DNA from: Escherichia phage SelmaRatti
Reading direction: 5' to 3' (one strand)
Length of the DNA stretch: 64,000 nucleotides
Sequence record: MZ501103
A program made the position numbers and the translations under genes. This document shows positions 1 through 64,000 of the stretch, one piece after another. The stretch's first letter is position 1. Each line of letters opens with the position of its first letter. The notes beneath the pieces were generated by a model. The model ran no database searches, had not been told where the DNA came from, and saw nothing but the letters and a program-made list of their open reading frames with translations.

Positions 1-483
1 ATGGCAAATGATGTATTAGTACCAGATCTTATGTCCCCTGAAGGGATGGATGTAATTGAAGCTTATTTACAGTGCGGTAGCGATGTGCCTTCTGCCGCAC
101 GTAGTCTTGGAATGTCCGAAATTGCTTTCCGAGATATTATGAATCGTAGTGAAGTTAAGAACTACTTAAATGATATTTTTATGGAGAGTGGTTTCCGTAA
201 TAGGGATCGTTTATTTGGTGTTCTGGATGAAGTTATTAAGCGTAAGCTGGAGGAACTGGAAGAAACTGGCATGGGTTCTGACCAAGATATTATGGATATT
301 CTCTGGAAAGCACATAAAATGAAAATGGAAGAAATGAAAATGATGGTAGAATTGGAGAAAGTGAAGGCAGCAGCCCGTACTCCAGCTAACCAGACCAACA
401 TCCAGAATAATATTATTGCTGGAGCTGGGGATCAAAACTACATGGACTTAATTACTTCCCTAGCTACTGGAGGTAAGAAGTAA
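1..483 (+). CDS. putative terminase small subunit (HTH DNA-binding protein); may be 5' complete or truncated at window edge
   Basis: 160-aa ORF directly upstream of and overlapping (TAATG) the large terminase; N-terminal HTH-like segment; position typical of terS. Confidence 0.45.
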
Positions 484-1799
484 TGGAAGTATCAAGACCC
501 TATGTTAATACAGTAGATGTTATTGACTTCGGAATAGATAAACGTTTCTTTCGTCTACCTGTTTCGGGAATACTAGCACAAGAGGGCATTACACCTAACG
601 GCCCTCAAATAGCGATCATCAATGCTCTAGAAGACCCTAGACATCGTTTTGTAACGGCGTGTGTATCACGCCGTGTGGGCAAGTCTTTTATAGCGTATAC
701 ACTTGGATTCCTAAAACTTCTGGAACCTAATGTGAAGGTGCTAGTAGTTGCCCCTAACTATTCACTGGCTAATATCGGATGGTCTCAGATTCGTGGTCTT
801 ATTAAGAAGTATGGCCTACAAACCGAACGTGAAAACGCTAAAGATAAAGAGATTGAGTTAGCTAATGGTTCTCTATTTAAACTAGCTTCCGCGGCTCAGG
901 CTGACTCCGCGGTTGGACGTTCATATGATTTTATCATCTTTGACGAGGCGGCAATTTCCGATGTGGGTGGTGATGCCTTCAGGGTTCAGCTGCGTCCTAC
1001 CCTAGATAAACCTAATTCTAAGGCTCTATTTATTTCCACCCCTCGTGGGGGTAACTGGTTTAAAGAGTTTTACGCCTACGGATTTGATGATACGTTGCCT
1101 AACTGGGTGTCTATTCATGGTACATATCGTGATAACCCACGTGCTGACTTGAATGATATTGAGGAAGCACGTCGTACAGTTAGTAAAAACTACTTCCGCC
1201 AGGAATATGAAGCTGACTTCTCTGTATTCGAAGGACAGATATTTGATACCTTTAATGCTATCGATCATGTTAAAGATCTCAAAGGTATGCGTCACTTCTT
1301 TAAAGAAGATGAAGCATTTGAAACATTACTTGGTATTGACGTTGGTTATCGTGATCCTACAGCAGTTCTTACTATTAAATATCATTACGATACGGATACT
1401 TACTATGTATTAGAAGAGTACCAGCAGGCGGAGAAAACTACAGCTCAGCATGCTGCGTATATTCAGCACTGTATAGATCGTTATAAAGTTGATCGTATTT
1501 TTGTTGACTCTGCCGCCGCTCAGTTCCGCCAGGATTTAGCTTACGAGCATGAAATTGCATCGGCTCCAGCTAAAAAATCTGTCCTAGATGGCCTAGCATG
1601 CTTGCAAGCGCTATTCCAGCAGGGCAAGATTATTGTAGATGCTTCATGTTCCTCATTAATCCATGCATTGCAGAACTATAAGTGGGATTTCCAAGAAGGT
1701 GAAGAAAAATTATCCCGTGAAAAACCACGTCATGATGCTAACTCTCACCTTTGTGATGCGCTCCGCTATGGAATTTACTCTATTTCCCGTGGTAAATAA
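483..1799 (+). CDS. terL: terminase large subunit
   Basis: 438 aa; Walker A-like VSRRVGKS and Walker B FIIFDEAA ATPase motifs, C-terminal nuclease-like region; GGAGG RBS 9 nt upstream; size as recalled for T5 TerL. Confidence 0.9.
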   Translation: MEVSRPYVNTVDVIDFGIDKRFFRLPVSGILAQEGITPNGPQIAIINALEDPRHRFVTACVSRRVGKSFIAYTLGFLKLLEPNVKVLVVAPNYSLANIGWSQIRGLIKKYGLQTERENAKDKEIELANGSLFKLASAAQADSAVGRSYDFIIFDEAAISDVGGDAFRVQLRPTLDKPNSKALFISTPRGGNWFKEFYAYGFDDTLPNWVSIHGTYRDNPRADLNDIEEARRTVSKNYFRQEYEADFSVFEGQIFDTFNAIDHVKDLKGMRHFFKEDEAFETLLGIDVGYRDPTAVLTIKYHYDTDTYYVLEEYQQAEKTTAQHAAYIQHCIDRYKVDRIFVDSAAAQFRQDLAYEHEIASAPAKKSVLDGLACLQALFQQGKIIVDASCSSLIHALQNYKWDFQEGEEKLSREKPRHDANSHLCDALRYGIYSISRGK

Positions 1800-1810
1800 A
1801 TAAGTATAGG

Positions 1811-1850
1811 ATGGGATACTACTCAGTTGGTATCCCATTCCTGCATTTTA
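1811..1850 (+). terminator. stem-loop with weak T-tract downstream of terL
   Basis: 9-bp stem atgggatac/gtatcccat with 10-nt loop, followed by tcctgcatttta. Confidence 0.4.
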
Positions 1851-2059
1851 AAATCCCCTTTACAAATTCGATACGATTATGTATACTATATTCATTGATC
1901 GGGAGAACTTCTCCCATAATAGAACGTAAACAAGAAAAATTATTTTGCTATGTTGCCTATATTAGAGGTAAAAATACCCGCCGAGGCAGCATAAAAATCT
2001 GTATAGTAGAGTTAATAATAACCGCATACAGTATTATAATAAAAAAGTTAGGAGCATTA

Positions 2060-2497
2060 ATGGCAACTAATGTAAAGTTTAAACGTGACGCTATTTCAAT
2101 CATGCGTGACGGTATAAAATCTAGGTATAGAAGAGGTGATTGCTGTGCCATTTGTGCTAGTAATGATGACCTAGAGTTGCATCATTATTTTACTGTTTCT
2201 CAATTAGTAAAAAAGTTCGCTAAAGAAAATCACTTAGATTTCACTGATGAGGAAGTTACCCTATCAAATAGGGAAGCATTCTATAAGCAATATGAGCGAG
2301 AGCTGATTGAAGAAGTAGTAACACTCTGCCAGCATCACCACCAACTGTTACATAAGGTGTACACTAAAGAGCCTCCTTTATTTTCTGCTAATAAGCAAAA
2401 AGTGTGGGTTCAAAAGCAGAAAGACAAATTACAGAATCCTCAAGAAAAGACACAAGTCAAGACTGAAACAAAATCAGGATTCGCAAGGTTCTTATAA
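2060..2497 (+). CDS. HNH homing endonuclease
   Basis: CCAIC...LELHHYF...CQHHHQLLH HNH/zinc motif; ATG at 2060 preceded by AGGAG; ORF-track N-terminal extension from 1811 looks non-coding. Confidence 0.75.
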   Translation: MATNVKFKRDAISIMRDGIKSRYRRGDCCAICASNDDLELHHYFTVSQLVKKFAKENHLDFTDEEVTLSNREAFYKQYERELIEEVVTLCQHHHQLLHKVYTKEPPLFSANKQKVWVQKQKDKLQNPQEKTQVKTETKSGFARFL

Positions 2498-3714
2498 TGG
2501 GTTTTAAAAGCTGGATTACTGAAAAGTTAAATCCGGGTCAACGTATTATAAGAGACATGGAACCAGTTAGTCATCGCACTAACCGTAAGCCTTTTACCAC
2601 TGGACAAGCCTACAGTAAAATTGAGATTCTCAATAGAACTGCTAATATGGTTATAGATAGTGCGGCGGAATGTTCTTATACTGTCGGAGATAAATATAAT
2701 ATTGTCACGTACGCTAATGGCGTCAAAACAAAGACTCTAGACACTCTCTTAAATGTACGACCTAATCCATTCATGGATATAAGCACATTCCGTAGACTTG
2801 TAGTCACTGACCTACTTTTTGAAGGTTGTGCATACATCTATTGGGATGGCACATCGCTTTACCATGTCCCGGCTGCTCTTATGCAGGTCGAGGCAGATGC
2901 CAATAAGTTTATCAAAAAATTTATATTTAATAACCAGATAGACTATCGCGTAGATGAGATTATCTTTATAAAGGATAACAGTTACGTGTGTGGCACAAAC
3001 TCTCAAATTTCTGGACAATCTCGTGTTGCTACTGTTATTGACTCTCTTGAGAAGCGTTCTAAAATGCTTAACTTTAAAGAGAAGTTCCTCGATAACGGCA
3101 CTGTGATTGGTCTTATTCTTGAGACGGATGAAATCCTGAACAAGAAATTGCGTGAGCGTAAACAAGAAGAATTACAACTCGATTATAATCCTAGTACTGG
3201 TCAGTCTTCTGTCCTGATTCTAGATGGTGGTATGAAAGCTAAACCGTACTCCCAAATATCCTCTTTTAAAGATCTAGACTTTAAGGAAGACATCGAAGGA
3301 TTTAACAAATCTATCTGTCTAGCCTTTGGAGTTCCGCAAGTACTACTTGATGGTGGTAATAATGCGAATATTCGACCAAACATCGAATTATTCTATTATA
3401 TGACTATCATTCCTATGCTGAACAAACTGACTAGTTCTCTTACTTTCTTTTTTGGTTATAAGATTACTCCTAATACTAAGGAGGTAGCTGCATTAACACC
3501 AGATAAAGAAGCTGAGGCTAAACATTTAACCTCATTGGTTAATAATGGTATTATGACTGGTAACGAAGCTCGTTTAGAGCTGAACCTTGAACCTTTAGAT
3601 GATGAGCAGATGGATAGAATTCGTATTCCTGCTAACGTTGCTGGTTCTGCAACAGGTGTATCTGGTCAAGAAGGTGGTAGACCTCAAGGTTCCACCGAGG
3701 GAGATAAAGAATGA
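2497..3714 (+). CDS. portal protein (pb7-like)
   Basis: 405 aa, position between terminase and prohead protease, TAATG overlap with upstream gene. Confidence 0.85.
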   Translation: MGFKSWITEKLNPGQRIIRDMEPVSHRTNRKPFTTGQAYSKIEILNRTANMVIDSAAECSYTVGDKYNIVTYANGVKTKTLDTLLNVRPNPFMDISTFRRLVVTDLLFEGCAYIYWDGTSLYHVPAALMQVEADANKFIKKFIFNNQIDYRVDEIIFIKDNSYVCGTNSQISGQSRVATVIDSLEKRSKMLNFKEKFLDNGTVIGLILETDEILNKKLRERKQEELQLDYNPSTGQSSVLILDGGMKAKPYSQISSFKDLDFKEDIEGFNKSICLAFGVPQVLLDGGNNANIRPNIELFYYMTIIPMLNKLTSSLTFFFGYKITPNTKEVAALTPDKEAEAKHLTSLVNNGIMTGNEARLELNLEPLDDEQMDRIRIPANVAGSATGVSGQEGGRPQGSTEGDKE

Positions 3715-3971
3715 TTGATTATAATGGTCTAAAGACCATTTTTGGTGAAAAACTGCCAGAATCTCATATCTTCTTTGCTACGGTTGCTGCGCATAAATAT
3801 GTTCCTAGCTATGCTTTTCTGCGTAGAGAACTAGGGCTTTCATCTGCGCATACTAACCGTAAAGTATGGAAGAAATTTGTAGGGGCTTATGGTGCAGCAG
3901 TTCCAACTACTCCTTCTAAAGATTTAACTGCTAGCATGCCTGTTAAAGGGGGGAGCAACGGTGACAGATAG
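3711..3971 (+). CDS. hypothetical protein
   Basis: 86-aa ORF with ATGA overlap to portal stop. Confidence 0.45.
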   Translation: MIDYNGLKTIFGEKLPESHIFFATVAAHKYVPSYAFLRRELGLSSAHTNRKVWKKFVGAYGAAVPTTPSKDLTASMPVKGGSNGDR

Positions 3972-4026
3972 TAATGATTCTACCGCTGGTACAGAGACAG
4001 TTTATCATGTGGCTGGAGTATAATAA

Positions 4027-4659
4027 ATGACACAAGCTGCTATTGACTATAACAAGTTAAAATCAGCACCGGTTCATTTAGACGCTTACATTAAGTCTAT
4101 TGATAGCGAATCCAAAGAGGGTGTTATAAAAATCCGTGGATTCGCTAATACAATTAGTAAAGATCGCGCAGGTGATGTAATTCCTGCTTCTGCGTGGAAA
4201 ACATCTAATGCACTTACTAACTACATGAAAAACCCGATTATTCTTTTCGGACACGACCATCGTCGTCCAATCGGTAAGTGTATTGATCTTAACCCTACTG
4301 AAATGGGTCTCGAAATCGAATGTGAGATCTATGAAAGTTCTGACCCGGCTATCTTTTCACTAATTAAAAACGGTGTACTGAAAACCTTCAGTATCGGATT
4401 CCGCTGCCTAGATGCAGAGTGGGATGAAGCTACTGATATATTTATTATTAAAGATTTAGAACTATACGAAGTTTCGGTAGTTTCTGTACCTTGTAATCAG
4501 GACTCAACGTTCAATATCGCTAAGAGCATGAATGGTCATGATTATACTGAATGGCGTAAATCTTTTACTGCAATAAGTTCTAAAGCTGTCCCAGCTCAAG
4601 AACGTAATCTTTCTGAACTAGAAAAACTTGCGATAGCTTTAGGCTACGTTAAAGAATAA
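4027..4659 (+). CDS. prohead (maturation) protease, HK97 family
   Basis: 210 aa; conserved LFGHDH His region typical of HK97-type prohead proteases; located between portal and capsid genes. Confidence 0.85.
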   Translation: MTQAAIDYNKLKSAPVHLDAYIKSIDSESKEGVIKIRGFANTISKDRAGDVIPASAWKTSNALTNYMKNPIILFGHDHRRPIGKCIDLNPTEMGLEIECEIYESSDPAIFSLIKNGVLKTFSIGFRCLDAEWDEATDIFIIKDLELYEVSVVSVPCNQDSTFNIAKSMNGHDYTEWRKSFTAISSKAVPAQERNLSELEKLAIALGYVKE

Positions 4660-4676
4660 CGGAGAATTATTTAAAA

Positions 4677-6053
4677 ATGACTATTGATATTAATAAGCTG
4701 AAAGAAGAACTTGGTCTGGGTGATCTGGCTAAATCTCTGGAAGGTCTGACCGCTGCTCAGAAAGCTCAGGAAGCTGAACGTATGCGTAAAGAGCAGGAAG
4801 AAAAAGAACTGGCTCGTATGAATGATCTGGTTTCTAAAGCAGTTGGCGAAGATCGTCAGAAGCTAGAAGAAGCTCTGGAACTGGTTAAATCCCTGGATGA
4901 AAAATCTAAGAAGAGCGCAGAACTATTTGCACAGACTGTAGAAAAGCAGCAGGAAACTATCGTTGGTCTTCAGGACGAAATCAAGTCTCTGCTGGCAGCT
5001 CGTGAAGGTCGTTCATTCGTAGGGGATAGCGTAGCTAAAGCACTGTACGGTACTCAGGAAGCTTTTGAAGATGAAGTTGAAAAACTAGTCCTCCTGTCTT
5101 ATATGATGGAGAAAGACGTATTCGAAACTGAACATGGTAAGGCTCACGTTAAAGCTGTTAACGGTTCTTCTTCCGTTTCCATGTCTAGCGAAGCATACGA
5201 AACTATCTTCTCTACCCGTATTATCCGTGACCTGCAGAAGGAACTGGTAGTTGGTGCACTGTTCGATGAACTGCCAATGTCCAGCAAAATCCTTACTATG
5301 CTCGTTGAACCAGAAGCTGGTCGTGCTACTTGGGTAGATGCTTCCAAATTCGGTACTGACGAAACTGTTGGTGACGAAGTTAAAGGTCAACTGACTGAAA
5401 TCAGCTTCAAAACTTACAAGCTGGCTGCTAAATCCTTCATCACTGATGAAACTGAGGAAGATGCAATCTTCTCCCTGCTGCCTCTGCTGCGTAAGCGTCT
5501 GATCGAAGCACACGCTGTTTCTATCGAAGAAGCTTTCATGTCCGGTAATGGTACTGGTCAGCCTAAGGGTCTGCTGAAACTGGCTGCTGATGATGGTGCT
5601 AAGGTTATTACCGAAGCTAAAGCTGACGGTTCTGTTCTGGTAACTGCTAAGACTATCTCCAAGCTGCGTCGTAAACTGGGCCGTCACGGTCTGAAACTGA
5701 GCAAACTGGTACTGATCGTATCTATGGATGCTTACTACGATCTGCTGGAAGATGAAGAATGGCAGGATGTTGCCCAGGTTGGTAACGATGCTGTTAAACT
5801 GCAGGGTCAGGTTGGTCGTATTTACGGTCTGCCGGTTGTAGTTTCTGAGTACTTCCCAGCTAAAGCTGCTTCCGCTGAATTCGCAGTTATTGTTTATAAA
5901 GATAACTTCGTAATGCCGCGTCAGCGCGCCGTTACTGTTGAACGTGAGCGCCAAGCTGGTAAACAGCGTGATGCATACTACGTTACTCAGCGTGTTAACC
6001 TGCAACGTTACTTTAATAATGGCGTTGTATCTGGTGCTTACGCTGCATCTTAA
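4677..6053 (+). CDS. major capsid protein with N-terminal scaffolding (delta) domain (pb8-like)
   Basis: 458 aa; N-terminal ~100 aa coiled-coil rich in E/K/L followed by HK97-fold-like capsid region; strong codon bias; no separate scaffold gene nearby. Confidence 0.9.
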   Translation: MTIDINKLKEELGLGDLAKSLEGLTAAQKAQEAERMRKEQEEKELARMNDLVSKAVGEDRQKLEEALELVKSLDEKSKKSAELFAQTVEKQQETIVGLQDEIKSLLAAREGRSFVGDSVAKALYGTQEAFEDEVEKLVLLSYMMEKDVFETEHGKAHVKAVNGSSSVSMSSEAYETIFSTRIIRDLQKELVVGALFDELPMSSKILTMLVEPEAGRATWVDASKFGTDETVGDEVKGQLTEISFKTYKLAAKSFITDETEEDAIFSLLPLLRKRLIEAHAVSIEEAFMSGNGTGQPKGLLKLAADDGAKVITEAKADGSVLVTAKTISKLRRKLGRHGLKLSKLVLIVSMDAYYDLLEDEEWQDVAQVGNDAVKLQGQVGRIYGLPVVVSEYFPAKAASAEFAVIVYKDNFVMPRQRAVTVERERQAGKQRDAYYVTQRVNLQRYFNNGVVSGAYAAS

Positions 6054-6063
6054 TATTGACTAC

Positions 6064-6118
6064 TATACCCTCTCAAAAGAGAGGGTATACCATATTACAG
6101 TTCATTCATATGGTATAC
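6064..6118 (+). terminator. two overlapping alternative hairpins downstream of major capsid gene
   Basis: 11-bp perfect stem 6064-6074/6079-6089 and 11-bp perfect stem 6085-6095/6108-6118 share 6085-6089; no U-tract. Confidence 0.4.
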
Positions 6119-6136
6119 TTGTATGGGGGTTACTAA

Positions 6137-6706
6137 ATGGCAGGAAAAGCGATACCTTATGAAATAAGGGAAAAGCAAATTCTAGAAATTTGCGAAAAAG
6201 AAGGGTATGTATATAAAGGGGTGGTTGGTAACTTTAAGAATTCAGAATCCAAAATACTGATAGAATGCACTAAGGATGGTAATTGTTGGACTCCACGCAT
6301 ACGTAATTTTGTCAATACTGGTTCACGATGTCCAAAATGTTGTCAAACACGTTTTTTGAAGGCAAAAGAAAATAAAGTAGTATCTATAGAAGATACTACT
6401 GCTATTTTTTATATTCAAAGATTGACTAACAATTATCACTCAGTTCTAAAATATGGAATAACTTCCCGAAATATTGATGTTCGGATTAGAGAACAATCAC
6501 GAGTATCAGCCTATACTCACGAACTACTCCTATCAGTGCAACTACCTTCTAGACAGGAGGCATTTATGTTAGAAGCCTTAGTAAAACAGTCTATTCCTTC
6601 TGGGTTTCTTACTCCTGCTCTTCTCCCTGATGGGTATACAGAAACCTGTCTTGAAAAATACCTGCCAGAGATAAAACATATAGTTTATAATTATATGTTT
6701 TCCTAG
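6137..6706 (+). CDS. zinc-ribbon + T5orf172 (GIY-YIG-like) domain protein, putative homing endonuclease
   Basis: One C-x-x-G-x-C-W...C-P-K-C zinc-ribbon unit followed by a T5orf172-like block (IFYIQRL...KYGITSRN...R..E); paralogous to 42636-43301 and 52729-53592. Confidence 0.6.
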   Translation: MAGKAIPYEIREKQILEICEKEGYVYKGVVGNFKNSESKILIECTKDGNCWTPRIRNFVNTGSRCPKCCQTRFLKAKENKVVSIEDTTAIFYIQRLTNNYHSVLKYGITSRNIDVRIREQSRVSAYTHELLLSVQLPSRQEAFMLEALVKQSIPSGFLTPALLPDGYTETCLEKYLPEIKHIVYNYMFS

Positions 6707-6724
6707 TAACGGCTCTTTAGCCGA

Positions 6725-6750
6725 AAGAGAGCTTCGGCTCTCTTTTTTAT
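6725..6750 (+). terminator. rho-independent terminator
   Basis: stem aagagagc/gctctctt with TTCG loop followed by TTTTTT. Confidence 0.7.
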
Positions 6751-6761
6751 TGGAAAAATAA

Positions 6762-7274
6762 ATGCAAATCATCACTATTGAAGACTACAGACTATATGCT
6801 AATGCAAAGCGACCTGATATGGAAACTCAGGTTGAGATGATGATTAAAGCTGCCAATACGCTGATTACAAGCCTTCTAGGTATGGATGATGCAGATGCGG
6901 TAGATCAATTAATCACTACAAAACCTAGCCGTAGGAAATATTTCCTGAGTTCTCCCTCAGCCACATCTATTACAAAGATGACTATTAACGAGAATGAAAT
7001 AGGCCAGGAACAGTTTAAATTGTACCCTAATGGTGTTATTCTTCTTAAATTTAATCCTCCTGAGGGATATATGGATGTAGAATATACCCAAGGTGGTTTC
7101 AACCCAATGCCTGAAGATCTTAAGCTGGCAGCATGCCTGTTAGTAGATCACTGGCATAAGCAGGATTATCGTCAAGCCAAGACTATTGGTGGGGAGACAA
7201 TTACGTTTAATAGTACTAAGTCTGGTATTCCAGAGCATATTCGTACAATCGTCGAAGTATATAGGAGAGTATAA
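6762..7274 (+). CDS. hypothetical virion protein (head completion/connector candidate)
   Basis: 170-aa ORF in head-tail joining region; assignment by synteny only. Confidence 0.45.
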   Translation: MQIITIEDYRLYANAKRPDMETQVEMMIKAANTLITSLLGMDDADAVDQLITTKPSRRKYFLSSPSATSITKMTINENEIGQEQFKLYPNGVILLKFNPPEGYMDVEYTQGGFNPMPEDLKLAACLLVDHWHKQDYRQAKTIGGETITFNSTKSGIPEHIRTIVEVYRRV

Positions 7275-8041
7275 TGGCTCTTTCTGATATAGCTACACAA
7301 ATTATTAAAGAGCAGCTAGATTCTGCTGGACGTTCTGAGAATAATAAGAATACTGTTGTATATACAGTTGAGACTGGTTTGAAAGATCTTACAAGAGACG
7401 GTACAGTTGCACAGGTATCTTTTAAGTTCTCTAAACCAGTATCTCAAGATTTACTTAATGTTAGGACTGCTTCTATCCTAAAAGCTGTATCTTCTAGCTT
7501 AGATCTAACAGGAGACTTAGGTGCTTTAGAAAGCCTTATTCAATCAACCGCAGGCAAGAAATCTTCTGTAGGTAAAAAACGTTCTACTGGTAGAGTAGAG
7601 GTAAACTTTGGGGATCCTAGAGACGTGGAAGATGGATATTCTGGTGCAGTAACAGGTGTTTCAGGACGTTTTGTATCTAATAGCAATATGAAGGTTATTC
7701 TGGAGTTGGTTGCTAAAGAATACTTAATAAAAGATATGAAAAAAGCAGGGGCTCCACTTAAATTTAGAACAGGTCGTTTTGCAAATTCTTTAAAAGTTAA
7801 AGATGTTATGCTTAGAGATGCTGGAACTAGCAAAGGTGCTCCTGAATTAAATGTTACATATAATTATATGGTACGTCCATATTCTGTGTTCAATCCGGCA
7901 GTATCTACATACAGAAGATTATCTCTACGACCTTATCCTGGCGCTAGAAACCCACAAAAACTTATTGGTGAGGCTATAGCAAAAGCTGCAAGAGACCTTA
8001 TTCACTCCAGGTACAAAATTAAGGTTAATCAAGGAACCTAA
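7274..8041 (+). CDS. hypothetical virion protein (tail completion candidate)
   Basis: 255-aa ORF, start overlaps upstream stop; synteny only. Confidence 0.45.
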   Translation: MALSDIATQIIKEQLDSAGRSENNKNTVVYTVETGLKDLTRDGTVAQVSFKFSKPVSQDLLNVRTASILKAVSSSLDLTGDLGALESLIQSTAGKKSSVGKKRSTGRVEVNFGDPRDVEDGYSGAVTGVSGRFVSNSNMKVILELVAKEYLIKDMKKAGAPLKFRTGRFANSLKVKDVMLRDAGTSKGAPELNVTYNYMVRPYSVFNPAVSTYRRLSLRPYPGARNPQKLIGEAIAKAARDLIHSRYKIKVNQGT

Positions 8042-8044
8042 TAA

Positions 8045-8533
8045 ATGGATCACAGAACAAGTATAGCACAAGCTCTGGTTGACCGAATAGCCAAACAAAT
8101 GGATGGCTCTCAACCAGATGAATATTTTAATAACTTGTATGGAAACGTCTCACGTCAAACTTATAAGTTTGAGGAGATACGAGAGTTTCCTTATGTAGCA
8201 GTCCATATTGGAACTGAAACTGGGCAGTATCTTCCTTCTGGTCAGCAGTGGATGTTTTTAGAACTTCCGATACTAGTATATGATAAAGAGAAGGATGGAG
8301 ATATTCAAACTTCCCTGGAAAAACTCGTAGCGGATATAAAAACCGTTATTGACACAGGTGGAAATTTAGAATATACTGTTAGTAAACCTAATGGATCGAC
8401 CTTCCTATGTGAGGCGACTGATATGATCATTACATCAGTTAGTACAGATGAGGGTCTACTGGCCCCATATGGTTTAGCAGAAATAAATGTAACAGTGAGG
8501 TATCAGCCTCCGCGTAGGTCACTTCGCAGATAA
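8045..8533 (+). CDS. hypothetical virion protein (tail terminator candidate)
   Basis: 162-aa ORF immediately upstream of tail tube gene; synteny only. Confidence 0.45.
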   Translation: MDHRTSIAQALVDRIAKQMDGSQPDEYFNNLYGNVSRQTYKFEEIREFPYVAVHIGTETGQYLPSGQQWMFLELPILVYDKEKDGDIQTSLEKLVADIKTVIDTGGNLEYTVSKPNGSTFLCEATDMIITSVSTDEGLLAPYGLAEINVTVRYQPPRRSLRR

Positions 8534-8559
8534 GTTACAGATTAGGAGAAAATAATTAA

Positions 8560-9951
8560 ATGTCTTTACAACTATTACGTAATACTCGAATCTTCGTGTC
8601 TACGGTTAAGACTGGTCATAATAAGACCAACACGCAAGAGATTCTAGTTCAGGATGATATTTCTTGGGGTCAGGACAGTAACTCAACAGATATTACTGTT
8701 AACGAAGCTGGTCCGCGTCCTACTCGTGGTTCTAAACGTTTTAACGATTCCTTGAATGCGGCTGAGTGGAGTTTTTCTACTTATATCCTGCCATACAAGG
8801 ATAAAACCTCTAATAAACAGATTGTTCCCGACTACATGTTATGGCATGCTCTTTCTAGTGGTAAAGCGTTAAACCTTGAGGGAGACACAGGTGCGCATAA
8901 TAATGAAGCTAACTTCATGGTTAACTTTAAAGATAACTCTTATCATGAGTTGGCTATGCTGCACATCTACATTCTTACTGACAAAGCATGGAGCTATATT
9001 GACTCTTGCCAGATCAACCAGGCAGAAGTTAACGTTGATATTGAGGATATTGGTCGTGTAACTTGGTCTGGTAAGGGTAATCAGCTTATTCCTCTGGATG
9101 CGCAACCATTTGATCCGGATAAGGTAGGTATTGATGATGAAACTTATATGACTATCCAGGGTTCTTACATTAAGAACAAACTAACCGTCTTGAAGATCAA
9201 GGATATGGATACCAATAAGTCTTATGACATACCAATTACCGGTGGTACTTTTACTATTAACAACAACATTACTTACCTAACACCTAATGTAATGTCCCGT
9301 GTTACTATTCCAATTGGTTCCTTTACTGGTGCTTTTGAATTAACTGGTTCTCTAACAGCATACCTTAACGATAAAGCTCTTGGTTCTATGGAACTGTATA
9401 AAGATCTTGTCAAAACCCTTAAGGTAGTTAACCGCTTCGAAATTGCTCTAGTACTTGGCGGTGAATACGATGAAGAACGTCCTGCGGCTATTCTAGTAGC
9501 TAAACAAGCACATGTTAATATTCCTACTATTGAAACTGATGATGTACTTGGTACTTCAGTAGAGTTTAAAGCTATTCCATCTGATCTGGATGCTGGTGAT
9601 GAAGGTTACTTAGGCTTCTCTAGTAAATATACCAAAACAACTATTAATAACTTGATTGTTAATGGTGATGGTGCTACTAATGCTGTAACCGCAATTACTG
9701 TTAAATCTGCTGGTAATGCTACTTCTGTTCGGACTGGACAAACTCTTCAGATGAGTGTTGAAGTTACCCCTTCTTCTGCAAAGAATAAGGATGTTACTTG
9801 GGCTATCACCAGCGGTGATGCAGCTACTATCAATGCAGCAGGACTATTAACAGCCCATGCTAGTAAAACAGGTGCGGTAACTGTTGAAGCTACAGCTAAG
9901 GATGGTTCTGGAGTTAAAGGCACTAAAGTTATTACTGTAATAGGTGGTTAA
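8560..9951 (+). CDS. major tail tube protein with C-terminal Ig-like (Big_2-type) domain (pb6-like)
   Basis: 463 aa; C-terminal ~80 aa show the T/S/V/A-rich beta pattern of Ig-like domains; AGGAG RBS; size as recalled for T5 pb6. Confidence 0.85.
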   Translation: MSLQLLRNTRIFVSTVKTGHNKTNTQEILVQDDISWGQDSNSTDITVNEAGPRPTRGSKRFNDSLNAAEWSFSTYILPYKDKTSNKQIVPDYMLWHALSSGKALNLEGDTGAHNNEANFMVNFKDNSYHELAMLHIYILTDKAWSYIDSCQINQAEVNVDIEDIGRVTWSGKGNQLIPLDAQPFDPDKVGIDDETYMTIQGSYIKNKLTVLKIKDMDTNKSYDIPITGGTFTINNNITYLTPNVMSRVTIPIGSFTGAFELTGSLTAYLNDKALGSMELYKDLVKTLKVVNRFEIALVLGGEYDEERPAAILVAKQAHVNIPTIETDDVLGTSVEFKAIPSDLDAGDEGYLGFSSKYTKTTINNLIVNGDGATNAVTAITVKSAGNATSVRTGQTLQMSVEVTPSSAKNKDVTWAITSGDAATINAAGLLTAHASKTGAVTVEATAKDGSGVKGTKVITVIGG

Positions 9952-9955
9952 TTAA

Positions 9956-10855
9956 ATGTTTTATTCTCTCATGCGAGAGTCTAAAATAGTTATTGAGTAT
10001 GACGGTAGAGGGTATCATTTCGATGCCCTATCAAACTATGATGTGCGTACTTCCTACGAAGAGTTCAAAACTCTTCGTAGAACTGTTCATCGTAGAACTA
10101 ACTATGCAGACTCTATTATAAATGCTCAAACTCCCTCTTCTATCTCTCTAGCAGTAAATTTCAGTAATACTCTTACTGAGGCTAACTTCTTTGAATGGTT
10201 AGGTTTTTATAGAAAAGGTAATACTTTCTTACTCCCACTATATAGTAGTAATATTGAACCTATTATGTTCAATATCTATATAGTAAATAAAGATAATAAC
10301 TGTGTATATTTTGAAAACTGTTATGTATCTACAGTAGATTTTTCTTTAGATAAGAATATACCAATTCTTAATGTTGGTATTGAGTCTGGAAAATTCTCAG
10401 AAGTATCTACGTATAGAGAAGCAGCCTCTATTATACAGGGTGAAGTAATGTCTTACAGCCCAGTAATAGCTTCTACTAATGGCAGCATCTTACCCGGTCT
10501 TATTTCTGCCTCTTTATCTTTCCAGCAGCAGTGCTCCTGGAGAGAGGATAAGAGTGTTTTTGATATAAATAAAATTTATAATAATAAAAGAGCTTATGTA
10601 AATGAAATGAATGCTTCGGCAACCATTTCCCTGTATTACTTAAAACGTTTTGCAGGAGATATGGTTTACAATATCGAACCGGAGACAGATGTACCTTTAA
10701 ATATAAGAAATAATAATATTTCTATAGATTTTCCTTCAGCACGTATTACAAAACGCCTAGATTTCTCAGATGTGTATAGAGTTGAGTGGGATATTATACC
10801 TACTGCTTCCTCAGACCCAGTGAGAATAGATTTCTTTGGAGAAATTAAAAAATGA
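9956..10855 (+). CDS. hypothetical protein
   Basis: 299-aa ORF between tube and chaperone-like ORFs. Confidence 0.5.
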   Translation: MFYSLMRESKIVIEYDGRGYHFDALSNYDVRTSYEEFKTLRRTVHRRTNYADSIINAQTPSSISLAVNFSNTLTEANFFEWLGFYRKGNTFLLPLYSSNIEPIMFNIYIVNKDNNCVYFENCYVSTVDFSLDKNIPILNVGIESGKFSEVSTYREAASIIQGEVMSYSPVIASTNGSILPGLISASLSFQQQCSWREDKSVFDINKIYNNKRAYVNEMNASATISLYYLKRFAGDMVYNIEPETDVPLNIRNNNISIDFPSARITKRLDFSDVYRVEWDIIPTASSDPVRIDFFGEIKK

Positions 10856-11256
10856 TTAATTTAAAAGATATTACTCTTGATACTCGTACTATTACTCTTT
10901 CCTACCCAGGTATGCCGAACTTTAAACTAGAACTTAACTATATGTCTCGTGCTACCTCTAAACGTGTTATTTCTTCTGCTAAACGCGATGAATGGGTTAA
11001 TGGTACTTTGATTCAGGTACAGGATGATGATAAGTTCATCGAAGCCTTTGTTGATGCAGCTATTAAAGGTTGGACTGGCTTAACTGTAGGTGACGTTGAA
11101 AAACTGATGCTGATTGAAACAGATGCTGATCCTGCTACTGAAGTTCCTTTTAGCCGCGATAATGCTGTAATGCTTATGCAGAACTCTGCTGCGTTTGATT
11201 CTTGGATCAACCAGACAGTGTTCCATTTAGATACTTTTCGTAGCCCAAAAGCGTAA
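10852..11256 (+). CDS. putative tail assembly chaperone
   Basis: 134-aa acidic ORF two genes upstream of the tape measure gene; positional inference. Confidence 0.4.
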   Translation: MINLKDITLDTRTITLSYPGMPNFKLELNYMSRATSKRVISSAKRDEWVNGTLIQVQDDDKFIEAFVDAAIKGWTGLTVGDVEKLMLIETDADPATEVPFSRDNAVMLMQNSAAFDSWINQTVFHLDTFRSPKA

Positions 11257-11317
11257 AGAACTTCTAGATGCTGTTGCTGATTTTGCAGATAAATGTATTA
11301 AGAGCTCAGCATCTAAA

Positions 11318-11686
11318 ATGACCAAACAACAATATTTAATACTTTGCGAGTCAATGGGTATAGAACCTGATCCTAAGGCTATGCCTGTTGAACTTGAAGA
11401 TTTTCCACCTATTGTAGCTATTAGTATGAATATTTATAATAGTCTAATTGACTGTTTCATACCGGGTGACTTTCCTATATTTATAGGTAAAGATAAAGCT
11501 GCTCTAGGTGTTTTATTTGATATTTATGGGATTACTGATCCTATAGAGAAAGAATTTGTTCTACACATCATCAATATATTCGATGCTAAAGCTGTAGATG
11601 CTGCACGTAAACGTGCTGAGAAGCATAAGCCGCAAAACGGAAGGATTCCTAACGTTAAGCCACATGCTAAATCTCGTGCACGATAA
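11318..11686 (+). CDS. hypothetical protein (possible chaperone frameshift extension)
   Basis: 122-aa ORF with weak RBS; its frame is open upstream to 11231 and overlaps the end of the preceding ORF. Confidence 0.4.
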   Translation: MTKQQYLILCESMGIEPDPKAMPVELEDFPPIVAISMNIYNSLIDCFIPGDFPIFIGKDKAALGVLFDIYGITDPIEKEFVLHIINIFDAKAVDAARKRAEKHKPQNGRIPNVKPHAKSRAR

Positions 11687-11723
11687 AAGTTTCCTCCAAT
11701 GGGGCGTTCCACGATGAGGCTTG

Positions 11724-11752
11724 GCTCTGGGTGATATGCCCAGAGCTTTTTT
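11724..11752 (+). terminator. rho-independent terminator immediately upstream of tape measure gene
   Basis: 8-bp stem gctctggg/cccagagc followed by TTTTTT. Confidence 0.7.
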
Positions 11753-11769
11753 ATTGGGAAAAATAAAAC

Positions 11770-14700
11770 ATGACTGATAAGCTAATACGAGAATTACTAA
11801 TAGACGTTAAACAGAAGGGGGCAACTCGTACTGCAAAGTCTATTGAAAACGTATCTGATGCGTTGGAAAACGCTGCTGCTGCTTCCGAACTGACAAATGA
11901 GCAGTTAGGTAAAATGCCCAAAACCCTTTACTCCATTGAGAGGGCAGCAGACAGAGCAGCAAAAAGTCTTACTAGAATGCAAGCTAGTAGGGGTATGGCT
12001 GGTATCACTAAATCCATTGATGGTATTGGTGTTAAGTTAGATGATCTAGCTATTGCAATGATCGAAGTAGCAGATAAACTAGAGGTTGGGTTTAATGGAG
12101 TATCTAGGTCTGTTAAAGCAATGGGTAATGATGCTGCGGCTGCAACAGAAAAAGTCTACGATAGATTATACGATACTAATAGGGCTTTAGTAGGTACATC
12201 TAGAGGTTTTAATAATACTGCTGGTGCTGCTGCTAGAGCTTCTAGAGCTATTGGTAATACTTCTGGTTCAGCACGTGGTGCAACTCGTGATTTTGCAGCA
12301 ATGGCTAAAGTAGGTGGTGGTTTACCTATACTATACGCAGCTCTTGCTTCTAACATCTACGTTTTGAAATCTGCATTTGAACACCTTAAACTAGGTGATC
12401 AGCTAAACAGATTGGAGCAGTTTGGTACTATTGTTGGTTCTATGACAGGTACACCAGTACAGACGCTAGCTCTAGCACTACAAAATGCTACTAATGGTGC
12501 TATATCCTTTGAAGAAGCTATGCGTCAAGCATCCACTGCTTCAGCCTATGGGTTTGATAGTAAACAACTAGAGCAGTTCGGCCTAGTAGCCCGTCGCGCT
12601 GCTGCTGTTCTTGGTGTTGACATGACCGATGCGCTTAACCGTGTAATTAAGGGCGTATCTAAGCAAGAAATAGAACTTCTAGACGAACTTGGTGTTACTA
12701 TTCGCCTTAACGATGCGTATGAAAATTATGTTAAACAGCTAAATGCTACCAGTACAGGCATTAAATATACTGTAGATAGCCTGACTACCTACCAGAGACA
12801 ACAAGCATATGCAAATGAAGTTATAGCAGAATCTACTAGACGTTTCGGATACCTAGATGATGCTCTTAAATCAACTTCTTGGGAACAATTTGCTGCCAAT
12901 GCTAACTCAGCTCTAAGAATTTTACAACAAAGTGCTGCAACCTACTTAAATCCTGTTATGGATACCCTTAATACTTTCTTATACCAAACTAAAGCTTCTC
13001 AATCGAGAGTTTCTGCAATGGCACGTAGTGCATCCGCTAAAACTACTCCATCCGAAAACGTTACAGCTTTAGTAGAGAATGCTGTAGGGGCGAGAGAAGA
13101 TCTAGATACATATCTTAAAGAAAGCGAAGAACGCGTTAAGAAAGCTCAAGAGCTTAAGCAGCAATTAGATGATCTTAAGGCAAAACAGGCAGCTACTGCT
13201 CCTGTCGCCAATGCTCTTACTGCCATCGGTATTGGGGGTGATGATAGTAATAAGTTAGTAACACAACTCACTAATGAATTGGCTCGTCAAAACAAAGAGA
13301 TAGAAGAACGCGCCAAAACTGAGAAGGTTCTAAGACAGGCTGTACAGGATACTGGAGAAGCTCTGTTACGTAATGGCAAACTAGCTGAGCAGTTAGGCGC
13401 TAAGATGAAATATGCTGCCACTGCTGTTCCAGGAGACAGAGGAATATTCGAAGTTGATCCTAATAACCTCAAAGCTGTATCAGAGATACAGAAGAACTTT
13501 GACTTCCTGAAGAAAAGCTCTAGTGATACTGCAAATAATATAAGAATGGCGGCAAGTAGTATTACTAACGCTAAAAAAGCCTCCAGTGACCTAAATAGTG
13601 TTGTAAAAGCAGTAGAAGATACCTCTAAAGTAACCGGGCAGAGTGCAGATACTCTAGTTAAGAACCTAAATCTAGGTTTCTCAAGCCTAGATCAAATGAA
13701 GAATGCTCAGAAAGGCCTAGCAGAATATGTAGCTGTTATGGATAAGAATGAGCAGAACGCGCTAGAAGTAGCTAAACGTAAGGACGAAGTTTACGCTCGG
13801 ACTAAGGATAAGGCTAAGGCAGAATCAGCAGCTAGAGAGGTGTTACTACGACAACAGCAGGAACAGCTTACGGCGGCAAAAGCGTTGCTAGCTATTAACC
13901 CTAATGATCCCGAAGCATTAAAACAAGTAGCTAAGATAGAAACAGAAATTCTTAATACTAAAGCCCAGGGATTTGAAAATGCTAAGAAGACTAAAGACTA
14001 TACTGATAAAATTCTTGGCATTGACGAAGAAATAGCTCTTCTGAATGACCACACTATGACTAGTACTCAGTATAGTTTGGCGCAGTTAAGACTAGAGCTG
14101 CAGTTAGAGCAGAAAAAAGAGAAGTTATACTCTAAACAAGCGGATGGTCAAGTTAAGGTAGAACAGTCAAGACGTGCTCAGGCACAGATAAGTAGAGAGC
14201 TATGGGAAGCAGAAAAACAGGCAACTGCCTCACATGTATCAGCTCTCATGGATGCCTTAGAGGTTAGCCAAACGCAGAAAAATGTCACTGGTCAGTCCCA
14301 GATTCTCACTGAAAGGTTATCTATTCTGCAGCAACAGCTGGAGCTGTCTAAAGGTAATACTGAAGAAGAAATTAAATATCGTAATGAGATTTATAAAACT
14401 TCGGCGGCCCTAGAACAGCTTAAAAAGCAAAGAGAGGATCAAACGTACAAATCAGTCATATCCTCACTAGGGGGTACATTCACTCTTACAACTGGTCTAT
14501 CTGGAGCAGATAAAGAGTTTGCTGATTTTGAGAATAGAATGTCTATGTACGATCAGGCTATAGCTAAGATGTCAGAAGTGGATTCTGCTTCTACAGCATT
14601 GGCTAACAGCATAGGTAATTTCTCCTTAGCAGTGGTGGCTAATGCACAAGATAGCTTGGATAGTATAACAACCATATCTGCAGGTATGCAGATGGTGGGA

Positions 14701-15429
14701 CAGATGATGGCATATTCCGCTAACCAGCAAATAAGTGCAATAGACCAGGCTATTGCAGCAGAACAGAAGCGTGATGGTAAATCTGAGGAATCTAAAGCTA
14801 AAATCAAGAAGTTGGAGGCAGAAAAGACTAAGATACAGCAGCGAGAAGCTAAAAAGCAAATAATCATATCTACAGCCGTAGCTATGATGAACGCTGCAGC
14901 TACCCGTCCGTTCTTACCATTAGGGTTAACGATGATGGCCACTGCGGCTGCTGCAGGCGCACTATCCTTAGCCGCTGCTTCTAGTGCATCCTCTATACCC
15001 TCTGTGGATTCTGGAGCAAATACTACTAGTTACTTAGCTCTAGGTGAACGACAGAAGAACGTTGATGTATCTATGCAAGCTAGCTCAGGAGAATTATCCT
15101 ACCTACGTGGTGATAAAGGTATTGGTAATGCCAACTCATTTGTTCCACGTGCTGAGGGTGGTATGATGTACCCTGGGGTTAGTTATCAAATGGGTGAGCA
15201 TGGTACCGAAGTAGTAACTCCTATGGTTCCTATGAAAGCTACACCTAATGATGAGCTAAAAACCTCATCCAACTCAACTTCAGGAAGACCTATCATACTG
15301 AATATTAGTGCTATGGATGCTGCTAGTTTTAGAGAGTTCGCCTCTAGTAATAGCGGCGCTCTGAGGGATGCAGTAGAATTAGCTCTGAATGAGAATGGTG
15401 CTAGCCTAAAAACACTAGGAAATTCTTAA
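11770..15429 (+). CDS. tail tape measure protein (pb2-like)
   Basis: 1219 aa, long Ala/Gln/Lys-rich coiled-coil, C-terminal hydrophobic segment; size as recalled for T5 pb2. Confidence 0.9.
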   Translation: MTDKLIRELLIDVKQKGATRTAKSIENVSDALENAAAASELTNEQLGKMPKTLYSIERAADRAAKSLTRMQASRGMAGITKSIDGIGVKLDDLAIAMIEVADKLEVGFNGVSRSVKAMGNDAAAATEKVYDRLYDTNRALVGTSRGFNNTAGAAARASRAIGNTSGSARGATRDFAAMAKVGGGLPILYAALASNIYVLKSAFEHLKLGDQLNRLEQFGTIVGSMTGTPVQTLALALQNATNGAISFEEAMRQASTASAYGFDSKQLEQFGLVARRAAAVLGVDMTDALNRVIKGVSKQEIELLDELGVTIRLNDAYENYVKQLNATSTGIKYTVDSLTTYQRQQAYANEVIAESTRRFGYLDDALKSTSWEQFAANANSALRILQQSAATYLNPVMDTLNTFLYQTKASQSRVSAMARSASAKTTPSENVTALVENAVGAREDLDTYLKESEERVKKAQELKQQLDDLKAKQAATAPVANALTAIGIGGDDSNKLVTQLTNELARQNKEIEERAKTEKVLRQAVQDTGEALLRNGKLAEQLGAKMKYAATAVPGDRGIFEVDPNNLKAVSEIQKNFDFLKKSSSDTANNIRMAASSITNAKKASSDLNSVVKAVEDTSKVTGQSADTLVKNLNLGFSSLDQMKNAQKGLAEYVAVMDKNEQNALEVAKRKDEVYARTKDKAKAESAAREVLLRQQQEQLTAAKALLAINPNDPEALKQVAKIETEILNTKAQGFENAKKTKDYTDKILGIDEEIALLNDHTMTSTQYSLAQLRLELQLEQKKEKLYSKQADGQVKVEQSRRAQAQISRELWEAEKQATASHVSALMDALEVSQTQKNVTGQSQILTERLSILQQQLELSKGNTEEEIKYRNEIYKTSAALEQLKKQREDQTYKSVISSLGGTFTLTTGLSGADKEFADFENRMSMYDQAIAKMSEVDSASTALANSIGNFSLAVVANAQDSLDSITTISAGMQMVGQMMAYSANQQISAIDQAIAAEQKRDGKSEESKAKIKKLEAEKTKIQQREAKKQIIISTAVAMMNAAATRPFLPLGLTMMATAAAAGALSLAAASSASSIPSVDSGANTTSYLALGERQKNVDVSMQASSGELSYLRGDKGIGNANSFVPRAEGGMMYPGVSYQMGEHGTEVVTPMVPMKATPNDELKTSSNSTSGRPIILNISAMDAASFREFASSNSGALRDAVELALNENGASLKTLGNS

Positions 15430-15436
15430 AACTGGA

Positions 15437-15462
15437 GGAGGACTTTGAGTCCTCCTTTTCTT
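15437..15462 (+). terminator. rho-independent terminator after tape measure gene
   Basis: stem ggaggac/gtcctcc followed by TTTTCTTT. Confidence 0.75.
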
Positions 15463-15482
15463 TATGGAAAAATAAAAATTTC

Positions 15483-15511
15483 TTGATAAAATTTTCTAAT
15501 ACTATTATAAT
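15483..15511 (+). promoter_or_regulatory. sigma70-type promoter (TTGATA-17-TATAAT) upstream of distal tail protein gene
   Basis: -35 15483-15488, -10 15506-15511, follows TMP terminator. Confidence 0.55.
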
Positions 15512-15538
15512 AATTGTATCTAAGAGGAGAAATTAACT

Positions 15539-16153
15539 ATGAGATTACCAGACCCATACACGAATCCAGAACTTTCAGGATTAGGATTCGAAAGTGTTAA
15601 CCTGATTGATAATGACCCAGTAATTCGTGATGAGTTACCTAATGGTAAAGTTAACGAAGTTAAGGTATCTGCTCAGTACTGGGGTATAAATATTTCTTAC
15701 CCAGAATTGTTTCCTGATGAATATAGTGTTCTAGATTCCTTTATTCTAGAGTATAAGAGGACAGGAGGCTACATTGATGTTATATTACCTCAGTATGAGG
15801 CTTTTAGAGTTAGAGGTAATACTAGCCTAGTAAATATACCTGCTGGACAGAAGGGTTCTAATATAACTATGGATACAAAAGGACTTCTCACAGGTACTCC
15901 AAAACCTGGAGATCTATTTAAGCTGTCTAACCACCCAAAAGTATATAAAATAACATCATTTAACAAATCAGGTAATACATGGTCTATAAACTTATACCCT
16001 GATTTATTTATAACTACTACTGGAGCGGAGAAGCCAGTATTTAATGGAATACTATTTAGAACAAAACTCATGAATGGTGATGCTTTTGGATCTACACTAA
16101 ATAATAACGGAACATATTCCAACATCTCATTAAATTTACGGGAAAGTCTATGA
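15539..16153 (+). CDS. distal tail protein (pb9-like)
   Basis: 204 aa immediately after the tape measure gene; own promoter and AGGAG RBS. Confidence 0.75.
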   Translation: MRLPDPYTNPELSGLGFESVNLIDNDPVIRDELPNGKVNEVKVSAQYWGINISYPELFPDEYSVLDSFILEYKRTGGYIDVILPQYEAFRVRGNTSLVNIPAGQKGSNITMDTKGLLTGTPKPGDLFKLSNHPKVYKITSFNKSGNTWSINLYPDLFITTTGAEKPVFNGILFRTKLMNGDAFGSTLNNNGTYSNISLNLRESL

Positions 16154-18999
16154 AAAAAATATTAGATAGTGCTAGAAACTACTTAAAAAATAATAGCAGA
16201 ATAAAAACTGCTAGTCTAATTTCTCTAGAATTACCCGGCTCTACTGGTACTAGTACTGCTTTTATTTACTTAACTGACTATTTTAGAGATGTACTATATA
16301 ATGGTATTTTGTACCAGGCCGGTAAAGTTAAGTCTATTAGCACACATAAACAAAATAGAGATTTATCTATTGGCAGCCTATCTTTTACTATTACTGGTAC
16401 AGCACAGGATGAAGTACTAAAACTAGTACAAAATGGTGTATCCTTCTTAGATAGAACCGTATCAATTCATCAAGCAATTATTACTGAAGATGGTTCTATT
16501 CTACCAGTAGATCCAGATACAAATGGTCCTTTACTATACTTTAGGGGGAGGATTACTGGAGGGGGTATTAAAGATAACATTAGTACCTCTGGAGTAGGAA
16601 CCTCTACAATTACCTGGAATTGTTCTAACCAATTCTATGACTTTGATAGAGTTAATGGTAGATATACTGATGACGCTTCCCATAGGGGGCTTGAAGTTGT
16701 AGCTGGACAGTTAGTACCATCTAATGGGGCTAAAAGACCTGAGTACCAAGAAGACTATGGGTTCTTCCACTCTAATAAAAGTATCTCTATCCTAGCAAAA
16801 TATCAGGTTCAAGAAGAAAGATACAAGCTAAAATCAAAGAAAAAATTATTTGGTTTATCTAGAAGCTACAGCCTTAAAAAATACTATGAAACTGTCACTA
16901 AGGAAGTGGATATAGATTTTAACCTTGCTGCTAAATACATACCGGTGGTTTATGGAGTTCAAAAAATTCCTGGAATACCCATTTTTGCTGATACAGAACT
17001 ACACAATCCTAATATAGTTTACGTAGTATATGCTTTTGCTGAAGGAGAGATTGATGGTTTTCTTGATTTCTCCTTTGGTGATAACCCTATGATCTGCGTA
17101 GATGCTAATGATAGCTCTGCTAGAACCTGCTTTGGTACTAAAAAAATAGCAGGAGATACAATGCAGAGGATAGCATCTGGAACCTCCTCTAGTAGTCCAT
17201 CCGTTCATGGTCAAGAGTATAAGTATAATGATGGAAATGGTGATATAAGGATTTGGACTTATCACGGAAAACCTGACCAAACGGCTTCTGAAGTACTAGT
17301 AGATATAGCTAAAGAACGTGGGTTCTACCTTCAGAATATGAATGGCAATGGACCGGAGTACTGGGATGCTAGATATAAACTACTAGATACTGCATACGCA
17401 GTGGTGCGCTTCACTATTAATGAAAATAGGACTGAGATTCCTGAAGTTAGTGCTGAGATTCAGGGTAAGAAGATAAAAATTTACCATTCTGATGGTAGAG
17501 TAACTGCCAATAGTACTAGTTTAAATGGTATTTGGCAAACACTTGATTACTTAACCTCTGATAGATATGGCGCTAATATTACTATTGATCAGTTCCCCCT
17601 TCAGCAACTAATACAGGAAGCAGCTATTTTAGATATTATAGATGAATCCTATCAGGTATCTTGGCAGCCATATTGGAGATACGTTGGATGGGCTGATCCA
17701 CTAGCAGAAAATAGACAAATAGTGCAAATGAATACTATTCTGGATACATCTGAATCAGTATTTAAAAATGTGCAAGGTTTGTTAGAGTCCTATGGTGGGG
17801 CTATTAACAATTTATCTGGCCAGTATAGGGTTACTGTAGAAAAATATTCCGATACTCCTCTAGAAATTAATTTTCTAGATACTTATGGTGATTTGGAGCT
17901 ATCTGATACTACTGGTAGAAATAAATTCAACTCAGTTCAAGCATCTATCGTAGATCCAGCCCTTAGCTGGAAAACTAATTCCATTACATTCTATAACTCC
18001 AAGTACAAGGAACAGGACAAGAACCTAGATAAAAAATTACAACTATCTTTTGCTAACATTACTAATTACTATACTGCAAGAAGTTTTGCTGATAGGGAAC
18101 TTAAGAAATCCAGATACTCAAGAACACTTTCTTTCTCATTGCCATACCAATTCATTGGTATTGAGCCTAATGATGCTATTGCATTTACATACGACCGTTA
18201 TGGGTGGGATAAGAAGTACTTCCTAGTAGACGAAGTGGAAAACTCTAGGGAAGGAAAGATAAATGTTACTCTACAGGAGTATGGAGAAGATGTATTCATC
18301 AACTCTGAGCAGGTTGATAATAGTGGTAATGATATTCCCGATATTAGTAATAATGTCCTTCCTCCTAGAGACTTTAAGTATACCCCTACTCCTGGCGGTT
18401 TAGTAGGCTCTATAGGTAAAAATGGTGAGTTATCCTGGCTTCCGAGTCTAACCAATAATGTAGTTTATTACTCTATTGTGCACTCAGGCCATGCCGAACC
18501 TTACATAATACAACAGTTAGAGACCAATCCTAACGAACGTATGATCCAAGAAATAATTGGGGAACCAGCAGGTCTGGCTATATTTGAGATAAGGGCAGTA
18601 GATATTAATGGTAGAAGAAGTTCTCCGGTGACTCTGTCTATAGAACTTAACTCTGCTAAAAACCTTAGTGTGGTATCTAATTTTAGGGTAACTAATACTG
18701 CTTCTGGAGATGTAACTGAGTTTGTTGGCCCAGATGTGAAACTAGCCTGGGATAGAATACCTGAAGAAGATATAATAGAGAGTATATTTTATACCCTTGA
18801 AATACACGATTCGCAAAATAGGATGTTAAGAAGTGTACGTATTGAAAATCAGTATACTTATGACTATTTATTAACATATAATAAGGCAGACTTTGCTCTC
18901 CAGAACAGCGGTGCTCTAGGTATAAATAGAAAATTGTATTTTCGTATTAGGGCAGAAGGGGATGATGGAGAACAGTCTGTGGAGTGGGCATCCATTTAA
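16150..18999 (+). CDS. baseplate hub / tail tip protein (pb3-like)
   Basis: 949 aa, position after distal tail protein; size as recalled for T5 pb3. Confidence 0.8.
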   Translation: MKKILDSARNYLKNNSRIKTASLISLELPGSTGTSTAFIYLTDYFRDVLYNGILYQAGKVKSISTHKQNRDLSIGSLSFTITGTAQDEVLKLVQNGVSFLDRTVSIHQAIITEDGSILPVDPDTNGPLLYFRGRITGGGIKDNISTSGVGTSTITWNCSNQFYDFDRVNGRYTDDASHRGLEVVAGQLVPSNGAKRPEYQEDYGFFHSNKSISILAKYQVQEERYKLKSKKKLFGLSRSYSLKKYYETVTKEVDIDFNLAAKYIPVVYGVQKIPGIPIFADTELHNPNIVYVVYAFAEGEIDGFLDFSFGDNPMICVDANDSSARTCFGTKKIAGDTMQRIASGTSSSSPSVHGQEYKYNDGNGDIRIWTYHGKPDQTASEVLVDIAKERGFYLQNMNGNGPEYWDARYKLLDTAYAVVRFTINENRTEIPEVSAEIQGKKIKIYHSDGRVTANSTSLNGIWQTLDYLTSDRYGANITIDQFPLQQLIQEAAILDIIDESYQVSWQPYWRYVGWADPLAENRQIVQMNTILDTSESVFKNVQGLLESYGGAINNLSGQYRVTVEKYSDTPLEINFLDTYGDLELSDTTGRNKFNSVQASIVDPALSWKTNSITFYNSKYKEQDKNLDKKLQLSFANITNYYTARSFADRELKKSRYSRTLSFSLPYQFIGIEPNDAIAFTYDRYGWDKKYFLVDEVENSREGKINVTLQEYGEDVFINSEQVDNSGNDIPDISNNVLPPRDFKYTPTPGGLVGSIGKNGELSWLPSLTNNVVYYSIVHSGHAEPYIIQQLETNPNERMIQEIIGEPAGLAIFEIRAVDINGRRSSPVTLSIELNSAKNLSVVSNFRVTNTASGDVTEFVGPDVKLAWDRIPEEDIIESIFYTLEIHDSQNRMLRSVRIENQYTYDYLLTYNKADFALQNSGALGINRKLYFRIRAEGDDGEQSVEWASI

Positions 19000-21056
19000 T
19001 GATTTCAAATAATGCACCAGCCAAAATGGTCTTAAATAGTATAATGACTGGATATACTTTGGCTTATGTCCAGCACTCCATTTATACTGATTATGATGTT
19101 ATTGGTAGATCTTTTTGGTTAAAAATAGGAGAAAGTATAGATAGACGTGATTACACCGGTATAGATACTTTCTTCGTAATGATTAATAATCTAACCCCCT
19201 CTACCTCCTATGAGATTCAGGGGGCTTTCTATGACTCAATTATTGACTCAGAGTTACTGGAAGCTAAGATTGGTATCAACCTCTCTAATGAAACTAACTT
19301 TAGAACAAAGGAAAAGCCAATAATTACTGCAGCAAGATCTGAATCAGAACCCGTTGACGTTGGTGTTGGTGCTCCAATAGTTGTTGTAGAGACTGCTGGT
19401 GAAGCTAGTTACTGCACTATTGAATTAAAAAGTACTGCATCAGAAGGTAGTGAATGGGTTAAATATTATATAGGCGCACTGGGACCTACTATCAAATTTG
19501 GTGGTGTTCCTGTTGGCGACTATAAGATCAGAATATCCGGTCAAGTTACTATGCCAGATGGTGTTACAGTTGACTCATCTGGTTATTATGAATATCCTAG
19601 CGTTTTCACTGTAGCTTATAATTTTGTACCACCTACTGCACCTACTAACATTGCCTTTAAAGCTGCACGAATCGCAGATGGTAAGGAACGATATGATGTT
19701 AGAATAGAGTGGGACTGGGAACGTGGTGCGGGTGCTAACGTCCGTGAATTTCTGGTTACTTATATAAACTCTGAAGAATACGCTAAGACTGGCTGGGCTA
19801 AAGCTCAAAAGATAAACGTTGGGGCTGCTAGAGCTGCAACGATTATATCATTCCCGTGGAAAGTTGAGCATACTTTTAAGGTATCATCAATTGCCTGGGG
19901 ACCAAATAAGCAAGATATAACAGAATCAGCTCCTGTAACGTTTATACTTAATGAAGATACTCCTCTAGACAACAGCTTTGTCAATGAGACGGGTATTGAT
20001 GTTAATTATGCCTTTATTAAGGGCAGCATGAAAGATGGAGAAATCTGGAGACAGACATTCTTAATCGACGCAGCTACTGGTGCTATTAACATTGGTCTGC
20101 TGGATGAAGAAGGAAAAGCACCTATTTCTTTTGACCCTATAAACCGTGTTGTTAACGTTGATGGTAAAGTAATTACTAGAGATATTAATGCTGCGAACTT
20201 TATCATGACTAACTTATCTGGTAAGGATAACCCAGCAATTTACACTCAAGGTAAATCTTGGGGGGATAATAACTCCGGTATTTGGATGGGTATGGATAAT
20301 ACCTCTGCCAAAGCTAAATTAGACATTGGTAACGCTACACAATGGATACGTTATGATGGTACTACCTTGCGTATCTCTAGTGGTGTAGTAATTGGGACAC
20401 CAAATGGTGACGTAGATATTGAAACTGGTTTACAAGGTAAACAGACAGTATTTGTTTATAAGTTAGCAACATCTCTACCTGCTAAACCACTAGAACAAGA
20501 TTATCCACCTCCTGGTTGGTCAAAAACTCCACCTAACCGTACAGATATGACACAAAATATCTATGCGACTACGGGTACACTTGATCCAGTTACTAATAGG
20601 TTATTAGAGGGCACTAGCTGGTCAGATGTGGTTCAGTGGAGCGGTACTGAAGGTACTATAGGGCATGATGGACAACGTGGTCCTGGGATGTACTCTGTAG
20701 GTATAGCAGGTTTAGGTGGTTGGGATGATGGACAAGCTAATTCCTTCTTTCAAAGTAACTTCGGTTCTCCCCCAGTTAAATATGATGTATTAACTGAATT
20801 TAATAGTAATGCCACACAATCAGCATTTACACGGCAATGGAATGGGTCTGGTTGGGTTAACCCTGCAATGGTTCTCCACGGAAACATGATTGTTAATGGG
20901 ACGGTGACGGCAGATAAAATTGTAGCAGGAAATGCTTTCTTATCTCAGATCGGTGTTAACATCATTTATGATAGGAACGCTGCGTTATCAGGAAACCCTG
21001 AGGCATACTACAAGATGAAGATAGACCTAAATAGTGGGTATATCCATATAAGGTAA
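18984..21056 (+). CDS. central straight fibre protein (pb4-like)
   Basis: 690 aa, beta-rich repeats, follows hub gene. Confidence 0.75.
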   Translation: MGIHLMISNNAPAKMVLNSIMTGYTLAYVQHSIYTDYDVIGRSFWLKIGESIDRRDYTGIDTFFVMINNLTPSTSYEIQGAFYDSIIDSELLEAKIGINLSNETNFRTKEKPIITAARSESEPVDVGVGAPIVVVETAGEASYCTIELKSTASEGSEWVKYYIGALGPTIKFGGVPVGDYKIRISGQVTMPDGVTVDSSGYYEYPSVFTVAYNFVPPTAPTNIAFKAARIADGKERYDVRIEWDWERGAGANVREFLVTYINSEEYAKTGWAKAQKINVGAARAATIISFPWKVEHTFKVSSIAWGPNKQDITESAPVTFILNEDTPLDNSFVNETGIDVNYAFIKGSMKDGEIWRQTFLIDAATGAINIGLLDEEGKAPISFDPINRVVNVDGKVITRDINAANFIMTNLSGKDNPAIYTQGKSWGDNNSGIWMGMDNTSAKAKLDIGNATQWIRYDGTTLRISSGVVIGTPNGDVDIETGLQGKQTVFVYKLATSLPAKPLEQDYPPPGWSKTPPNRTDMTQNIYATTGTLDPVTNRLLEGTSWSDVVQWSGTEGTIGHDGQRGPGMYSVGIAGLGGWDDGQANSFFQSNFGSPPVKYDVLTEFNSNATQSAFTRQWNGSGWVNPAMVLHGNMIVNGTVTADKIVAGNAFLSQIGVNIIYDRNAALSGNPEAYYKMKIDLNSGYIHIR

Positions 21057-21062
21057 TAAATA

Positions 21063-21485
21063 ATGAGTACTGAAAATAGAGTTATAGACTTAGTGATAGA
21101 TGAGAAAGTACCTTATGGTCTAATGATGCAATTCTTAGATGTTGATGATAGTACTTATCCGCCTACAAATACCCCTGTTAACTTAACAGGGTATTCTCTA
21201 AGGGGTACTATAAAGGCCGGGCTTGACGAGAATGCGGAAACTTTGGCATCTTTTACTACTAAAATTATTGATGCTGCTCAAGGTGCTATAGCTATAAGTT
21301 TACCTGTAGAGGCGGTAGATAATATTGGTGAAAAAGCCACCAAAGAGAGAGATAAGTATAACCCTCGCCAACGTTTTGCAGGATACTATGATATAATTAT
21401 GACGCGAGATGTCATAGGATCAGCTATTAGCTCTTTTCGTATAATGGAGGGTAAAGTATTTATCAGTGATGGGGTAACTAGATAA
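21063..21485 (+). CDS. tail collar protein (p132-like)
   Basis: 140 aa between pb4-like and fibre genes; size and position as recalled for T5 p132. Confidence 0.6.
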
Positions 21486-23098
21486 TGGCAATAACTACTA
21501 AGATTATTGTACAACAAATATTAAATATTGATGATACTAAAGCTACTGCTAGTAAATTTCCTAGATACACAGTAACTCTTGGAAATTCTATTAGCTCTAT
21601 TACTGCTAATGAGTTAGTATCCTCTATAGATGCCGCTGCTGCTTCTGCTACACAGGCAGGTAATAGTGCTGTTGAGGCCGGGCAACAAGCTAGCAATGCT
21701 GCTGGTAGTGCAAATAGCTCTAGAGTAGAAGCAGACCGTGCAAAAGCAGAAGCAGACCGTGCGGAAATTGCAGCTAACAGGGCTCCGGATCTTCAACCCT
21801 TCCCTGACGTATGGATTCCCTTTAATGACTCGCTTGATATGCTTGCAGGTTACTCGCCAGGATACAAGAAAATAACAGTTGGTGAAGATGTTATTACAAT
21901 GCCCTCGGATAAGATTGTCAGTTTCTCACGTGCGTCAAATGCAACATACATAAATAAGCATGGTGAATTTTGCATTGCTAATATCGATGAACCTAGATTT
22001 GAAAAGCAAGGACTCTTGATTGAAGGGCAGAGGACAAATCACATTACTTTCAGTAACGACCCGGCTTCTTTAAATACGGATAGACATCGTCTCGATGTTA
22101 CATATGGTGTTGATAAGTGTGGTTTTACATACACAACGGCAACTGTAAACCAAAATGGTCAAGGTGATACGCCAAACCTATTTTATTGTGAAACAGCAAA
22201 TGCGATTAACTGTCAGAAAAATGAATATGTCTCTTTATCCATACGAGTAAAAGCAGGCCAGGATATTTATATTACCCCTCAATTTTATTTAGTAGGTGAG
22301 GACGGAGGACTTATTCTCGGCGCTAGATCTGTCATAAGTTGCGGAACCGGCGAAATTTCTTCTGTAGTAGAAGGGAGCGGGACTATAGCACATAGAATAT
22401 ATAGAGAAGACAACGGATGGTTGAAAGTTGAAGCTATGTGTAAATTTGTGGAGATTGGCGGAAATTCTATTGGTTCGGTGAATTATTGTCGGGTGGATGG
22501 TCAGCCTTTACAAGTTGGGGATGAAATATCATTTTGTAACCCGCAATTTGAAAAGGGTTTTTGTGCATCCTCCTTCATTATTACGGGAAGCACGCCTGCA
22601 ACAAGGGCTCTGGATTATGTTACTATACCTGCAAGAAATAATTTCTTCGGGACAAATATTTCATTCCTTGCTGAGGTAAGCGTTAACTGGGATAGCTTTC
22701 AATTAGATAATGTATACCCAATGATAGTGGATAACAATCACTACTTCGTAAGAGGAAAAGCATTTGTTGCGGAATTTGACAGAACCTCTGTTACACCTTA
22801 CACGTATGTGGTAACTGAGGACGGATCAACTATATTGTCCAGAGGTTATTCATTTGAAAAACAATTTTCTCCGCATGTATTTGGTTTTATTCTTAGTGGC
22901 GATGTAGATGTCACCTCGTTTGTTAATGGTAATAGGGGTGAGACCTCACACGGTTTTACATGGAAAGGAACGGACTCGGATGCGCTAGTAGAAATAGGCG
23001 GTAGACTTTCAGACTCAACTAAATTGTATGGTCATATTCGTAACCTTAGAATATGGAATCGAGTATTAACGGATAATCAAATGCGGGAGAAGGTTTAA
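21485..23098 (+). CDS. side tail fibre protein, proximal part
   Basis: 537 aa; Ala/Ser-rich N-terminus with heptad coiled-coil repeat EADRAKAEADRAEIA; lies where T5 has a single long ltf gene. Confidence 0.7.
   Translation: MAITTKIIVQQILNIDDTKATASKFPRYTVTLGNSISSITANELVSSIDAAAASATQAGNSAVEAGQQASNAAGSANSSRVEADRAKAEADRAEIAANRAPDLQPFPDVWIPFNDSLDMLAGYSPGYKKITVGEDVITMPSDKIVSFSRASNATYINKHGEFCIANIDEPRFEKQGLLIEGQRTNHITFSNDPASLNTDRHRLDVTYGVDKCGFTYTTATVNQNGQGDTPNLFYCETANAINCQKNEYVSLSIRVKAGQDIYITPQFYLVGEDGGLILGARSVISCGTGEISSVVEGSGTIAHRIYREDNGWLKVEAMCKFVEIGGNSIGSVNYCRVDGQPLQVGDEISFCNPQFEKGFCASSFIITGSTPATRALDYVTIPARNNFFGTNISFLAEVSVNWDSFQLDNVYPMIVDNNHYFVRGKAFVAEFDRTSVTPYTYVVTEDGSTILSRGYSFEKQFSPHVFGFILSGDVDVTSFVNGNRGETSHGFTWKGTDSDALVEIGGRLSDSTKLYGHIRNLRIWNRVLTDNQMREKV
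21728..21762 (+). repeat. 14-bp direct repeat (gaagcagaccgtgc x2, 21-bp period) inside tail fibre gene
   Basis: encodes EADRAKA/EADRAEI heptads of the fibre coiled-coil. Confidence 0.6.
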
Positions 23099-23099
23099 A

Positions 23100-23366
23100 A
23101 TGAAAGATATTAATCTACAATTTAAAGACGAAGAGCATTATCGAGATGCTATCATTAATAGTAAGTGGCTTAAGACAAACTATGGTAAAGTGTTTGTAGA
23201 TGAAATTGGTTTTATTCCCGTGGTAGATGACCCTAAAAGTAAAACCCCTGCTATTATTGGTAAAGAAGGTTATTACATAAATATAAGGATAATAGGAGAT
23301 AACATAGACTTGTCAGACATCGAACAATTCATTATTGAGAATCCCGGTGTACGCAAATGGGCATAA
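23100..23366 (+). CDS. hypothetical protein between the two fibre genes
   Basis: 88-aa ORF starting 2 nt after the upstream stop. Confidence 0.4.
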   Translation: MKDINLQFKDEEHYRDAIINSKWLKTNYGKVFVDEIGFIPVVDDPKSKTPAIIGKEGYYINIRIIGDNIDLSDIEQFIIENPGVRKWA

Positions 23367-23376
23367 GAGGTGATCA

Positions 23377-25125
23377 ATGACTACTTATACTAATATCCCA
23401 CAGGATATTACAAAACTTAAAGACGAAAAGATGGATAAAAACAACAATTTATCCGATCTTGCAGACCGTGCAGCAGCATGGTTAAATGTGCGGCCTATTG
23501 GGTCCACCCCTCTTGCGGGGGATCCTGTTGGGGACTATGATGCCGCAACTAAACGTTGGGTAGAAAATAAGATTAACACCGGTACAGTCGGTCCCACCAT
23601 GAATGGTGTTATGAATTACGGCGTTGGTGATTTCCACCTTCGAGATAGTCGTGCGTATATTCAACCATACGAAGTCGTTTCTGACGGACAGCTTCTTAAT
23701 AGGGCTGACTGGCCTGAATTGTGGGCGTACGCGCAAATGGTTGGGGCCATAGATGATTCAGTTTGGTTAGCAGATAAATTTCAGCGTGGCAGATACTCAT
23801 TGGGTGATGGAACAACAACCTTTCGTGTTCCAGATAGAAATGGGGTGCAACAAGGATCAATACGTGCTCTTTATGGTCGTGGTGATGGTGGGAATAGTGG
23901 TGCAAATGGCCAACTATTTGAATCAGCTGCGCCTAATATAACAGGTATTGTTCCTAGCTACTCAAGTACTAGCTACGCTCAGGTATTTGGGGCTGCTGCT
24001 GCCGGTGCATTCTTTGTTAATAATGGGATTTTTCCTAGTGGGGATGGGGATGCGATCCCCAGTACAGGAAATATTGCATTAACTGGTCGCTATAATACAT
24101 TAAATTTTGACGCCTCACACTCAAGCCCGATCTATGGGGCATCAACTGACGAAATCCTTACACGAAACTTTGTCGGCGTTTGGGTGATTCGCGCATCTGG
24201 TGGATTTGTTGCCGCGAATACGCAATGGCAAGTCATCAATGCTGATGCTGTTCGCCCAGGGTCTGTAGTGAAGGCATCTTCTGGGCAGGTAAAGGCACAA
24301 TACAAAATTGGGACGACAGTTGAAGCAGAAGCAGGATTGCGATGCGATGCATACATGGATGATGTGTATTACGCAATAATGTCTGTATACAACAAAACAA
24401 AAGGGGTGACAAAAAACCTTGCCTTTGATGATACAGGTACATTAAACTCTGATAGATATAGCGCCCGCTATGGGACTATGATGGCTTGGAGTGAAACAGG
24501 TCTTGTTAAAGGTACATTTAGTACAGAAGAACAGGCTATTGGAACAAATTACGCTTTTAACAGTATTTTGAGTGGTTCCCAGTATTCTAATGCGGGGTAT
24601 AAAACATCTGCACATTTTGGATTAATTCATAATGACTTGGGTTCCTTTGCTGATTCTTGCTGGCACGTATCGGGAGACGCAGATAACAAATATGGTGTAC
24701 GTTTAAAAATTCAACCGAACAATAATAGTATTTATTTCTATTCTTGGTGGCCCAATGGCGCAGCAACGTATACTCTGCAGTTAAATGCTATATCTGATTC
24801 TCGTTTAAAGCATGATATTAAAGCTATAGATGCAACTAAGTCCATCGAGGTATTAAAAGGATTAGAATTCCAGTCCTTTATATACAACAATGATGAAGAA
24901 TCCCGTATCCGACGTGGGGTTATTGCTCAGCAAGTAGAGACTATAGAGCCACTCTATGTAAAGACTAGAAGATTCTATAATGATGACGGAGTAGAACAGG
25001 AGCAAAAGGAATTAGATACAACTCCAATGCTTCTTGACACTATGCATGTTGTGCAAGATCTTATTAAAAGGGTTGAAGACTTAGAGGAAGAACTCAAGCA
25101 ATTAAGAGCAAACCTAGTGCAGTAA
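23377..25125 (+). CDS. tail fibre protein with tail-collar domain and C-terminal intramolecular chaperone (peptidase S74-like)
   Basis: N-terminal LSDLADRAAAW...DAATKRWV fibre motif; collar-like LNRADWPELWAYA...GDGTTTFRVPDRNG; C-terminal SDSRLKHDI...coiled-coil typical of auto-cleaving chaperone domain. Confidence 0.8.
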   Translation: MTTYTNIPQDITKLKDEKMDKNNNLSDLADRAAAWLNVRPIGSTPLAGDPVGDYDAATKRWVENKINTGTVGPTMNGVMNYGVGDFHLRDSRAYIQPYEVVSDGQLLNRADWPELWAYAQMVGAIDDSVWLADKFQRGRYSLGDGTTTFRVPDRNGVQQGSIRALYGRGDGGNSGANGQLFESAAPNITGIVPSYSSTSYAQVFGAAAAGAFFVNNGIFPSGDGDAIPSTGNIALTGRYNTLNFDASHSSPIYGASTDEILTRNFVGVWVIRASGGFVAANTQWQVINADAVRPGSVVKASSGQVKAQYKIGTTVEAEAGLRCDAYMDDVYYAIMSVYNKTKGVTKNLAFDDTGTLNSDRYSARYGTMMAWSETGLVKGTFSTEEQAIGTNYAFNSILSGSQYSNAGYKTSAHFGLIHNDLGSFADSCWHVSGDADNKYGVRLKIQPNNNSIYFYSWWPNGAATYTLQLNAISDSRLKHDIKAIDATKSIEVLKGLEFQSFIYNNDEESRIRRGVIAQQVETIEPLYVKTRRFYNDDGVEQEQKELDTTPMLLDTMHVVQDLIKRVEDLEEELKQLRANLVQ

Positions 25126-25131
25126 TGTAAG

Positions 25132-25164
25132 AAAACCCCGGTGGACAAAATCCACCGGGGTTTT
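25132..25164. terminator. bidirectional rho-independent terminator between convergent late (+) and early (-) modules
   Basis: AAAACCCCGGTGGA caaaa TCCACCGGGGTTTT: 10-bp GC stem flanked by A-run and T-run. Confidence 0.8.
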
Positions 25165-25168
25165 TCTA

Positions 25169-25432
25169 TTACTTGCTTCTACAACCTTCTATAATACCAA
25201 GATTATAAATAGTTAGTAGTAATTTTAACTGCTCATTATCAGTATTAGTACAACGCTCTACAAAACCTTCAGGATCCCAGAAAGTAACATTACCTTCTTT
25301 ATCCGTTCTTAGCACAAATGTTTCTGGTTCAGTAGTTTTAATCTGATAAGTTGACTTATTAGTATCAATACCTACCATATTAGAATCAGTAAAATTATTT
25401 GCTTCCTGAACTTCCAAATCCGCCTTCCCCAC
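25169..25432 (-). CDS. hypothetical protein
   Basis: 87-aa ORF (GTG start) overlapping the 3' end of dut. Confidence 0.35.
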   Translation of the reverse strand: MGKADLEVQEANNFTDSNMVGIDTNKSTYQIKTTEPETFVLRTDKEGNVTFWDPEGFVERCTNTDNEQLKLLLTIYNLGIIEGCRSK

Positions 25433-25841
25433 GATCAGTCTCCCCTAGTTCGTCAACAATTTCAAAATTATGAGTTGAGTAGTGTGGTACTACTACCAGC
25501 TGACAAAGTCTTTCAAAATTCTCCAGAGTTTGAATTTCAGAACCATAGTTATAAAGGTTCATCTTAATAGTTCCACGATAGTCTGAGTCGATCACTCCCG
25601 CGGTATTTGCAATCATCAGATGACGCTTACCTAAAGAGCTGCGAGGAACTACCAAACCGAACCAACCTCGCGGAATTTCTACCGCGACACCGGTGTCAAT
25701 CATTAAGGATTTGCCTGGTGCAATAGCGCGTAAATCTGCGGCAGGATTAGTACCAAAGAATGCTCGCAGATCCATACCTGCGGCATCTTCGGAACCAATC
25801 TTAGGCATACAATCTGGATGAGTTAGTTTAATTTTAATCAT
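25395..25841 (-). CDS. dut: dUTP diphosphatase
   Basis: 148 aa; dUTPase motifs AGMDLRA, PRSSLG, GVIDSDYRG, C-terminal RGEGGFGSSG. Confidence 0.9.
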   Translation of the reverse strand: MIKIKLTHPDCMPKIGSEDAAGMDLRAFFGTNPAADLRAIAPGKSLMIDTGVAVEIPRGWFGLVVPRSSLGKRHLMIANTAGVIDSDYRGTIKMNLYNYGSEIQTLENFERLCQLVVVPHYSTHNFEIVDELGETDRGEGGFGSSGSK

Positions 25842-26713
25842 TGTTTTGCAATCTCCAAAATATCTTTTGTAAACTTATCTAGTACATCTTGACCTACAGC
25901 AGCAATAGCATCCACACAGTAGGTAGGTAAATCAACCAGAATTAGGTTTCGGTAAAGCAACTCTTCCGAAGCATTTAAATTCTGTATATATTTCTGCTTT
26001 CCAGGCAGTGGAAGCTGATCAATAATATCCAGAACGTTACCAAATTCACGAATAATGTTATACCCGCGTTTTGCCCCAATACCTTCAACACCACGGATAT
26101 TATCCCCTAAATCACCCATAATTGCTTTCAGAGAGATAAACTGCTCCACATCATCAACATTATGATGCTCATACATATCACGAAGATGGTATTCACGACG
26201 TGTTGTGAAAGAGAAGCGAGATACTTTATCAGTTAATAAAGTATCCCAGTCACCATCGGTAGAAATTAGCCAAACATGATCATAAAGATGCCCAATCAGC
26301 TTAACAATATAAGCTGCCATATCATCTGCTTCTACGCCACGAATAGTGAAGGTTGGAAATGTAGTTTCACATAGTTCGAAAGCATCTTTCAAATACTCGA
26401 AGAACTGCTCATCTAACGCTTTCTCCTCTTCCGTACGCTGAGAGTATTTCTCATCTCGATTCCCTTTATACTCTGGAAGATGCTCTAAGCGGAATGCAGA
26501 CTTCCCTTTATCTCCTAAAACTATTGTAGTTCTAGCAGAATAAGATTTTGCTAGAGATTGAATCGTAGAAACATAACTTGAGGCAAATGGTTTTTTACTA
26601 TTGTTATGCTTGAAGCGAAAGCCTAAGTTAGTTCCATCAACAATCATTAGATTACGACGGGAAGCCATTTCAGCTTCCTCTTCTTCAATAAATTTTCCCC
26701 AGGATTTACTCAT
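25838..26713 (-). CDS. flap endonuclease / 5'-3' exonuclease (T5 D15-like)
   Basis: 291 aa; N-terminal acidic nuclease motifs (MIVDGTNLGFR...VLGDKGKS), HhH region; ATGA overlap with dut. Confidence 0.85.
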   Translation of the reverse strand: MSKSWGKFIEEEEAEMASRRNLMIVDGTNLGFRFKHNNSKKPFASSYVSTIQSLAKSYSARTTIVLGDKGKSAFRLEHLPEYKGNRDEKYSQRTEEEKALDEQFFEYLKDAFELCETTFPTFTIRGVEADDMAAYIVKLIGHLYDHVWLISTDGDWDTLLTDKVSRFSFTTRREYHLRDMYEHHNVDDVEQFISLKAIMGDLGDNIRGVEGIGAKRGYNIIREFGNVLDIIDQLPLPGKQKYIQNLNASEELLYRNLILVDLPTYCVDAIAAVGQDVLDKFTKDILEIAKQ

Positions 26714-27195
26714 TATTTAGTTAAGTCCTCAACAGATGCATGATGTAGCCACGGCTCAAATAAACCAATTACGATTTCCATGTCTTTCTTATTTAACACC
26801 ATATGGGTACGACTCATTAAGTTGTCAACCATCGGGTCTGAGCTATCCAAAGCTATTAACCACTGTCCTCTGTCTTTCTTGAATATTAATGCAGGTTTTG
26901 AGTTCATCTGCTCACCTTCGCGTGAGCACTGCTGCCACCACTTCTCTAGAGTGGATTCACCAACATTAAATAAATTACTTGATATATTATCATCTTTATA
27001 CCACTTAACTTCGAAGCAGTATTTACTAATGTGTCCACTTTGTGGTGGAAGGTAGATGTCACCCTTCAGTCCATGGCTCTGGCCAAAAGCACCAGAGCCA
27101 GGAACACGTTCCCACTCAAGACCTGTACGCTCACGTAGAATATCTCTTACCTGATATTCACCGCGTTTACCTTTCTCTCTACTATCTACAGCCAT
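26713..27195 (-). CDS. hypothetical protein (T5 D14-like, nuclease-associated)
   Basis: 160-aa ORF between SbcC-like and flap endonuclease genes. Confidence 0.45.
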   Translation of the reverse strand: MAVDSREKGKRGEYQVRDILRERTGLEWERVPGSGAFGQSHGLKGDIYLPPQSGHISKYCFEVKWYKDDNISSNLFNVGESTLEKWWQQCSREGEQMNSKPALIFKKDRGQWLIALDSSDPMVDNLMSRTHMVLNKKDMEIVIGLFEPWLHHASVEDLTK

Positions 27196-27198
27196 GTT

Positions 27199-29037
27199 TT
27201 ATTCTAAGTAGGAAAATCCTTCTGCATCTTTTTTGACAGTAATCTTATGAGCTAGGGGATGCGTATGCCCATGAGAAACAATGATAGAATTTAGACTTTC
27301 TTCCTCATTTAATAGCTCAACTAGGGTGTCAAGTCCTTTAGTATCAATAAAGCTAATTACTTCATCAAGGAATAGAAGATTAATATTAACTTTACTAATA
27401 GATGTTAACAGCATCCGAATAGCTAACAGGGTTGCTAGATTAATTCTACTTTGCTGACCAGTAGAGCAGTTCTCCATACTAGTACGATTTCCATCATTGA
27501 AGATTACTACTTGTAATTTTGTTTCATCAAGTTCAAATCCAAGTGCGAACTTACCGCCAGTCATAATGGAAAGGTATTTATTAATTAGTTCTTCAAATAC
27601 TTTCACACTATGCTCTAGCTTATATCCTACTAGATTTTTCAATGCGGTGATCAGAATATCGAGATCAGCAACAGCTTCTGATACTCCATCCAGTTTGGAA
27701 GTAATCTCAGACATTTCTGCTTCAGCTTTCTCAATCTGTTCTAGTTTCGCCCTATATTTTGCATTGGCTAATTCAACATTTGCATTATGCTCTTTGGCAA
27801 TTGCAACCTTAGAACGGCCATCAGCGATTTCCTGTTCTAGTTGTCGGATTTGCACCTGTAGGTTTTGCACATTGAGTTCTTCAAAAGAAGTATCACTCAT
27901 TGAATCTTTGAACTCGTCTCTAACTACCACTGCTTTATCCAAAGCATCCTTTGCTCTAGTATACGCAACGTACTCAAGTTGTTCTTTCTTCAACTGTTCT
28001 AGCTTAGCTTCAAGAGATTGCTTCTCTTTGAACAGAGGATCATATTCTGTTCTAGCCATATCCATTGCTTTTTGAGCAGCAGTTGTATCCAGATGGGTAC
28101 CACAGGTTGGGCATTCAGTATTTGAAGCCTCTTGCTTGAACTTCTGATAACGTTTCTTAACTTCGCCCGCACGTGAGGTCACAATCGTTAGGTCACGCGT
28201 AACACTCGAGATCTCTTCATTTTGGTCAGTGGGCGCGGGTAAATTTTTGAAAGGCTCGAAAGATTGTTCGGCAACTTGTACAGCTTTGTCCAAATTACGC
28301 AATTTAGTAATATTAGCCTCTTGAGACTTGGCTAATGCCGCCTTAATTTTCGATTCAGTAAGTTCTTGTGCTAATGGCTCTTCATCAAACTCTGGTACTT
28401 CTACAGGTTCCTGCAAAGTTCCCAGATTATTCTTTCCATTAAGGATTTTAGTAATTACAGCCATTTGGCCATGCAAATTATTTAAGGTATTTGCTATTTC
28501 TTTACGGTCAGCCTTAATAGTTTCTGACATTTCTTTGTATTGCTCTTGATTGAACAAGTTAACAAGAAAAGCCTTACGTGTTGCATCTGTTGCTTTTAGG
28601 AAGTCTAGATTAGAACCCACTGATTGATAAATCAGTTTGGTGAATGTTTGAAAGTCACCACCCATAATTTCTTCAATCATCTTATATGTTTGGGTTGCCG
28701 TATGCCCACTAATATCTTCCCCATTCTTAATCAACGTTACTTTAGCAGTTGATTTAACTACTTTATGCAATTCATACTCATCTTCATCTTTTGAGAAGTA
28801 AGCGTGCATATCATACTCTTTTTTCGGAGTAGACCAGGAGAACAGAGCATCCTTCTTAATGCCGCGCGAGTTCTTATTATAAAATAGTTCTTCAATAACA
28901 GTAGCAATAGTGGATTTCCCTAGCCCATTGCCACCAATTAGTTGAGTAACTGGATTCTTATCGAAATGAATTACGATGTCCTTACCGTAAGACATAACGT
29001 TACTAAATTTTAGTGTCTTAATTGTAATCTTTGACAT
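27199..29037 (-). CDS. SbcC/Rad50-like ATPase subunit of recombination nuclease (D13-like)
   Basis: Walker A GGNGLGKST, central coiled-coil with CPTCG zinc hook, C-terminal LLFLDEV D-loop; start moved to ATG at 29037 (MSKITIK). Confidence 0.85.
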   Translation of the reverse strand: MSKITIKTLKFSNVMSYGKDIVIHFDKNPVTQLIGGNGLGKSTIATVIEELFYNKNSRGIKKDALFSWSTPKKEYDMHAYFSKDEDEYELHKVVKSTAKVTLIKNGEDISGHTATQTYKMIEEIMGGDFQTFTKLIYQSVGSNLDFLKATDATRKAFLVNLFNQEQYKEMSETIKADRKEIANTLNNLHGQMAVITKILNGKNNLGTLQEPVEVPEFDEEPLAQELTESKIKAALAKSQEANITKLRNLDKAVQVAEQSFEPFKNLPAPTDQNEEISSVTRDLTIVTSRAGEVKKRYQKFKQEASNTECPTCGTHLDTTAAQKAMDMARTEYDPLFKEKQSLEAKLEQLKKEQLEYVAYTRAKDALDKAVVVRDEFKDSMSDTSFEELNVQNLQVQIRQLEQEIADGRSKVAIAKEHNANVELANAKYRAKLEQIEKAEAEMSEITSKLDGVSEAVADLDILITALKNLVGYKLEHSVKVFEELINKYLSIMTGGKFALGFELDETKLQVVIFNDGNRTSMENCSTGQQSRINLATLLAIRMLLTSISKVNINLLFLDEVISFIDTKGLDTLVELLNEEESLNSIIVSHGHTHPLAHKITVKKDAEGFSYLE

Positions 29038-29995
29038 ATTTCGCAGCTCTAGCCAAGATTCTATCAATGTCACCTTGAGATAGCTTCTCGACTTCACGGA
29101 AGTAAAGTTCAAGTTCACCTAACATATCAAGATCAACAAGATTTAACTTAGCGTCTTTAGTAACTCGATGGTTAATCTTCTTATCTAATAAATCAGAATC
29201 TTTGATTGACTTTAATTGAACAACGTCACCAGTAACTTCATAGACTACACGATCATAATCACTAGGTTCCATCTCTTCACCAGCTACAATTGTTTTACGA
29301 ATAAGTTGTGGTAAATCACCTAGTTCAATCCATTCTACTTTTAATGTGTCGGTATCAACGATAAAGCAACCATTTGTACCTTTTGTGCGTTCTCTATGGA
29401 ACGATGTAGTTAATGGAGACCCTGGGTAGAGGAGTCTAGTAGATCCGATAGTCTGGCTATTAGTATAAGAATGTAAATCGCCAGCAATTACAGTATCATA
29501 ACAGTTGTACTTAGTTAGATCAATTTCTGGTTTTACATGTGGAGGGATTTCACCACGAACATGCGTGAAACATAGTTTTGATTCAGGAGATTTCCACTTA
29601 GATTTATGGATCTCATCATATGGAACAATATCAAATTCAGGGGAGCGATATGGTTTGGTAATTACTTCCCACTTACCACTCGTTACCTTATTAATAACTC
29701 CTGCATAATGATACAGACATGAAATAGTTTTAGTTATTAATTCATGATTACCTGTAAATACCATTCCTATATGATCTAGCCTAGACATAAATTTTTCTAG
29801 AAGTTCTACTTCTTCCGACGACGGGTCGGAATGATCAAATAAATCACCACCAATAATATGCAAATCACAGTTATGATTATGGAATATATTATTTAGACGG
29901 TCTCCCAGCATTAAGAATCTTTTCTTCTGCCATTCTTTGGGAATTTTATCTTGCCCAAGTTTGATATGATGATCAGCACTAAATAATATTCTCAT
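29018..29995 (-). CDS. SbcD/Mre11-like nuclease subunit (D12-like)
   Basis: 325 aa; metallophosphoesterase motifs ADHH, GDLFDH, GNHE. Confidence 0.85.
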   Translation of the reverse strand: MRILFSADHHIKLGQDKIPKEWQKKRFLMLGDRLNNIFHNHNCDLHIIGGDLFDHSDPSSEEVELLEKFMSRLDHIGMVFTGNHELITKTISCLYHYAGVINKVTSGKWEVITKPYRSPEFDIVPYDEIHKSKWKSPESKLCFTHVRGEIPPHVKPEIDLTKYNCYDTVIAGDLHSYTNSQTIGSTRLLYPGSPLTTSFHRERTKGTNGCFIVDTDTLKVEWIELGDLPQLIRKTIVAGEEMEPSDYDRVVYEVTGDVVQLKSIKDSDLLDKKINHRVTKDAKLNLVDLDMLGELELYFREVEKLSQGDIDRILARAAKYVKDYN

Positions 29996-30000
29996 ATGTT

Positions 30001-30024
30001 AAAAAGAAAGGGGGCGAAGCCCCT
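30001..30024 (-). terminator. GC hairpin with U-tract between SSB-like gene and sbcD-like gene
   Basis: stem GGGGC/GCCCC with GAA loop, U-rich tail on - strand. Confidence 0.45.
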
Positions 30025-30031
30025 CTATTTA

Positions 30032-30805
30032 TTAGTCGTCCAGATCGCTTGCAGCTTCGTGGTCAATACCTTTCTGGGAACCTGCATTGCTATTACCAGA
30101 TTTGGCATCATCATCTTTATTCTCACGACCTTCCATGAAGGCTTGAATTGCTTCTTTCTGCTCTTCATAGGTAGGAACCGGATAGGTTTGTTCCAGAGAA
30201 GGGACTTTCTCAAACTTAATGATGTCGCCATCTTCATCACACATAGCTTCACCAATCAGATCTACATCTGCAGCATGTTGCTTAGATTCTGCACTGTTAG
30301 GATCTTGCAGCTTAATCTGGAACTGCATAGCAGCAATCTGCTGTACATCATACTCAGTATCGAAACCTTTGCCTTTTTTCTCGATAGAAATATCAATATC
30401 AAACGGAGTTGCCAGATTCAGCTGCTTCATGATAGACTGGATGCCTTTCAGAATAGTAGCTTTGACTTCCATTACTTTCAGTTTGTTATCAGAACGGTCG
30501 ATAACAAAAGCGATATAGTTTTTCTTCGGTTTCAGCGGAACGCGATTGCCATCTTTATCCAGCTCTTTCTCGAAGAAGCCCATCTCATGAACTGGATCAG
30601 CTTTACCACGAACAAAGCTCTCTTTGTCACGGTTAAAACGGAGACATTCAAAAGGAGCTACGTTACCCTCTTTATTAGTCAGCCAATAGACATAACGTGG
30701 AAGAACACCAGAAACGATACGAACACGAGTGATACCGTTGTTGAACTTCAGGAATTCGATTTTATCGTTAGAACCGCCAGTAGTTTCGCCCCAAGACTTA
30801 GCCAT
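30032..30805 (-). CDS. putative single-stranded DNA-binding protein (gp2.5-like) with acidic C-terminal tail
   Basis: 257 aa; C-terminus ...EAASDLDD, basic/aromatic central region; position in replication module. Confidence 0.4.
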   Translation of the reverse strand: MAKSWGETTGGSNDKIEFLKFNNGITRVRIVSGVLPRYVYWLTNKEGNVAPFECLRFNRDKESFVRGKADPVHEMGFFEKELDKDGNRVPLKPKKNYIAFVIDRSDNKLKVMEVKATILKGIQSIMKQLNLATPFDIDISIEKKGKGFDTEYDVQQIAAMQFQIKLQDPNSAESKQHAADVDLIGEAMCDEDGDIIKFEKVPSLEQTYPVPTYEEQKEAIQAFMEGRENKDDDAKSGNSNAGSQKGIDHEAASDLDD

Positions 30806-31082
30806 ATTTTATTTCCTCTTTAAAGATTAATTTAGATTTGTTAATCGCGATTAGTGGGTTAGTGTCGATTACTAAACGTGGTATCCATACTGGAACATAT
30901 TGTATGTCCAAACTAGGATCGTTTGTAAACTTGTATTCGGCATAATTTCGTAGACTTAAAATTCCTAGATATTCTGCCAGTTGTCTATTAGACAATTTAT
31001 TTGGATTATCAACTATTGTTGATTCATTCAAAATGAATGAGGAACCGACCAATAATTGGTGAGCATCAGGCTCTGTAAGCAT
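30798..31082 (-). CDS. hypothetical protein
   Basis: 94-aa ORF downstream of a strong promoter. Confidence 0.4.
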   Translation of the reverse strand: MLTEPDAHQLLVGSSFILNESTIVDNPNKLSNRQLAEYLGILSLRNYAEYKFTNDPSLDIQYVPVWIPRLVIDTNPLIAINKSKLIFKEEIKYG

Positions 31083-31189
31083 TCTTTTGAATAGCTTAAT
31101 AATTAGGTCGGAATTTCCTCTAGCTAGTAAGTATAGCTTTTCATAATCGAAGAATTTAATTTTTGTTTTCTCCTCGAATTTATGTATAT

Positions 31190-31219
31190 ATTATACTAGA
31201 TTTCGAGAGAATTTAGCAA
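31190..31219 (-). promoter_or_regulatory. T5-type early promoter (TTGCTA-18-TATAAT) with conserved A+T leader
   Basis: reverse complement reads TTGCTA...TATAATATATACATAAATTCGAGGAG. Confidence 0.65.
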
Positions 31220-31302
31220 CTAAAATTTTTATTTTTCTGCTTCGGACTTTCTTATCAATCCGAAACTTTCTCTCTCAAATTTATGTATATATTATACATC
31301 AT

Positions 31303-32655
31303 TTATGAGCTGTTGCCAAATGCAATTTTAGCTAATTGAACTGCTTTCTCCGGAGTCATAGTAATAGTTTTCCACCCGTTGTTACGATATACTGCCATAC
31401 GTCCAGAAGCCTGTCTTAGTCCAGTGCCACCTTTCATAATTAGATCTACAACAATAGGGTCTAGTTTACCTTCAACAATACGTTGAACACGTCCTGCAAG
31501 CTGTTCAATGAGAGATTCATTATTAATGAGGCTTCCCATTATTAAACAAGACAGCTCATTAAGGGAAATACCTTCAGAGAAGATACTTTGAGCTGCTGCA
31601 AGTACACAAGGCCCACCTTTTGCTATATCTTCCTGAATTTTTAATCGGTCATCCAAGTGGGTTGCCCCTATAATTTCATATGTTGTAACACCACGCTGTG
31701 CAAGAGCTTCTAGTACTGTTTGAATTAACTCTGTTCTATCACTTACAATGAGTACTTTATGCCCCATATTCACGTATAAATGTGCTAGATTTATAATAGT
31801 CTCTCGATATTCAGGATGATTGTATACATCGTTAGCACGTAATGCCCATTGTACGTTTTGGTTCCCTGATAACTCAACAGGTACGGAGTACCTATGGATT
31901 GTAGGTGCAACAGTATTATTAACCGGTGGGCTAAAGATCTTATATCCAAAGAAATCTTTGAACATAACTTGCAAGCCATCCTTACGTTTTAACGTACCAG
32001 ATAGCCCAATCTTATAGCGAGCACATGATATTTCTAGGAAGTTAGTGAAAGTTGTAGCCACACAATGGTGAACTTCATCAACTATAACAGTACCGAATAC
32101 TTTAGAAAGATTATTCGCATGTTTATTCACTGTTTGAATATTACTGACCACAATTGGTGGATCAATATTGTATTTTCCAGAACCTATGATACCTGGTTCA
32201 AACCCAAACCATTTACGAACTTCTGCCGCCCACATTTCACGAATAGATGTGTTGGTACAAATTACCAAAGTTTTCTGGCCAAATTTATACGCAAGTGCAA
32301 GGGCTAAGATAGTTTTACCAAATCCAGGCTTACCATTAATAATACAGGTATCATCACACTCTTCATATATTGGAAGCTGGTCTTCTTCACGCAGTTTGAA
32401 CTTAGGTTTTGGTATATCTACCGGAGCTAATGTGCGTTTATCTACTAATTCGTATTTTACTCCTTTAGCATCTAATAAATCTAGACGCGTGATAGGAATC
32501 CACTTAATCTCTTTGGCAACAACACCACTATTCTTATACATAATAGGGTATTTACTAGTCATTGTCTCAATGTGATAAGTGGTTTGCTTACTACAATAAT
32601 CCCAAAGTTCATCATCGGGCTTGAAATAGGCTTTATTAGATATAACAACCTTCAT
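31303..32655 (-). CDS. SF2 DEXH-box helicase (T5 D10-like)
   Basis: 450 aa; Walker A GKPGFGKT, DEVHH box, C-terminal helicase motifs (QLAGRVQR). Confidence 0.8.
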   Translation of the reverse strand: MKVVISNKAYFKPDDELWDYCSKQTTYHIETMTSKYPIMYKNSGVVAKEIKWIPITRLDLLDAKGVKYELVDKRTLAPVDIPKPKFKLREEDQLPIYEECDDTCIINGKPGFGKTILALALAYKFGQKTLVICTNTSIREMWAAEVRKWFGFEPGIIGSGKYNIDPPIVVSNIQTVNKHANNLSKVFGTVIVDEVHHCVATTFTNFLEISCARYKIGLSGTLKRKDGLQVMFKDFFGYKIFSPPVNNTVAPTIHRYSVPVELSGNQNVQWALRANDVYNHPEYRETIINLAHLYVNMGHKVLIVSDRTELIQTVLEALAQRGVTTYEIIGATHLDDRLKIQEDIAKGGPCVLAAAQSIFSEGISLNELSCLIMGSLINNESLIEQLAGRVQRIVEGKLDPIVVDLIMKGGTGLRQASGRMAVYRNNGWKTITMTPEKAVQLAKIAFGNSS

Positions 32656-33149
32656 AATTTTATTCTAAGTCTAGGAATTTCAGGCTCCTCTTGATGGACT
32701 TGGTAAATAACCGGGCTATTATTTACTAGAATATAGCTTATATACGCTGGAACATAGGATAATACAAATGGATAAGGTACTTTAGCCACATAGCATTGGT
32801 ATTTTCCGTTATAAATTCTAGCCGAATGCAAAACTTTAGAGGTGGCAACATCATAGAACGTAGTTTTCTTCCAGTTAATAAGATTTCCATCAGAATCTAT
32901 AAATTGGCTACGCTTTGACCCAACTAATTGAGACAACATTGATATTCTACCTCTAATAGGATAGAGCTTGTACGGTAATTCCTTCCGTTTCTCAAATAGA
33001 ATAAGTCTACGTTGAGAAAAAGTGCCAGGCAACTTCCTGTTATCTAACACATATTTATTATATCTTGTTGTAATTACGGAATAATCACCTTCTTGCTCAA
33101 TTGATACAAACGCCCGTAAAGCATATACGGGCAATTTGAAATCAAGCAC
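32652..33149 (-). CDS. hypothetical protein
   Basis: 165-aa ORF, ATGA-coupled to helicase start. Confidence 0.45.
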   Translation of the reverse strand: MLDFKLPVYALRAFVSIEQEGDYSVITTRYNKYVLDNRKLPGTFSQRRLILFEKRKELPYKLYPIRGRISMLSQLVGSKRSQFIDSDGNLINWKKTTFYDVATSKVLHSARIYNGKYQCYVAKVPYPFVLSYVPAYISYILVNNSPVIYQVHQEEPEIPRLRIKL

Positions 33150-36100
33150 CTAAAATCCTTTTCACATTATCCAGATCTTTACATACAGCAATAAACTTAT
33201 CATCCTTGTACTTGCTGTGGTCTGGATGCTCTTTATCCATTGCAGCTAACTTCTTATACTCGAAATCTGCATCGAGTAATACACCCTTAACATAACGAGT
33301 ATACTCATCATCATCAATACAAGCGATTGATGGATGCTGCTTCTTCATCTTACCACAAGAGTAGTCACGAGAACCTCCAGCTTCAGAATCAGAATCAATA
33401 CCAATCGGACAACCAGGAATACTGATACCACGGTCTTTCTGAATATTACGAATCAGGATTTCATTGTATTGGTCGATCAAATCCTCACGAACAATAGCAA
33501 CTACGGAGTCGTGAACTAGCATAACAATCTTCATCTCTTGTTCTAGGCCAAGAGAAATGATCTCATTATCTGCATCTACAGCACCTAAAAGGAGACTATC
33601 AGAAGAAGCAGACTGAATGATTGCGTTAAATCCAGAACGGATTTCTTCACCTTGAACACCACGGTCTTCGGAGTGGATATTATGCAGACGACGTTTACGA
33701 CCAAAGTGACTGTAGATAAATCCATGATTCTTGATCTGATCATGGCACTTATCAATCCAACGCTTAAGCTGCGAGAACTGACCGAAGTAAGTTTCAATGT
33801 ACTCTTTAGCATCTGCAACAGTACACTCTACAAACGGTTCGCCTGTCTTAGCAGCCTGCTCCAGAAGAGCTTCGTTAACAGAATGAGCTACTTTAGATGG
33901 GCCAGAACCATACAAAATACCAAAGGTAATTGCTTTAGCTGCTTGACGCAGAGCTGGGAATAGCTTTTTAACATCACGAGGTTCGCATTGGAGCTTAAAT
34001 ACCATGTGTGCGATGTTAGAGTGGAAGTCAGGGTATTTATCAGGTTCATTTCTCATGTTGATAAATACTTGTTGCATATTTCTATCACCAGATAGAACAG
34101 CAGCATAATAAACTTCCGCAGTTGTTAAGTCCCATGCAATTACACGGTATCCAGGTGGTGCAACTACACAACCCTTGATAATAGATTCATCACGAGGTAA
34201 CTGTTGAAGGTTCAGTTTACCAGAAGAACTCAGACGACCAGAGGTAGTCATGTGTTCATGGAAGCCAGTACGAATGCAACCATCAGCATCAATACTCAGT
34301 AGAATCTTCTCAACATAAGTAGAGATCAGCTTAGTCAGCTTACGAATCTCTAGCAGAGTTTTAGCAATTGGATGCTGCGTAGCCAGTTCATTTAGAGCTT
34401 CTGCATCTGTAGAGTCTGCTCCAGTATCCGTCAATTTACCTGTTGGAGTTAAGCCAACATAATCAAACAGAAGAACACGTAGCTGCTTAACAGAGTTAGG
34501 ATTAAACGCTTCATTCTGGTCTTTCTCTAGCTGAACGACTTCTGGATAAGTATACAGTTTCTCACGAGCCTTATTCAGGTTATGGGTTAACTGGTACTGT
34601 GCTTCTTTCAAGCGATCAATAGAAATTGGTACACCACGATCCTCAACACGCTGGAGAAATACACAACCAGGCATTAGAACATCATAATACAGACTACAAA
34701 GTTTTTCATTCTTCTCAATTTTTGGTAAGAAGAAATTGTGCAAACGTATGGTGGCATCTGTATCTTTACAGTTGTGAACTACACCAACTTTAGTTACAAA
34801 GTTATGATTATCTTTTACATCTATGCACCAACTGGTAGAGTAACCTCTTCTAGAAGCTGGAACTATCCAATCCTCAATCCCATACACTTCTGCGTAGTAG
34901 TACTTAGATGTTGAAAAATCCCAAGTTCCTATTCCTACTAAATGCTTGAATCTTTCTGGCACCTTGTAAGCCATAGAGCTATGCATATATGGAGCAATCA
35001 AAGGGAATAGTTCTTCATTATCTAATACAAAGAACTGATTATTTTCTCCATCGTTATGGTAGTGTGCTGTAACGCCTAGATTTTTACACCATTCTATGAA
35101 ATTTTGCTGCTCTTCTCTACAATCAGCAACTGTTCTAGACCAAATGCGTGCATTTCCTTGTGGCAGGGTACCAGCATCTTGATACCAAATAGCTAGTGCT
35201 TTTTCATCTAACCCTTCTAGATTTTTCTTAGTAATTTTTAACTTATACTTTGTAGTATTATCTCGCACCTCTAAGGTAGAGAATAAGTCAGAATACTCAG
35301 AGGTATATGGGAAACTATACGTATATGCTTTTTTATCTCCCTTTGTAGAAACACTAAGAGTTGGTGTTTCTACTTGAGAAGCTGCCTTAAAATCTAGATA
35401 CTCTTTATGCGCTTCTGACTGTGTCAGTTGTAGACCAGCGCCCCATTTATTTCTAGATACCAGAGCACCATCCCCAAATAGGGATGCCATTAATACTTGC
35501 TTACTATCAGATGGTAAAGCAATTTCTTCAGTTTGGATTTTATCCTGTCCTGGAATAATATCTTGTACTTCTATGTATCCATTCTGAGTTAATACCCTAT
35601 GGTCTGGTGTAAATACTGGACCATTAATAGTACCACTAGAGTTTCTTTTCTGAGATTTAACTACTAACTTCTTCCATTTTTTGGATTTATGTTCATTTTT
35701 ATACCATCCAGTAATAGGTTTGTTCTCAAATTGCCCAGTTGATTCGTTGAATGATACTACAGCTTCTGTAGATTTGGTACGAACAAGTTCCCCAATAGTC
35801 TTCCAATTCCCTGAAGCCATCTTAACTTGGGAATCGTGAGTAAGACATGCATAAGGCCACATAATATCAAACGGAATTAAATCATAGGTGAAATCTTCTT
35901 TCTTGATTTTATGTGCTTTGCAGTAATCATCTTTGAACTTATCTAGTTCGAAGTCATAGTCACCCATATCTGTATACTTCATTGCTAGAGATTTCAAGCC
36001 ATGAGTACCACGACGTTCATCTAGAACATAGTGCTGCAACATGGTATCATGGAGCCTGCGTTCTTTATGTGCTTTATCAAAGGTAAGTCCCAGATGGTAC

Positions 36101-36786
36101 TTATAAAAGTGCATATCAAACTTCAAGTTGTGAAAAACAATAGTGTGGTTTTCACTATCCAGAATTTTCTGGAGGTAATATACTGCAACCTCTGTGAGAC
36201 AATCAGAATCTATATATACACCCTGATACTCTTGGTGAGAAATAGAAACACCAAGCAAATAACCATCTCGACAGTATAGTGCTGAGGTTTCGGAGTCGAA
36301 TGCGATAGGTCCGATAACCATATTATACACCATCTTGATATATTCTTCCGCCTCGTCAGGGTCAGTAATAGGACGGTAATCACCAGCTTTTGCAATCTTC
36401 TCACGACCATTGATAATATCGTGGATATTCTCTACTGTTGCATCAAAAACTGGTTTCATTTCAGGCTTAAAGTGTAACTGGGCTGGGCTGATACTCGCAA
36501 TCCAGTTAGCATATCCATTATACTCTACACGTTTACCAGTATAGTCACCAATGCCTTTCTTACCTGCGAAGTACAGGAAAGGTTCAGCACCTACTAGTAT
36601 AACAAAATCATAATCATTCGGATCAAATGGGTTTTCCGGAGTCCCGATAGTAATATGCTTTTTGAGCAAACGACCGGATAACTTCTCGTTACACATATGG
36701 AATACATCAACTTCCTCGCCGTATAGCTGGAAATGTTTATCATAACGAGTGTTATTTAGAGCTTTATCAACTACTGCGATTTTCAA
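33142..36786 (-). CDS. family-A DNA polymerase with 3'-5' exonuclease domain, interrupted by an intein
   Basis: 1214 aa; exo motif IAFDSETS, polymerase motifs RVIAWDLTTAEV and MLVHDS; TTG start with GAGGAG RBS; 359-aa insertion with intein hallmarks. Confidence 0.9.
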   Translation of the reverse strand: MKIAVVDKALNNTRYDKHFQLYGEEVDVFHMCNEKLSGRLLKKHITIGTPENPFDPNDYDFVILVGAEPFLYFAGKKGIGDYTGKRVEYNGYANWIASISPAQLHFKPEMKPVFDATVENIHDIINGREKIAKAGDYRPITDPDEAEEYIKMVYNMVIGPIAFDSETSALYCRDGYLLGVSISHQEYQGVYIDSDCLTEVAVYYLQKILDSENHTIVFHNLKFDMHFYKYHLGLTFDKAHKERRLHDTMLQHYVLDERRGTHGLKSLAMKYTDMGDYDFELDKFKDDYCKAHKIKKEDFTYDLIPFDIMWPYACLTHDSQVKMASGNWKTIGELVRTKSTEAVVSFNESTGQFENKPITGWYKNEHKSKKWKKLVVKSQKRNSSGTINGPVFTPDHRVLTQNGYIEVQDIIPGQDKIQTEEIALPSDSKQVLMASLFGDGALVSRNKWGAGLQLTQSEAHKEYLDFKAASQVETPTLSVSTKGDKKAYTYSFPYTSEYSDLFSTLEVRDNTTKYKLKITKKNLEGLDEKALAIWYQDAGTLPQGNARIWSRTVADCREEQQNFIEWCKNLGVTAHYHNDGENNQFFVLDNEELFPLIAPYMHSSMAYKVPERFKHLVGIGTWDFSTSKYYYAEVYGIEDWIVPASRRGYSTSWCIDVKDNHNFVTKVGVVHNCKDTDATIRLHNFFLPKIEKNEKLCSLYYDVLMPGCVFLQRVEDRGVPISIDRLKEAQYQLTHNLNKAREKLYTYPEVVQLEKDQNEAFNPNSVKQLRVLLFDYVGLTPTGKLTDTGADSTDAEALNELATQHPIAKTLLEIRKLTKLISTYVEKILLSIDADGCIRTGFHEHMTTSGRLSSSGKLNLQQLPRDESIIKGCVVAPPGYRVIAWDLTTAEVYYAAVLSGDRNMQQVFINMRNEPDKYPDFHSNIAHMVFKLQCEPRDVKKLFPALRQAAKAITFGILYGSGPSKVAHSVNEALLEQAAKTGEPFVECTVADAKEYIETYFGQFSQLKRWIDKCHDQIKNHGFIYSHFGRKRRLHNIHSEDRGVQGEEIRSGFNAIIQSASSDSLLLGAVDADNEIISLGLEQEMKIVMLVHDSVVAIVREDLIDQYNEILIRNIQKDRGISIPGCPIGIDSDSEAGGSRDYSCGKMKKQHPSIACIDDDEYTRYVKGVLLDADFEYKKLAAMDKEHPDHSKYKDDKFIAVCKDLDNVKRILGA
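34771..35847 (-). mobile_element. intein with LAGLIDADG homing endonuclease domain inside DNA polymerase (residues 314-672)
   Basis: Begins with Cys after MWPYA, ends VVHN followed by Cys; LAGLIDADG-like LMASLFGDGAL and LAIWYQDAGTL; block F-like WCIDVKDNHNFVT. Confidence 0.8.
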
Positions 36787-36847
36787 ATTTAATCTCCTCT
36801 TGGTAAGTAAGTATAACTTCAGTGTTTCTTCTCTAACTTACCAATAT

Positions 36848-36877
36848 ATTATACCAAATCTTTAAGCGATTCAGCAA
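36848..36877 (-). promoter_or_regulatory. sigma70-type promoter (TTGCTG-18-TATAAT) upstream of DNA polymerase
   Basis: -10 36848-36853, -35 36872-36877 on - strand. Confidence 0.5.
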
Positions 36878-37739
36878 CTAAAATTTCAATACGTTTTGCT
36901 AACATATCAATCTCTTCTTTATTTAAGTCACCAGGGTCTTTACCTTCAGGCAGAAGAAAGTTAGCAATTACAGGTGTTAAACGCGTTTTTGTACGAATTA
37001 GCTTGGCCAATGCTTGTGCAGCTTTAGTACCAGAAGCATCATTATCTAGTAAGATAACAACAACTTTAACACCAGCAATAATATACGGACTGAACTTATC
37101 TGCAATGTTATCCGAAGTAAACTGATGTGTACCAAAGCAGCAAGAAGCATAGTCTATACCATTATCCTCTAGGTTCAGCATATCAAAGATACCTTCAACT
37201 AAAATAAGAACTGGAGTATTATATCGTACAGGAAAAATTGGCGGTGAAACTTGTTTTGGTTTTACTAAGTATTTAGGAGGGGCAGAACTGTTTATAGAAC
37301 GACCCAAAAATAGGATATTGCGTCCAACAGCATCTGTGATTGGGAATACAATTCTGCCTTCCCAGTTCTCTTGATGTTGGAAAGCAAAATACTTCTTCAA
37401 GGTCTTAGAACTGATACCTCGGAAATCACCTTCAAAAAGAAAGGCAGATTCTGGGATTGCAAGATTCGTAGATCCATTTCTAATCTCTGAAATCTTTTTA
37501 CGTACCTGCGATAGTCTTGGAGACTGTCGGTACTGAGTCTCATTAAAATAATGGTAAATGCTCGGTATACCTTTACCGAAGCCACAACTCAAGCAGTGCA
37601 TGACCCCTGACTCGGGGTCAATACGTAGACTTGGGTGTTTATCGTCATGATCTGGATTGAGGCAGCATATAAGAATATCCCCGCCTGTATCCTTATACTC
37701 AATTCCTTTTAGATCAAGTAACTCTGTTATTCTACTCAT
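36849..37739 (-). CDS. DNA primase (DnaG-like)
   Basis: N-terminal CHC2 zinc finger (C..C...H.C.SC), Toprim motifs LVEGIFD and LLDNDASG. Confidence 0.85.
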   Translation of the reverse strand: MSRITELLDLKGIEYKDTGGDILICCLNPDHDDKHPSLRIDPESGVMHCLSCGFGKGIPSIYHYFNETQYRQSPRLSQVRKKISEIRNGSTNLAIPESAFLFEGDFRGISSKTLKKYFAFQHQENWEGRIVFPITDAVGRNILFLGRSINSSAPPKYLVKPKQVSPPIFPVRYNTPVLILVEGIFDMLNLEDNGIDYASCCFGTHQFTSDNIADKFSPYIIAGVKVVVILLDNDASGTKAAQALAKLIRTKTRLTPVIANFLLPEGKDPGDLNKEEIDMLAKRIEILVAESLKDLV

Positions 37740-39208
37740 ATATCACTGGCCTGTTCACCTGTTGAATTTTCAGCTTTGTCTTTCTTAGCACGTTTAGGTT
37801 GAGCCGACTTATCCTTCTCAATAGGGATAACGAACTCAGCTTCCATTTGAGATATATCTTCCATTGCTAGGTTGGTAGTGTTATCCATCCGCAAGGTTTC
37901 CCAGTTCATTTTAGGCATAAACTTCACGCTATCAGAAGAACGAGTCTTAACGAAGTCAAACATAATAGCACCTTGACCATTATCAGCTTTTGCAGCATTA
38001 AGATTAGCAGCCATGTCTGCGGAATCAAGAATCCCCTTTGACATACGTGTTCTACCGTCTTGATCGATCTGGTAAGGAGCTACACCAGCCACGTTATGTT
38101 TCTGGCAAATAGATTTGAAAGACGAGCTAACAACCATCTGTTCTTTCCAGTCATACATATCAATGGTTTTAGAATCTGGAAGTCGGGTTTGGTTAATATA
38201 GTCCAGTAAAGCTACTGTAACTTTATCCCCATATCTAGCAACTAATTTATTTAATTCTACGTCAACTGTTGTAATAGACAGCTCAGGATCATAAACAATA
38301 ATCATAGGAGTATGTAGCTCATACCCTTCTATTAGCTTACTTTCCATATCGTAGAAATCACTCATCTTAGCCATTGTGTACTGTTTAACGAAGTTATCGA
38401 AAAGCTCTTCACCACCGTTAAACATCCTGGCTCTAGTTCTGGCTAATCTCAACAGAGCTGCACCTTCTAGAGTATTATTACGCATTGCTAGTGCTGATAC
38501 ACCAGCTAACATGGCTAGATTACGTCTAAATACTTCATGTTCTTTCATCTCAATTGAGAAGTATGGAGCAATATCTCCATTCAAATATTGCTGAACCTGT
38601 ATGTTTGAACAGATAATGGATTTACCGGTACCACGCCAACCACCAAGCAGTAACGTTTCTGTGCGAGCTAAACCAATTTGAGCGTCGAACTCATTACAAA
38701 TACCAAGAGCGATTAAGTTCAGTTTGGTATCTTCTTCTCTCTGGAAAATACGCATGTTATCTGCGTTGAATACTTTTCCAGTATTCGTTACTTTCTCTTC
38801 TAATTTTAAGTGAAGGGAGGCAACTCGGTTAAGAATTTCTCCCTGATCCAGCATTGTTAAATCTTGAAGCACGTCTGTTTCTAGAAGCTTCAGGAATAAA
38901 TCCTGTGTATACTCGGCTTCTAGGACTTCAAGTGCCTGTTCCATGCTAACTTCTGGAATTTGAGTGTTAGCTAAGACGACTAGAGCTTGAGAAAGGCGGG
39001 CGTTCCTATTAGCCTCAAGCATCAGTGCGTCAATGGACGGCATTGTGTTATATTTTTTATAATAATTCTGGACGGCTTGGTAAATTGAGGAGAAAGCGTC
39101 ATTAAAATGATCTTTATGCAGTTTTGAGAATGTTTCCAATGCTATTTGCTTCTGTTCGGAAGCTAGAAGCATCTTCAACACTACAGCTTGCACGTTAAAC
39201 AAGGTCAT
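37736..39208 (-). CDS. replicative DNA helicase (DnaB-like)
   Basis: Walker A GGWRGTGKS, RecA-like C-terminal domain; start set to ATG at 39208 after AAGGAGA (TTG at 39202 is an alternative); the ORF-track start at 39259 lies inside a terminator hairpin. Confidence 0.75.
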   Translation of the reverse strand: MTLFNVQAVVLKMLLASEQKQIALETFSKLHKDHFNDAFSSIYQAVQNYYKKYNTMPSIDALMLEANRNARLSQALVVLANTQIPEVSMEQALEVLEAEYTQDLFLKLLETDVLQDLTMLDQGEILNRVASLHLKLEEKVTNTGKVFNADNMRIFQREEDTKLNLIALGICNEFDAQIGLARTETLLLGGWRGTGKSIICSNIQVQQYLNGDIAPYFSIEMKEHEVFRRNLAMLAGVSALAMRNNTLEGAALLRLARTRARMFNGGEELFDNFVKQYTMAKMSDFYDMESKLIEGYELHTPMIIVYDPELSITTVDVELNKLVARYGDKVTVALLDYINQTRLPDSKTIDMYDWKEQMVVSSSFKSICQKHNVAGVAPYQIDQDGRTRMSKGILDSADMAANLNAAKADNGQGAIMFDFVKTRSSDSVKFMPKMNWETLRMDNTTNLAMEDISQMEAEFVIPIEKDKSAQPKRAKKDKAENSTGEQASDI

Positions 39209-39240
39209 TCTCCTTTGCACGCTTTCGTGCCTTCTAAATG

Positions 39241-39271
39241 CAAAAAGGGGAAGGAGCATAGCCCCCTCCCC
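39241..39271 (-). terminator. rho-independent terminator upstream of DnaB-like helicase gene
   Basis: - strand GGGGAGGGGGC tat GCTCCTTCCCC followed by TTTTTG. Confidence 0.65.
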
Positions 39272-39290
39272 TTAGGTTTAATTTACCAGA

Positions 39291-40058
39291 TTATTCAGCA
39301 GCCGCAGCTTTTGCATCCAGTTTAGCACGCTTAGCGGCACCATCATAGTCCTTAGCAACCAGACCACGACGAGACAGCATAGATTTAACACCGCGCTCAG
39401 ACTTACCAGTTTTCTCAGCGATCTCAGCAACAGTCATGTTAACCAGATCCAGACCTTCTAACAGATCTTCACGAGTTTTAGCACTTGAAGTTTCCTGTAC
39501 CGGCATAGCAGCGATACGACCTTCACGAAGCAAGCTCAGAGCTTTACCACGGATCTGCTTGATATTACGACCGAAGTGAGCAGCGATAGCTTCAATAGTA
39601 GCACCAGCAACAACCTGATTAACAAAATCAGTTTCTTCATCCGGAGTGAAGGAACGAACTGCAGCAGCTTTTTCGGTTGGCTTAACAGAAGCGGTCATTT
39701 CCAGACTCAGGATCTTACCCTGTACCTGCTTAGCACCGAACTGACCACCAGCTACAGCAGCAGCGATTTCAGCATAGGTATACTGACCATCATGAGCGTT
39801 CAGGAAATCAACCAGTTCAGCTTCCTGCTCAGGAGTCCACGGGGATTTCTGTACTTCGTTAGCTTTCTGTACTTCGAAACCTTCTTTACGCAGCTTAGAG
39901 CCAACAGAGCGAGCGGTAACGTCTTTGCCAGTTTCAGTAGCCAGTTCAGCAGCGATAGCGGCTACTTGTTCTTGAGAGATTACAGAAACACCCAGAGCAG
40001 TGGCTTTTGCTTTCAGAGACTCGGTTACACCTTCTACGTTCCAGTTCAGTTTAGACAT
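39291..40058 (-). CDS. hypothetical protein with four tandem HTH-like repeats
   Basis: 255 aa Ala-rich; ~35-aa repeats such as TVAEIAEKTGKSERGVKSMLSRRGL. Confidence 0.5.
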   Translation of the reverse strand: MSKLNWNVEGVTESLKAKATALGVSVISQEQVAAIAAELATETGKDVTARSVGSKLRKEGFEVQKANEVQKSPWTPEQEAELVDFLNAHDGQYTYAEIAAAVAGGQFGAKQVQGKILSLEMTASVKPTEKAAAVRSFTPDEETDFVNQVVAGATIEAIAAHFGRNIKQIRGKALSLLREGRIAAMPVQETSSAKTREDLLEGLDLVNMTVAEIAEKTGKSERGVKSMLSRRGLVAKDYDGAAKRAKLDAKAAAAE

Positions 40059-40830
40059 TATTATTTTTCTCCAATAGTTCTTTAATCGACAGGATTTCTA
40101 TCCCATTCGTTTCGGCTTTCTTATAAGATGAGGAAGAACGCTTAGATTCATCCTCACAGATTAGGTATTTAACGTCTTTGGTAACTGATTTTTTAACAGT
40201 ATACCCTAGACTTTCTAAATAGTTTGTTGCATCCGTTCTATTTGCAAAATCTTGCAAAGATCCGGTAATACATACCGCGATTCCATTTGGCTGGGCAACT
40301 AATTCATCTGTAGTGATAATATTAGCTTTAGTGCCCTTAATACCAGTTGAAAATTTCCACGGTAGTTCAATAACATCCTTGCCTTGTGGGGAATTTAGCC
40401 AGGCTCTATAGTTTTCTCCAGCCTTGCCGTCAGCCTTCACATCGTGGAAGCTAGTGCAATTTTGGGATAATTTCTTTGCTGCAACCTCTCCAATTAGAGG
40501 GATTCCTAAAGAACCGAGAACTGAACCAAAGTCAATGTCTCCGCGAACTTTAGTATTTAATTCGCTAATTAACTTAGCGGCAACCTTGCTACCCACGGCT
40601 CTAACCAAATCTTCTTCGGTTAGGTAAAATAGTTCTGAAATCTTCGTCAGCTCCAGCTTCTCAATAGTTTTTGGGCCAAAGCCCTTTAACTTCATTTTTG
40701 AACAGAAGTTCTCAATTAACTTACTTGATTGCGCTGGACAGTTGGACTTATTCCGACAGAATAATTGTCCGTTGACAAGATCTAGCTTAGAACCACAAGA
40801 GGGACATTGTGTTGGAATTTCGATTTTCAT
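40051..40830 (-). CDS. lig: NAD-dependent DNA ligase, C-terminal subunit (zinc finger, HhH, BRCT)
   Basis: CPSCGSKL...C..C zinc finger, HhH (GIPLIGEVAAKKL), C-terminal BRCT-like (VCITGSL); ATG at 40830 with AAGGAAG RBS. Confidence 0.8.
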   Translation of the reverse strand: MKIEIPTQCPSCGSKLDLVNGQLFCRNKSNCPAQSSKLIENFCSKMKLKGFGPKTIEKLELTKISELFYLTEEDLVRAVGSKVAAKLISELNTKVRGDIDFGSVLGSLGIPLIGEVAAKKLSQNCTSFHDVKADGKAGENYRAWLNSPQGKDVIELPWKFSTGIKGTKANIITTDELVAQPNGIAVCITGSLQDFANRTDATNYLESLGYTVKKSVTKDVKYLICEDESKRSSSSYKKAETNGIEILSIKELLEKNNNV

Positions 40831-40860
40831 CAAATTTCTTCCTTATCAATTTATATAAAT

Positions 40861-40889
40861 ATTATAGCAAGTATTTAAGCATTTAGCAA
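40861..40889 (-). promoter_or_regulatory. T5-type early promoter (TTGCTA-17-TATAAT) in ligase spacer
   Basis: reverse complement TTGCTAaatgcttaaatacttgcTATAAT then ATTTATATAAATTGATAAGGAAG leader. Confidence 0.65.
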
Positions 40890-41032
40890 CTACAATTTTA
40901 ACTAACTTTGCTTACCCTCGCCATAACTTTCTATCCCTCAACTGAATGATAATAGTATATACCTAAGCGGCGAAAATGTCAATAACCACTTTATAATTCC
41001 GATATGGTAGATGGGTAGCAAAGGGTTATGTA

Positions 41033-42004
41033 TTAATCGTATACTCGCTCTACTATACACGGGATTACACCACCAGCACGAATCACTCGAATTTGGCAAC
41101 CGATCTCTAGATCAAGAGAGTTAATATAATCAACGTTATTAAGAGTCGCTTTAACAATTGTAGCATCATCAATAATTACCGGTTCGAAATAACCAACTGG
41201 AGTTACTTTACCAGAAGCCCCTACCTGCCATTCAACTTTAGTAAGAGTTGTAATCTCGCCTTCTTCATCCTCTTTAATAGCGAATGCTCCGCGAGGGAAT
41301 TTATTAGTCCAGCCTTCTCGGAAGAATTTGTTGTTGTCATTAATACGAACAACTTTACCATCTGTCGGAATCCATTTAAAGAAGGAACGCACATTAACAA
41401 CTGTTAAGAAGTTCTCATTCTCTAGCCAAAGCATATCTTTTAAATACGTTTCTGTAATACCTACAGATTCAGCAGAACACTGGATACCATATGCAACGAA
41501 GATTAAACCACCTTCTCCGATACGTTGTACGAAATCATCACTATCTTTTAGGTTAATAGCACCAGAGGCAAAGTTACGTTTATTTTCTACTTCTTTTGTA
41601 ATTAGAACTTCACCAGTGATTTGAGTAGGTACTTTTTGGGAAATCTTTTTAGGGATGTTCAGCAATCTTACGTTGCTTGTGACATCATTCCCTAGAATAC
41701 CATTACCACGAGTTAGTGCTTGAACAAATTCGCCATTAATATATAACAAAGAAATCGCACAACCATCTAACTTATCAGTTTCTACCTGACCTAATGGGTT
41801 AAACGGAGGTTTATCCCCACGATTATAATAAACTTTCTGTAAAGAATACATACGATACAGATGTGGGATATCACCCTTAGGCCCGATCTCTTCTTCTAAC
41901 GGGAATCTTTTAATAAGACGATCATATTCTTCGTCAGAGATTAAAGACATTCCCTGGTAATACGCTTCTTGACAACGTTTAATAAAGTCTTTTATATTAG
42001 TCAT
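41033..42004 (-). CDS. lig: NAD-dependent DNA ligase, N-terminal subunit (adenylation + OB domain)
   Basis: N-terminal YY..M..ISDEEYD, adenylation KLDG motif (TDKLDGCAISLLY), OB-fold ending RAGGVIP. Confidence 0.85.
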   Translation of the reverse strand: MTNIKDFIKRCQEAYYQGMSLISDEEYDRLIKRFPLEEEIGPKGDIPHLYRMYSLQKVYYNRGDKPPFNPLGQVETDKLDGCAISLLYINGEFVQALTRGNGILGNDVTSNVRLLNIPKKISQKVPTQITGEVLITKEVENKRNFASGAINLKDSDDFVQRIGEGGLIFVAYGIQCSAESVGITETYLKDMLWLENENFLTVVNVRSFFKWIPTDGKVVRINDNNKFFREGWTNKFPRGAFAIKEDEEGEITTLTKVEWQVGASGKVTPVGYFEPVIIDDATIVKATLNNVDYINSLDLEIGCQIRVIRAGGVIPCIVERVYD

Positions 42005-42277
42005 TTATTCTGCCTCATAGTACGTGGGTTGTCTAGTGGATCCGTGCCATGTAAAATTTTTGCAGAGATGCAAATACGTGGTTTTTACTAGCCTACCTGA
42101 CAATGGAGAGTATATTTCAGCTATTAATACTTCTTTTTCGTAATGAAGTGAAATCAGCTTATACCCACTTCTAGTTTTAGTATACTTTTCTCCATTAATC
42201 TTCTCCTCCCACATAAGTATAAGAGGCTGTCCGATATATGGGAAAGGTTTAAGTGTACTTATATTTATCTTTTTCAC
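42005..42277 (-). CDS. hypothetical protein
   Basis: 90-aa ORF, GTG start with GAGGG RBS, downstream of promoter. Confidence 0.45.
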   Translation of the reverse strand: MKKINISTLKPFPYIGQPLILMWEEKINGEKYTKTRSGYKLISLHYEKEVLIAEIYSPLSGRLVKTTYLHLCKNFTWHGSTRQPTYYEAE

Positions 42278-42307
42278 TTTGCAACCCTCTCATTAATTTA
42301 TATAAAT

Positions 42308-42336
42308 ATTATATAACAAAACTGAGTTGAAAGCAA
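42308..42336 (-). promoter_or_regulatory. T5-type early promoter (TTGCTT-17-TATAAT)
   Basis: -10 42308-42313, -35 42331-42336; conserved ATTTATATAAATTAATGAGAGGG leader. Confidence 0.65.
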
Positions 42337-42342
42337 ATACAT

Positions 42343-42654
42343 TTATTCTTTTTCCGCCAGGCGTTTAGCTTCTTTTTCTACTTCTAATAAAACCTCACTA
42401 TTAGATAATATTTTAGTAAATGCCTTAAATAAATGAGATGTTGTTTCTAGAGTGTATGGCATACTGAATCCACTTTTTGTTGGAAACCATTCACCTTCTA
42501 TATCTTGGAGCCAGTACCTAATTCCTAAGTATAGATTCCCCCTAAACTCAGATACAGTTAGCCTAACCTGTTGGCCATCTTCTCTCTCCCAGATAACTAT
42601 GGACTGATCATCTACATGTCCAACATAATCCTGATTTACATTATCTCCTGACAT
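42343..42654 (-). CDS. hypothetical protein
   Basis: 103-aa ORF. Confidence 0.45.
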   Translation of the reverse strand: MSGDNVNQDYVGHVDDQSIVIWEREDGQQVRLTVSEFRGNLYLGIRYWLQDIEGEWFPTKSGFSMPYTLETTSHLFKAFTKILSNSEVLLEVEKEAKRLAEKE

Positions 42655-43301
42655 TTTATTGCTCCCTGACTTAGGAGATATTCCTCTGCCTCCTCTGGTT
42701 GAATACTGAAAAACTCAGTAGAACCGTCAAATATTGACTCTGTAAATATCTGCATACTAGAAAAGAATTGATGGGCTTTATTTTCTAGGGTATATGCAGA
42801 GCCTTCATAAGAGTATACCCCATGTATACTCAGATCCACCAAATTAGAATCTTTTTTGATCTCTTGAAGTCTTCTATCTGGGTTTTTAGATGTTCCTATT
42901 TTTGTTCCTAGCTGCGGGCTATAAAATAGATACAAATAGCTTGTAGCCGCACAGATAGGGCAAGATCTTCTAGCATTTTTAATCTTATCCACGCTGCTAG
43001 CCCATCTATGCCCTTCTACACACTCGAACTCTGCTTGACTACGGGAATTAATATAGGGAGATACAAGTTTTATACCCCTACTAGCTAGCTGTTGGTTTAT
43101 TTGCTCTACAGTAAGCTTAGCTTTATTACTACAATGTGGGCAACCACTACCCTTTCTTATATTATTTAGGTAAGCTTTCCATTGGTGGCCATTTAAGCAT
43201 TTAAACATGGCTGGTGTTCTTATGTTAACCCATTCACTTACTATACTAAAGCCTCGTGACTCTAACTCTTTATTTATTTGTTTTGCTGTTAACTTTTTCA
43301 C
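42636..43301 (-). CDS. zinc-ribbon (x2) + T5orf172 (GIY-YIG-like) domain protein, putative homing endonuclease
   Basis: Two C..GH.W......I..G.GCP.C repeats then LYLFYSPQLGTKIGTSKNPDRRLQEI block. Confidence 0.6.
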   Translation of the reverse strand: MKKLTAKQINKELESRGFSIVSEWVNIRTPAMFKCLNGHQWKAYLNNIRKGSGCPHCSNKAKLTVEQINQQLASRGIKLVSPYINSRSQAEFECVEGHRWASSVDKIKNARRSCPICAATSYLYLFYSPQLGTKIGTSKNPDRRLQEIKKDSNLVDLSIHGVYSYEGSAYTLENKAHQFFSSMQIFTESIFDGSTEFFSIQPEEAEEYLLSQGAIKCQEIM

Positions 43302-43348
43302 TATACTTTATATACAACAAAGGAGAGCCGAAGCTCTCCTTTTCTTTA

Positions 43349-43639
43349 TTATTTTTTACCTACTGGCGTAGCTCTATCAAGTTCACTAGACAATGAAGTG
43401 ATACGTTTTACCTTATTTACCGGGATGAATCGGAAGCTATCATTAGTACGGCTAAATACTAGAATCTCGTCGTCTTTTGGTTGGCGAATACGCTCCTGGG
43501 CGAATCGTTTACTGAGATACTTATCAGAAAAGTCCATAGTACCTTGAAGATACGTAGTACCTTTTTGACGTAATTTCTCATAATGAAGGTAGAACTCGTT
43601 ATGAGCTTCACATGCGGAGATGATTTCTTGTTTATTCAT
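43349..43639 (-). CDS. hypothetical protein
   Basis: 96-aa ORF. Confidence 0.4.
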   Translation of the reverse strand: MNKQEIISACEAHNEFYLHYEKLRQKGTTYLQGTMDFSDKYLSKRFAQERIRQPKDDEILVFSRTNDSFRFIPVNKVKRITSLSSELDRATPVGKK

Positions 43640-43654
43640 GCAAAAATCCCCTTA

Positions 43655-44065
43655 TTACTTAGTGATAGCTCGGATTGCTTCTGCCAGATGAGCAGCCGCT
43701 TTACCAGTCAGTTTGTCGATAATTGCATCATCCAGAAAATCTGGTGCTAGGCCAGCATCAGAGAATGCTGAACGAAGATCGGCATGAGCTTGGGCTTTAG
43801 AAGTGCGAGAACCACCAGAAGCTTTTTCTCCAGTAGATGCGCTAGATTTAGAAGCAGAGCCAGCAGCTTTCTTGATGTACAAACCTGCTTTAGTCAGCTT
43901 CATACGAAAACCGTTCGGAGTTACACCATTTTCCTGGGCAATTTCGCTAACAATTTCCATGCTAACACCCGGACGTTCATCCTCTGGGAATTGCTCCATA
44001 CGAGCAACGTATTCGGAAGACATTTTTTCGAACAGTTCATCAGTCCACTGAGTTGGAGTAGTCAT
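43655..44065 (-). CDS. hypothetical protein with HTH-like repeat
   Basis: 136 aa; AAGGAA RBS; Ala/Ser-rich linker, similar in style to 39291-40058 product. Confidence 0.45.
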   Translation of the reverse strand: MTTPTQWTDELFEKMSSEYVARMEQFPEDERPGVSMEIVSEIAQENGVTPNGFRMKLTKAGLYIKKAAGSASKSSASTGEKASGGSRTSKAQAHADLRSAFSDAGLAPDFLDDAIIDKLTGKAAAHLAEAIRAITK

Positions 44066-44122
44066 ATTTTATATTTCCTTAATTAAGAATTAAACAGAAT
44101 AGTTCTTTCAAACTATGAGAAT

Positions 44123-44151
44123 ATTATATCAAGAATTATAGGATTAAGCAA
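44123..44151 (-). promoter_or_regulatory. sigma70-type promoter (TTGCTT-17-TATAAT)
   Basis: -10 44123-44128, -35 44146-44151 on - strand. Confidence 0.55.
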
Positions 44152-44171
44152 CTGAAATTTTTCGGTAATTG

Positions 44172-44426
44172 CTACACATCTAGTTCAACAATCTCCCAAT
44201 CGTCGGCCAGAGCCTCGTCTAGGGTAAGGTTTACTTGACGGATAAGTGGGGATTCCATACCGTTCTCCCACACATGTTCAGTCACTGTACCCTGCTCTAC
44301 GTTAAATTCTAAAACCACTGTAAAGTGTTTATTATTTTCCCAGCTATCCCGCTGGAGATATTTTACATCCCCATCTTTCAGTAAATCTGTTAGCTTACTC
44401 ACGGCGTTTTCCTTTTTCTTTATCAA
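44172..44426 (-). CDS. hypothetical protein
   Basis: 84-aa acidic ORF. Confidence 0.4.
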   Translation of the reverse strand: MIKKKENAVSKLTDLLKDGDVKYLQRDSWENNKHFTVVLEFNVEQGTVTEHVWENGMESPLIRQVNLTLDEALADDWEIVELDV

Positions 44427-45099
44427 GTTTCAGGGCAGCCTTGACAGCTTCGTTAATCAACGTAATAATTTCTTCACGAGTCCATTTATATCCTAGAGAT
44501 TTTACGTCAACCCCTAGCTTTTCCAGATGTTTAACAGAGGCCAACTCGTAATTCATATAGTGGACGTTCTGTTGTTTGCCTTCCGATAGAAGCCATACAC
44601 GGTAACAACCAACAGGATTATCCATTGCTTTTTTGATTTCACCGATACACTGGTATCCAGGAACCCAAACAAGCTCACCAACTGCAAATTCTTCTGCTAC
44701 AGCATCATCAGGAATAATTGGAGGATTCAATGGATCTACAATATCGTTCAAACGAAGTAGAGCACCGTATCGTTCCAGAACAGATTTAACCATTGCTACA
44801 GAGCGATAATTACGATCGGCAATTTCTTCGAAAGAATCACCAGATAAATACTGCTCAATAACGTTAGCTAACTCGATGCCTTCAATGAGTGTGCCACGTT
44901 TCTTTTTCTTCATTTCGGCAACTTGAATCTGGCGATCTTGCCACTCCTCAATCATCCTTTCCATAGTTGGATTGGACGATACGCCGAGCATTTCACATGC
45001 TGCTTTCTTAGTACCACCGTTCTCCAGATGCTCTATAACCTTTTTAAAGACTTCATCTGGGATTTCATGGATATGTTTCTTTCTACGAGAACCAGCCAT
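44395..45099 (-). CDS. putative DNA-binding protein (HTH)
   Basis: 234 aa; HTH-like GGTKKAACEMLGVS; first gene downstream of PN25-like promoter with GAGGAG RBS. Confidence 0.5.
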   Translation of the reverse strand: MAGSRRKKHIHEIPDEVFKKVIEHLENGGTKKAACEMLGVSSNPTMERMIEEWQDRQIQVAEMKKKKRGTLIEGIELANVIEQYLSGDSFEEIADRNYRSVAMVKSVLERYGALLRLNDIVDPLNPPIIPDDAVAEEFAVGELVWVPGYQCIGEIKKAMDNPVGCYRVWLLSEGKQQNVHYMNYELASVKHLEKLGVDVKSLGYKWTREEIITLINEAVKAALKLDKEKGKRRE

Positions 45100-45130
45100 A
45101 TTTAAACTCCTCTCTCAAATTTATGAATCT

Positions 45131-45159
45131 ATTATACAGAAATTTTTTGAACTATGCAA
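45131..45159 (-). promoter_or_regulatory. T5 PN25-like early promoter (TTGCAT-17-TATAAT)
   Basis: reverse complement TTTGCATagttcaaaaaatttctgTATAATAGATTCATAAATTTGAGAGAGGAG, nearly identical to the T5 PN25 promoter as I recall it. Confidence 0.8.
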
Positions 45160-45167
45160 ATAAATTT

Positions 45168-45410
45168 TTATGATTCCTTGAGCAAAGAAGCAAGTTCAGC
45201 ATAGACTTTATCTAATTCAAAGCCGATGCGAAGAGACACGTTTGTTTTCCGTTGTTTAAGTAACCACTCGGATATGTTAGGGATGCCAGCTAGTCTAGCA
45301 GGAACCACCCTACATAGCTTTTCCGAAGTGTCGTAAACAGGAAATTTATGTTCTTTTACTGGAAACTTCCTTGTTTCCCATTTTTTATTCTTCACTGTCA
45401 TTTCTAGCAC
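45168..45410 (-). CDS. hypothetical protein
   Basis: 80-aa ORF overlapping end of upstream gene. Confidence 0.4.
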   Translation of the reverse strand: MLEMTVKNKKWETRKFPVKEHKFPVYDTSEKLCRVVPARLAGIPNISEWLLKQRKTNVSLRIGFELDKVYAELASLLKES

Positions 45411-48174
45411 CTAGCTCCGCCATTGCTTCATCATGCATATGTTTCTCCTCATCAGTCATAAACTTATACGGGATTGGCATACACTCGATTTTACAATAAG
45501 TCCTGTACCAGTCTACAATATTCTCCGTGTTCATATCCTTGCCAATACCCATCATACCAAGATACATTCTTGCATATTTTGGGTTAGCACTCTGACCTGT
45601 TTTAAGGAAGAAATCTTTCTTCTTACCTTTCAGAGCTTCTATGAATGGTTTGATAGTGACATTTGAACACTTCTTAATATCTTCCCAGAACATCTCGTGC
45701 ATCTTATGGAAGAATGCAGCTCGATCATTAGGTTTATCCTTGATATATTGTTCAACATGCTCAACTGTTACATCTTTAATAGACTCAAGATGATAGTAGC
45801 GAACAAGAAGTAGTTTAGCTTCATACGCATCTGCATGGCGTGGAGCACAATAATCAGGAGTTGAATACAAAATAGCTTTGATTCGCTCTTCCGTATATTC
45901 CTTCCCAGCACCTTCGATAGTTCCCCAGCTTTCACTGAAAATATCAATAGTTGCACCCTGATCAAGCAAGTAATAGCGTAGAGTACTAGTATAGTTTCTA
46001 GATTCCAGCTCCCTGCGACGTGCATATAGTTGCTGTGCTAACTCCAGCCAACCCTCATCAATGTTATATTGCTCAGAACCTGCGGAGAATCCACTCGTAG
46101 ATTTATCAATAAAATAATAGATATTCTGAGCACCACGGTCGCGCCTGATTGCTTGAAAACGCATGTTTGGCGCTTGGTTACTGGTTCTAGTGATAACGAA
46201 TACGTTATCAAAATAGTTGAAGTCAACACCACTAGTTACGGATGGACTACATAATAAGCAATCAATTTGTTGATCAATCAGCTCATTAGTTGTGTAATCC
46301 AGAATACGTCTAATATCCACATCAGACGTAGAATTTGAGTGGATTTCCTTAACTAACGCACCCGTATTACGACGTAATGCCATACCCTTCTCATTCAGCT
46401 CATCAGGGCCACAATCAGATACCAGAATAGATTTCTCACCCATCTCTAGAGAAGTCTGAAGTGCAACCCAAATACTGGATTCATCAGGAAACTCATAAGC
46501 ATGAGCTTTTGACAGCATTTTACGGTGATGATTATAAAATGCAACCGGTTTATCAAACTCGATCAAAGAACCATATGCTTCAATTGTTTCTGCACTAATA
46601 TCACCATCTGATAATATAATGATTTTTGCAGTTGCAAGAATATCCCGAAGAACCTGAATACATTCACGACGTTGTTTAACAACCGGGGCGAATAATAGGT
46701 CGTTCATTACTGCATCACATTCATCGATAAAGATTGCATCAATTTGACCAATAAAACTCTTGAACTTATGCAAAGAGTGAATAGTTGTGGACATACGGTC
46801 AATAGCACCACGCTTAAAATTAAGCATATCTACAGACTTATCATATTGTCCTGCACTAAATTTCTTAGCATTGGAAGATACTAGCGCTCTAGTATTTGTA
46901 ACTGCTAAAAAGTTGCCAGGAAGAACACCTGCGTCCAGCCATTTAGTTACTGCCGTAGTTTTACCAGTACCAAGACTTGCCTTAACAAAGGTTATGTGGC
47001 CTTTTGGAGGCACAATGTTAATCTTCAGGTATGGAACTTCTGGTGGAGAATCCACTTCTAATTTCTTGAGTGGAACACCCTTCAGATTTAATGGAATCTC
47101 ACGTTTAGAATTATTAACAAACGCTTTGAGAGCCTGCTTACGACCGTTATTAAAGTAATCTTGAATATTACGACTGTTATCTTTAGTTGCAATATATTCA
47201 GATAAAGCGGGTTTAATCTCACGTTCTAGCCATGCGAAATCAACACCATCCTCTAATGCTCTATGGTATAGTTTAGGGATAATACGCAAGTACACCCCAT
47301 CCTCAGCTTCTTCCAATTCGCTGATAGTTTCTTCTACTTTATCAGACGCGATCTTTTTGCCTTTAATTTGGTCAAGTAAGGAATAGAATTCCTCTTTGAA
47401 CTCCCCTCTAGTTGTTTCATAGTCAACCAGATTATTAGGCAAATTTACCTTCGAACCTTTAACATACACCAGACGTGGCTTACTATCCGCTTTAAACGGA
47501 TCAACAATACCATCACTAAATAAAGGATCGGCAAAATAATGGAGCTGGACAGATGAATAATAAGCTAAGTCGGCAATGTCAAAACCGAATTTTTGCTTAC
47601 TACTATCATTGATAGACGTAAATAAGAACTTTAACTGACCTTGAGTTACCTTGACGTTAGATTCTAGCATTAAGTGCATTCGGATACCTGGTTTTAGGCC
47701 AGCCGAAGACGATGCATGAGCAATAAACCCTGCATCAAGAGGAAACATGTCCTCACTAATACTATTCAACATCTTAATAATGTGACGGGCCATGCCTACA
47801 AGATTAAACTTGTCGTACCCACCGGTATCTAGGATACCATCCACGTCCATAGCAATAATATTGCTAGGGTTAGACACATTAAAGTTACCTTTCTTACGTC
47901 GCACATTATTTTTAGGTGCAAGACATCGACCTCGTACCGCAACGATATGAGGGTCAGACGTTAAACGTCTCATAAGTGGTAACATTTCGGCAAGGCTTTG
48001 CGGGTCGTGCTCTTCTATTACATCAAATTTGAAGGGCATAGAGGCTGGTTTACCTTCTGGATGCTCTTTCGAGAATCGCTTGGCAAAGGTATAATCTTCC
48101 GCTTTGATTTCTCGCCAAATACCTGTTGCTAAATCACGAGAAAATCCGGCGTGACCTTGAAGAATAGAAAACAC
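45385..48174 (-). CDS. putative replication origin-binding protein / helicase-like ATPase
   Basis: 929 aa; Walker A ASLGTGKTTA, DExx-like FIDECD; GTG start with AGGAG RBS. Confidence 0.6.
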   Translation of the reverse strand: MFSILQGHAGFSRDLATGIWREIKAEDYTFAKRFSKEHPEGKPASMPFKFDVIEEHDPQSLAEMLPLMRRLTSDPHIVAVRGRCLAPKNNVRRKKGNFNVSNPSNIIAMDVDGILDTGGYDKFNLVGMARHIIKMLNSISEDMFPLDAGFIAHASSSAGLKPGIRMHLMLESNVKVTQGQLKFLFTSINDSSKQKFGFDIADLAYYSSVQLHYFADPLFSDGIVDPFKADSKPRLVYVKGSKVNLPNNLVDYETTRGEFKEEFYSLLDQIKGKKIASDKVEETISELEEAEDGVYLRIIPKLYHRALEDGVDFAWLEREIKPALSEYIATKDNSRNIQDYFNNGRKQALKAFVNNSKREIPLNLKGVPLKKLEVDSPPEVPYLKINIVPPKGHITFVKASLGTGKTTAVTKWLDAGVLPGNFLAVTNTRALVSSNAKKFSAGQYDKSVDMLNFKRGAIDRMSTTIHSLHKFKSFIGQIDAIFIDECDAVMNDLLFAPVVKQRRECIQVLRDILATAKIIILSDGDISAETIEAYGSLIEFDKPVAFYNHHRKMLSKAHAYEFPDESSIWVALQTSLEMGEKSILVSDCGPDELNEKGMALRRNTGALVKEIHSNSTSDVDIRRILDYTTNELIDQQIDCLLCSPSVTSGVDFNYFDNVFVITRTSNQAPNMRFQAIRRDRGAQNIYYFIDKSTSGFSAGSEQYNIDEGWLELAQQLYARRRELESRNYTSTLRYYLLDQGATIDIFSESWGTIEGAGKEYTEERIKAILYSTPDYCAPRHADAYEAKLLLVRYYHLESIKDVTVEHVEQYIKDKPNDRAAFFHKMHEMFWEDIKKCSNVTIKPFIEALKGKKKDFFLKTGQSANPKYARMYLGMMGIGKDMNTENIVDWYRTYCKIECMPIPYKFMTDEEKHMHDEAMAELGARNDSEE

Positions 48175-48672
48175 AACAATACTCCTGTGTTGGTTAATCG
48201 AAAATCTTTTCTTTAGGACTATTCAGAAAGAATAGAACAACTATTACTACTATTTACGTAAACATCAATTATCATCAAGCAATATGAATAAGTTATCATA
48301 TCTCAGTGCTGTGCTCTCTTCGCTCATATACAGAATAGAACCTAGGTCATTGGCCGCTAAGCCGATTCTATTTGTCCTCACTATCCTATTGGTAGGTGAC
48401 TACTGTACGTGCCGCCATTCGCTGCTCTTTTCGTTCGCACCCCCATATAAAGCTCTGCCTATATAACGAGCTAAATATGCACGGTTTGGATTTACCTTTC
48501 CGAATTCAGGGTACACAGATCACTTAATTGAAGATTAACTAATGCAATATAAACACTAGTAACAGTTAAAACAACCCTTAATGGGGCAGCCTAACTGTTC
48601 CGTATCGCGGATTGTAAACAAGAAAAATTAGCAAAATCAATTTTTACTAATGTCTCTCAATTCAATATAAAT

Positions 48673-48701
48673 ATTATATCAAGATTTTGAGCACCGTGCA
48701 A
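48673..48701 (-). promoter_or_regulatory. T5-type early promoter (TTGCAC-17-TATAAT) with no adjacent ORF
   Basis: -10 48673-48678, -35 48696-48701; conserved ATTTATATTGAATTGAGAG leader. Confidence 0.55.
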
Positions 48702-48740
48702 GTAAATTTTTCCCAAAGGTGCTATCAGTGTCTTTGAGTA

Positions 48741-48769
48741 CAGAGAAAACCGAGCCAAAATGACTCGGT
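48741..48769 (-). terminator. possible terminator hairpin after paralog gene
   Basis: 6-bp stem accgag/ctcggt with U-rich tail on - strand. Confidence 0.4.
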
Positions 48770-48792
48770 AATCAGAGTTCAGCTAGTAAAAA

Positions 48793-49185
48793 TCATTCAT
48801 CATTTAGGCCTGGAACATAAATCCCAATACGGTTTAATTGTTCTTTAGCTTCTTTGAGAATATCTGGAGTGTACTCCCAAATATCATCTTTCACCTGTAA
48901 AAGATGGGGCGAACAACCGTCATCAGGCACACGACATATGGCAAAACCACGTGGATGGAACAAAGAGAAATTTAGGGAAACAATTAAACCCATAGAGGAC
49001 AATTCATTCCAGTCCATCTCCCATTCCCCGGCATATCCAGACAGGAAAACGCCAGTGCAGGGATCATCTATTTGCTGCTCTGGAAAAGTGAAGGAGGCTT
49101 GCTTTACCCCCAACCAACGTTGTAGCAGCTTCTCAGCACGCTTCACCAAACTAGGATCAATCTGGCGCCAATATACTTGTTCCAT
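48793..49185 (-). CDS. hypothetical protein (paralog of 49195-49623)
   Basis: 130 aa; shared blocks GL(I/V)...LN..LF.P and G(I/Y)..PGL with neighbour. Confidence 0.5.
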   Translation of the reverse strand: MEQVYWRQIDPSLVKRAEKLLQRWLGVKQASFTFPEQQIDDPCTGVFLSGYAGEWEMDWNELSSMGLIVSLNFSLFHPRGFAICRVPDDGCSPHLLQVKDDIWEYTPDILKEAKEQLNRIGIYVPGLNDE

Positions 49186-49194
49186 TCTGCCTCC

Positions 49195-49623
49195 TTAAGC
49201 AGTTAAACCTGGGATCATATACCCGAAACGGCGAAGTTTCTGAATCCCCTCATTCACTTCTTCCGGTGAGTAAGACCAACCATAACGTTCATTAACCTGA
49301 AAACCAGGAGATTCACTAGTTTTATAGTTAACAACTAGGCGATGCTTAGCAGGCATAAACAGCTTATAGTTTAACGCAAAAACTAAGCCCATTTCGTCTA
49401 ACTCTTTCCAGCCCACAATCTCTTCAAGACCATCCTCTACCTGCACAATTAAACCAATACAGGGGGCCTCATCAATATCATCCTTAAAAGCAAAGGAGAT
49501 TTCGTTATTCTCACACCATATTTTCAAAGAGTTAATAGCCTCATTATACAGGCTAGCTGGGAGAGTACGCCAAAAGTTAACCAAAATTGGGTTAGCTTCT
49601 TTAGAGAATACATTATTGAACAT
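49195..49623 (-). CDS. hypothetical protein (paralog of 48793-49185)
   Basis: 142 aa; tandem duplicate. Confidence 0.5.
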   Translation of the reverse strand: MFNNVFSKEANPILVNFWRTLPASLYNEAINSLKIWCENNEISFAFKDDIDEAPCIGLIVQVEDGLEEIVGWKELDEMGLVFALNYKLFMPAKHRLVVNYKTSESPGFQVNERYGWSYSPEEVNEGIQKLRRFGYMIPGLTA

Positions 49624-49625
49624 AT

Positions 49626-50075
49626 TTACACCTTAAATTGTTGTAAGGATTTACACATTTCAATATCTGGGCTAAATTCTAGCATATAGCTAACAGCTTT
49701 TAAATCTTGAAGATTTATCCCAGTCCTACCGTTGACTATAACCGTTGGATACTGATACATCATAGCACCAGCACGCTCAATAAGGTCATCAACGTTAGTA
49801 GTCAAATTTACTACTTGACCAGGATATTTCTTATACCATTCCCCAATACGCAAGTGTGCAAGGTTAGGTTCAACAGTTTCTAGCTCTTCACGTCGCTTGT
49901 TGTAAAACATATGGGTTTTATGATAAAAGTTACCACGAAAGGCATGAATATTACATACCTCTTCTAAGTCATAATCATCCCACAATGCTTTACCACTAGC
50001 AGTATCAGTACGGAAGGCTCGTACACCACTTTCAACACTCAAACCTACACCACTGATAATAATTAATCTACGCAT
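49626..50075 (-). CDS. Sir2-like (sirtuin N-terminal half) NAD-binding protein, truncated
   Basis: ISGVGLSVESGVRAFR resembles sirtuin GAGIS..SGI..FR; LW, FY..R.E motifs; NLTTNVDDLIERAG resembles ITQNID.LH.RAG; no zinc ribbon or catalytic HG. Confidence 0.5.
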   Translation of the reverse strand: MRRLIIISGVGLSVESGVRAFRTDTASGKALWDDYDLEEVCNIHAFRGNFYHKTHMFYNKRREELETVEPNLAHLRIGEWYKKYPGQVVNLTTNVDDLIERAGAMMYQYPTVIVNGRTGINLQDLKAVSYMLEFSPDIEMCKSLQQFKV

Positions 50076-50289
50076 TTTTCACCTGTTCTCTAAAGTTTTG
50101 CCCAATACTGTCTAACAGCTCAGCTAATTCTTTATTGCCTTTCTCCATTAAGGTATTAGCAATAACTTCTAGCATAGTAGCGCAGGATTCAACACCATCC
50201 TTATAGCCAGTTTCCCAGTGCTGCATTAATGCGTTTTCCAAAGCGGTGTTTAAATCACTGCCTGGTAGCATCGGCTTCGAGAATGCCAT
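50068..50289 (-). CDS. hypothetical protein
   Basis: 73-aa ORF. Confidence 0.4.
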   Translation of the reverse strand: MAFSKPMLPGSDLNTALENALMQHWETGYKDGVESCATMLEVIANTLMEKGNKELAELLDSIGQNFREQVKNA

Positions 50290-50461
50290 AAAGTTTCTCC
50301 TCTAGTTCCATAACACGATTTTCATAAGAGGCACGCAACTTTTCAATTGCCAGTGCACGCACTGTAACCTCATTAGAATTAATAGCTAATTGGGCCAGAT
50401 CTTCTGTTTCCATACGTCCGTTGTAAATTAAGCGATATTTAAGATGTTTTACGTTTTTCAT
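50255..50461 (-). CDS. hypothetical protein
   Basis: 68-aa ORF. Confidence 0.4.
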   Translation of the reverse strand: MKNVKHLKYRLIYNGRMETEDLAQLAINSNEVTVRALAIEKLRASYENRVMELEEKLYGILEADATRQ

Positions 50462-50817
50462 ACTTTTAGCTCCGCCCCAATATCCTCATAGAAGTAATCG
50501 TAGTAAACTTGCTTAATATGATGCTTAATAACAGAGGAGAAATCCTCTGTGCCATTAGAGGTAACATTAAATACTTGTAAGTGGTTCCAATACACAAATT
50601 CTAGAGTCTCTTTTAAGTCTTCAGGTTCTTCGTATATAGGATTATAGACAGTAATATCTAATTCTTGCTCTACAAAGTCGCCTAGTAATGTAGGATACCC
50701 AATACCTTCTAGTAATGAGTAATCACCCGTAGCAGCAAAAATAGCTTCCTGAATAGTATCTACCCCTAAGTGATAATGTCCTAACTTAGATACAACAATA
50801 AATGGTTTTAGTTCCAT
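50458..50817 (-). CDS. hypothetical protein
   Basis: ATG at 50817 with GAGGAGGG RBS directly downstream of promoter; ORF-track N-terminal 12 aa are promoter/leader. Confidence 0.5.
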   Translation of the reverse strand: MELKPFIVVSKLGHYHLGVDTIQEAIFAATGDYSLLEGIGYPTLLGDFVEQELDITVYNPIYEEPEDLKETLEFVYWNHLQVFNVTSNGTEDFSSVIKHHIKQVYYDYFYEDIGAELKV

Positions 50818-50844
50818 ATACCCTCCTCTCAAATTTATAAATCT

Positions 50845-50873
50845 ATTATACATATATTTTTAGCTGAAAGCAA
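50845..50873 (-). promoter_or_regulatory. T5-type early promoter (TTGCTT-17-TATAAT)
   Basis: reverse complement TTGCTT...TATAATAGATTTATAAATTTGAGAGGAGGG then ATG. Confidence 0.7.
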
Positions 50874-50907
50874 ATAAAATAAAAGCCAGGTCGACTAGCA
50901 ACCTGGC
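50872..50907 (-). terminator. rho-independent terminator after nrdD
   Basis: 7-bp stem gccaggt/acctggc then TTTTATTTTATTT on - strand. Confidence 0.6.
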
Positions 50908-50915
50908 TGATTAGC

Positions 50916-52742
50916 TTATTTAAGATTTAAGTGTTTTACTCTACCAAGCACTTCTTTTTGTTTCCCAGAATTGAAAGGCCTACTGCCCGGGGATCCCAGG
51001 TACCCGCAAACCCTACGTGTAACCTCTATTTCTTCAGATCCACAACCCGGACATACAAACCCACGTTCAGAAGCAACAGATTCACCCATATATCCGCAGT
51101 TGAAACACTCATCAATTGGTATATTAACACCAATATAATGGCTACATTCTAGCCCCTTATCCACCACATACTCAAGAGCTTTGTGGAACTTTTTCATTTG
51201 AGGTAGTTCCACAAATGATATATTACCACCATTAGCTATTTTGGTAAAATGAGCTTCGTACTCAAATTTAGTATCTGGGGCTACTTTCTCTCTTACGTCC
51301 AAATGGTGACTATTAGTAAGATAGCCTTTATCTGTTAACCAAGAATACTCTGGGAACCTACGTTCTAGTAATTTATTAAAACGATTACATAGAGACTCAC
51401 TAGGAGTAGCATACAAGCTAAACCCAAGATTAGTCTCATTAGCTTTAACTTCGCAACGATTTTTTAGGTGAGTGAGAACTTCCTCTGTAAATTCAATACA
51501 ATCCCTATGGGTTTGTGGTAGACCAAACATTATTTGGCACATCTCATAGACCCCAATGTATCCAAGAGATACAGAAGATCTACCCTCAAAAATAGGCCAT
51601 ACATACTCTTCCCCATCTAAACGCACACCAAAACCCCCGTGCATATAAAGAATAGGGGCTTGTTTAGCCTTCACTTTCTTAAGTCTATTTAAGAAAAAAT
51701 CATGAGCTTCAAAAGCCTCATCCACATATTTGTCCAGAATATCCCAGAAATCTTCAAAAACCCCATCTGCCTCAGCAGCAACCATAGGTAGATTAATAGA
51801 CACTACACCTAAATTATTGCGCCCTGCAATTTCTCCGGAGGGGATAGCAGATAAAAAGCTACGACAACCCATAGGTGCTTTAAAATCACCAGTAACAGCT
51901 ACAACTTTCTCGTAACTTAAATAGTCCGGGTACATACGGGTAGCAGAACACTCAAGTGCTAGCTGTTTTATATCGTAGTTAGGGTCGCCTGGATTTTTAT
52001 TTAACCCTTCTTTAACTGAGAATACTAGTTTAGGGAAGATAGGGGTTGACTCAGCAGCACCTAAACCTTTAATACGGTTTTGGAGGATGGCTTTCTGAAT
52101 CATCCTTTCCTCCCACCCCTGTCCTAGCCCAAAGCCAAGCGTAACAAAAGGAGTCTGTCCATTAGAGTTAAATAATGAATTAGTTTCATACTCTAGGGCT
52201 TGGAATGCGTCATAACACTCTTTTTCAGTAAGTTCAGTAGCATATACAGCAGCTTTCCTTTCATCCTTGAGCCAACGTAGACCACGACCCAGATGTTTAT
52301 TGTAAGACTTTCTGACATACGGGGCTAGAACCTCATCGATACGATCAATAGAGGTGCCACCATACTGAGCACCAGATACTTGGGCAATAATCTGAGCAGT
52401 GATTGCACATGCAGTAGTTATGGATTTAGGAGTTTCAATATTTGCATTACCAATTTTAGTACCATTCTTCAGCATGCTACCAAGGTCTACTAAGCAACAG
52501 TTAGTGTACCCCTGTGCTCTGTAATCCATATCATGAATGTGTATCTTACCTAGATTATGGGCGTCTAACAGGTGTTTAGGTAACTCTTGCGATACTAAAT
52601 ACTTGTTAACTTCCCCAGCTAATAAGTCTCTTTGAGTATGGAACATCTCACTAGGTTTATTAGCATTATTATGCTGTAAATCCTTATCCGCAGTTAGAGT
52701 GAGCAGACCTTTGCAATTCTCAATTAATTCATTCTCTGTCAT
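50916..52742 (-). CDS. nrdD: anaerobic ribonucleoside-triphosphate reductase
   Basis: 608 aa; C-terminal glycyl-radical motif RVCGYLG; zinc site CFNCGY...CPGCGS. Confidence 0.9.
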   Translation of the reverse strand: MTENELIENCKGLLTLTADKDLQHNNANKPSEMFHTQRDLLAGEVNKYLVSQELPKHLLDAHNLGKIHIHDMDYRAQGYTNCCLVDLGSMLKNGTKIGNANIETPKSITTACAITAQIIAQVSGAQYGGTSIDRIDEVLAPYVRKSYNKHLGRGLRWLKDERKAAVYATELTEKECYDAFQALEYETNSLFNSNGQTPFVTLGFGLGQGWEERMIQKAILQNRIKGLGAAESTPIFPKLVFSVKEGLNKNPGDPNYDIKQLALECSATRMYPDYLSYEKVVAVTGDFKAPMGCRSFLSAIPSGEIAGRNNLGVVSINLPMVAAEADGVFEDFWDILDKYVDEAFEAHDFFLNRLKKVKAKQAPILYMHGGFGVRLDGEEYVWPIFEGRSSVSLGYIGVYEMCQIMFGLPQTHRDCIEFTEEVLTHLKNRCEVKANETNLGFSLYATPSESLCNRFNKLLERRFPEYSWLTDKGYLTNSHHLDVREKVAPDTKFEYEAHFTKIANGGNISFVELPQMKKFHKALEYVVDKGLECSHYIGVNIPIDECFNCGYMGESVASERGFVCPGCGSEEIEVTRRVCGYLGSPGSRPFNSGKQKEVLGRVKHLNLK

Positions 52743-53592
52743 TGATTATTTCCTCGATAAACTTTATAGCTACTTTTGGTTCAATATTGAAGAATTCCGT
52801 AGCACCGTCAAAATCTTTGTACTGGCAATTCTGCTCTTTAAAGTAGTTATGGGCTAATTTTTCTATTAGAACTGCACCACTATATTCTCCAATTTCAAAT
52901 ACTTTAATTATTTCCAAATCAGTAAGGTGGCTACTAGACCTAATATGTAGAAGTCTACGCTCTGGATTGTTAGATCTACCTATTTTAACTCCGTGTGATG
53001 GGCTATGCATAACATATATCTTAGTACTTTCTAAATCTCTATAACTACAGTAAGGACAACCATTCCCTCTTAATACAGATCCTGGAGTAGCTTCCCACCT
53101 ATGCCCTGCACCACAAAGAAAGGCGGTCTTAGTATTCGCATTACTATACTCACCCACTATTCTGATATTTCTGGCAGCAAGACGATCATTTATAGTATTA
53201 ACACTAAGTTTCTGTTTATTAGCAGCACAAGATGGGCAGCCACTACCTCTATTAATTATACTATTAAGTGTAGTAGCCCACTCATGACCACAAACACACC
53301 TAAATTTAGTATTTATATCAGCACTATTTTTATAGCCGTTCAACAATGTAATACCTCTGTCCTGTAATATAGTATTAATTTTATCAATATCTAGTTTACG
53401 GCTACTAATAGAGCAAGTATGACACTTGGTCTTTCCATTCCTAATGGCGTCAAATTTAGCTGTCCATTGATGACCGTATTCGCACTGATACGTATGCCTA
53501 TACCTAGAATTTTGATATGGCTTATCCACCATAGTAAAACCACGCTCGGCTAGGCATTTATCTACTTCTTCTTGAGTTAATTTTTTCGGCAT
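52729..53592 (-). CDS. zinc-ribbon (x3) + T5orf172 (GIY-YIG-like) domain protein, putative homing endonuclease
   Basis: Three tandem ~50-aa C..GH.W...G..CP.C repeats then KIYVMHSPSHGVKIGRSNNPERRL block; ATG at 53592 with GGAG RBS. Confidence 0.6.
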   Translation of the reverse strand: MPKKLTQEEVDKCLAERGFTMVDKPYQNSRYRHTYQCEYGHQWTAKFDAIRNGKTKCHTCSISSRKLDIDKINTILQDRGITLLNGYKNSADINTKFRCVCGHEWATTLNSIINRGSGCPSCAANKQKLSVNTINDRLAARNIRIVGEYSNANTKTAFLCGAGHRWEATPGSVLRGNGCPYCSYRDLESTKIYVMHSPSHGVKIGRSNNPERRLLHIRSSSHLTDLEIIKVFEIGEYSGAVLIEKLAHNYFKEQNCQYKDFDGATEFFNIEPKVAIKFIEEIINDRE

Positions 53593-53620
53593 TCCACTTC
53601 TCCACAGAATTTTTACACCT

Positions 53621-53649
53621 ATTATACTAAACATTATCCACTATGTCAA
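53621..53649 (-). promoter_or_regulatory. sigma70 consensus promoter (TTGACA-17-TATAAT) for the triple zinc-ribbon endonuclease gene
   Basis: -10 53621-53626, -35 53644-53649 on - strand; divergent from phoH promoter. Confidence 0.6.
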
Positions 53650-53786
53650 TTAAAATTTTCTTTCGCCATCTAATACTGTAATATTTCGCGTATAAATAAA
53701 TGATTATCTAGTATCATATTTCTACCTTTATAAGCAAGTAAATTTTTTATTTAAAAGCAATATCATAGGTTTATTTAAAATTATAC

Positions 53787-53815
53787 TTGCTTTTTGCTGT
53801 AAACCTTGTTATAAT
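53787..53815 (+). promoter_or_regulatory. sigma70-type promoter (TTGCTT-17-TATAAT) upstream of phoH
   Basis: -35 53787-53792, -10 53810-53815. Confidence 0.6.
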
Positions 53816-53891
53816 ATATTTGTAAGTTGATAAACAAGATCTCTTTGTTGATCCTCTGTTAGAAGCGAAGTACACTATAGGAGTGTTATTT

Positions 53892-54644
53892 ATGGGAAAA
53901 GCACGTCAAAAAAGAGAGAACCGCAATGGTTCAAGAAAGCGTGGCAACAAATATGAGAATAACGTAATTCAGGCTGATTTTTCTAATGATTACGCTAACC
54001 CAGTTGCTAAATCCCTAGTAGGTAAAAACCGAGAGCAAAAATCATATATCAATATGATCAAGAACAACACAGTGACTGTGGGTATTGGTGAGCCAGGTAC
54101 TGGTAAAACCTTTATCCCGTCTGTTCTTGCAGCTCAGGAACTCGTAGACATTCACTCAGATATTGAGCAAGTGATTCTAGTCCGTCCTAATGAACCTCTA
54201 GGTAAGTCTCTTGGTATGCTTCCTGGTGATCTAGCAGAAAAGCTAGAGCCTTGGTTAGAGCCAATAGCTGATGGTATGAAATGGGCCATCGGTGATCATG
54301 CCTATAATGGGTATGTCGAACGTCAGAAAATTAAATTTTTGGCTGTAGAACATGCTCGTGGCAGAACTTTCAACAACTCCTATGTAATTGTCGATGAAGC
54401 TCAGAATATTTCCGTTGAGGCAATGATTTGTCTCCTAACTCGTGTAGGACAAGACTGCCGTTTAATTATCTGTGGAGATATAGCTCAGAAAGACATTAAA
54501 GGTGACTCAGGTCTAGCACTCCTTATGGAAGTCTATGAAAAATACGAAAATGCCCCATTCTCAATGATCGAATTGATTGATAACGTTCGTTCTGTTGAGT
54601 CTAAAGCATTCTATGATATTTTTAAAGACATGGGGAAGGTGTAA
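53892..54644 (+). CDS. phoH: PhoH-like ATPase
   Basis: Walker A GEPGTGKTF, Walker B IVDEAQN; ATG at 53892 after TAGGAG. Confidence 0.85.
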   Translation: MGKARQKRENRNGSRKRGNKYENNVIQADFSNDYANPVAKSLVGKNREQKSYINMIKNNTVTVGIGEPGTGKTFIPSVLAAQELVDIHSDIEQVILVRPNEPLGKSLGMLPGDLAEKLEPWLEPIADGMKWAIGDHAYNGYVERQKIKFLAVEHARGRTFNNSYVIVDEAQNISVEAMICLLTRVGQDCRLIICGDIAQKDIKGDSGLALLMEVYEKYENAPFSMIELIDNVRSVESKAFYDIFKDMGKV

Positions 54645-54645
54645 T

Positions 54646-54843
54646 ATGGGAGACGTTGTACATCTACACCGAAAAACTAAAATACATCGTACTTCACTGA
54701 GTGCTGCTAATATGATTACACGTAAGGAAGGGGAAGAAAGTCCTAAGACTACCCTAGCGTGGAAAATTGTAACCTCAAATCCAAATCGGCCCTTCAATTA
54801 TAATGAACTAAGTACCTCAATAGATATTCTGCTGAGAACTTAA
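54646..54843 (+). CDS. hypothetical protein
   Basis: 65-aa ORF, ATG 2 nt after phoH stop with GGGGAAGG RBS. Confidence 0.4.
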   Translation: MGDVVHLHRKTKIHRTSLSAANMITRKEGEESPKTTLAWKIVTSNPNRPFNYNELSTSIDILLRT

Positions 54844-54920
54844 GTGGCCAAAAACTAGACTGACAACACAGAAGGCCTGGGTATGAAAATGCTCGGGCCT
54901 TTTCTATCAGAAAATTTTAT

Positions 54921-54949
54921 TTGCCAAATGACTGAGAATAAAGTAAACT
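54921..54949 (+). promoter_or_regulatory. possible promoter (TTGCCA-17-TAAACT) upstream of nrdA
   Basis: weaker match to sigma70 consensus. Confidence 0.35.
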
Positions 54950-54987
54950 ATTTCCTAAATCCTGATAACTATAAAAAGGAAAGCCAA

Positions 54988-57900
54988 ATGAGCCATCGCA
55001 TTGAAAAAGTAATTAAACGTGACGGTACTGTAGAAGACTTTGCTCCTGAAAAACTCAATGGTTGGGCAGAGTATGGTTGCAAAACAGTTGATGTAAGTTG
55101 GTCAGCCATTACTATGGCTGCTCAAAAAACCCTACCTAAAGGGGTTGTAGATTCCGACACTCTTATGGACGCATTAATTAAAGCTGCTGAAAGTCTTATC
55201 AAAGATAACCCAGCATACGATGTGCCAGCAAAGGAATTACGTCTTGCGCAAATGCGTAAGCGCCTTTATGACTCTTTCGAACCACCTTCTCTACGCTTCT
55301 TCCATGACCACATGGTTAGCGTAGGTACATGGGAAGACATGAGTGCATGGATTACCGATGAGCAATTTGAAGCTCTGAATCAGGTTATCGACCATGATCG
55401 TGACCGTCTTTTTACTAGTGGTGGGCTGAAGCAGTTCTTTGATAAGTATTCACGTCGTAACATAGCCACTGGTGAAATTTACGAAACCCCTCAATTCGCC
55501 TATATGGGTATGGCAATGGCGATGTTATCTCAACCTAACTGGACAATTCTAGATGCAATCGATCTCTACAATGCAATGTCGCTCCACAAGATCAACGTTC
55601 CTACGCCGCCATTGGTTGGCTTGCGCTCTAGTGACCGTGGATTTGCTAGTTGCTGCCTCGTGGATTCCACTGACACATTGGATTCAATCGACACAGCAGA
55701 GCACATCGTCTTCAAAATGGTCGCAGCCAGAGCGGGAATCGGGTATCATCTTGAAAGCAGATCAATTGCTGATCCGGTGCGAAATGGGGCATTCCCGCAT
55801 TCCGGAAAACTGCCATATTATCGACACATTGACCGCTCAGTAAAGGCCAATACTCAGCAAACTCGTGGTGGTTCTGCTACAGTGTCTTATCCATACTTCG
55901 ACCCTGAAATCATTCAATTGATGCAGGTTAAGCAACAACGTGCTACAGATGAGAATAAAATCGATAAGATGGATTATTCTCTGAGCTTTAACAATCTTTT
56001 GTTAAAACGTTATCTTAAAAACGAAGATATTACGCTAATGTCATACTTCTATGCTCCAGAAGTTCATGAAGCGTTTTATAGTGATGACGAGGCTAAATTT
56101 GAAGAAATCTACGTGGCAGCGGAGAAACGTGTGGCATCTCTTACAAAAATCGACCACGAAGGAAAAACAGTTCCAGCAGCTCCTAAAGTCTCTGCAAAAG
56201 AAATCCTAGATACTTGGCTACGTATCCGAATGGAAACAGGACGTATGTACGCTCACCACATCGGGGAATCTAATCGTCACGGTAACTTTCTTGATCCAAT
56301 CCGTATGACTAACCTTTGTGTAGCTCCAGAAACAAAAATTTTAACCAAAAATGGTAACATAGAGATTATTGATTTAGTTGGTAAAGAAGTAGAGATTTGG
56401 AACGGGCAAGAATGGTCAACAGTTATCCCTGCTAAAACTGGGGAAGCTCAGGAGTTGATGAAAATCACATTCTCTGATGGATCTACTATTGAATCTACTC
56501 TTTATCATAAGTTCTACCACCAGCCCAAATATGTAAGAGAGGATCGTAGTACCTCCTTCAAACAGGGTCTAGAAGAGGTACGAGCAGTAGACTTGCAAGT
56601 AGGTATGAAAATGCCTAAATTTAGTAATCCTATTGTAGATCATGGAAATATGGTACTAAAATCTCCTTATACTAACGGTTTCTTCACTGGAGATGGAACT
56701 TATGGAAGACATGGAGAACCTAAGCTGTACTTCTATGAAAAAGGAGGCAAACTACCATTAGTGGATAAAATTGACGCAAAGATTCAGGGAAGTGGATTAC
56801 TGGACAGCACAGGTAGACTGAGTTATATTGTTAAGTCTGATTTAATGCCGAAGTATTTTGTACCTGGCCCAGAATACACTATTGATAGCCGTATCAAATG
56901 GTTAGAGGGATATTTAGATGCAGATGGCTGCATACAGAAAAATGGCACAACCCCTAGTATTGTGGTTGCTTCGGCAGAGCCTGATTTTCTAAGTAAAGTG
57001 AAGGATTTGTTACTAGAATTGGGGATTACTAGCAAGATTATTTTAGGACGCCAAGAAGGTGACTACGAGTTACCAGATGGTACTGGTAGTAGTAGTAAAC
57101 TATACCACTGCAAGGAGACTAGTAGGCTTATTGTGGGGAGTAGTGGCTTCTGGAAACTTAAAGATTTAGGACTCTCTTTGGATAAAGAGAAACTCTTAAA
57201 CCTAACACGCCCCAATAGAGACGCAACCCGTTTTGTAACTGTAACTAACGTTGAGTTTACTGGTCGTATTAGTGATACCTATTGCTTTACAGAACCTAAA
57301 TTAAACTTGGGTGTATTTAATGGCATTTTAGCTGGTAACTGTGTAGAGATTACTCAGCCTACACGCCCGTTCCACCACATCACAGAGCTGTATAAGACAA
57401 AAGAGCAGCTTGATCAAATGAAGCCGGAGGATATTGGTGAAGTATCTCTGTGTAACTTAGGTGGTGTTGTACTTGGACGCATGGAATCTCTGGCTGAGTG
57501 GGAAAAAACTTGCTACATCCTTCTGAAATTCGTTGATACAATTATTGAAATTCAGGATTATCCGTTCCCAACTATGGAATATACGGCTAAGAAACGTCGT
57601 AATGTTGGTATTGGCCTGATGAACGCAGCAGGTGCAATGGCAGCAGAAGGTCTGGCTTATGAAGGTATTGAAGCCCGTAACTGGATTCACCGTGAGGCTG
57701 AAAAACTGTCTTACTTCCTGCATAAAGCCTCTGTACGCCTAGCTAAAGAACAGGGCGCATGTGAGTGGTTTGATCGTACTAAACCATCTAAAGGAATTCT
57801 GGTAATCGACACTTACAAGAAAACTGTTGATGAACTGGTATCCGTAGGTCTAGAAATGGATTGGGAATCTCTGCGTGCAGATATTCTGAAATACGGTATG

Positions 57901-58344
57901 CGTAACTCTGTTCTGACTGCGCAGATGCCTGGAGAAAGCTCTTCTGTACTATTGGGTGTTACCAACTCAATTGAGCCACCTCGTAAGATTGTATCTATCA
58001 AGGGTAGTGCAGTGAATAAAGTAATTGCAATTGCTCCAGGTGCAACCGATTGGGATACTCTCATGAGCTATAAACTGGCCTATGATATTGATCGCACTGA
58101 GTGGATCAAGTGGAACGCCGTTTACCAAAAATTCTTGAGTCAGTCATCAAGTTTCCAGATGTATTATGATTACTCTAAATTCGAGAATGAAATCATCCCT
58201 GGCCCAGTAGTAGTTCGTGACTTTATGACTGCGGTTAAGTATGGTATAAAAACCTGGTATTATGCTAACTTTAACACTGCGAATGGTGGAGGAGCTGGTG
58301 AAGAGGCGGCAACAGGTTGTGCATCAGGCGGTTGTCAGTTATAA
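54988..58344 (+). CDS. nrdA: ribonucleoside-diphosphate reductase alpha subunit, interrupted by an intein
   Basis: N-terminal ATP-cone (VIKRDGTVEDF); active-site NxCxE split as TNL | intein | CVEI; C-terminal Cys pair; start set at ATG 54988 with AAGGAAAG RBS. Confidence 0.9.
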   Translation: MSHRIEKVIKRDGTVEDFAPEKLNGWAEYGCKTVDVSWSAITMAAQKTLPKGVVDSDTLMDALIKAAESLIKDNPAYDVPAKELRLAQMRKRLYDSFEPPSLRFFHDHMVSVGTWEDMSAWITDEQFEALNQVIDHDRDRLFTSGGLKQFFDKYSRRNIATGEIYETPQFAYMGMAMAMLSQPNWTILDAIDLYNAMSLHKINVPTPPLVGLRSSDRGFASCCLVDSTDTLDSIDTAEHIVFKMVAARAGIGYHLESRSIADPVRNGAFPHSGKLPYYRHIDRSVKANTQQTRGGSATVSYPYFDPEIIQLMQVKQQRATDENKIDKMDYSLSFNNLLLKRYLKNEDITLMSYFYAPEVHEAFYSDDEAKFEEIYVAAEKRVASLTKIDHEGKTVPAAPKVSAKEILDTWLRIRMETGRMYAHHIGESNRHGNFLDPIRMTNLCVAPETKILTKNGNIEIIDLVGKEVEIWNGQEWSTVIPAKTGEAQELMKITFSDGSTIESTLYHKFYHQPKYVREDRSTSFKQGLEEVRAVDLQVGMKMPKFSNPIVDHGNMVLKSPYTNGFFTGDGTYGRHGEPKLYFYEKGGKLPLVDKIDAKIQGSGLLDSTGRLSYIVKSDLMPKYFVPGPEYTIDSRIKWLEGYLDADGCIQKNGTTPSIVVASAEPDFLSKVKDLLLELGITSKIILGRQEGDYELPDGTGSSSKLYHCKETSRLIVGSSGFWKLKDLGLSLDKEKLLNLTRPNRDATRFVTVTNVEFTGRISDTYCFTEPKLNLGVFNGILAGNCVEITQPTRPFHHITELYKTKEQLDQMKPEDIGEVSLCNLGGVVLGRMESLAEWEKTCYILLKFVDTIIEIQDYPFPTMEYTAKKRRNVGIGLMNAAGAMAAEGLAYEGIEARNWIHREAEKLSYFLHKASVRLAKEQGACEWFDRTKPSKGILVIDTYKKTVDELVSVGLEMDWESLRADILKYGMRNSVLTAQMPGESSSVLLGVTNSIEPPRKIVSIKGSAVNKVIAIAPGATDWDTLMSYKLAYDIDRTEWIKWNAVYQKFLSQSSSFQMYYDYSKFENEIIPGPVVVRDFMTAVKYGIKTWYYANFNTANGGGAGEEAATGCASGGCQL
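56317..57339 (+). mobile_element. intein with LAGLIDADG homing endonuclease domain inside NrdA (341 aa)
   Basis: Starts CVAPETKIL, LAGLIDADG-like NGFFTGDGTYG and WLEGYLDADGCIQ, block F-like DTYCFTEP, ends NGILAGN followed by Cys. Confidence 0.8.
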
Positions 58345-58353
58345 TAAAAACAA

Positions 58354-58380
58354 GGAGATCTTCGGGTCTCCTTTTTCTTT
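58354..58380 (+). terminator. rho-independent terminator after nrdA
   Basis: stem GGAGATC/GGTCTCC with UUCG tetraloop followed by TTTTTCTTT. Confidence 0.8.
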
Positions 58381-58390
58381 GAAATTTTAC

Positions 58391-58419
58391 TTGCTAATCG
58401 CTACCAGATTTGCTATAAT
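58391..58419 (+). promoter_or_regulatory. sigma70-type promoter (TTGCTA-17-TATAAT) upstream of nrdB
   Basis: -35 58391-58396, -10 58414-58419; follows nrdA terminator. Confidence 0.65.
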
Positions 58420-58450
58420 ATTCCTGAAATAGTGAGAAAGAGGAAAATCA

Positions 58451-59596
58451 ATGACTACTTTACTAAACCTGAATTGGGATCATACTAATGCTGACCTTTT
58501 CCTGGGAGATTCTCTCGGTATCGCAGATTATGTACGTGTAGCACATCCAGAACTAGAACGTCTGGCGTTATTAGCTCGCTCTCAATTTTGGACTGAAACT
58601 GAAATCAGTCTGGAAGCAGATAAGAAACAATGGCCTAATCTCCCACGAGAAATTCAGGAAATTACCCTCCTGAACTTAGCATGGCAGACTCAAACAGATT
58701 CTTTCATTAGTCGCGCGCCTGAAGCAGCTATTATGCCGCTTGTAAGTCGTCCAGAATTGGAAGGCATGCTCAAACAGTGGAGCTATTTTGAAGACCTGCA
58801 TAGTCGTGCTTATAGCAATATTATTCGTAATGTTCTGACTGATCCAGCAGAATTTATTGATTCTGTAACCAAAAACCAAGAAGCATTCGCACGCATCGCT
58901 GATTCTGTTGAACTATTCGATGAACTGTACCAGTTAGGTCAGTATTTCATCGCAGTACGCGATCATCGTGGTGACAATACATATCCAGAAACTGAGTTCC
59001 CTGAAGTTAAACGTGAAACTCAGGCTAAGCTATTAGACGCTTACTTTGCGATCTATGGTCTGGAAGCAATGCAGTTTTACGCATCCTTTGCATGTACCTT
59101 TGCATTAGCAGAGAACGATATTCTGCAAGGTATTGCTAAAAATCTGCAATTAATCGCTAAAGATGAAGCTCTGCACACTCAGATGTCCAAAGCAATCATC
59201 CAGATTATGTTCCAGCAGTTTGACAAAGATCTGGTGGATGAAGCAGTGGCTAAAGCACCAGCACAGCTCCTGAAAACTCTGAAAACTGAAATTGAATGGG
59301 GTCACTTCATTTTCAAAGGTCGTAGTCTTATTGGCTTGAATGCAGAACTTCTAGAAGAATATCTGTACTTTGTGGGGCGTAATGCATTTATGCACATCGG
59401 TGTAGAATGGCCTAGTCATTTACCAGCAATCACTAAGAACCCCATTCCGTGGATCATGAACTGGCTGGATACCACTTCTTTACAGCCTGCTCCACAAGAA
59501 ATCCAGATCGGTGCAGCATATCGTGTAGGTCAAGTCACCGAAACCTCTACTGATACTCTGAAAGATCTGGGTAATGAATTTGGAGATTTCTTATGA
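58451..59596 (+). CDS. nrdB: ribonucleoside-diphosphate reductase beta subunit
   Basis: 381 aa; di-iron ligand blocks (E..H) and radical-Tyr region; own promoter and RBS. Confidence 0.9.
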   Translation: MTTLLNLNWDHTNADLFLGDSLGIADYVRVAHPELERLALLARSQFWTETEISLEADKKQWPNLPREIQEITLLNLAWQTQTDSFISRAPEAAIMPLVSRPELEGMLKQWSYFEDLHSRAYSNIIRNVLTDPAEFIDSVTKNQEAFARIADSVELFDELYQLGQYFIAVRDHRGDNTYPETEFPEVKRETQAKLLDAYFAIYGLEAMQFYASFACTFALAENDILQGIAKNLQLIAKDEALHTQMSKAIIQIMFQQFDKDLVDEAVAKAPAQLLKTLKTEIEWGHFIFKGRSLIGLNAELLEEYLYFVGRNAFMHIGVEWPSHLPAITKNPIPWIMNWLDTTSLQPAPQEIQIGAAYRVGQVTETSTDTLKDLGNEFGDFL

Positions 59597-60126
59597 TTAC
59601 AGCAATGTATGCAGTTGGGCCGAATGGAGAGTTCGGCCTCCGAGGTAAACTTCCCTGGGGTTCCTTCAAAGAAGAACTAGATGCTTTCTATTCTCAACTG
59701 GACGTGTTGAATCCAGATAACATCATCATTGGTGCGGGTACTTATTTAGCACTTCCAGAAGTTGTTCGGCAACGTATGATTGGAGAATCTGACCTCTTTA
59801 TTCGTGCGGATCGTCCTCTGCCTGATGATATTAAACATGGTATTTACACTCCAATTTCTAAGATTGGGGATACATTACCTACATTCTTAAAAGATCAACA
59901 GACAGTGGTTTTAGGTGGCGCAACATTACTGTACGAAATGTATATTCATGGACATATTGAAAGTGCTTTTGTATCAACAATCTTTAGTAATCAAAAACTA
60001 GAGGCAGATGTACATCTGGATAATATGATTCTAGATTACAACTATGAATCTACTCGTTTAGTTTACGCAACCGGCGCAAACAGTGATAACAGCCTGCGAT
60101 TTGTACAGGAATTGGTTACTTATTAA
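59593..60126 (+). CDS. frd: dihydrofolate reductase
   Basis: 177 aa; N-terminal MITAMYAVGPNGEFG..LPW typical of DHFR; ATGA-coupled to nrdB. Confidence 0.85.
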   Translation: MITAMYAVGPNGEFGLRGKLPWGSFKEELDAFYSQLDVLNPDNIIIGAGTYLALPEVVRQRMIGESDLFIRADRPLPDDIKHGIYTPISKIGDTLPTFLKDQQTVVLGGATLLYEMYIHGHIESAFVSTIFSNQKLEADVHLDNMILDYNYESTRLVYATGANSDNSLRFVQELVTY

Positions 60127-60959
60127 TGAAACAGTATATTGATTTAATTAATAAAGTTTTATCTGAGGGAACTCACGTGTCTGACCGGACAGGTGTAGGT
60201 ACTATCTCTTCCCTAAATAATATTGTCTCTTTTGACCTTACTAAAGGGTTTCCAGCAGTAACAACAAAAGCACTAGCGTGGAAATCCGTGGTAGGGGAGT
60301 TGTTGTGGTTCCTCTCAGGATCCACTAACTTGTATGATCTAGAAGAGTATACTCATGGGACTAGAGGAGAGAAGCGTACTATCTGGCATCCTAATTATGA
60401 AAAACAAGGGGTCGAAAAAGGCTACACTGAAGGTTATCTGGGATATATTTATGGGAAAACCTGGAGAGACTTCTTCGGCACAGACCAGATTATGAAACTA
60501 ATCGAGGATATCAAATCCGATACTTTTCATAATAGAAAAATGGTAGTCTCAGCATGGAATCCTGCAAAACTTGACGACGTTGTGCTTTCCCCCTGCCACG
60601 TAATGTTCTCCGTAAACCAAAGAGATGGACACCTACACTTAACATGGTACCAGGTTAGTTGTGATGTATTTCTGGGATTACCATTTAATATAGCTAGCTA
60701 TGCCTTACTCTGTCATATTTTAGCTGCACTCACAGGAAAGAAACCTGGGTCAGTAACGGGACATCTTGTGGACACTCATATTTACTTAAATCACCTAGAC
60801 CAAGTAAAGGAGCAAGTAACTAGAGAACCCCTGGAGCTACCTAGACTAGTGCTACCAAACTTCTCTTCCTTAGAAGATCTTCTGGCCCTAACACCCAAAG
60901 ACTTTATCCTGGAAGAATATAAACATCACCCTAAATTAACTGGTAAAATGGCAGCATGA
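60126..60959 (+). CDS. thyA: thymidylate synthase
   Basis: 277 aa; GELLWFL and catalytic SPCH region. Confidence 0.9.
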   Translation: MKQYIDLINKVLSEGTHVSDRTGVGTISSLNNIVSFDLTKGFPAVTTKALAWKSVVGELLWFLSGSTNLYDLEEYTHGTRGEKRTIWHPNYEKQGVEKGYTEGYLGYIYGKTWRDFFGTDQIMKLIEDIKSDTFHNRKMVVSAWNPAKLDDVVLSPCHVMFSVNQRDGHLHLTWYQVSCDVFLGLPFNIASYALLCHILAALTGKKPGSVTGHLVDTHIYLNHLDQVKEQVTREPLELPRLVLPNFSSLEDLLALTPKDFILEEYKHHPKLTGKMAA

Positions 60960-61729
60960 TTTACATCTATAGTATAACTCAGTTATCTACTGGAAGACAG
61001 TACGTTGGATCGACTAAGGATATTGAGGCTAGAAAGCGTAAACATTTTTACTCACTAAGTAAGGGGAACCACCATAACGCTTTTCTACAGAGAGCTTATG
61101 ATAAAACCGGAAAGCAAGACTTTGTATTTGACATCTTAGATACTACTGAAGAAGTAGATCAGCAGTTCCTACTAGAAGAAGAGTGGGCTAAGGAGCTGGG
61201 AGCAGAGTTCAACATAGGTAGTTACGGTGGTGGGGATAATCTCACAAATAATCCTCGAAGAGAGGAGATTATTAAGAGAATTGGTGAGAGTGTTAGAAAG
61301 CATATAGCGTCCTTATCTGAAGAAGAAAGAAAAGCCCGGTGGAGTAGACCAGGTGAGCTAAACTATAACTGGAAGGGAGGAGTATCTACTCGCTCAAAAA
61401 CATGTATTGATTGTGGTTCCCTACTAGCCCTTAATAACACTAATGGGGAGTACTGTAATAGTTGCAGGGATCGAACAGGTGAGAATAACCCCTTTTATGG
61501 GAAGAAGCATACTGAAGAGGCTCTGAGCAAGATGTCTCAGGCTTCTAAGCAGTACCAAGAAAGTATTAGAGAGGGAAAGACACCCCTTCCTACCCACTTT
61601 AAGGCAGTACGTGTGGATGGTGTGGAATACGTTAGTATGAGTGCAGCAGCTATAGCATTGGGGTGTTCCACAGCGACTATAGGTAATAGAGTTCGTTCAC
61701 CTAAGTTCCCGACGTATGAGTTTGTATAA
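60956..61729 (+). CDS. GIY-YIG homing endonuclease with C-terminal zinc finger/NUMOD-like region
   Basis: N-terminal IYIYSITQLSTGRQYVGST...R...H GIY-YIG motif; CIDCGS...CNSC; ATGA overlap with thyA. Confidence 0.75.
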   Translation: MIYIYSITQLSTGRQYVGSTKDIEARKRKHFYSLSKGNHHNAFLQRAYDKTGKQDFVFDILDTTEEVDQQFLLEEEWAKELGAEFNIGSYGGGDNLTNNPRREEIIKRIGESVRKHIASLSEEERKARWSRPGELNYNWKGGVSTRSKTCIDCGSLLALNNTNGEYCNSCRDRTGENNPFYGKKHTEEALSKMSQASKQYQESIREGKTPLPTHFKAVRVDGVEYVSMSAAAIALGCSTATIGNRVRSPKFPTYEFV

Positions 61730-61734
61730 TTTAA

Positions 61735-61760
61735 ATAGCCCTTCGGGGCTATTATATTTA
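61735..61760 (+). terminator. terminator hairpin after GIY-YIG gene
   Basis: stem ATAGCCC/GGGCTAT with TTCG loop, T/A-rich tail. Confidence 0.55.
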
Positions 61761-61768
61761 AATTTCAT

Positions 61769-61797
61769 TTGCTTATTTAGTGAAATTTAAATATAAT
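61769..61797 (+). promoter_or_regulatory. sigma70-type promoter (TTGCTT-17-TATAAT)
   Basis: -35 61769-61774, -10 61792-61797. Confidence 0.6.
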
Positions 61798-61831
61798 ATA
61801 CTCAATTAATAAACAAAGGATAAATACGAAT

Positions 61832-62341
61832 ATGATTAATCCAAAAGTAGCTAATGCCTATATTAAGTACAAAGAAGGGACAGCTTCAAAAGAGCAGCTA
61901 AAGTTGCTGCTAGATGTAATAGCCCAAACGTTCCATTATATGGAACTACATGCACTAAATAGTGATGAGGACTGCCAGCTAGTCATTCGTTATGATGGAG
62001 TAGGTCAGGAAGAGGAATGGCCGGACTATCTAGCAGAGGAGATAGATAGTATAGAGTGTGATGAATCTTTAACTGCTGAGGAAACAGCACAGAAGGTTCA
62101 AAGAGTACTAGATGAATATTATAAAACCAAACCTAAGAGGGGTGCAACCTGTTCCATAGAAACTCTCACACCTTGTGAAGATGATATTCAAGAGGTAACT
62201 GAGTGGTTCTCAGAGTTTAAAGAATATACCCACTACTTTAGTGAGCCAGCTTTTCTCTCACTATTAGCACTACCTAGAATGTATAAACCAGCAGATAGTG
62301 AACCATCACATTGGCCTGAAGATACCTACGAAGGGGAATAA
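61832..62341 (+). CDS. hypothetical acidic protein
   Basis: 169-aa ORF downstream of promoter. Confidence 0.5.
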   Translation: MINPKVANAYIKYKEGTASKEQLKLLLDVIAQTFHYMELHALNSDEDCQLVIRYDGVGQEEEWPDYLAEEIDSIECDESLTAEETAQKVQRVLDEYYKTKPKRGATCSIETLTPCEDDIQEVTEWFSEFKEYTHYFSEPAFLSLLALPRMYKPADSEPSHWPEDTYEGE

Positions 62342-62343
62342 TA

Positions 62344-62820
62344 ATGTCGGTTTTCCACGTTTACACAGATGGGGCTTGTAAGGGTAATCCGGGTTTAGGT
62401 GCTTGGGGTTTCGTAGTTTATGATCCTAATGACGAACGTTTAGGTTCTAAGTCGGGTTTCAGCCCAAAAACTACAAATAATGAAATGGAACTCACAGCTA
62501 TTGTTGAAGTTCTGCGCTGGGCCACTAAGAATGATAAACGCCCAGTTATAATTTACACTGACTCTGCATACTGTAAAAATGGTATGGAGAGTTGGGTATT
62601 TGCCTGGCAAAAGAAAGGATGGAAAAAAGCAGATGGTGAGGCCCCTCTTAATCTAGAACTATGGAAAGAGGCATTTTCTTTACTACAGAAATATATAAAC
62701 TTCCATGACACTACGCCTACTTTTATAAAAGTCAAAGGTCACTCAGGGGACCCTAGAAATGATGAAGTAGATGCTCTATGTAACACAGTTATTACTGAGC
62801 AAGAACTTGCTGAGATGTAA
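62344..62820 (+). CDS. rnh: ribonuclease H
   Basis: 158 aa; VYTDGACKGNPG, ELTAI, YTDS RNase HI motifs. Confidence 0.85.
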   Translation: MSVFHVYTDGACKGNPGLGAWGFVVYDPNDERLGSKSGFSPKTTNNEMELTAIVEVLRWATKNDKRPVIIYTDSAYCKNGMESWVFAWQKKGWKKADGEAPLNLELWKEAFSLLQKYINFHDTTPTFIKVKGHSGDPRNDEVDALCNTVITEQELAEM

Positions 62821-62840
62821 TAAATAAATTAAAAATCTTC

Positions 62841-62869
62841 TTGCTTAAAGCCCTCTAATTTAGTATAAT
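62841..62869 (+). promoter_or_regulatory. sigma70-type promoter (TTGCTT-17-TATAAT)
   Basis: -35 62841-62846, -10 62864-62869. Confidence 0.6.
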
Positions 62870-62896
62870 ATTCGTATTGAAAGTGAGGAGGGCTTT

Positions 62897-63175
62897 ATGC
62901 GAATTTATAACTCAAATTCATTAGGATTTAAACCGTTGAGAAAACGTGCACAATCACCTCGTCAAATAAGAAAGGCTAATATTGGTGAGCCAGAAACACG
63001 TCTCCCACCTCCTCCAGAACAACGTTTAGTTTATCTGGATGAAGAATTAGCTGAACGCGAAAGAAAAGCTCAAGAAGAGATTGAGCGTAAGAAAATGTGT
63101 ACTGCTCCAGCGTATAATAAAGGAGCGTATCAATATGTTTCCGATGCAGAACAAGCCAAGATGGTTGGTAGATAA
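62897..63175 (+). CDS. hypothetical protein
   Basis: 92-aa ORF with GAGGAGGG RBS downstream of promoter. Confidence 0.45.
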   Translation: MRIYNSNSLGFKPLRKRAQSPRQIRKANIGEPETRLPPPPEQRLVYLDEELAERERKAQEEIERKKMCTAPAYNKGAYQYVSDAEQAKMVGR

Positions 63176-63191
63176 TTTTTAAAAAATTCAG

Positions 63192-63220
63192 TTGCTAAAC
63201 GCTTCAAATTCTCGTATAGT
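63192..63220 (+). promoter_or_regulatory. sigma70-type promoter (TTGCTA-17-TATAGT)
   Basis: -35 63192-63197, -10 63215-63220. Confidence 0.5.
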
Positions 63221-63258
63221 ATACTTCATAAATTGATAAACAAAAAGGAAAACAAATA

Positions 63259-63774
63259 ATGGCTAAGCAGAAAAACGCAAAAACTCAAGCAGCTACTACA
63301 GTTAAAACTTTCCCGCAGACTGAGGCTAACCGCAAAGCTCGTCTGGAACGCCACCTGCGCAAGCACCCTACTGATGCTCAAGCTGCACAGGCACTGAATC
63401 GTCCGGCTCCTATTCGTCAAAAGCCGAAGGCTAAGAATGCTACTCGTTCTGTAGCCCGCCTTGTGACCTATGTACAGGGTTATGGTCACAAATCTGTTCC
63501 AGTAACACTGAGTTTCAATGCTGGAGCTGAATTGTTCTCTCGTAATGGCATGGCCATGAAAGATTATGAGAAAGCAGTTAACCAGAAGCGTAAACCAACG
63601 GCAGATGTACTGCGTGATGCTCGTGGACAGTTTGGTTCTGTTAAGCCAAATATCTTCGGTGTAGAGTATAGCAAAGATAACGTTCGTGCTCTGTGCTACG
63701 GTGTAGGGATTAAATTCACGGGCGATTCTGCTCGTAAATCTGCTAAACCAGCTCGTAAACGTAAAGCGAAGTAA
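63259..63774 (+). CDS. hypothetical basic protein (possible DNA-binding)
   Basis: 171 aa, Lys/Arg/Ala-rich termini; own promoter. Confidence 0.5.
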   Translation: MAKQKNAKTQAATTVKTFPQTEANRKARLERHLRKHPTDAQAAQALNRPAPIRQKPKAKNATRSVARLVTYVQGYGHKSVPVTLSFNAGAELFSRNGMAMKDYEKAVNQKRKPTADVLRDARGQFGSVKPNIFGVEYSKDNVRALCYGVGIKFTGDSARKSAKPARKRKAK

Positions 63775-63780
63775 TAGATA

Positions 63781-63808
63781 AGAGGGGCTTTCGCCCCTCT
63801 TAGTTTGG
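63781..63808 (+). terminator. terminator hairpin
   Basis: stem agaggggc/gcccctct with TTTC loop followed by tagtttgg. Confidence 0.55.
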
Positions 63809-63815
63809 AGAAACT

Positions 63816-64000
63816 ATGCGTAATTTTGTAGTAAAGAATGATTTTAACCGTGCTAGCACTCATAAGTCTGCTAGAGATTACACACGACTTTCTAGTCATG
63901 AGATAATGGATTTAGCAGTGGATGAGTTAGACTTAGATGACCTCTCTATGGAAGAGAACTGGGATGTCAGTGAAGATATGCTTCCTGGTTTTAAAGACCC
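63816..64000 (+). CDS. hypothetical protein, 3'-truncated by window end
   Basis: ATG at 63816 after GGAG; ORF runs off the window. Confidence 0.35.
   Translation, partial: MRNFVVKNDFNRASTHKSARDYTRLSSHEIMDLAVDELDLDDLSMEENWDVSEDMLPGFKD

Follow-up and report, generated by a model that had tools for sequence, protein, structure and literature searches.

Three dispersed genes with one, two and three zinc-finger units and a T5orf172-type domain in Escherichia phage SelmaRatti, probable free-standing homing endonucleases

Introduction

Three genes lying far apart in the genome of the T5-like Escherichia phage SelmaRatti (MZ501103) combine one, two or three N-terminal repeat units with a related C-terminal block, which raises the question of what their products do and how such genes came to stand between conserved genes of the phage. 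A first-pass annotation of the 64,000-nucleotide stretch analysed here (the window) read them as homing endonucleases. Genes for T5orf172 homing endonucleases with repeated zinc fingers are enriched in T5-like phages, where they are found at recombination boundaries, and it has already been speculated for the T5orf172 family that the repeat number sets the length of the target (Barth, Dunham and Seed 2023, PMC10448857). Judging from sequence comparisons, the three genes, termed p1, p2 and p3 after their number of units, are probably free-standing homing endonuclease genes that belong to the T5orf172 branch within the GIY-YIG superfamily.

Architecture of the three proteins

All three dispersed open reading frames were found where they had been placed, p2 and p3 reading on the minus strand and p1 on the plus strand (Table 1). 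The proposed series of one, two and three N-terminal units ahead of a C-terminal T5orf172 block holds as well, as stretches of DUF4379 number three in the protein of 287 aa, two in that of 221 aa and one in that of 189 aa (Pfam scores of 52.8 bits in p3, 40.1 in p2 and 15.2 in p1, the last under the cut-off of 24.5). The CapR model PF21817 passes its cut-off of 24.2 in p3, p2 and p1 alike, with 46.4, 31.6 and 36.4 bits. Spacing between units is about 60-63 aa, not the ~50 aa initially assumed, and the motif KIG.S.NP.RRL, thought to be shared by all three proteins, is present literally in p2 and p3, while p1 has KYGITSRNIDVRI instead. By phmmer, p2 and p3 are clear paralogues of each other (E about 1e-44), and p1 is distant from both (E 3e-6 and 3e-4). 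No fourth family member was found by phmmer among the open reading frames of the window, and no NCBIfam model matches p1, p2 or p3.

In regard to the C-terminal domain, the expected T5orf172 profile (PF10544) matched p3 with 41.6 bits and p2 with 29.3 bits, above the Pfam cut-off of 20, and the MUG113 model also exceeded its cut-off in these two proteins only. The expectation failed for p1, which has no match to Pfam T5orf172 and reached no Pfam nuclease model; its nuclease homology was detected by hhalign (98% probability, E 1.9e-13), together with a match to phrog_681. A word-indexed homologue search returned only three relatives of p1, and its placement required profile-profile comparison. 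The predicted fold of the C-terminal domain of p3 matches the GIY-YIG nucleases SLX1, I-TevI and UvrC. The Y, K-I/Y-G, R and E residues and the DG-x-TE motif are invariant in 21 homologues and retained in p1, and the position of this motif was used to match the catalytic-core glutamate (E266 in p3, E196 in p2 and E169 in p1) to E180 of Odn, the T5orf172 nuclease of phage ICP1; the counterpart of this glutamate in I-TevI is E75.

Four candidate zinc ligands in two knuckles could be assigned in 6 of the 6 units. The first knuckle reads Cys-(x3)-His or Cys-(x5)-Cys, and the second, C-x2-C, is invariant among homologues. Identity between units is just 26-42%, and 19-27% in comparisons with the p1 unit. 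As no nucleotide-level tandem repeats were found within p2 or p3 either, the duplications of the units are old. The lack of such repeats also rules out recent slippage or duplication as a source of the difference in unit number.

Table 1. Coordinates of the features in the window
Feature	Position	Strand	Remarks
p1, 189-aa endonuclease gene, one zinc-finger unit and divergent T5orf172-like domain	6137-6706	+	
p1 zinc-finger unit	6155-6352	+	candidate ligands C44, C50, C65, C68
p1 divergent T5orf172-like domain	6392-6703	+	Y92, K105-Y-G107, R116, E146, E169
Inserted segment bearing p1, from just past the capsid stop codon to just short of a conserved terminator (6719-6739)	6056-6710	+	absent from T5 and bastian
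Pair of stable hairpins, after the capsid stop codon and ahead of the p1 ribosome-binding site	6064-6118	+	z -4.35
Co-conversion-like tract around p1	5115-8511		8 differences from Epseptimavirus TrudiRoth in 3.4 kb (99.8%)
p2, 221-aa endonuclease gene (GTG start), two zinc-finger units and T5orf172 domain	42636-43301	-	
p2 zinc-finger units	43119-43301 and 42939-43118	-	
p2 T5orf172 domain	42639-42938	-	Y124, K134-I-G136, R144, E173, E196
Terminator-like hairpin of the upstream gene, directly 5' of p2	43319-43342	-	corresponding position in T5 is annotated as a terminator
Co-conversion-like tract around p2	42175-43693		4 differences from phage SP01 in 1.5 kb
p3, 287-aa endonuclease gene, three zinc-finger units and T5orf172 domain	52729-53592	-	
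p3 unit 1, residues 1-64	53401-53592	-	candidate ligands C37, H41, C57, C60; alignments
p3 unit 2, residues 65-127	53212-53400	-	candidate ligands C99/C101, H103, C119, C122; alignments
p3 unit 3, residues 128-186	53035-53211	-	candidate ligands C160, H164, C179, C182; alignments
p3 T5orf172 (GIY-YIG-like) catalytic domain	52732-53034	-	conserved Y193, K203-I-G205, R213, E244, H248, E266
Overlap of p3 3' end and nrdD start, 14 nt	52729-52742	-	
Sigma-70 promoter for p3 and nrdD, 12/12 consensus (TTGACA, 17 nt, TATAAT)	53621-53649	-	sequence
Island spanning nrdD and p3	about 50500-54500		93-98% identical to Epseptimavirus S124; background 77-88%

Insertion sites

By comparison with T5 and bastian, all three genes are clean intergenic insertions, which bears out the earlier view that they stand between conserved core genes. 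At the p1 locus, the inserted segment contains two hairpins ahead of the gene, and the allele of JLBYU43, whose p1 gene is about 65% identical, keeps this two-hairpin layout with a different sequence (z -6.9). The insertion point of p2 is flanked by homologues of T5.114 and T5.115, as read from a BLAST segment map of the region against T5, the MAFFT alignment being unreliable there, and the last 19 nt of p2 overlap the beginning of the PC4-like gene. A promoter search for p2 gave no promoter-like site with more than 9 of 12 matches.

Upstream of nrdD, p3 forms the first cistron, and the sigma-70 promoter preceding it is kept in aligned relatives that lack p3. A longer open reading frame (301 aa, to 53634) was rejected, as its ATG is located between the promoter hexamers; this, together with the ribosome-binding site GGAGAA at 53592, places the start (MPKK...) at the latter position, and an identical 864-nt gene call is found in the annotation of Shivani. 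At the other end, the nrdD ribosome-binding site GAGGA falls within the p3 codons for ...IEEI.... All three genes appear to depend on host genes for their expression: p3 would be expressed as the leading cistron in the early operon of nrdD, p2 from behind a terminator, and p1 from a position that follows the capsid gene and the pair of hairpins.

Beside p1, a cluster of four substitutions in the capsid 3' end (TTTAATAAT versus TTCGAAAAC) was examined as a possible self-immunity change, and no clean association was obtained from a sample that is too small. In IMG/VR, TTTAATAAT is found in two contigs with p1, two empty contigs and one (NBEco002) with no p1 match and an unresolved junction, and TTCGAAAAC in five contigs lacking p1 and in JLBYU43 with its divergent allele. 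This variant was the sole candidate tested, and neither a target nor an immunity site emerged.

Distribution, decay and high-identity islands

Presence/absence polymorphism, as expected for mobile genes, is found at all three loci. The full three-unit gene is present in 26 of ~440 T5-like records, the two-unit gene in 14 of ~443 and the one-unit type in 31 of ~454, so that each is found between conserved genes in about 3-7% of T5-like genomes. T5 is empty at each of the three sites, and its occupancy by endonuclease genes is wholly different from that of the window phage, as T5 carries the family members T5.154 and T5.141 and the HNH genes hegH, hegI and hegJ at junctions where the window has no insertion.

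Occupied sites are also variable. Divergent alleles (65-77% nucleotide identity) or alleles of other unit number are present at the same sites; at nrdD, two-unit alleles are found in NBEco002, VAH1 and NR01, and alignments identify unit 1 of p3 as the additional one. Decayed copies are represented by a frameshifted p1 in HildyBeyeler, truncated variants of p2, and the internally deleted copies of p3 that HildyBeyeler and DT57C carry at the nrdD site. There, the remnants of the p3 3' end comprise 186 nt plus the first codons in an out-of-frame join in HildyBeyeler and about 130 nt in DT57C.

Each gene is furthermore at the centre of an island of high identity to a phage that is more divergent elsewhere (Table 1). 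The tract around p1 contrasts with TrudiRoth flanks of 85-95% and 77-96% elsewhere, in a phage of a different genus, and that around p2 with a divergence of about 3-4% from SP01 on either side, in a profile where other windows of 98-99% exist as well. T5-like genomes are generally mosaic, and such islands alone are therefore no proof of endonuclease-driven conversion around p1, p2 and p3, with which they are nevertheless consistent.

It could alternatively be proposed that the three genes are ancestral in T5-like phages, vertically inherited, repeatedly deleted and no longer mobile. The remnants at the nrdD site, the p1 frameshift and the truncated p2 variants would all fit such a history, as would the identity of p3 to its carriers (91-98%), which is similar to that of the flanks. 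As p3 divergence tracks the flanks in most carriers, much of its distribution could indeed be due to vertical descent followed by loss. Decay, on the other hand, is a stage in the life cycle of homing endonuclease genes and no argument against mobility, and vertical inheritance does not sit well with a p1-centred tract of eight differences shared with another genus, with the S124 island on its more divergent background, or with alleles of 65-77% identity and of other unit number at the same sites. We consider ancestral inheritance with loss unlikely as the general explanation.

Homing and alternative functions

The reading as free-standing homing endonucleases, already put forward in the first-pass annotation, is well supported on computational grounds. 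The domain identity by profile matches, the predicted fold and core residues, the sporadic distribution at three loci, the insertion points, the islands and the decayed copies were all computed here and agree with it. From there we infer DNA cleavage by p1, p2 and p3, the existence of target sites, homing and a possible dependence of target length on the number of fingers. The proteins would be organised as beads on a string, in which one to three independently folded treble-clef modules of the CapR/DUF4379 type, each with a helix and beta-hairpins around one Zn, bind specific DNA, and the GIY-YIG-like domain, attached by a flexible linker, cuts nearby. During mixed infection with a related phage lacking the gene, the enzyme would cut near the empty site, and recombinational repair templated by the carrier genome would copy the gene with 1-2 kb of flanks into the recipient. 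Once empty targets are exhausted, copies would decay via frameshift or deletion.

Intact catalytic residues in all three proteins could also be maintained if the nucleases serve as weapons against competing phages, satellites or host DNA, without copying their own genes. Odn, which cuts the satellite PLE, has exactly such a role (PMC8263062), and in PADLOC the p2 and p3 nuclease domains weakly match, at the domain level, the candidate defence family PDC-S57. Still, the DNA-binding part of p1-p3 is a generic CapR/DUF4379 array of a putative homing family and not a captured replication-initiator domain (PMC10448857), no result obtained here implicates a satellite of T5-like phages, and three paralogues at three sites, with islands and decayed relatives, suit homing better, making a purely antagonistic role improbable. 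A role as domesticated DNA-binding regulators of neighbouring genes (capsid, nrdD and the PC4-like gene) with no nuclease function, suggested by the position of p1 directly after the capsid gene, by translational coupling of p2 and p3 to downstream genes and by the domesticated relative CapR, which represses a capsid operon (PMC8096241), is very improbable, as CapR has no nuclease domain while p1-p3 retain the full T5orf172 domain with its Tyr, Arg and Glu, and as regulation of core genes needs none of them in most T5-like phages, which lack these genes.

Within the homing reading, a speculative extension, which we regard as a long shot, is that the finger array might be a modular DNA-reading code, with each ~60-aa unit recognising a fixed block of base pairs. 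On this view, the natural two- and three-unit alleles that replace each other upstream of nrdD would have re-programmed specificities, exchanged by recombination within the conserved 3' end, which also serves as the nrdD ribosome-binding site. Deciphering such a code, if it exists, could turn the family into a compact programmable scaffold for DNA binding and nuclease activity.

Comparison with known systems

Neither the p1-p3 family nor the variation in its repeat number nor its abundance among T5-like phages is new, as all of this was described by Barth, Dunham and Seed (2023) and is reflected in GenBank: the exact p1 sequence is annotated as 'putative homing endonuclease' in phage SelmaRatti, and close or identical copies are labelled (putative homing) endonucleases. 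New here is local detail only, namely the two- versus three-unit alleles at the nrdD site, the remnants keeping the nrdD ribosome-binding site, and the tract lengths. The significance is mainly one of annotation, as p1-p3 account for three insertions separating the window phage from T5. The neighbourhoods of the capsid, nrdD and ligase genes are also recombination hot spots and as such unsuitable for phylogeny. T5orf172 proteins are small, natural, modular putative nucleases, and as matched carrier and empty phages exist (TrudiRoth and HildyBeyeler of BASEL versus T5), they offer a convenient system for two questions already in the literature, T5orf172 homing and the relation of finger number to target length.

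The closest known counterpart is the family of Barth et al., which includes ICP1 gp165 and gp174 and members in T5-like phages and Plateaulakeviruses with CapR/DUF723/DUF4379 repeats. It has the same architecture of a variable number of fingers and a C-terminal T5orf172 domain, and the same genomic behaviour, with intergenic positions beside essential genes, at exchange boundaries, and lineage-specific expansion (PMC10448857). There is no essential difference, p1-p3 being particular members at three loci of one T5-like genome. Within T5 itself, tblastn with p3 matches two places, with about 33% identity over residues 61-279 in T5.154. Like p1-p3, T5.154 and T5.141 (annotated 'endonuclease') are free-standing; they lie between conserved structural genes. 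The window has no insertion at their sites (terminase/T5.153 and tape-measure/chaperone), just as the three sites of the window are empty in T5.

Odn (gp88) of ICP1 resembles p1-p3 in its C-terminal T5orf172 domain, in which the Arg and Glu are conserved, and its cleavage of DNA is proven and lost in the E180A mutant; its DNA-binding domain, on the other hand, is a captured RepA_N targeting the satellite origin, in place of the zinc-finger array, and its role is anti-satellite and not homing (PMC8263062). CapR of PLE, after which PF21817 is named, has a homologous zinc-finger domain that is known to bind DNA in a sequence-specific manner by means of its four cysteines, but it is a repressor that has lost the nuclease domain (PMC8096241). 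The ligand patterns differ, being CxxC...CxC in CapR, C-x3-H...C-x2-C in p2 and p3, and C-x5-C...C-x2-C in p1.

Compared with canonical GIY-YIG homing endonucleases, the first motif of p1-p3 is a K-I/Y-G variant. In I-TevI and the T4 Seg proteins the order of domains is reversed, with the nuclease at the N-terminus instead of the C-terminus, and DNA is bound by NUMOD or helix-turn-helix modules, in contrast to the repeated treble-clef fingers of p1-p3. The Hef-like HNH homing endonucleases (phrog_559), finally, have an N-terminal finger array in common with p3: phrog_559 matches residues 15-203 of the 301-aa form of the p3 open reading frame, and tblastn also matched genes of phages Jersey and AR9 that carry the annotation 'Hef-like homing endonuclease'. 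Their catalytic domain, however, is HNH and not T5orf172.

Domain architecture and family membership

All three ORFs proposed in the first-pass annotation are present, and the suggested series of one, two and three repeat units holds in Pfam searches, where DUF4379 ("probable treble clef zinc finger") was matched once in p1 (after the capsid gene), twice in p2 and three times in p3 (upstream of nrdD), and where all three proteins exceeded the cut-off for the CapR homology domain (PF21817). The unit length had to be revised from ~50 aa to about 60 aa, the actual period being 60-63 residues. The units are 26-42% identical to one another and no repetition among them was seen at the nucleotide level, so their duplications are old. 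The C-terminal GIY-YIG-like nuclease domain (T5orf172/MUG113) exceeded the Pfam cut-off in p2 and p3 but not in p1, and the motif quoted as shared is literal in two of the three proteins but not in the third.

The proteins can still be regarded as one family. p3 has a close paralogue in p2 (phmmer E about 1e-44), and p1, although remote from both, is joined to them as a distant member by profile-profile comparison: a profile built from p1 plus its four nearest relatives matched that of the p3 family (98% probability, E 1.9e-13), and the alignment, which includes the last finger as well as the nuclease core, places Tyr, K-Y-G, Arg, Glu and DG-x-TE in register. phrog_681 "endonuclease" takes in all three, and no further members were found within the window.

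Relatives of p3 were detected by tblastn in 474 phage records, including Ackermannviridae-like (about 150-160 kb), Vibrio, Listeria and other phages, with T5-like genomes carrying 1-4 copies each. In the 79 of 80 IMG/VR relatives that gave a full-length product, 2 units were counted in 19, 3 in 52, 4 in 6 and 6 in 2. In bacterial "zinc-ribbon" proteins the finger array is found on its own; it also exists in fusions with other nuclease domains (PF04480, PF18741, PF01541) and, in phage proteins, with HNH domains.

Organization of the three loci

p3 separates nrdD from its early promoter, and the nrdD ribosome-binding site and start codon sit inside the last p3 codons (IEEIINDRE). The start proposed at 53592, an ATG with a GGAGAA ribosome-binding site, is the best choice; a longer ORF from ATG 53634 was rejected, as this codon falls between the -35 and -10 hexamers of the promoter. 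p2 stands in for about 130 bp between the T5.114 and T5.115 homologues, with a terminator hairpin just upstream, and overlaps the PC4-like gene start by 19 nt. At the p1 locus, the empty site of phage bastian is a clean junction. The JLBYU43 allele, a gene about 65% identical to p1, has two hairpins of different sequence (z -6.9) in the same place as those preceding p1, which suggests conserved RNA-level control of endonuclease expression.

Features of the window and differences from T5
Feature	Position (strand)	Remarks
p1	6137-6706 (+)	189 aa
p1 insertion	6056-6710	from just past capsid stop codon to conserved terminator upstream of head-completion gene
Two stable hairpins	6064-6118	between capsid stop codon and p1 ribosome-binding site; z -4.35
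p2	42636-43301 (-)	221 aa
p3	52729-53592 (-)	287 aa
Perfect sigma-70 consensus promoter	53649-53621	5' of p3
nrdD	50266-52505	51270-51753 unmatched in T5
Empty junction, T5.154	about 1943-2059	
Empty junction, T5.141	about 11749-11755	
Empty junction, hegJ	about 37736-37739	
Empty junction, hegI	about 45398-45405	
Empty junction, hegH	about 58421-58426	
Lateral tail fibre region	21608-25132	no T5 match at nucleotide level
DNA polymerase ORF	33142-36786 (-)	
DNA polymerase intein	34768-35848	in-frame, about 360 aa
nrdA ORF	54883-58344 (+)	
nrdA intein	56322-57339	in-frame, about 340 aa
ORF, 90 aa	42005-42277 (-)	absent from T5; no Pfam match; between ligA and PC4-like gene, adjoining p2
Site lacking T5 sequence	49766-49773	about 1.2 kb of T5 (56757-57946, within T5.102-T5.105: Sir2-like genes and small ORFs)
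Free-standing GIY-YIG gene	60956-61729 (+)	absent from T5
ORF, 169 aa	61832-62341 (+)	absent from T5; no Pfam match

Distribution and signs of lateral movement

Sequence flanking each of the three loci was matched at 80-99% identity in about 440-455 records of T5-like phages (Demerecviridae, Markadamsvirinae). Proteins identical to p1 and p2 are recorded for Escherichia phage SelmaRatti (BASEL collection), so the window is this phage or one nearly identical to it. The full p3 gene is present in 26 of about 440 records, p2 in 14 of about 443, and p1-type genes, in three allele groups (94-99.6%, 75-77% and 65% identity), in 31 of about 454. T5 lacks all three. NBEco002, VAH1 and NR01 carry 2-unit alleles at the nrdD site, with a common 3' end and a divergent middle.

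Decayed copies were also observed. At the nrdD site, internal deletions in HildyBeyeler and DT57C have spared the 3' part, which contains the nrdD ribosome-binding site. The HildyBeyeler deletion (L001 1905-1915; window 52729-52914) joins the first five p3 codons out of frame to the last 186 nt, leaving an ORF of 18 codons. In DT57C the remnant comes from another allele (74% identical). HildyBeyeler also has a p1 gene with a frameshift at the GIY strand, and some p2 variants are truncated.

TrudiRoth, from a different genus (Epseptimavirus), is 77-96% identical to the window across most of the 20 kb compared, yet differs at only 8 positions in 5115-8511, a 3.4-kb tract running past p1 by 1.0 kb on its left side and 1.8 kb on its right. 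Likewise, SP01 has 4 differing positions in 42175-43693 around p2 against a flank divergence of 3-4%, and S124 reaches 93-98% identity in an island that takes in nrdD and p3, in a background of 77-88%. T5 nrdD, including its 5' half, is only 67-70% identical to that of the window, whereas the phoH side is 95.7% identical, which places a mosaic boundary at p3. Genes on both sides of nrdD are 93-96% identical to T5; nrdD is a swapped module with p3 at its boundary. Such islands and tracts match what homing with co-conversion would predict, but they are supportive rather than decisive, since T5-like genomes are mosaic anyway.

Other differences from T5

The window junctions corresponding to the T5 family members T5.154 and T5.141 and the HNH genes hegH, hegI and hegJ are precisely empty, and the set of sites occupied by endonuclease genes has been completely reshuffled between T5 and the window. 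T5 also lacks both inteins. The one in DNA polymerase holds a LAGLIDADG_2 endonuclease domain and has typical boundaries (N-terminal Cys, C-terminal ...VVHN then Cys); the one in nrdA reads CVAPETKIL ... GILAGN|C, with LEGYLDADG, and the Shivani nrdA annotation reads 'contains intein splice site'. A canonical free-standing homing endonuclease gene directly follows thymidylate synthase, overlapping its stop codon, and its product has GIY-YIG, NUMOD3 and I-TevI-type zinc finger and DNA-binding domains (Pfam). The lateral tail fibre region is a known hypervariable host-range locus.

Relation to described homing endonucleases

At the computational level, the interpretation of p1-p3 as putative homing endonucleases is supported. 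Netter et al. (2021, PMC8096241) defined the CapR zinc finger, whose cysteines are required for DNA binding, and tied it to putative T5orf172 homing endonucleases of ICP1, while DNA cleavage was shown for the T5orf172 protein Odn and is abolished by E180A (Barth et al. 2021, PMC8263062). Barth, Dunham and Seed (2023, PMC10448857) described T5orf172 homing endonuclease genes as abundant in T5-like phages, clustered by essential genes and marking boundaries of genetic exchange; at least one CapR/DUF723/DUF4379-type finger is present in 87% of them, multiple fingers are frequent ("beads on a string"), and recombination alters repeat number. The BASEL papers reported putative homing endonucleases as present or absent among these phages, with p1 annotated as one. 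The gene family is therefore already known, and the first-pass finding, although right, re-discovers it. Local additions are the nrdD-site remnants and the 2- and 3-unit alleles that contrast at that site, the explicit tract lengths, and an endonuclease 3' end doubling as the nrdD translation-initiation region; these details may be of use to researchers of T5-like phages and leave the overall picture unchanged. The suggestion that repeat number could set target length is speculation, and is the same hypothesis that Barth, Dunham and Seed raised.

Follow-up and report, generated by a model that had tools for sequence, protein, structure and literature searches.

In Escherichia coli and Salmonella, nrdG lies directly 3′ of nrdD, the NrdD protein carries a 97-aa N-terminal ATP-cone, and expression of the two genes depends on FNR. 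Phage T4 also has its own NrdG: only the mobC endonuclease gene stands between its nrdD, which contains a group I intron, and nrdG. Within the Demerecviridae, Vibrio phages of the Ermolyevavirinae (e.g., the Thalassavirus Dax; pVp-1, JSF10, and phi 3) have the gene order nrdD-nrdB-nrdA-nrdG. Their NrdD has 724 aa and an ATP-cone, and their NrdG matches Fer4_12 (E = 4.4e-53) and is 57% identical to that of E. coli.

Phages can also carry nrdD without nrdG. This arrangement was catalogued in T5-type phages between 2009 and 2013. Dwivedi et al. 2013 (PMC3653736) listed T5, SPC35, and EPS7 as nrdD-only phages, and the tally of RNRdb gives 30 phage NrdD versus 21 NrdG. The GrcA/YfiD "spare part" proteins (Y06I of T4, T5.056 of T5) resemble this case, being glycyl-radical proteins of phages that come without a phage activase and must therefore depend on a radical-SAM activase of the host; the host PFL activase reportedly activates Y06I. 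They differ in belonging to another enzyme family with another activase (PflA).

Here, we analyzed a stretch of 64,000 nucleotides of Escherichia phage SelmaRatti (MZ501103), hereafter called the window. It is DNA of a T5-like phage (Demerecviridae, Markadamsvirinae) and carries nrdD, phoH, nrdA, and nrdB, which places it in the category "nrdD-only with class Ia nrdAB" of Dwivedi et al. It is thus not a new kind of system.

An intact nrdD gene without ATP-cone

The initial annotation had assigned an NrdD to the window with coordinates that are exact (Table 1). The gene starts with an ATG, with GAGGA just 5′ of it. Its product matches Pfam NRDD (PF13597) over its full length (E = 9.7e-158, profile positions 2-562 of 562), as well as Gly_radical (E = 2.2e-13) and phrog_487 (E = 1.9e-270). 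The closest solved structures are 9D3X and T4 NrdD 1H78. Identity is 52% with E. coli NrdD, about 52% with the Vibrio phage proteins, which also have class Ia genes nearby, and 51% with T4 NrdD (605 aa; structures 1H78 and 1H7A), which likewise is a class III enzyme without ATP-cone. Since the alignment with E. coli NrdD starts only at residue 98 of the latter, the phage protein lacks the ATP-cone, and a Pfam scan found no match to this domain in NrdD.

Table 1. Features of the nrdD region, in coordinates of the window
Feature	Coordinates	Strand	Details
ORF, 131 aa, function unknown	50458..50853	-	phrog_11748; no Pfam family
Intrinsic terminator	50884..50908	-	terminator scan; 10-bp stem with 6 GC pairs, then T-run
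nrdD, class III (anaerobic) ribonucleoside-triphosphate reductase, catalytic subunit	50916..52742	-	608 aa, without ATP-cone
Free-standing homing endonuclease gene	52729..53634	-	Pfam, PHROG; T5orf172/MUG113 nuclease with treble-clef zinc fingers
Sigma-70 consensus promoter (predicted)	53621..53649	-	promoter scan; TTGACA-17-TATAAT, 12/12 matches
phoH-like gene, divergent from nrdD	53883..54644	+	Pfam PhoH, E = 4.6e-61
nrdA, class Ia large subunit, intein-interrupted	54883..58344	+	Pfam Ribonuc_red_lgC, aa 255-1127
nrdB, class Ia small subunit	58451..59596	+	Pfam Ribonuc_red_sm, E = 2.6e-36

The gene is intact and retains all the catalytic, glycyl-radical, and zinc-site residues. The motif RRVCGYLG aligns to RVCGY of T4 (Gly580) and of E. 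coli, and the motifs TNCCLVDL, PMGCRSF, and GRNNLG align to their active-site counterparts in both proteins, which include the active-site cysteines and asparagine of T4 NrdD (Cys79, Cys290, and Asn311 in its numbering). Ahead of the radical loop there is a four-cysteine zinc ribbon (CFNCG...CPGCG, i.e., CxxC...CxxC); T4 NrdD shares this ribbon and the catalytic residues. At the glycyl-radical tail, the phage protein and those of E. coli and Salmonella differ very little (VTRRVCGYLGSP..RPFN.GKQ.EV..RVKHL). We predict from these features that the product is a functional anaerobic ribonucleotide reductase without ATP-cone.

Organization of the nrdD locus

The nrdD gene forms its own transcription unit, made of a consensus promoter, the homing endonuclease gene, nrdD, and a strong terminator. 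The predicted promoter probably drives both genes. The endonuclease ORF, which matches Pfam DUF4379, CapR, MUG113, and T5orf172 and endonuclease families of PHROG, overlaps the start of nrdD by 14 nt, and its true start is probably an ATG near 53592, downstream of the promoter. In the FNR-dependent host the situation differs: around the phage nrdD promoter we found no FNR box, and the number of FNR boxes over the whole window is at the level expected by chance. The terminator lies 8 nt past the nrdD stop codon and closes the transcription unit, so no downstream activase gene is cotranscribed with nrdD. The position that nrdG has in nrdDG operons is occupied by the 131-aa ORF.

T5 has the same locus. 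Its nrdD (T5.099) lies divergent from nrdB-nrdA-phoH, with an annotated promoter immediately 5′ and a terminator annotated at the equivalent site 3′, encodes no ATP-cone, and is accompanied by no nrdG. Beyond nrdD, both loci continue with small ORFs, Sir2 and DUF7415 genes, and the gene of an origin-binding protein. The divergent phoH/nrdD layout, an arrangement described before (PMC3653736), is common to T5, the Salmonella phage SP01, STyj5-1, My1, and Kpn13-P1. The endonuclease gene was found in SP01 and RN29 and is missing from T5, STyj5-1, Kpn13-P1, and My1. The nrdA gene measures 3462 bp in the window versus 2334 bp in SP01 and 2436 bp in T5, and its intein carries a LAGLIDADG domain (LAGLIDADG_3 at aa 672-758).

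Searches for an activase

The initial annotation had also stated that no radical-SAM ORF with a CxxxCxxC motif is visible in the window. Motif, tblastn, HMM, and cysteine-cluster scans all agree with this. The bare motif occurs at two places of the six-frame translation, 35378-35584 (+) and 21617-21925 (-), in short ORFs without Pfam match, each on the strand opposite to a long gene. E. coli NrdG had a best tblastn match of only E = 6 in the window, and an NrdG profile HMM one of only E = 9, versus 4e-83 for the positive controls. No plausible gene of the window has a three-cysteine cluster fit for a [4Fe-4S] radical-SAM site. Relaxed cysteine motifs and clusters, which could have revealed non-canonical Fe-S proteins, matched only antisense ORFs, endonucleases, and PhoH.

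Could nrdG be located elsewhere in the genome, as the initial annotation offered as one of two possibilities? The genomes of T5-like phages typically have 110-120 kb, which leaves about 45-55 kb outside the window, and in Dax, a Vibrio phage that also belongs to the Demerecviridae, 3 kb separate nrdD from nrdG, with nrdB and nrdA in between. Yet the complete genomes of SP01 (117.8 kb; the window corresponds to its coordinates 12586-76610) and T5 (121.75 kb) have no NrdG homologue by tblastn or HMM, no credible radical-SAM candidate, and no NrdG entry in their annotations. The HMM search covered 4654 six-frame ORFs from the window, the complete SP01, and residues 1-121000 of T5, whose final 750 bp fall within the right terminal repeat, a sequence identical to the left repeat according to the annotation; the best match other than the controls had E = 0.54. 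A complete class III system, with NrdD and its cognate NrdG in one genome, was thus found neither in the window nor in SP01 or T5.

The wider comparisons point the same way. Within 10 kb of nrdD, none of eight T5-like loci of IMG/VR has nrdG, whereas five non-T5 loci from the same search have it directly 3′ of nrdD. Synteny without nrdG is kept in Tequintavirus, in Epseptimavirus, in a Klebsiella T5-like phage, and in the Pectobacterium phage My1. In the phage collection, 2748 records have a match to NrdD, 517 have an NrdD that shares 60% identity or more with that of the window, and 2273 have a match to NrdG; 40 of the latter, taken as a spread sample, include no enterobacterial T5-like genome. 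The proteins closest to the NrdG of the Vibrio phages come exclusively from other Vibrio phages, and next in line is that of an unrelated Cronobacter phage; enterobacterial T5-like phages do not appear among them. These results, together with the published status of T5, SPC35, and EPS7, make an nrdG gene beyond the window highly improbable. Of the two possibilities, activation by a host enzyme would be the best remaining explanation.

Several look-alikes of NrdG were considered and rejected. The best match of the HMM search other than the controls was a 93-aa ORF directly 3′ of nrdD in SP01 and STyj5-1 (phrog_7953), which is missing from the window. When its single sequence was aligned to NrdG by hhalign, the probability was 13-66%, a score reached by 0 of 400 shuffles. 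However, the GG and GKDxWLW motifs are not kept in the 79-aa members of the family, and the profile-profile probability is 0.2%, which argues against a relic of nrdG; the likeness is a chance resemblance, as judged from these alignments. The 131-aa ORF of the window has no cysteine at all and aligns to NrdG with an hhalign probability of 0.1%. A 174-aa antisense ORF of T5 with a CxxxCxxC motif has no family match and is unlike radical-SAM enzymes.

The phage might instead encode an activator of NrdD that is not homologous to known ones and escapes recognition. There are numerous small ORFs without assigned function around nrdD, and one gene of the lineage has a suggestive motif: T5.055 (phrog_4499; 103 aa), which adjoins the gene of the GrcA-like protein in T5 and SP01, contains CICSCWMC and thus CxxxCxxC. 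But the genes of the window lack cysteine clusters of the kind that a [4Fe-4S] center needs. T5.055 itself, which is located outside the window, has no Pfam match and no resemblance to radical-SAM enzymes; we judge it too short and too basic for their fold, and its four cysteines look to us like a zinc knuckle. Three unrelated families fill the slot 3′ of nrdD across phages, so none of them is an obligatory partner. We therefore regard an unrecognized phage activator as very unlikely. Slightly less probable still is that one T5-like phage factor, e.g., T5.055, activates both NrdD and the GrcA-like protein in place of the host NrdG and PflA. The sequences show no likeness to a radical-SAM fold; were it true, a factor of the T5.055 type would be a minimal or non-canonical system of glycyl-radical activation.

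Selection and integrity of nrdD

An orphan catalytic subunit could be inactive as a reductase, either as a decaying remnant or because it was repurposed for a role without glycyl radical. Dwivedi et al. considered the functionality of reductases unknown in phages with incomplete gene suites. Moreover, NrdD of the T5 reference lacks about 50 aa through an in-frame deletion, among them the conserved GRSSVSLGYIG segment, and nrdD is therefore dispensable, at least in aerobic laboratory passage. The evolutionary data do not fit with decay. The dN/dS of nrdD is 0.013 versus SP01 and 0.019 versus RN29, with dS of 0.69-0.80, and that of the second, T5-type allele is 0.016 (STyj5-1 versus T5). Such very strong purifying selection implies that the gene is no relic. 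Full-length ORFs are present in hundreds of genomes from several genera. The radical glycine, both active-site cysteines, and all residues of the radical chemistry are kept, which a non-catalytic role would not have preserved together. Hence, an inactive NrdD seems unlikely.

The two alleles are quite divergent. Those of the window and of T5/STyj5-1 share 60-62% identity in protein and about 68% in DNA, whereas their flanks are 94-96% identical. The allele of the window is linked to the upstream homing endonuclease gene, which T5 lacks. The best database matches to the window are 92-97% identical in DNA, and an IMG/VR contig whose NrdD is 100% identical diverges from it in other places.

Proposed activation by the host NrdG

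We propose that this lineage has a functional NrdD without ATP-cone, expressed from its own promoter up to its own terminator, that has no activase of its own and would be activated by the NrdG of the host. Given the genomic evidence, we put the probability of this reading at roughly 70%. Most likely, the host NrdG would place the glycyl radical on the phage NrdD. It would come from E. coli or Salmonella cells that are already growing anaerobically at the time of infection, and the metabolism of the host would supply the rest of the system: flavodoxin for reducing power, SAM, and formate. Since T5 shuts off host gene expression (its protein A1 is annotated for degradation of host DNA and shutoff of host gene expression), NrdG would have to predate infection. 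Activated NrdD makes multiple turnovers without NrdG (PMC11226230), so that a small amount of activase can suffice for a large amount of NrdD. What the phage gains could be more of the catalytic subunit without ATP-cone, the domain that serves dATP inhibition in the reductases that have it. Activation by the host also seems to fit the very strong purifying selection under which nrdD evolves.

T5 and SP01 encode a GrcA-like glycyl-radical protein (T5.056 and gp111, respectively, with genes outside the window) and have no activase gene, a second case that points to reliance on host activases. It also raises the question of which host enzyme is involved. The host has several radical-SAM activases for glycyl-radical enzymes, and E. 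coli GrcA has exactly the RVSGYAV loop of the GrcA-like protein, which PflA would therefore serve; PflA or a paralogue could then activate the phage NrdD as well. Against this, glycyl-radical activases are described as specific for their cognate enzyme, and the radical loop and zinc domain of the phage protein (RRVCGYLG, four-Cys ribbon) are of the NrdD type, near E. coli NrdD and not PFL. RNRdb, too, terms NrdG a "specific activase." Activation by an enzyme of the PflA type is thus improbable, and NrdG would be the partner.

Can the host NrdG act on an NrdD that is only moderately similar to its own? The C-terminal zinc and glycyl-radical domain of NrdD is thought to contact NrdG (PMC4493059). 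Compared with E. coli, the protein of the window is 62% identical in this domain and 51% in the remainder, versus 47% and 60% for T4, which has its own NrdG. This argument is weak, because in Dax, which also has its own NrdG, the domain is even closer to that of E. coli (76%). A literature search returned no paper on activation of a T5-type NrdD by the NrdG of E. coli or Salmonella, nor on cross-activation between T4 and E. coli. T4 NrdD expressed in E. coli reportedly needed T4 NrdG; if this is correct, an identity of about 50-60% may not suffice for cross-activation.

Activation by the host NrdG would have consequences for the biology of these phages. The supply of DNA precursors to T5-like phages under anaerobiosis would hang on a protein that the host had made before it was infected, nrdG would be a host factor for anaerobic infection, and phage productivity in the gut and in anoxic niches would be tied to the earlier oxygen history of the host. 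It would also mean that an NrdG can serve an NrdD that shares just 52% identity with its native partner, unlike what is reported for T4. The strength of the purifying selection bears on the question, raised by Dwivedi et al., of whether incomplete sets of reductase genes are functional. T5-like phages are widely isolated for the biocontrol of Salmonella and E. coli.

An intact nrdD without nrdG

The initial annotation placed an NrdD in this window without a recognisable NrdG, and proposed that the phage uses the host activase or encodes its own elsewhere. The observation is correct. The Pfam NRDD family covers the protein end to end (E = 9.7e-158), and its motifs are complete: both active-site cysteines and the asparagine sit in TNCCLVDL, PMGCRSF and GRNNLG, the zinc ribbon has its four cysteines (CFNCG...CPGCG), and RRVCGYLG forms the radical loop. 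Its alignment to E. coli NrdD (52% identity) begins at E. coli residue 98, showing that the N-terminal ATP-cone is missing. The cone is also absent from T4 NrdD, which is 51% identical to the window protein and, with 9D3X, its nearest solved structure (1H78).

The absence of a radical-SAM ORF from the window held in every search. Only two bare CxxxCxxC strings turn up in the six-frame translation, each in a short ORF that lies antisense to a long gene and matches no family, and none of the plausible genes has cysteines clustered suitably for a radical-SAM [4Fe-4S] centre. The best match to E. coli NrdG by tblastn had E = 6, and the best to a profile HMM built from the NrdGs of E. coli, T4 and two Vibrio phages (controls score 4e-83) had E = 9.

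The promoter of the locus, near which no FNR box was found, precedes a free-standing homing endonuclease gene (T5orf172/MUG113 and treble-clef domains) whose stop codon and the nrdD start overlap by 14 nt; a GAGGA ribosome-binding site precedes the nrdD ATG by eight bases. Since a strong terminator directly follows nrdD, no activase gene is co-transcribed downstream. Promoter and terminator are annotated at equivalent positions in T5. The slot after the terminator is variable, with three unrelated families of small ORFs among T5-like phages, all without functional annotation: phrog_11748 in the window, T5 and My1, phrog_7953 in SP01 and STyj5-1, and phrog_20147 in RN29 and Kpn13-P1. The window's ORF has no similarity to NrdG. 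The top non-control NrdG HMM match, at chance level, was a 93-aa ORF of SP01 and STyj5-1 that directly follows nrdD, in the place taken by nrdG in nrdDG operons. Single-sequence hhalign against NrdG gave a probability of up to 66%, and none of 400 shuffles reached its score. We rejected it as an nrdG relic, because the family alignment shows that the NrdG-like motifs are not conserved and the profile-profile probability is 0.2%.

Features of the window and of related phages (L004, SP01; L008 and L009, T5; L014, RN29)
Feature	Sequence	Coordinates	Strand	Description
nrdD	window	50916-52742	-	608 aa; Pfam NRDD and Gly_radical
Sigma-70 promoter	window	53649-53621	-	perfect consensus, TTGACA-17-TATAAT
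Intrinsic terminator	window	50908-50884	-	strong; eight bases past nrdD stop
ORF after nrdD	window	50458-50853		131 aa; phrog_11748; no cysteine
Swapped cassette	window	50470-53700		nrdD and upstream homing endonuclease
Sir2-like ORF	window	49626-50075	-	149 aa; N-terminal half of Sir2 domain
Family A DNA polymerase	window	33142-36786	-	1214 aa
NrdA	window	54883-58344	+	1153 aa
Homing endonuclease	window	60956-61729	+	GIY-YIG/I-TevI-like; NUMOD3, I-TevI zinc finger
Other slot ORFs	L003; L014	24446-24727; 5927-6139
T5 reference NrdD (T5.099, NC_005859)	L009	9961-11685		574 aa
GrcA/YfiD-like "spare part" protein (T5.056; SP01 gp111)	L008; L004	27656-28024; 12358-12726		122 aa; Gly_radical E = 3.6e-18
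T5.055	L008	27263-27574		103 aa, basic; CICSCWMC; phrog_4499
T5.055 equivalent	L004	12799-13092		unannotated

nrdG in related phages

Could nrdG lie elsewhere in the SelmaRatti genome? The region around nrdD has 92-97% DNA identity to many Salmonella and E. coli T5-like phages (Demerecviridae, Markadamsvirinae), including Salmonella phages SP01, Stp1 and RN29 and Escherichia phages JLBYU43 and Gostya9. The window, equivalent to SP01 12586-76610, holds structural and replication genes and the nucleotide-metabolism cluster; it leaves out the early and tRNA region, as well as the terminal repeats, found in a typical T5-like genome of 110-120 kb. We examined SP01 whole (117,842 bp) and positions 1-121000 of T5 (121,750 bp), whose final 750 bp belong to the right terminal repeat, a copy of the left one according to its annotation. 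Tblastn and HMM searches found no NrdG homologue in either genome, nrdG is missing from both annotations, and the best non-control HMM match among 4654 six-frame ORFs had E = 0.54. An nrdG elsewhere in SelmaRatti is thus very improbable.

NrdG is likewise absent within 10 kb of nrdD at eight IMG/VR loci whose NrdD is 98-100% identical to the window's. The same search found nrdG immediately downstream of nrdD at five unrelated loci (NrdD 34-54% identical), so it detects the gene where present. An nrdG-free order (nrdB-nrdA-phoH, divergent nrdD, small ORFs, Sir2, two DUF7415 genes, origin-binding protein) is common to Tequintavirus (T5, SP01), Epseptimavirus (STyj5-1, RN29), a Klebsiella T5-like phage and Pectobacterium phage My1. 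In contrast, NrdG is encoded in the family's Vibrio-infecting subfamily, by Thalassavirus, Cetovirus, pVp-1 and the JSF10/phi 3 group alike. Phage Dax has the order nrdD-nrdB-nrdA-nrdG, a 724-aa NrdD with ATP-cone and an NrdG matching Fer4_12 at 4.4e-53. Hence, the enterobacterial branch is marked by having lost both nrdG and the ATP-cone.

The window adds a further example to a known pattern: RNRdb (2009) listed 30 phage NrdDs and 21 phage NrdGs, and Dwivedi et al. (PMC3653736) catalogued nrdD-only phages. In the phage collection, NrdD was matched in 2748 records and NrdG in 2273; the 517 records with NrdD at least 60% identical to the window's roughly equal this deficit, as a comparison of totals from two unjoined record lists. 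A 34.7-kb non-T5 viral contig (L025, IMGVR_UViG_3300020045_001293) encodes an NrdD 52% identical to the window's with no NrdG within 10 kb either side, and may represent another nrdD-only lineage.

Selection on nrdD

According to Dwivedi et al. (PMC3653736), it was not known whether phages with an incomplete set of reductase genes make functional enzymes, a question on which selection bears. Against SP01 and RN29, nrdD has dS of 0.69-0.80 and dN of 0.009-0.015 (dN/dS 0.013-0.019); the other T5-type allele is similar (0.016, STyj5-1 against T5). With full-length copies in hundreds of genomes, this speaks strongly against a decaying remnant. The T5 reference NrdD, 99% identical to that of STyj5-1, does point towards decay: an in-frame deletion of about 50 codons removes a segment (GRSSVSLGYIG...) conserved in all other NrdDs. 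Relaxed selection in aerobic laboratory passage may lie behind it. Given the selection and the motif conservation, a non-catalytic or decaying nrdD is unlikely.

Probable activation by the host

The best-supported explanation, and the most likely mechanism, is that host NrdG would install the glycyl radical of the phage NrdD. Activated NrdD makes multiple turnovers without NrdG (PMC11226230), so pre-existing host NrdG could serve the newly made enzyme. T5 protein A1 is annotated as degrading host DNA and shutting off host gene expression; NrdG would therefore be needed before infection, in cells already growing anaerobically, the same conditions in which NrdD would be useful. Without the ATP-cone, the phage NrdD, like that of T4, lacks the domain by which dATP inhibits cone-bearing reductases, and a plausible benefit is more catalytic subunit outside this feedback control. 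We found no report of activation of T5-type NrdD by host NrdG in the literature searched. In E. coli, T4 NrdD reportedly depended on T4 NrdG (Young et al. 1994).

The C-terminal zinc and glycyl-radical domain of NrdD is thought to face the activase (PMC4493059). In the window NrdD this domain shares 62% identity with E. coli, and the remainder of the protein 51%, whereas in T4, with its own NrdG, the values are 47% and 60%. The argument is only suggestive, because Dax, also with its own NrdG, scores 76%. Activation by another host activase, such as PflA, seems improbable, slightly more so than a non-functional nrdD.

T5 and SP01 also encode, outside the window equivalent, a GrcA/YfiD-like glycyl-radical protein, again without an activase, whose RVSGYAV loop is the same as the host's. 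The C-terminal 60 aa of this protein differ little from E. coli GrcA; databases label it "pyruvate formate-lyase" or "acetyltransferase-related". It appears to be a second case of this lineage relying on a host radical-SAM activase. A phage activator of NrdD not recognised as such is as improbable as a distant nrdG. Immediately downstream of the GrcA-like gene lies T5.055. No other annotated T5 protein contains a CxxxCxxC string; T5.055 shows no resemblance to radical-SAM proteins and probably represents a zinc knuckle.

Diverged nrdD alleles and mobile elements

Two diverged nrdD alleles occur in otherwise near-identical T5-like genomes. The window allele is 60-62% identical in protein and about 68% in DNA to that of T5 and STyj5-1, against 94-96% DNA identity in the flanks, and the upstream homing endonuclease gene, absent from both phages, occurs among the genomes compared only with the window's allele. 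By comparison with T5, STyj5-1 and RN29, nrdD and the endonuclease gene make up a swapped cassette.

NrdA and the DNA polymerase are about 340-360 aa longer than their SP01 and T5 versions and each has a LAGLIDADG endonuclease domain; the polymerase has a weak, sub-threshold Intein_splicing match, and both probably carry inteins. Directly after the thymidylate synthase gene, the GIY-YIG gene is one more of several mobile endonucleases in the nucleotide-metabolism cluster. Finally, the Sir2 genes of T5, STyj5-1 and RN29 measure 816-837 bp, longer than the window's Sir2-like ORF; judging by STyj5-1, the window lacks about 850 bp near position 49770.

Follow-up and report, generated by a model that had tools for sequence, protein, structure and literature searches.

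A probable class 1 intein with a LAGLIDADG endonuclease domain and a Gly-Asn terminus at the thiyl-radical cysteine of NrdA in a T5-like Escherichia phage

The window analyzed here, a 64,000-nucleotide stretch of Escherichia phage SelmaRatti (sequence record MZ501103), contains at positions 56317-57339 of the + strand an in-frame insert in the ribonucleotide reductase (RNR) gene nrdA. The insert has the anatomy, the homologs and the fold of an intein, shows a precise presence/absence polymorphism among related phages and is under purifying selection. Taken together with the predicted structure, its sequence features very probably identify it as a class 1 intein with a double-motif LAGLIDADG endonuclease, situated just N-terminal of the NrdA thiyl-radical cysteine. 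This intein would be expected to splice, and its endonuclease to cleave. The intein itself, its insertion site and the kind of non-canonical terminus that it displays are already known, documented and annotated.

Results and Discussion

The nrdA gene and its interruption

Megablast identities of 95-96% assign the window to a T5-like phage of the genus Tequintavirus, in which nrdA occurs in the gene order phoH, small ORF, nrdA, nrdB. The nrdA reading frame is open from 54883 and extends on the + strand to 58344, encoding 1153 aa. The likely start is at 54988 (MSHRIEK), which yields a product of 1118 aa and is supported by an AAGGA element 8 nt upstream and by agreement with the N-terminus of E. 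coli R1; GenBank places the start of the NrdA protein at 54928. The host protein is recovered as a class Ia RNR alpha subunit by NCBIfam TIGR02506 (569 bits against a cut-off of 341), and the E. coli-type NrdA model of the same resource matches ORF residues 42-481 to profile positions 6-441, while the match to Pfam Ribonuc_red_lgC spans the interruption (E 1e-112). The N-extein (54988-56316, + strand) comprises the ATP-cone, the all-alpha domain and the first part of the barrel, and ends in P-I-R-M-T-N-L. The C-extein (57340-58344, + strand) begins with the +1 cysteine (Cys+1, 57340-57342) in C-V-E-I-T-Q-P and runs to the stop codon, containing the YY pair and the C-terminal Cys pair. When 600 nt of the N-extein were used to search E. 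coli genomes, no DNA match was returned.

When the insert is removed, the resulting 777-aa product, counted from the probable start, is colinear with E. coli R1 and aligns with it end to end (E 1e-142 in a PDB sequence search). The segment T-N-L-C-V-E falls on S436-N437-L438-C439-L440-E441 of R1, as counted from the printed alignment, and the residue following the insert is thus the thiyl-radical cysteine, C439. The first-pass annotation had proposed both this identity of the +1 residue and the restoration of N-L-C-V-E upon removal, and the alignment of N437 through E441 bears out both. The spliced NrdA likewise aligns with R1 at the C225/C462 and Y730/Y731 pairs and at the Cys pair of the C-terminus. 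The inserted segment is lacking in 441 of 445 related records.

Anatomy and identification of the insert

The intein consists of 341 aa (37.9 kDa), from Cys1 to Asn341, and corresponds to ORF residues 479-819; the boundaries given in the first-pass annotation proved exact to the base, and the motifs that it listed, from CVAPETKIL at the N-terminus to NGILAGN before CVEITQP, are all present. The features described below all lie on the + strand. Block A (56317-56355) reads C1-VAPETKILTKNG and supplies the N-terminal nucleophile Cys1, and block B (56479-56517; GSTIESTLYHKFY) contains Thr61 and His64 in a T-x-x-H arrangement that shows little or no variation among the clade of related inteins. The first LAGLIDADG motif (56668-56703; YTNGFFTGDGTY) includes (G)FFTGDG at intein residues 122-127 with the acidic Asp126, and the second (56893-56934; IKWLEGYLDADGCI) includes (G)YLDADG at residues 199-204 with the acidic Asp203. 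Block F (57265-57297) reads RISDTYCFTEP, with DTYCFTEP at residues 320-327, and has Cys323 where the canonical block F has Asp (VYDL). The end of block F together with block G (57298-57339; KLNLGVFNGILAGN) carries Asn330 at the position of the block-F His and ends in NGILAGN (residues 335-341), with Gly340 as the penultimate and Asn341 as the terminal residue; CVEITQP follows directly, such that Asn341 adjoins Cys+1.

Profile searches support this anatomy. NCBIfam intein_Nterm (TIGR01445) matches intein residues 1-67 at 34.0 bits against a cut-off of 24.5, and Pfam LAGLIDADG_3 matches residues 194-280 at 50.7 bits against a cut-off of 22.5 (E 2e-13), in keeping with the proposed combination of an intein and a LAGLIDADG endonuclease. 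The NCBIfam C-terminal intein models gave zero matches to the insert at E <= 1, Pfam Intein_splicing did not match it, a phmmer search of the PDB with the intein alone recovered nothing significant, and PHROGs gave zero matches to the intein. An AlphaFold2 model, built from an alignment with 21 metagenomic relatives, has a mean pLDDT of 85.3 and a pTM of 0.85, with high confidence across most of the length of the endonuclease domain. Foldseek searches of the PDB with this model retrieved full-length matches to the TliVMA intein (E 4e-15), PI-SceI, PI-PfuI, the PhoVMA intein and PI-TkoII, below which ranked domain-level matches to I-DmoI-type endonucleases and mini-inteins. The profile, homology and fold matches of the insert are far beyond chance.

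In terms of intein classes, the in-frame insertion, Cys1 within block A, the T-x-x-H of block B, the terminal Asn followed by Cys+1 and the HINT fold of the AlphaFold2 model all correspond to class 1, whereas the penultimate (G:6) His and the block-F His of that class are replaced by Gly340 and Asn330. The two motifs with their acidic residues, the match to the family profile and the Foldseek similarity to I-DmoI and to the endonuclease domain of PI-SceI are those of a two-motif monomeric LAGLIDADG homing endonuclease. On account of the block-F Cys, assignment to class 3 was also considered and rejected: Cys1 is present, and the Trp (B:12) and Thr (G:5) of the Trp-Cys-Thr triplet are absent, the respective residues being Phe66 and Ala339. 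Neither a group I intron nor an endonuclease gene standing on its own fits the continuous frame and the HINT fold, and both were rejected.

The Gly-Asn terminus as a trait of a wider clade

A tblastn search with the intein recovered homologous inteins in 338 phage records (E down to 1e-100), located at the N-L/C-x-E site, where the slash marks the point of insertion. To give a set of 15, the window intein was aligned with fourteen representatives, which come from phages of Proteus, Acinetobacter, Staphylococcus, Aeromonas, Vibrio (three lineages including ICP1), Rheinheimera, Corynebacterium, Pectobacterium and Caulobacter/Brevundimonas, and from Bacillus phage phi3T. All 15 are inserted at N-L/C-x-E and retain Cys1 and Cys+1. 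They further share a block A of the form CV(A/T/S)xxT, a block B with T-x-(Y/H/W)-H, an aromatic-Cys pair in block F (phi3T having Asp in place of Cys) and a block G of the form F-x-G-(I/L/Y)-x-x-x-(N/Q). At the penultimate position, 14 of these inteins have Gly, the remaining one has Met and none has His, and the last residue is Asn in eight and Gln in seven. Additional, metagenomic relatives come from a word-indexed protein search (25 matches, mostly fragments under 600 aa). These end in G-N or G-Q, with a single Lys-Gln exception, and include natural mini-inteins of ~130-155 aa at the same NrdA site, as well as NrdB inteins with 34-36% identity to the window intein (P0002 and P0003).

Alignment of the splicing-domain profile of this clade with the Pyrococcus CDC21-1 intein (6rpq) places Cys323 opposite the block-F Asp (VYDL) and Asn330 opposite the block-F His (HHNF). 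With Gly340 and Asn330, the window intein therefore lacks both of the histidines that are usually credited with assisting Asn cyclization, and the third step of splicing could be slow. The block-F His position is variable in the clade (His, Gly, Asn or Ser), with about half of the relatives keeping His.

These departures have parallels in the literature. Neither His is required in all inteins, the block-F His being dispensable in some, and in ~5% of working inteins the penultimate position is taken by a residue other than His, with the restoration of His helping some of these inteins and harming others (PMC4031507). At the block-F Asp position, Cys ranks second in frequency among residues, and for the RNR intein of Chilo iridescent virus splicing is better when the native Gln is present than when Asn stands in its place (PMC4031507). 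The first-pass annotation had correctly noted Gly in place of the usual penultimate His and had taken it to suggest impaired splicing or an atypical C-terminal cleavage chemistry. This interpretation is not supported, as Gly is near-universal and His absent at this position in the aligned clade, of which one member, gp203 of ICP1, is described as spliced. From these comparisons, the Gly-Asn end is best regarded as a clade-wide trait and a recognized type of variation rather than a lesion of this copy.

Distribution, selection and mobility

Among phage records matching nrdA, the intein is present in only four of 445, which represent three phages: SP3 (two records), Kenya-K36 and Kenya-K42. In protein and DNA alignments alike, six intein-less T5-like alleles (HildyBeyeler, slur09, chee24, Kenya-K20, Tennessee and EH7) read MTNL/CVEITQP without a gap. 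The intein-less junction DNA is ...ATGACAAACCTT/TGTGTTGAA... or, in the HildyBeyeler or T5 form, ...CGTATGACAAACCTT/TGTGTTGAAATTACTCAGCC....

Across the three T5-like copies the dN/dS of the intein is 0.08-0.16 (Nei-Gojobori, from 14-19 substitutions). Proteus phage PM135 has an intein of 53% identity in an intact precursor ORF of 1122 aa, with splice-site residues identical to those of the window intein and the same LNLGVFNGILAGN/C end. Between carriers, nucleotide identity is 98.1-98.6% in the intein, 96.4-97.3% in the N-extein and 90.6% in the C-extein, and the window C-extein is 97.4% identical to that of the intein-less HildyBeyeler, far closer than to those of the other carriers. The NrdA intein is thus found in differing nrdA contexts, a pattern that homing or recombination would be expected to produce.

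A search of the flanks for a long co-conversion tract specific to carriers found none. Only at the nearest synonymous site on either side, 56310 and 57345, do the window and SP3 share a state that neither K36 nor any of the intein-less alleles has, and every T5-like phage has mosaic flanks. Evidence for recent homing is indirect, and activity of the NrdA intein endonuclease is therefore plausible but unproven.

A proposed splicing pathway and its alternatives

In the pathway that we favor, the precursor would be translated as a single chain of 125.7 kDa, inactive because the equivalents of N437, C439 and E441 are held 341 residues apart. Cys1 would then form a thioester with the assistance of Thr61 and His64 of block B, and Cys+1, the future radical cysteine, would attack it to generate a branched intermediate. 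Cyclization of Asn341, a step which would have to proceed with neither the penultimate nor the block-F His, would free the 37.9-kDa intein, and an S-to-N shift would produce an 87.8-kDa NrdA with N-L-C-V-E restored. The free intein would be expected to cut the ATGACAAACCTT/TGTGTTGAA junction in the intein-less nrdA of T5-like phages that infect the same cell, and the cut allele would gain the intein through repair copying, i.e., homing. The indirect evidence, which comprises the dN/dS values, the conservation in PM135, the intact exteins and the ICP1 homolog, favors a functional intein.

Of the alternatives, the one to be taken most seriously, though we consider it unlikely, is that the intein splices while its endonuclease is inactive, the element having been maintained in a small number of T5-like phages through vertical inheritance and ordinary recombination, not through homing. 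Its very low frequency (four of 445 records) would fit such a history, as would the lack of a clear long co-conversion tract amid flanks that are mosaic in all lineages. Moreover, some members of the clade have degenerate motifs or are mini-inteins, which indicates that loss of the endonuclease does happen there. In the window intein, however, Asp126 and Asp203 are kept in both motifs, the domain is modeled confidently over most of its length, the dN/dS of the whole intein is low, and carriers resemble one another more in the intein, which sits on different extein backgrounds, than in the exteins.

Considerably less probable is the proposal that splicing itself is impaired or dead, with the His losses blocking Asn cyclization, nrdA being in effect a pseudogene and dNTPs being furnished by the host RNR and NrdD. 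Both of the step-3 histidines are indeed replaced, and T5-like phages also encode the anaerobic nrdD; with the host enzyme also available to draw on, NrdA, and with it splicing, may be under relaxed selection, weaker than a single-copy essential gene would experience. The ClpP intein of Chlamydomonas reportedly has a Gly-Asn end and fails to splice until the Gly is changed to His. It is cited as a case without the penultimate His, and putting His back improves splicing in some inteins of this kind (PMC4031507). Against this stand both exteins, which are intact, and the catalytic residues, all of which are kept; the Gly is conserved in a broad and old clade (14 of 15, along with the metagenomic relatives), the splicing residues of PM135 are identical despite only 53% intein identity, and the dN/dS lies well below 1. 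Functional inteins without these histidines are documented (PMC4031507), and the clade includes ICP1 gp203, described as spliced (PMC10448857). A non-intein reading, in which the insert is a domain that was inserted in frame and that the mature enzyme retains, or else an endonuclease ORF borne by an intron and by chance in frame, draws on nothing but the uninterrupted reading frame. It is effectively refuted by the separation of N437 from C439/E441 in the active site, by a HINT-plus-LAGLIDADG fold like that of PI-SceI, and by the residues of blocks A, B, F and G with Cys1, Asn341 and Cys+1.

Relationship to known systems and prior annotation

The identical protein, with its start at 54928, is available in GenBank as QXV84363.1 and is already named an intein-containing precursor. 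The proximity of this accession to that of the HildyBeyeler NrdA (QXV80073.1) suggests an origin in the BASEL collection, whose authors state that inteins were precisely identified during annotation (PMC8594841). The closest counterpart is the same intein allele in SP3, Kenya-K36 and Kenya-K42, which has 97.7-98.8% protein identity, the same site and the GN terminus. The window version differs from it by one extra Ser (GSSSK as opposed to GSSK) and a few substitutions, and lies on a C-extein background like that of HildyBeyeler rather than that of SP3/K36; SP3 nrdA additionally has a second insert which is absent from the window. The ORFs of 1100-1400 aa in carriers are labeled simply as RNR (SP3, Kenya-K36) or are unannotated (Proteus phage PM135).

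More distantly, comparison was made with ICP1 gp203 and related phage RNR inteins, namely those of Proteus PM135, Staphylococcus Twort-like, Acinetobacter, Rheinheimera, Corynebacterium, Pectobacterium and Caulobacter phages and the bnrdE inteins of SPbeta/phi3T. These share with the window intein the N-L/C-x-E site, the HINT-plus-LAGLIDADG organization, the penultimate Gly and the motif series CVAPET...T-x-Y-H...TYCFTE...FNGILTG(N/Q), but have only 23-53% identity to it. Unlike the window intein, those of the Caulobacter phages have lost LAGLIDADG motif 1, and are entered in the corresponding records as intein mature peptides; the phi3T intein has Asp at the block-F position occupied by Cys in the window. 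The SPbeta bnrdE intein was reportedly demonstrated to splice, and is not counted as evidence here. Among the intein sites of RNRs, the point of insertion at the thiyl-radical Cys of NrdA has been described as the one most often occupied (PMC2677866). Barth et al. noted that, in ICP1 and other phages, nrdA harbors LAGLIDADG endonucleases encoded within inteins, with the gp203 intein described as spliced out of a functional NrdA (PMC10448857).

Reviewed inteins that lack the penultimate His or end in Gln show the same departure from His-Asn with splicing retained, making alternative assistance of Asn/Gln cyclization an established phenomenon (PMC4031507); the window intein, likened to them by description, is additionally without the block-F His. 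PI-SceI, TliVMA and PI-PfuI have the same predicted two-domain fold (Foldseek E 4e-15 to 2e-11, TM ~0.6), but are only 9-17% identical to the window intein, reside in other host proteins, have the canonical His-Asn and are larger (360-540 as against 341 aa).

Implications

For annotation, the value of these observations lies in the several carriers whose nrdA ORF is without an intein label. To intein enzymology they offer a compact, mesophilic example from an E. coli phage that is without both assisting histidines and has a block-F Cys, and for phage population genetics they provide a marker of horizontal exchange at a frequency under 1% among T5-like phages. In the T5-like/Proteus-phage branch the splice center combines three cysteines (Cys1, the block-F Cys323 and Cys+1) with neither assisting His. 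By analogy with disulfide-controlled inteins, precedents for which are cited in PMC4031507, inteins of this branch might conceivably splice conditionally, for example through a thiol redox gate formed by a Cys-Cys disulfide, although we regard this as a long shot. If true, maturation of the aerobic RNR would be tied to the intracellular redox or oxygen status, and the intein would be a post-translational switch, not a purely selfish passenger.

Conserved features and relatives of the intein

Between the standard intein blocks A and B, residues 25-34 of the window intein (56389-56418) form a motif, V-x-(V/I)-W-N-G-x-E-(W/F)-S, which lies outside the set of standard intein blocks and in which W28, N29, G30 and S34 are nearly invariant throughout the clade. 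The metagenomic proteins P0002, P0003 and P0010 are RNR beta subunits (Pfam PF00268) that also harbour inteins; these inteins share 34-36% identity with the window intein and terminate in FNGILTGQ, immediately followed by serine. Hence, a single intein clade is found in both subunits of class I RNRs. An intein-containing member that is unannotated in the public record is seen in Proteus phage PM135 (MG030347.1), where positions 1127-4495 constitute an intact nrdA ORF of 1122 aa, the label "RNR large subunit" being attached only to a 207-nt CDS (860-1066) upstream of it.

Variation in nrdA and its flanks among T5-like phages

The records disagree on the annotated start codon of nrdA (window 54883-54990). 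The reading frame is open from 54883, and the annotated starts are 54928 in the GenBank entry of the window precursor (QXV84363.1) and the equivalent of 54988 in Salmonella phage SP3. The ATG at 54988 has AAGGA 8 nt upstream and matches the N-terminus of E. coli NrdA (R1) in the alignment.

At the other end of the gene, the interior of the C-extein holds a mosaic breakpoint. The final ~500 nt of the window nrdA (57840-58344) are 97-98% identical to the intein-less alleles of HildyBeyeler, chee24 and Tennessee, as against only about 84% to SP3 and Kenya-K36, which likewise carry the intein, with identity to the latter two falling to 78% over the last 300 nt. The protein-level differences in this region mirror the nucleotide pattern (…NAVYQKFLSQSSSFQMY versus …VATMQKFFSQSISTNMY).

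The SP3 NrdA (MG387042.1) reaches a length of 1422 aa on account of a second insert, in frame and 304 aa long (3479-4390), whose position corresponds in the window to the junction of 55858 and 55859, after ...KANTQQ. This insert reads CYSADTEVL...HTTVCGN, followed by Ser, thus also ending in Gly-Asn, and occupies a site between NTQQ and (T/S)RGGSAT; it is absent from the window and from every other allele examined. Its match to the intein_Nterm profile is weak (14.3 bits, under the cut-off of 24.5 bits), and it is probably another intein, distinct from the first.

Further, the nrdA-nrdB spacer of HildyBeyeler and Kenya-K20 contains a gene, free-standing and about 516 nt long, for a putative homing endonuclease, the equivalent spacer of the window (58345-58450) being only 106 nt long. 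The RNR operon of the T5-like phages is therefore host to several independent mobile elements.
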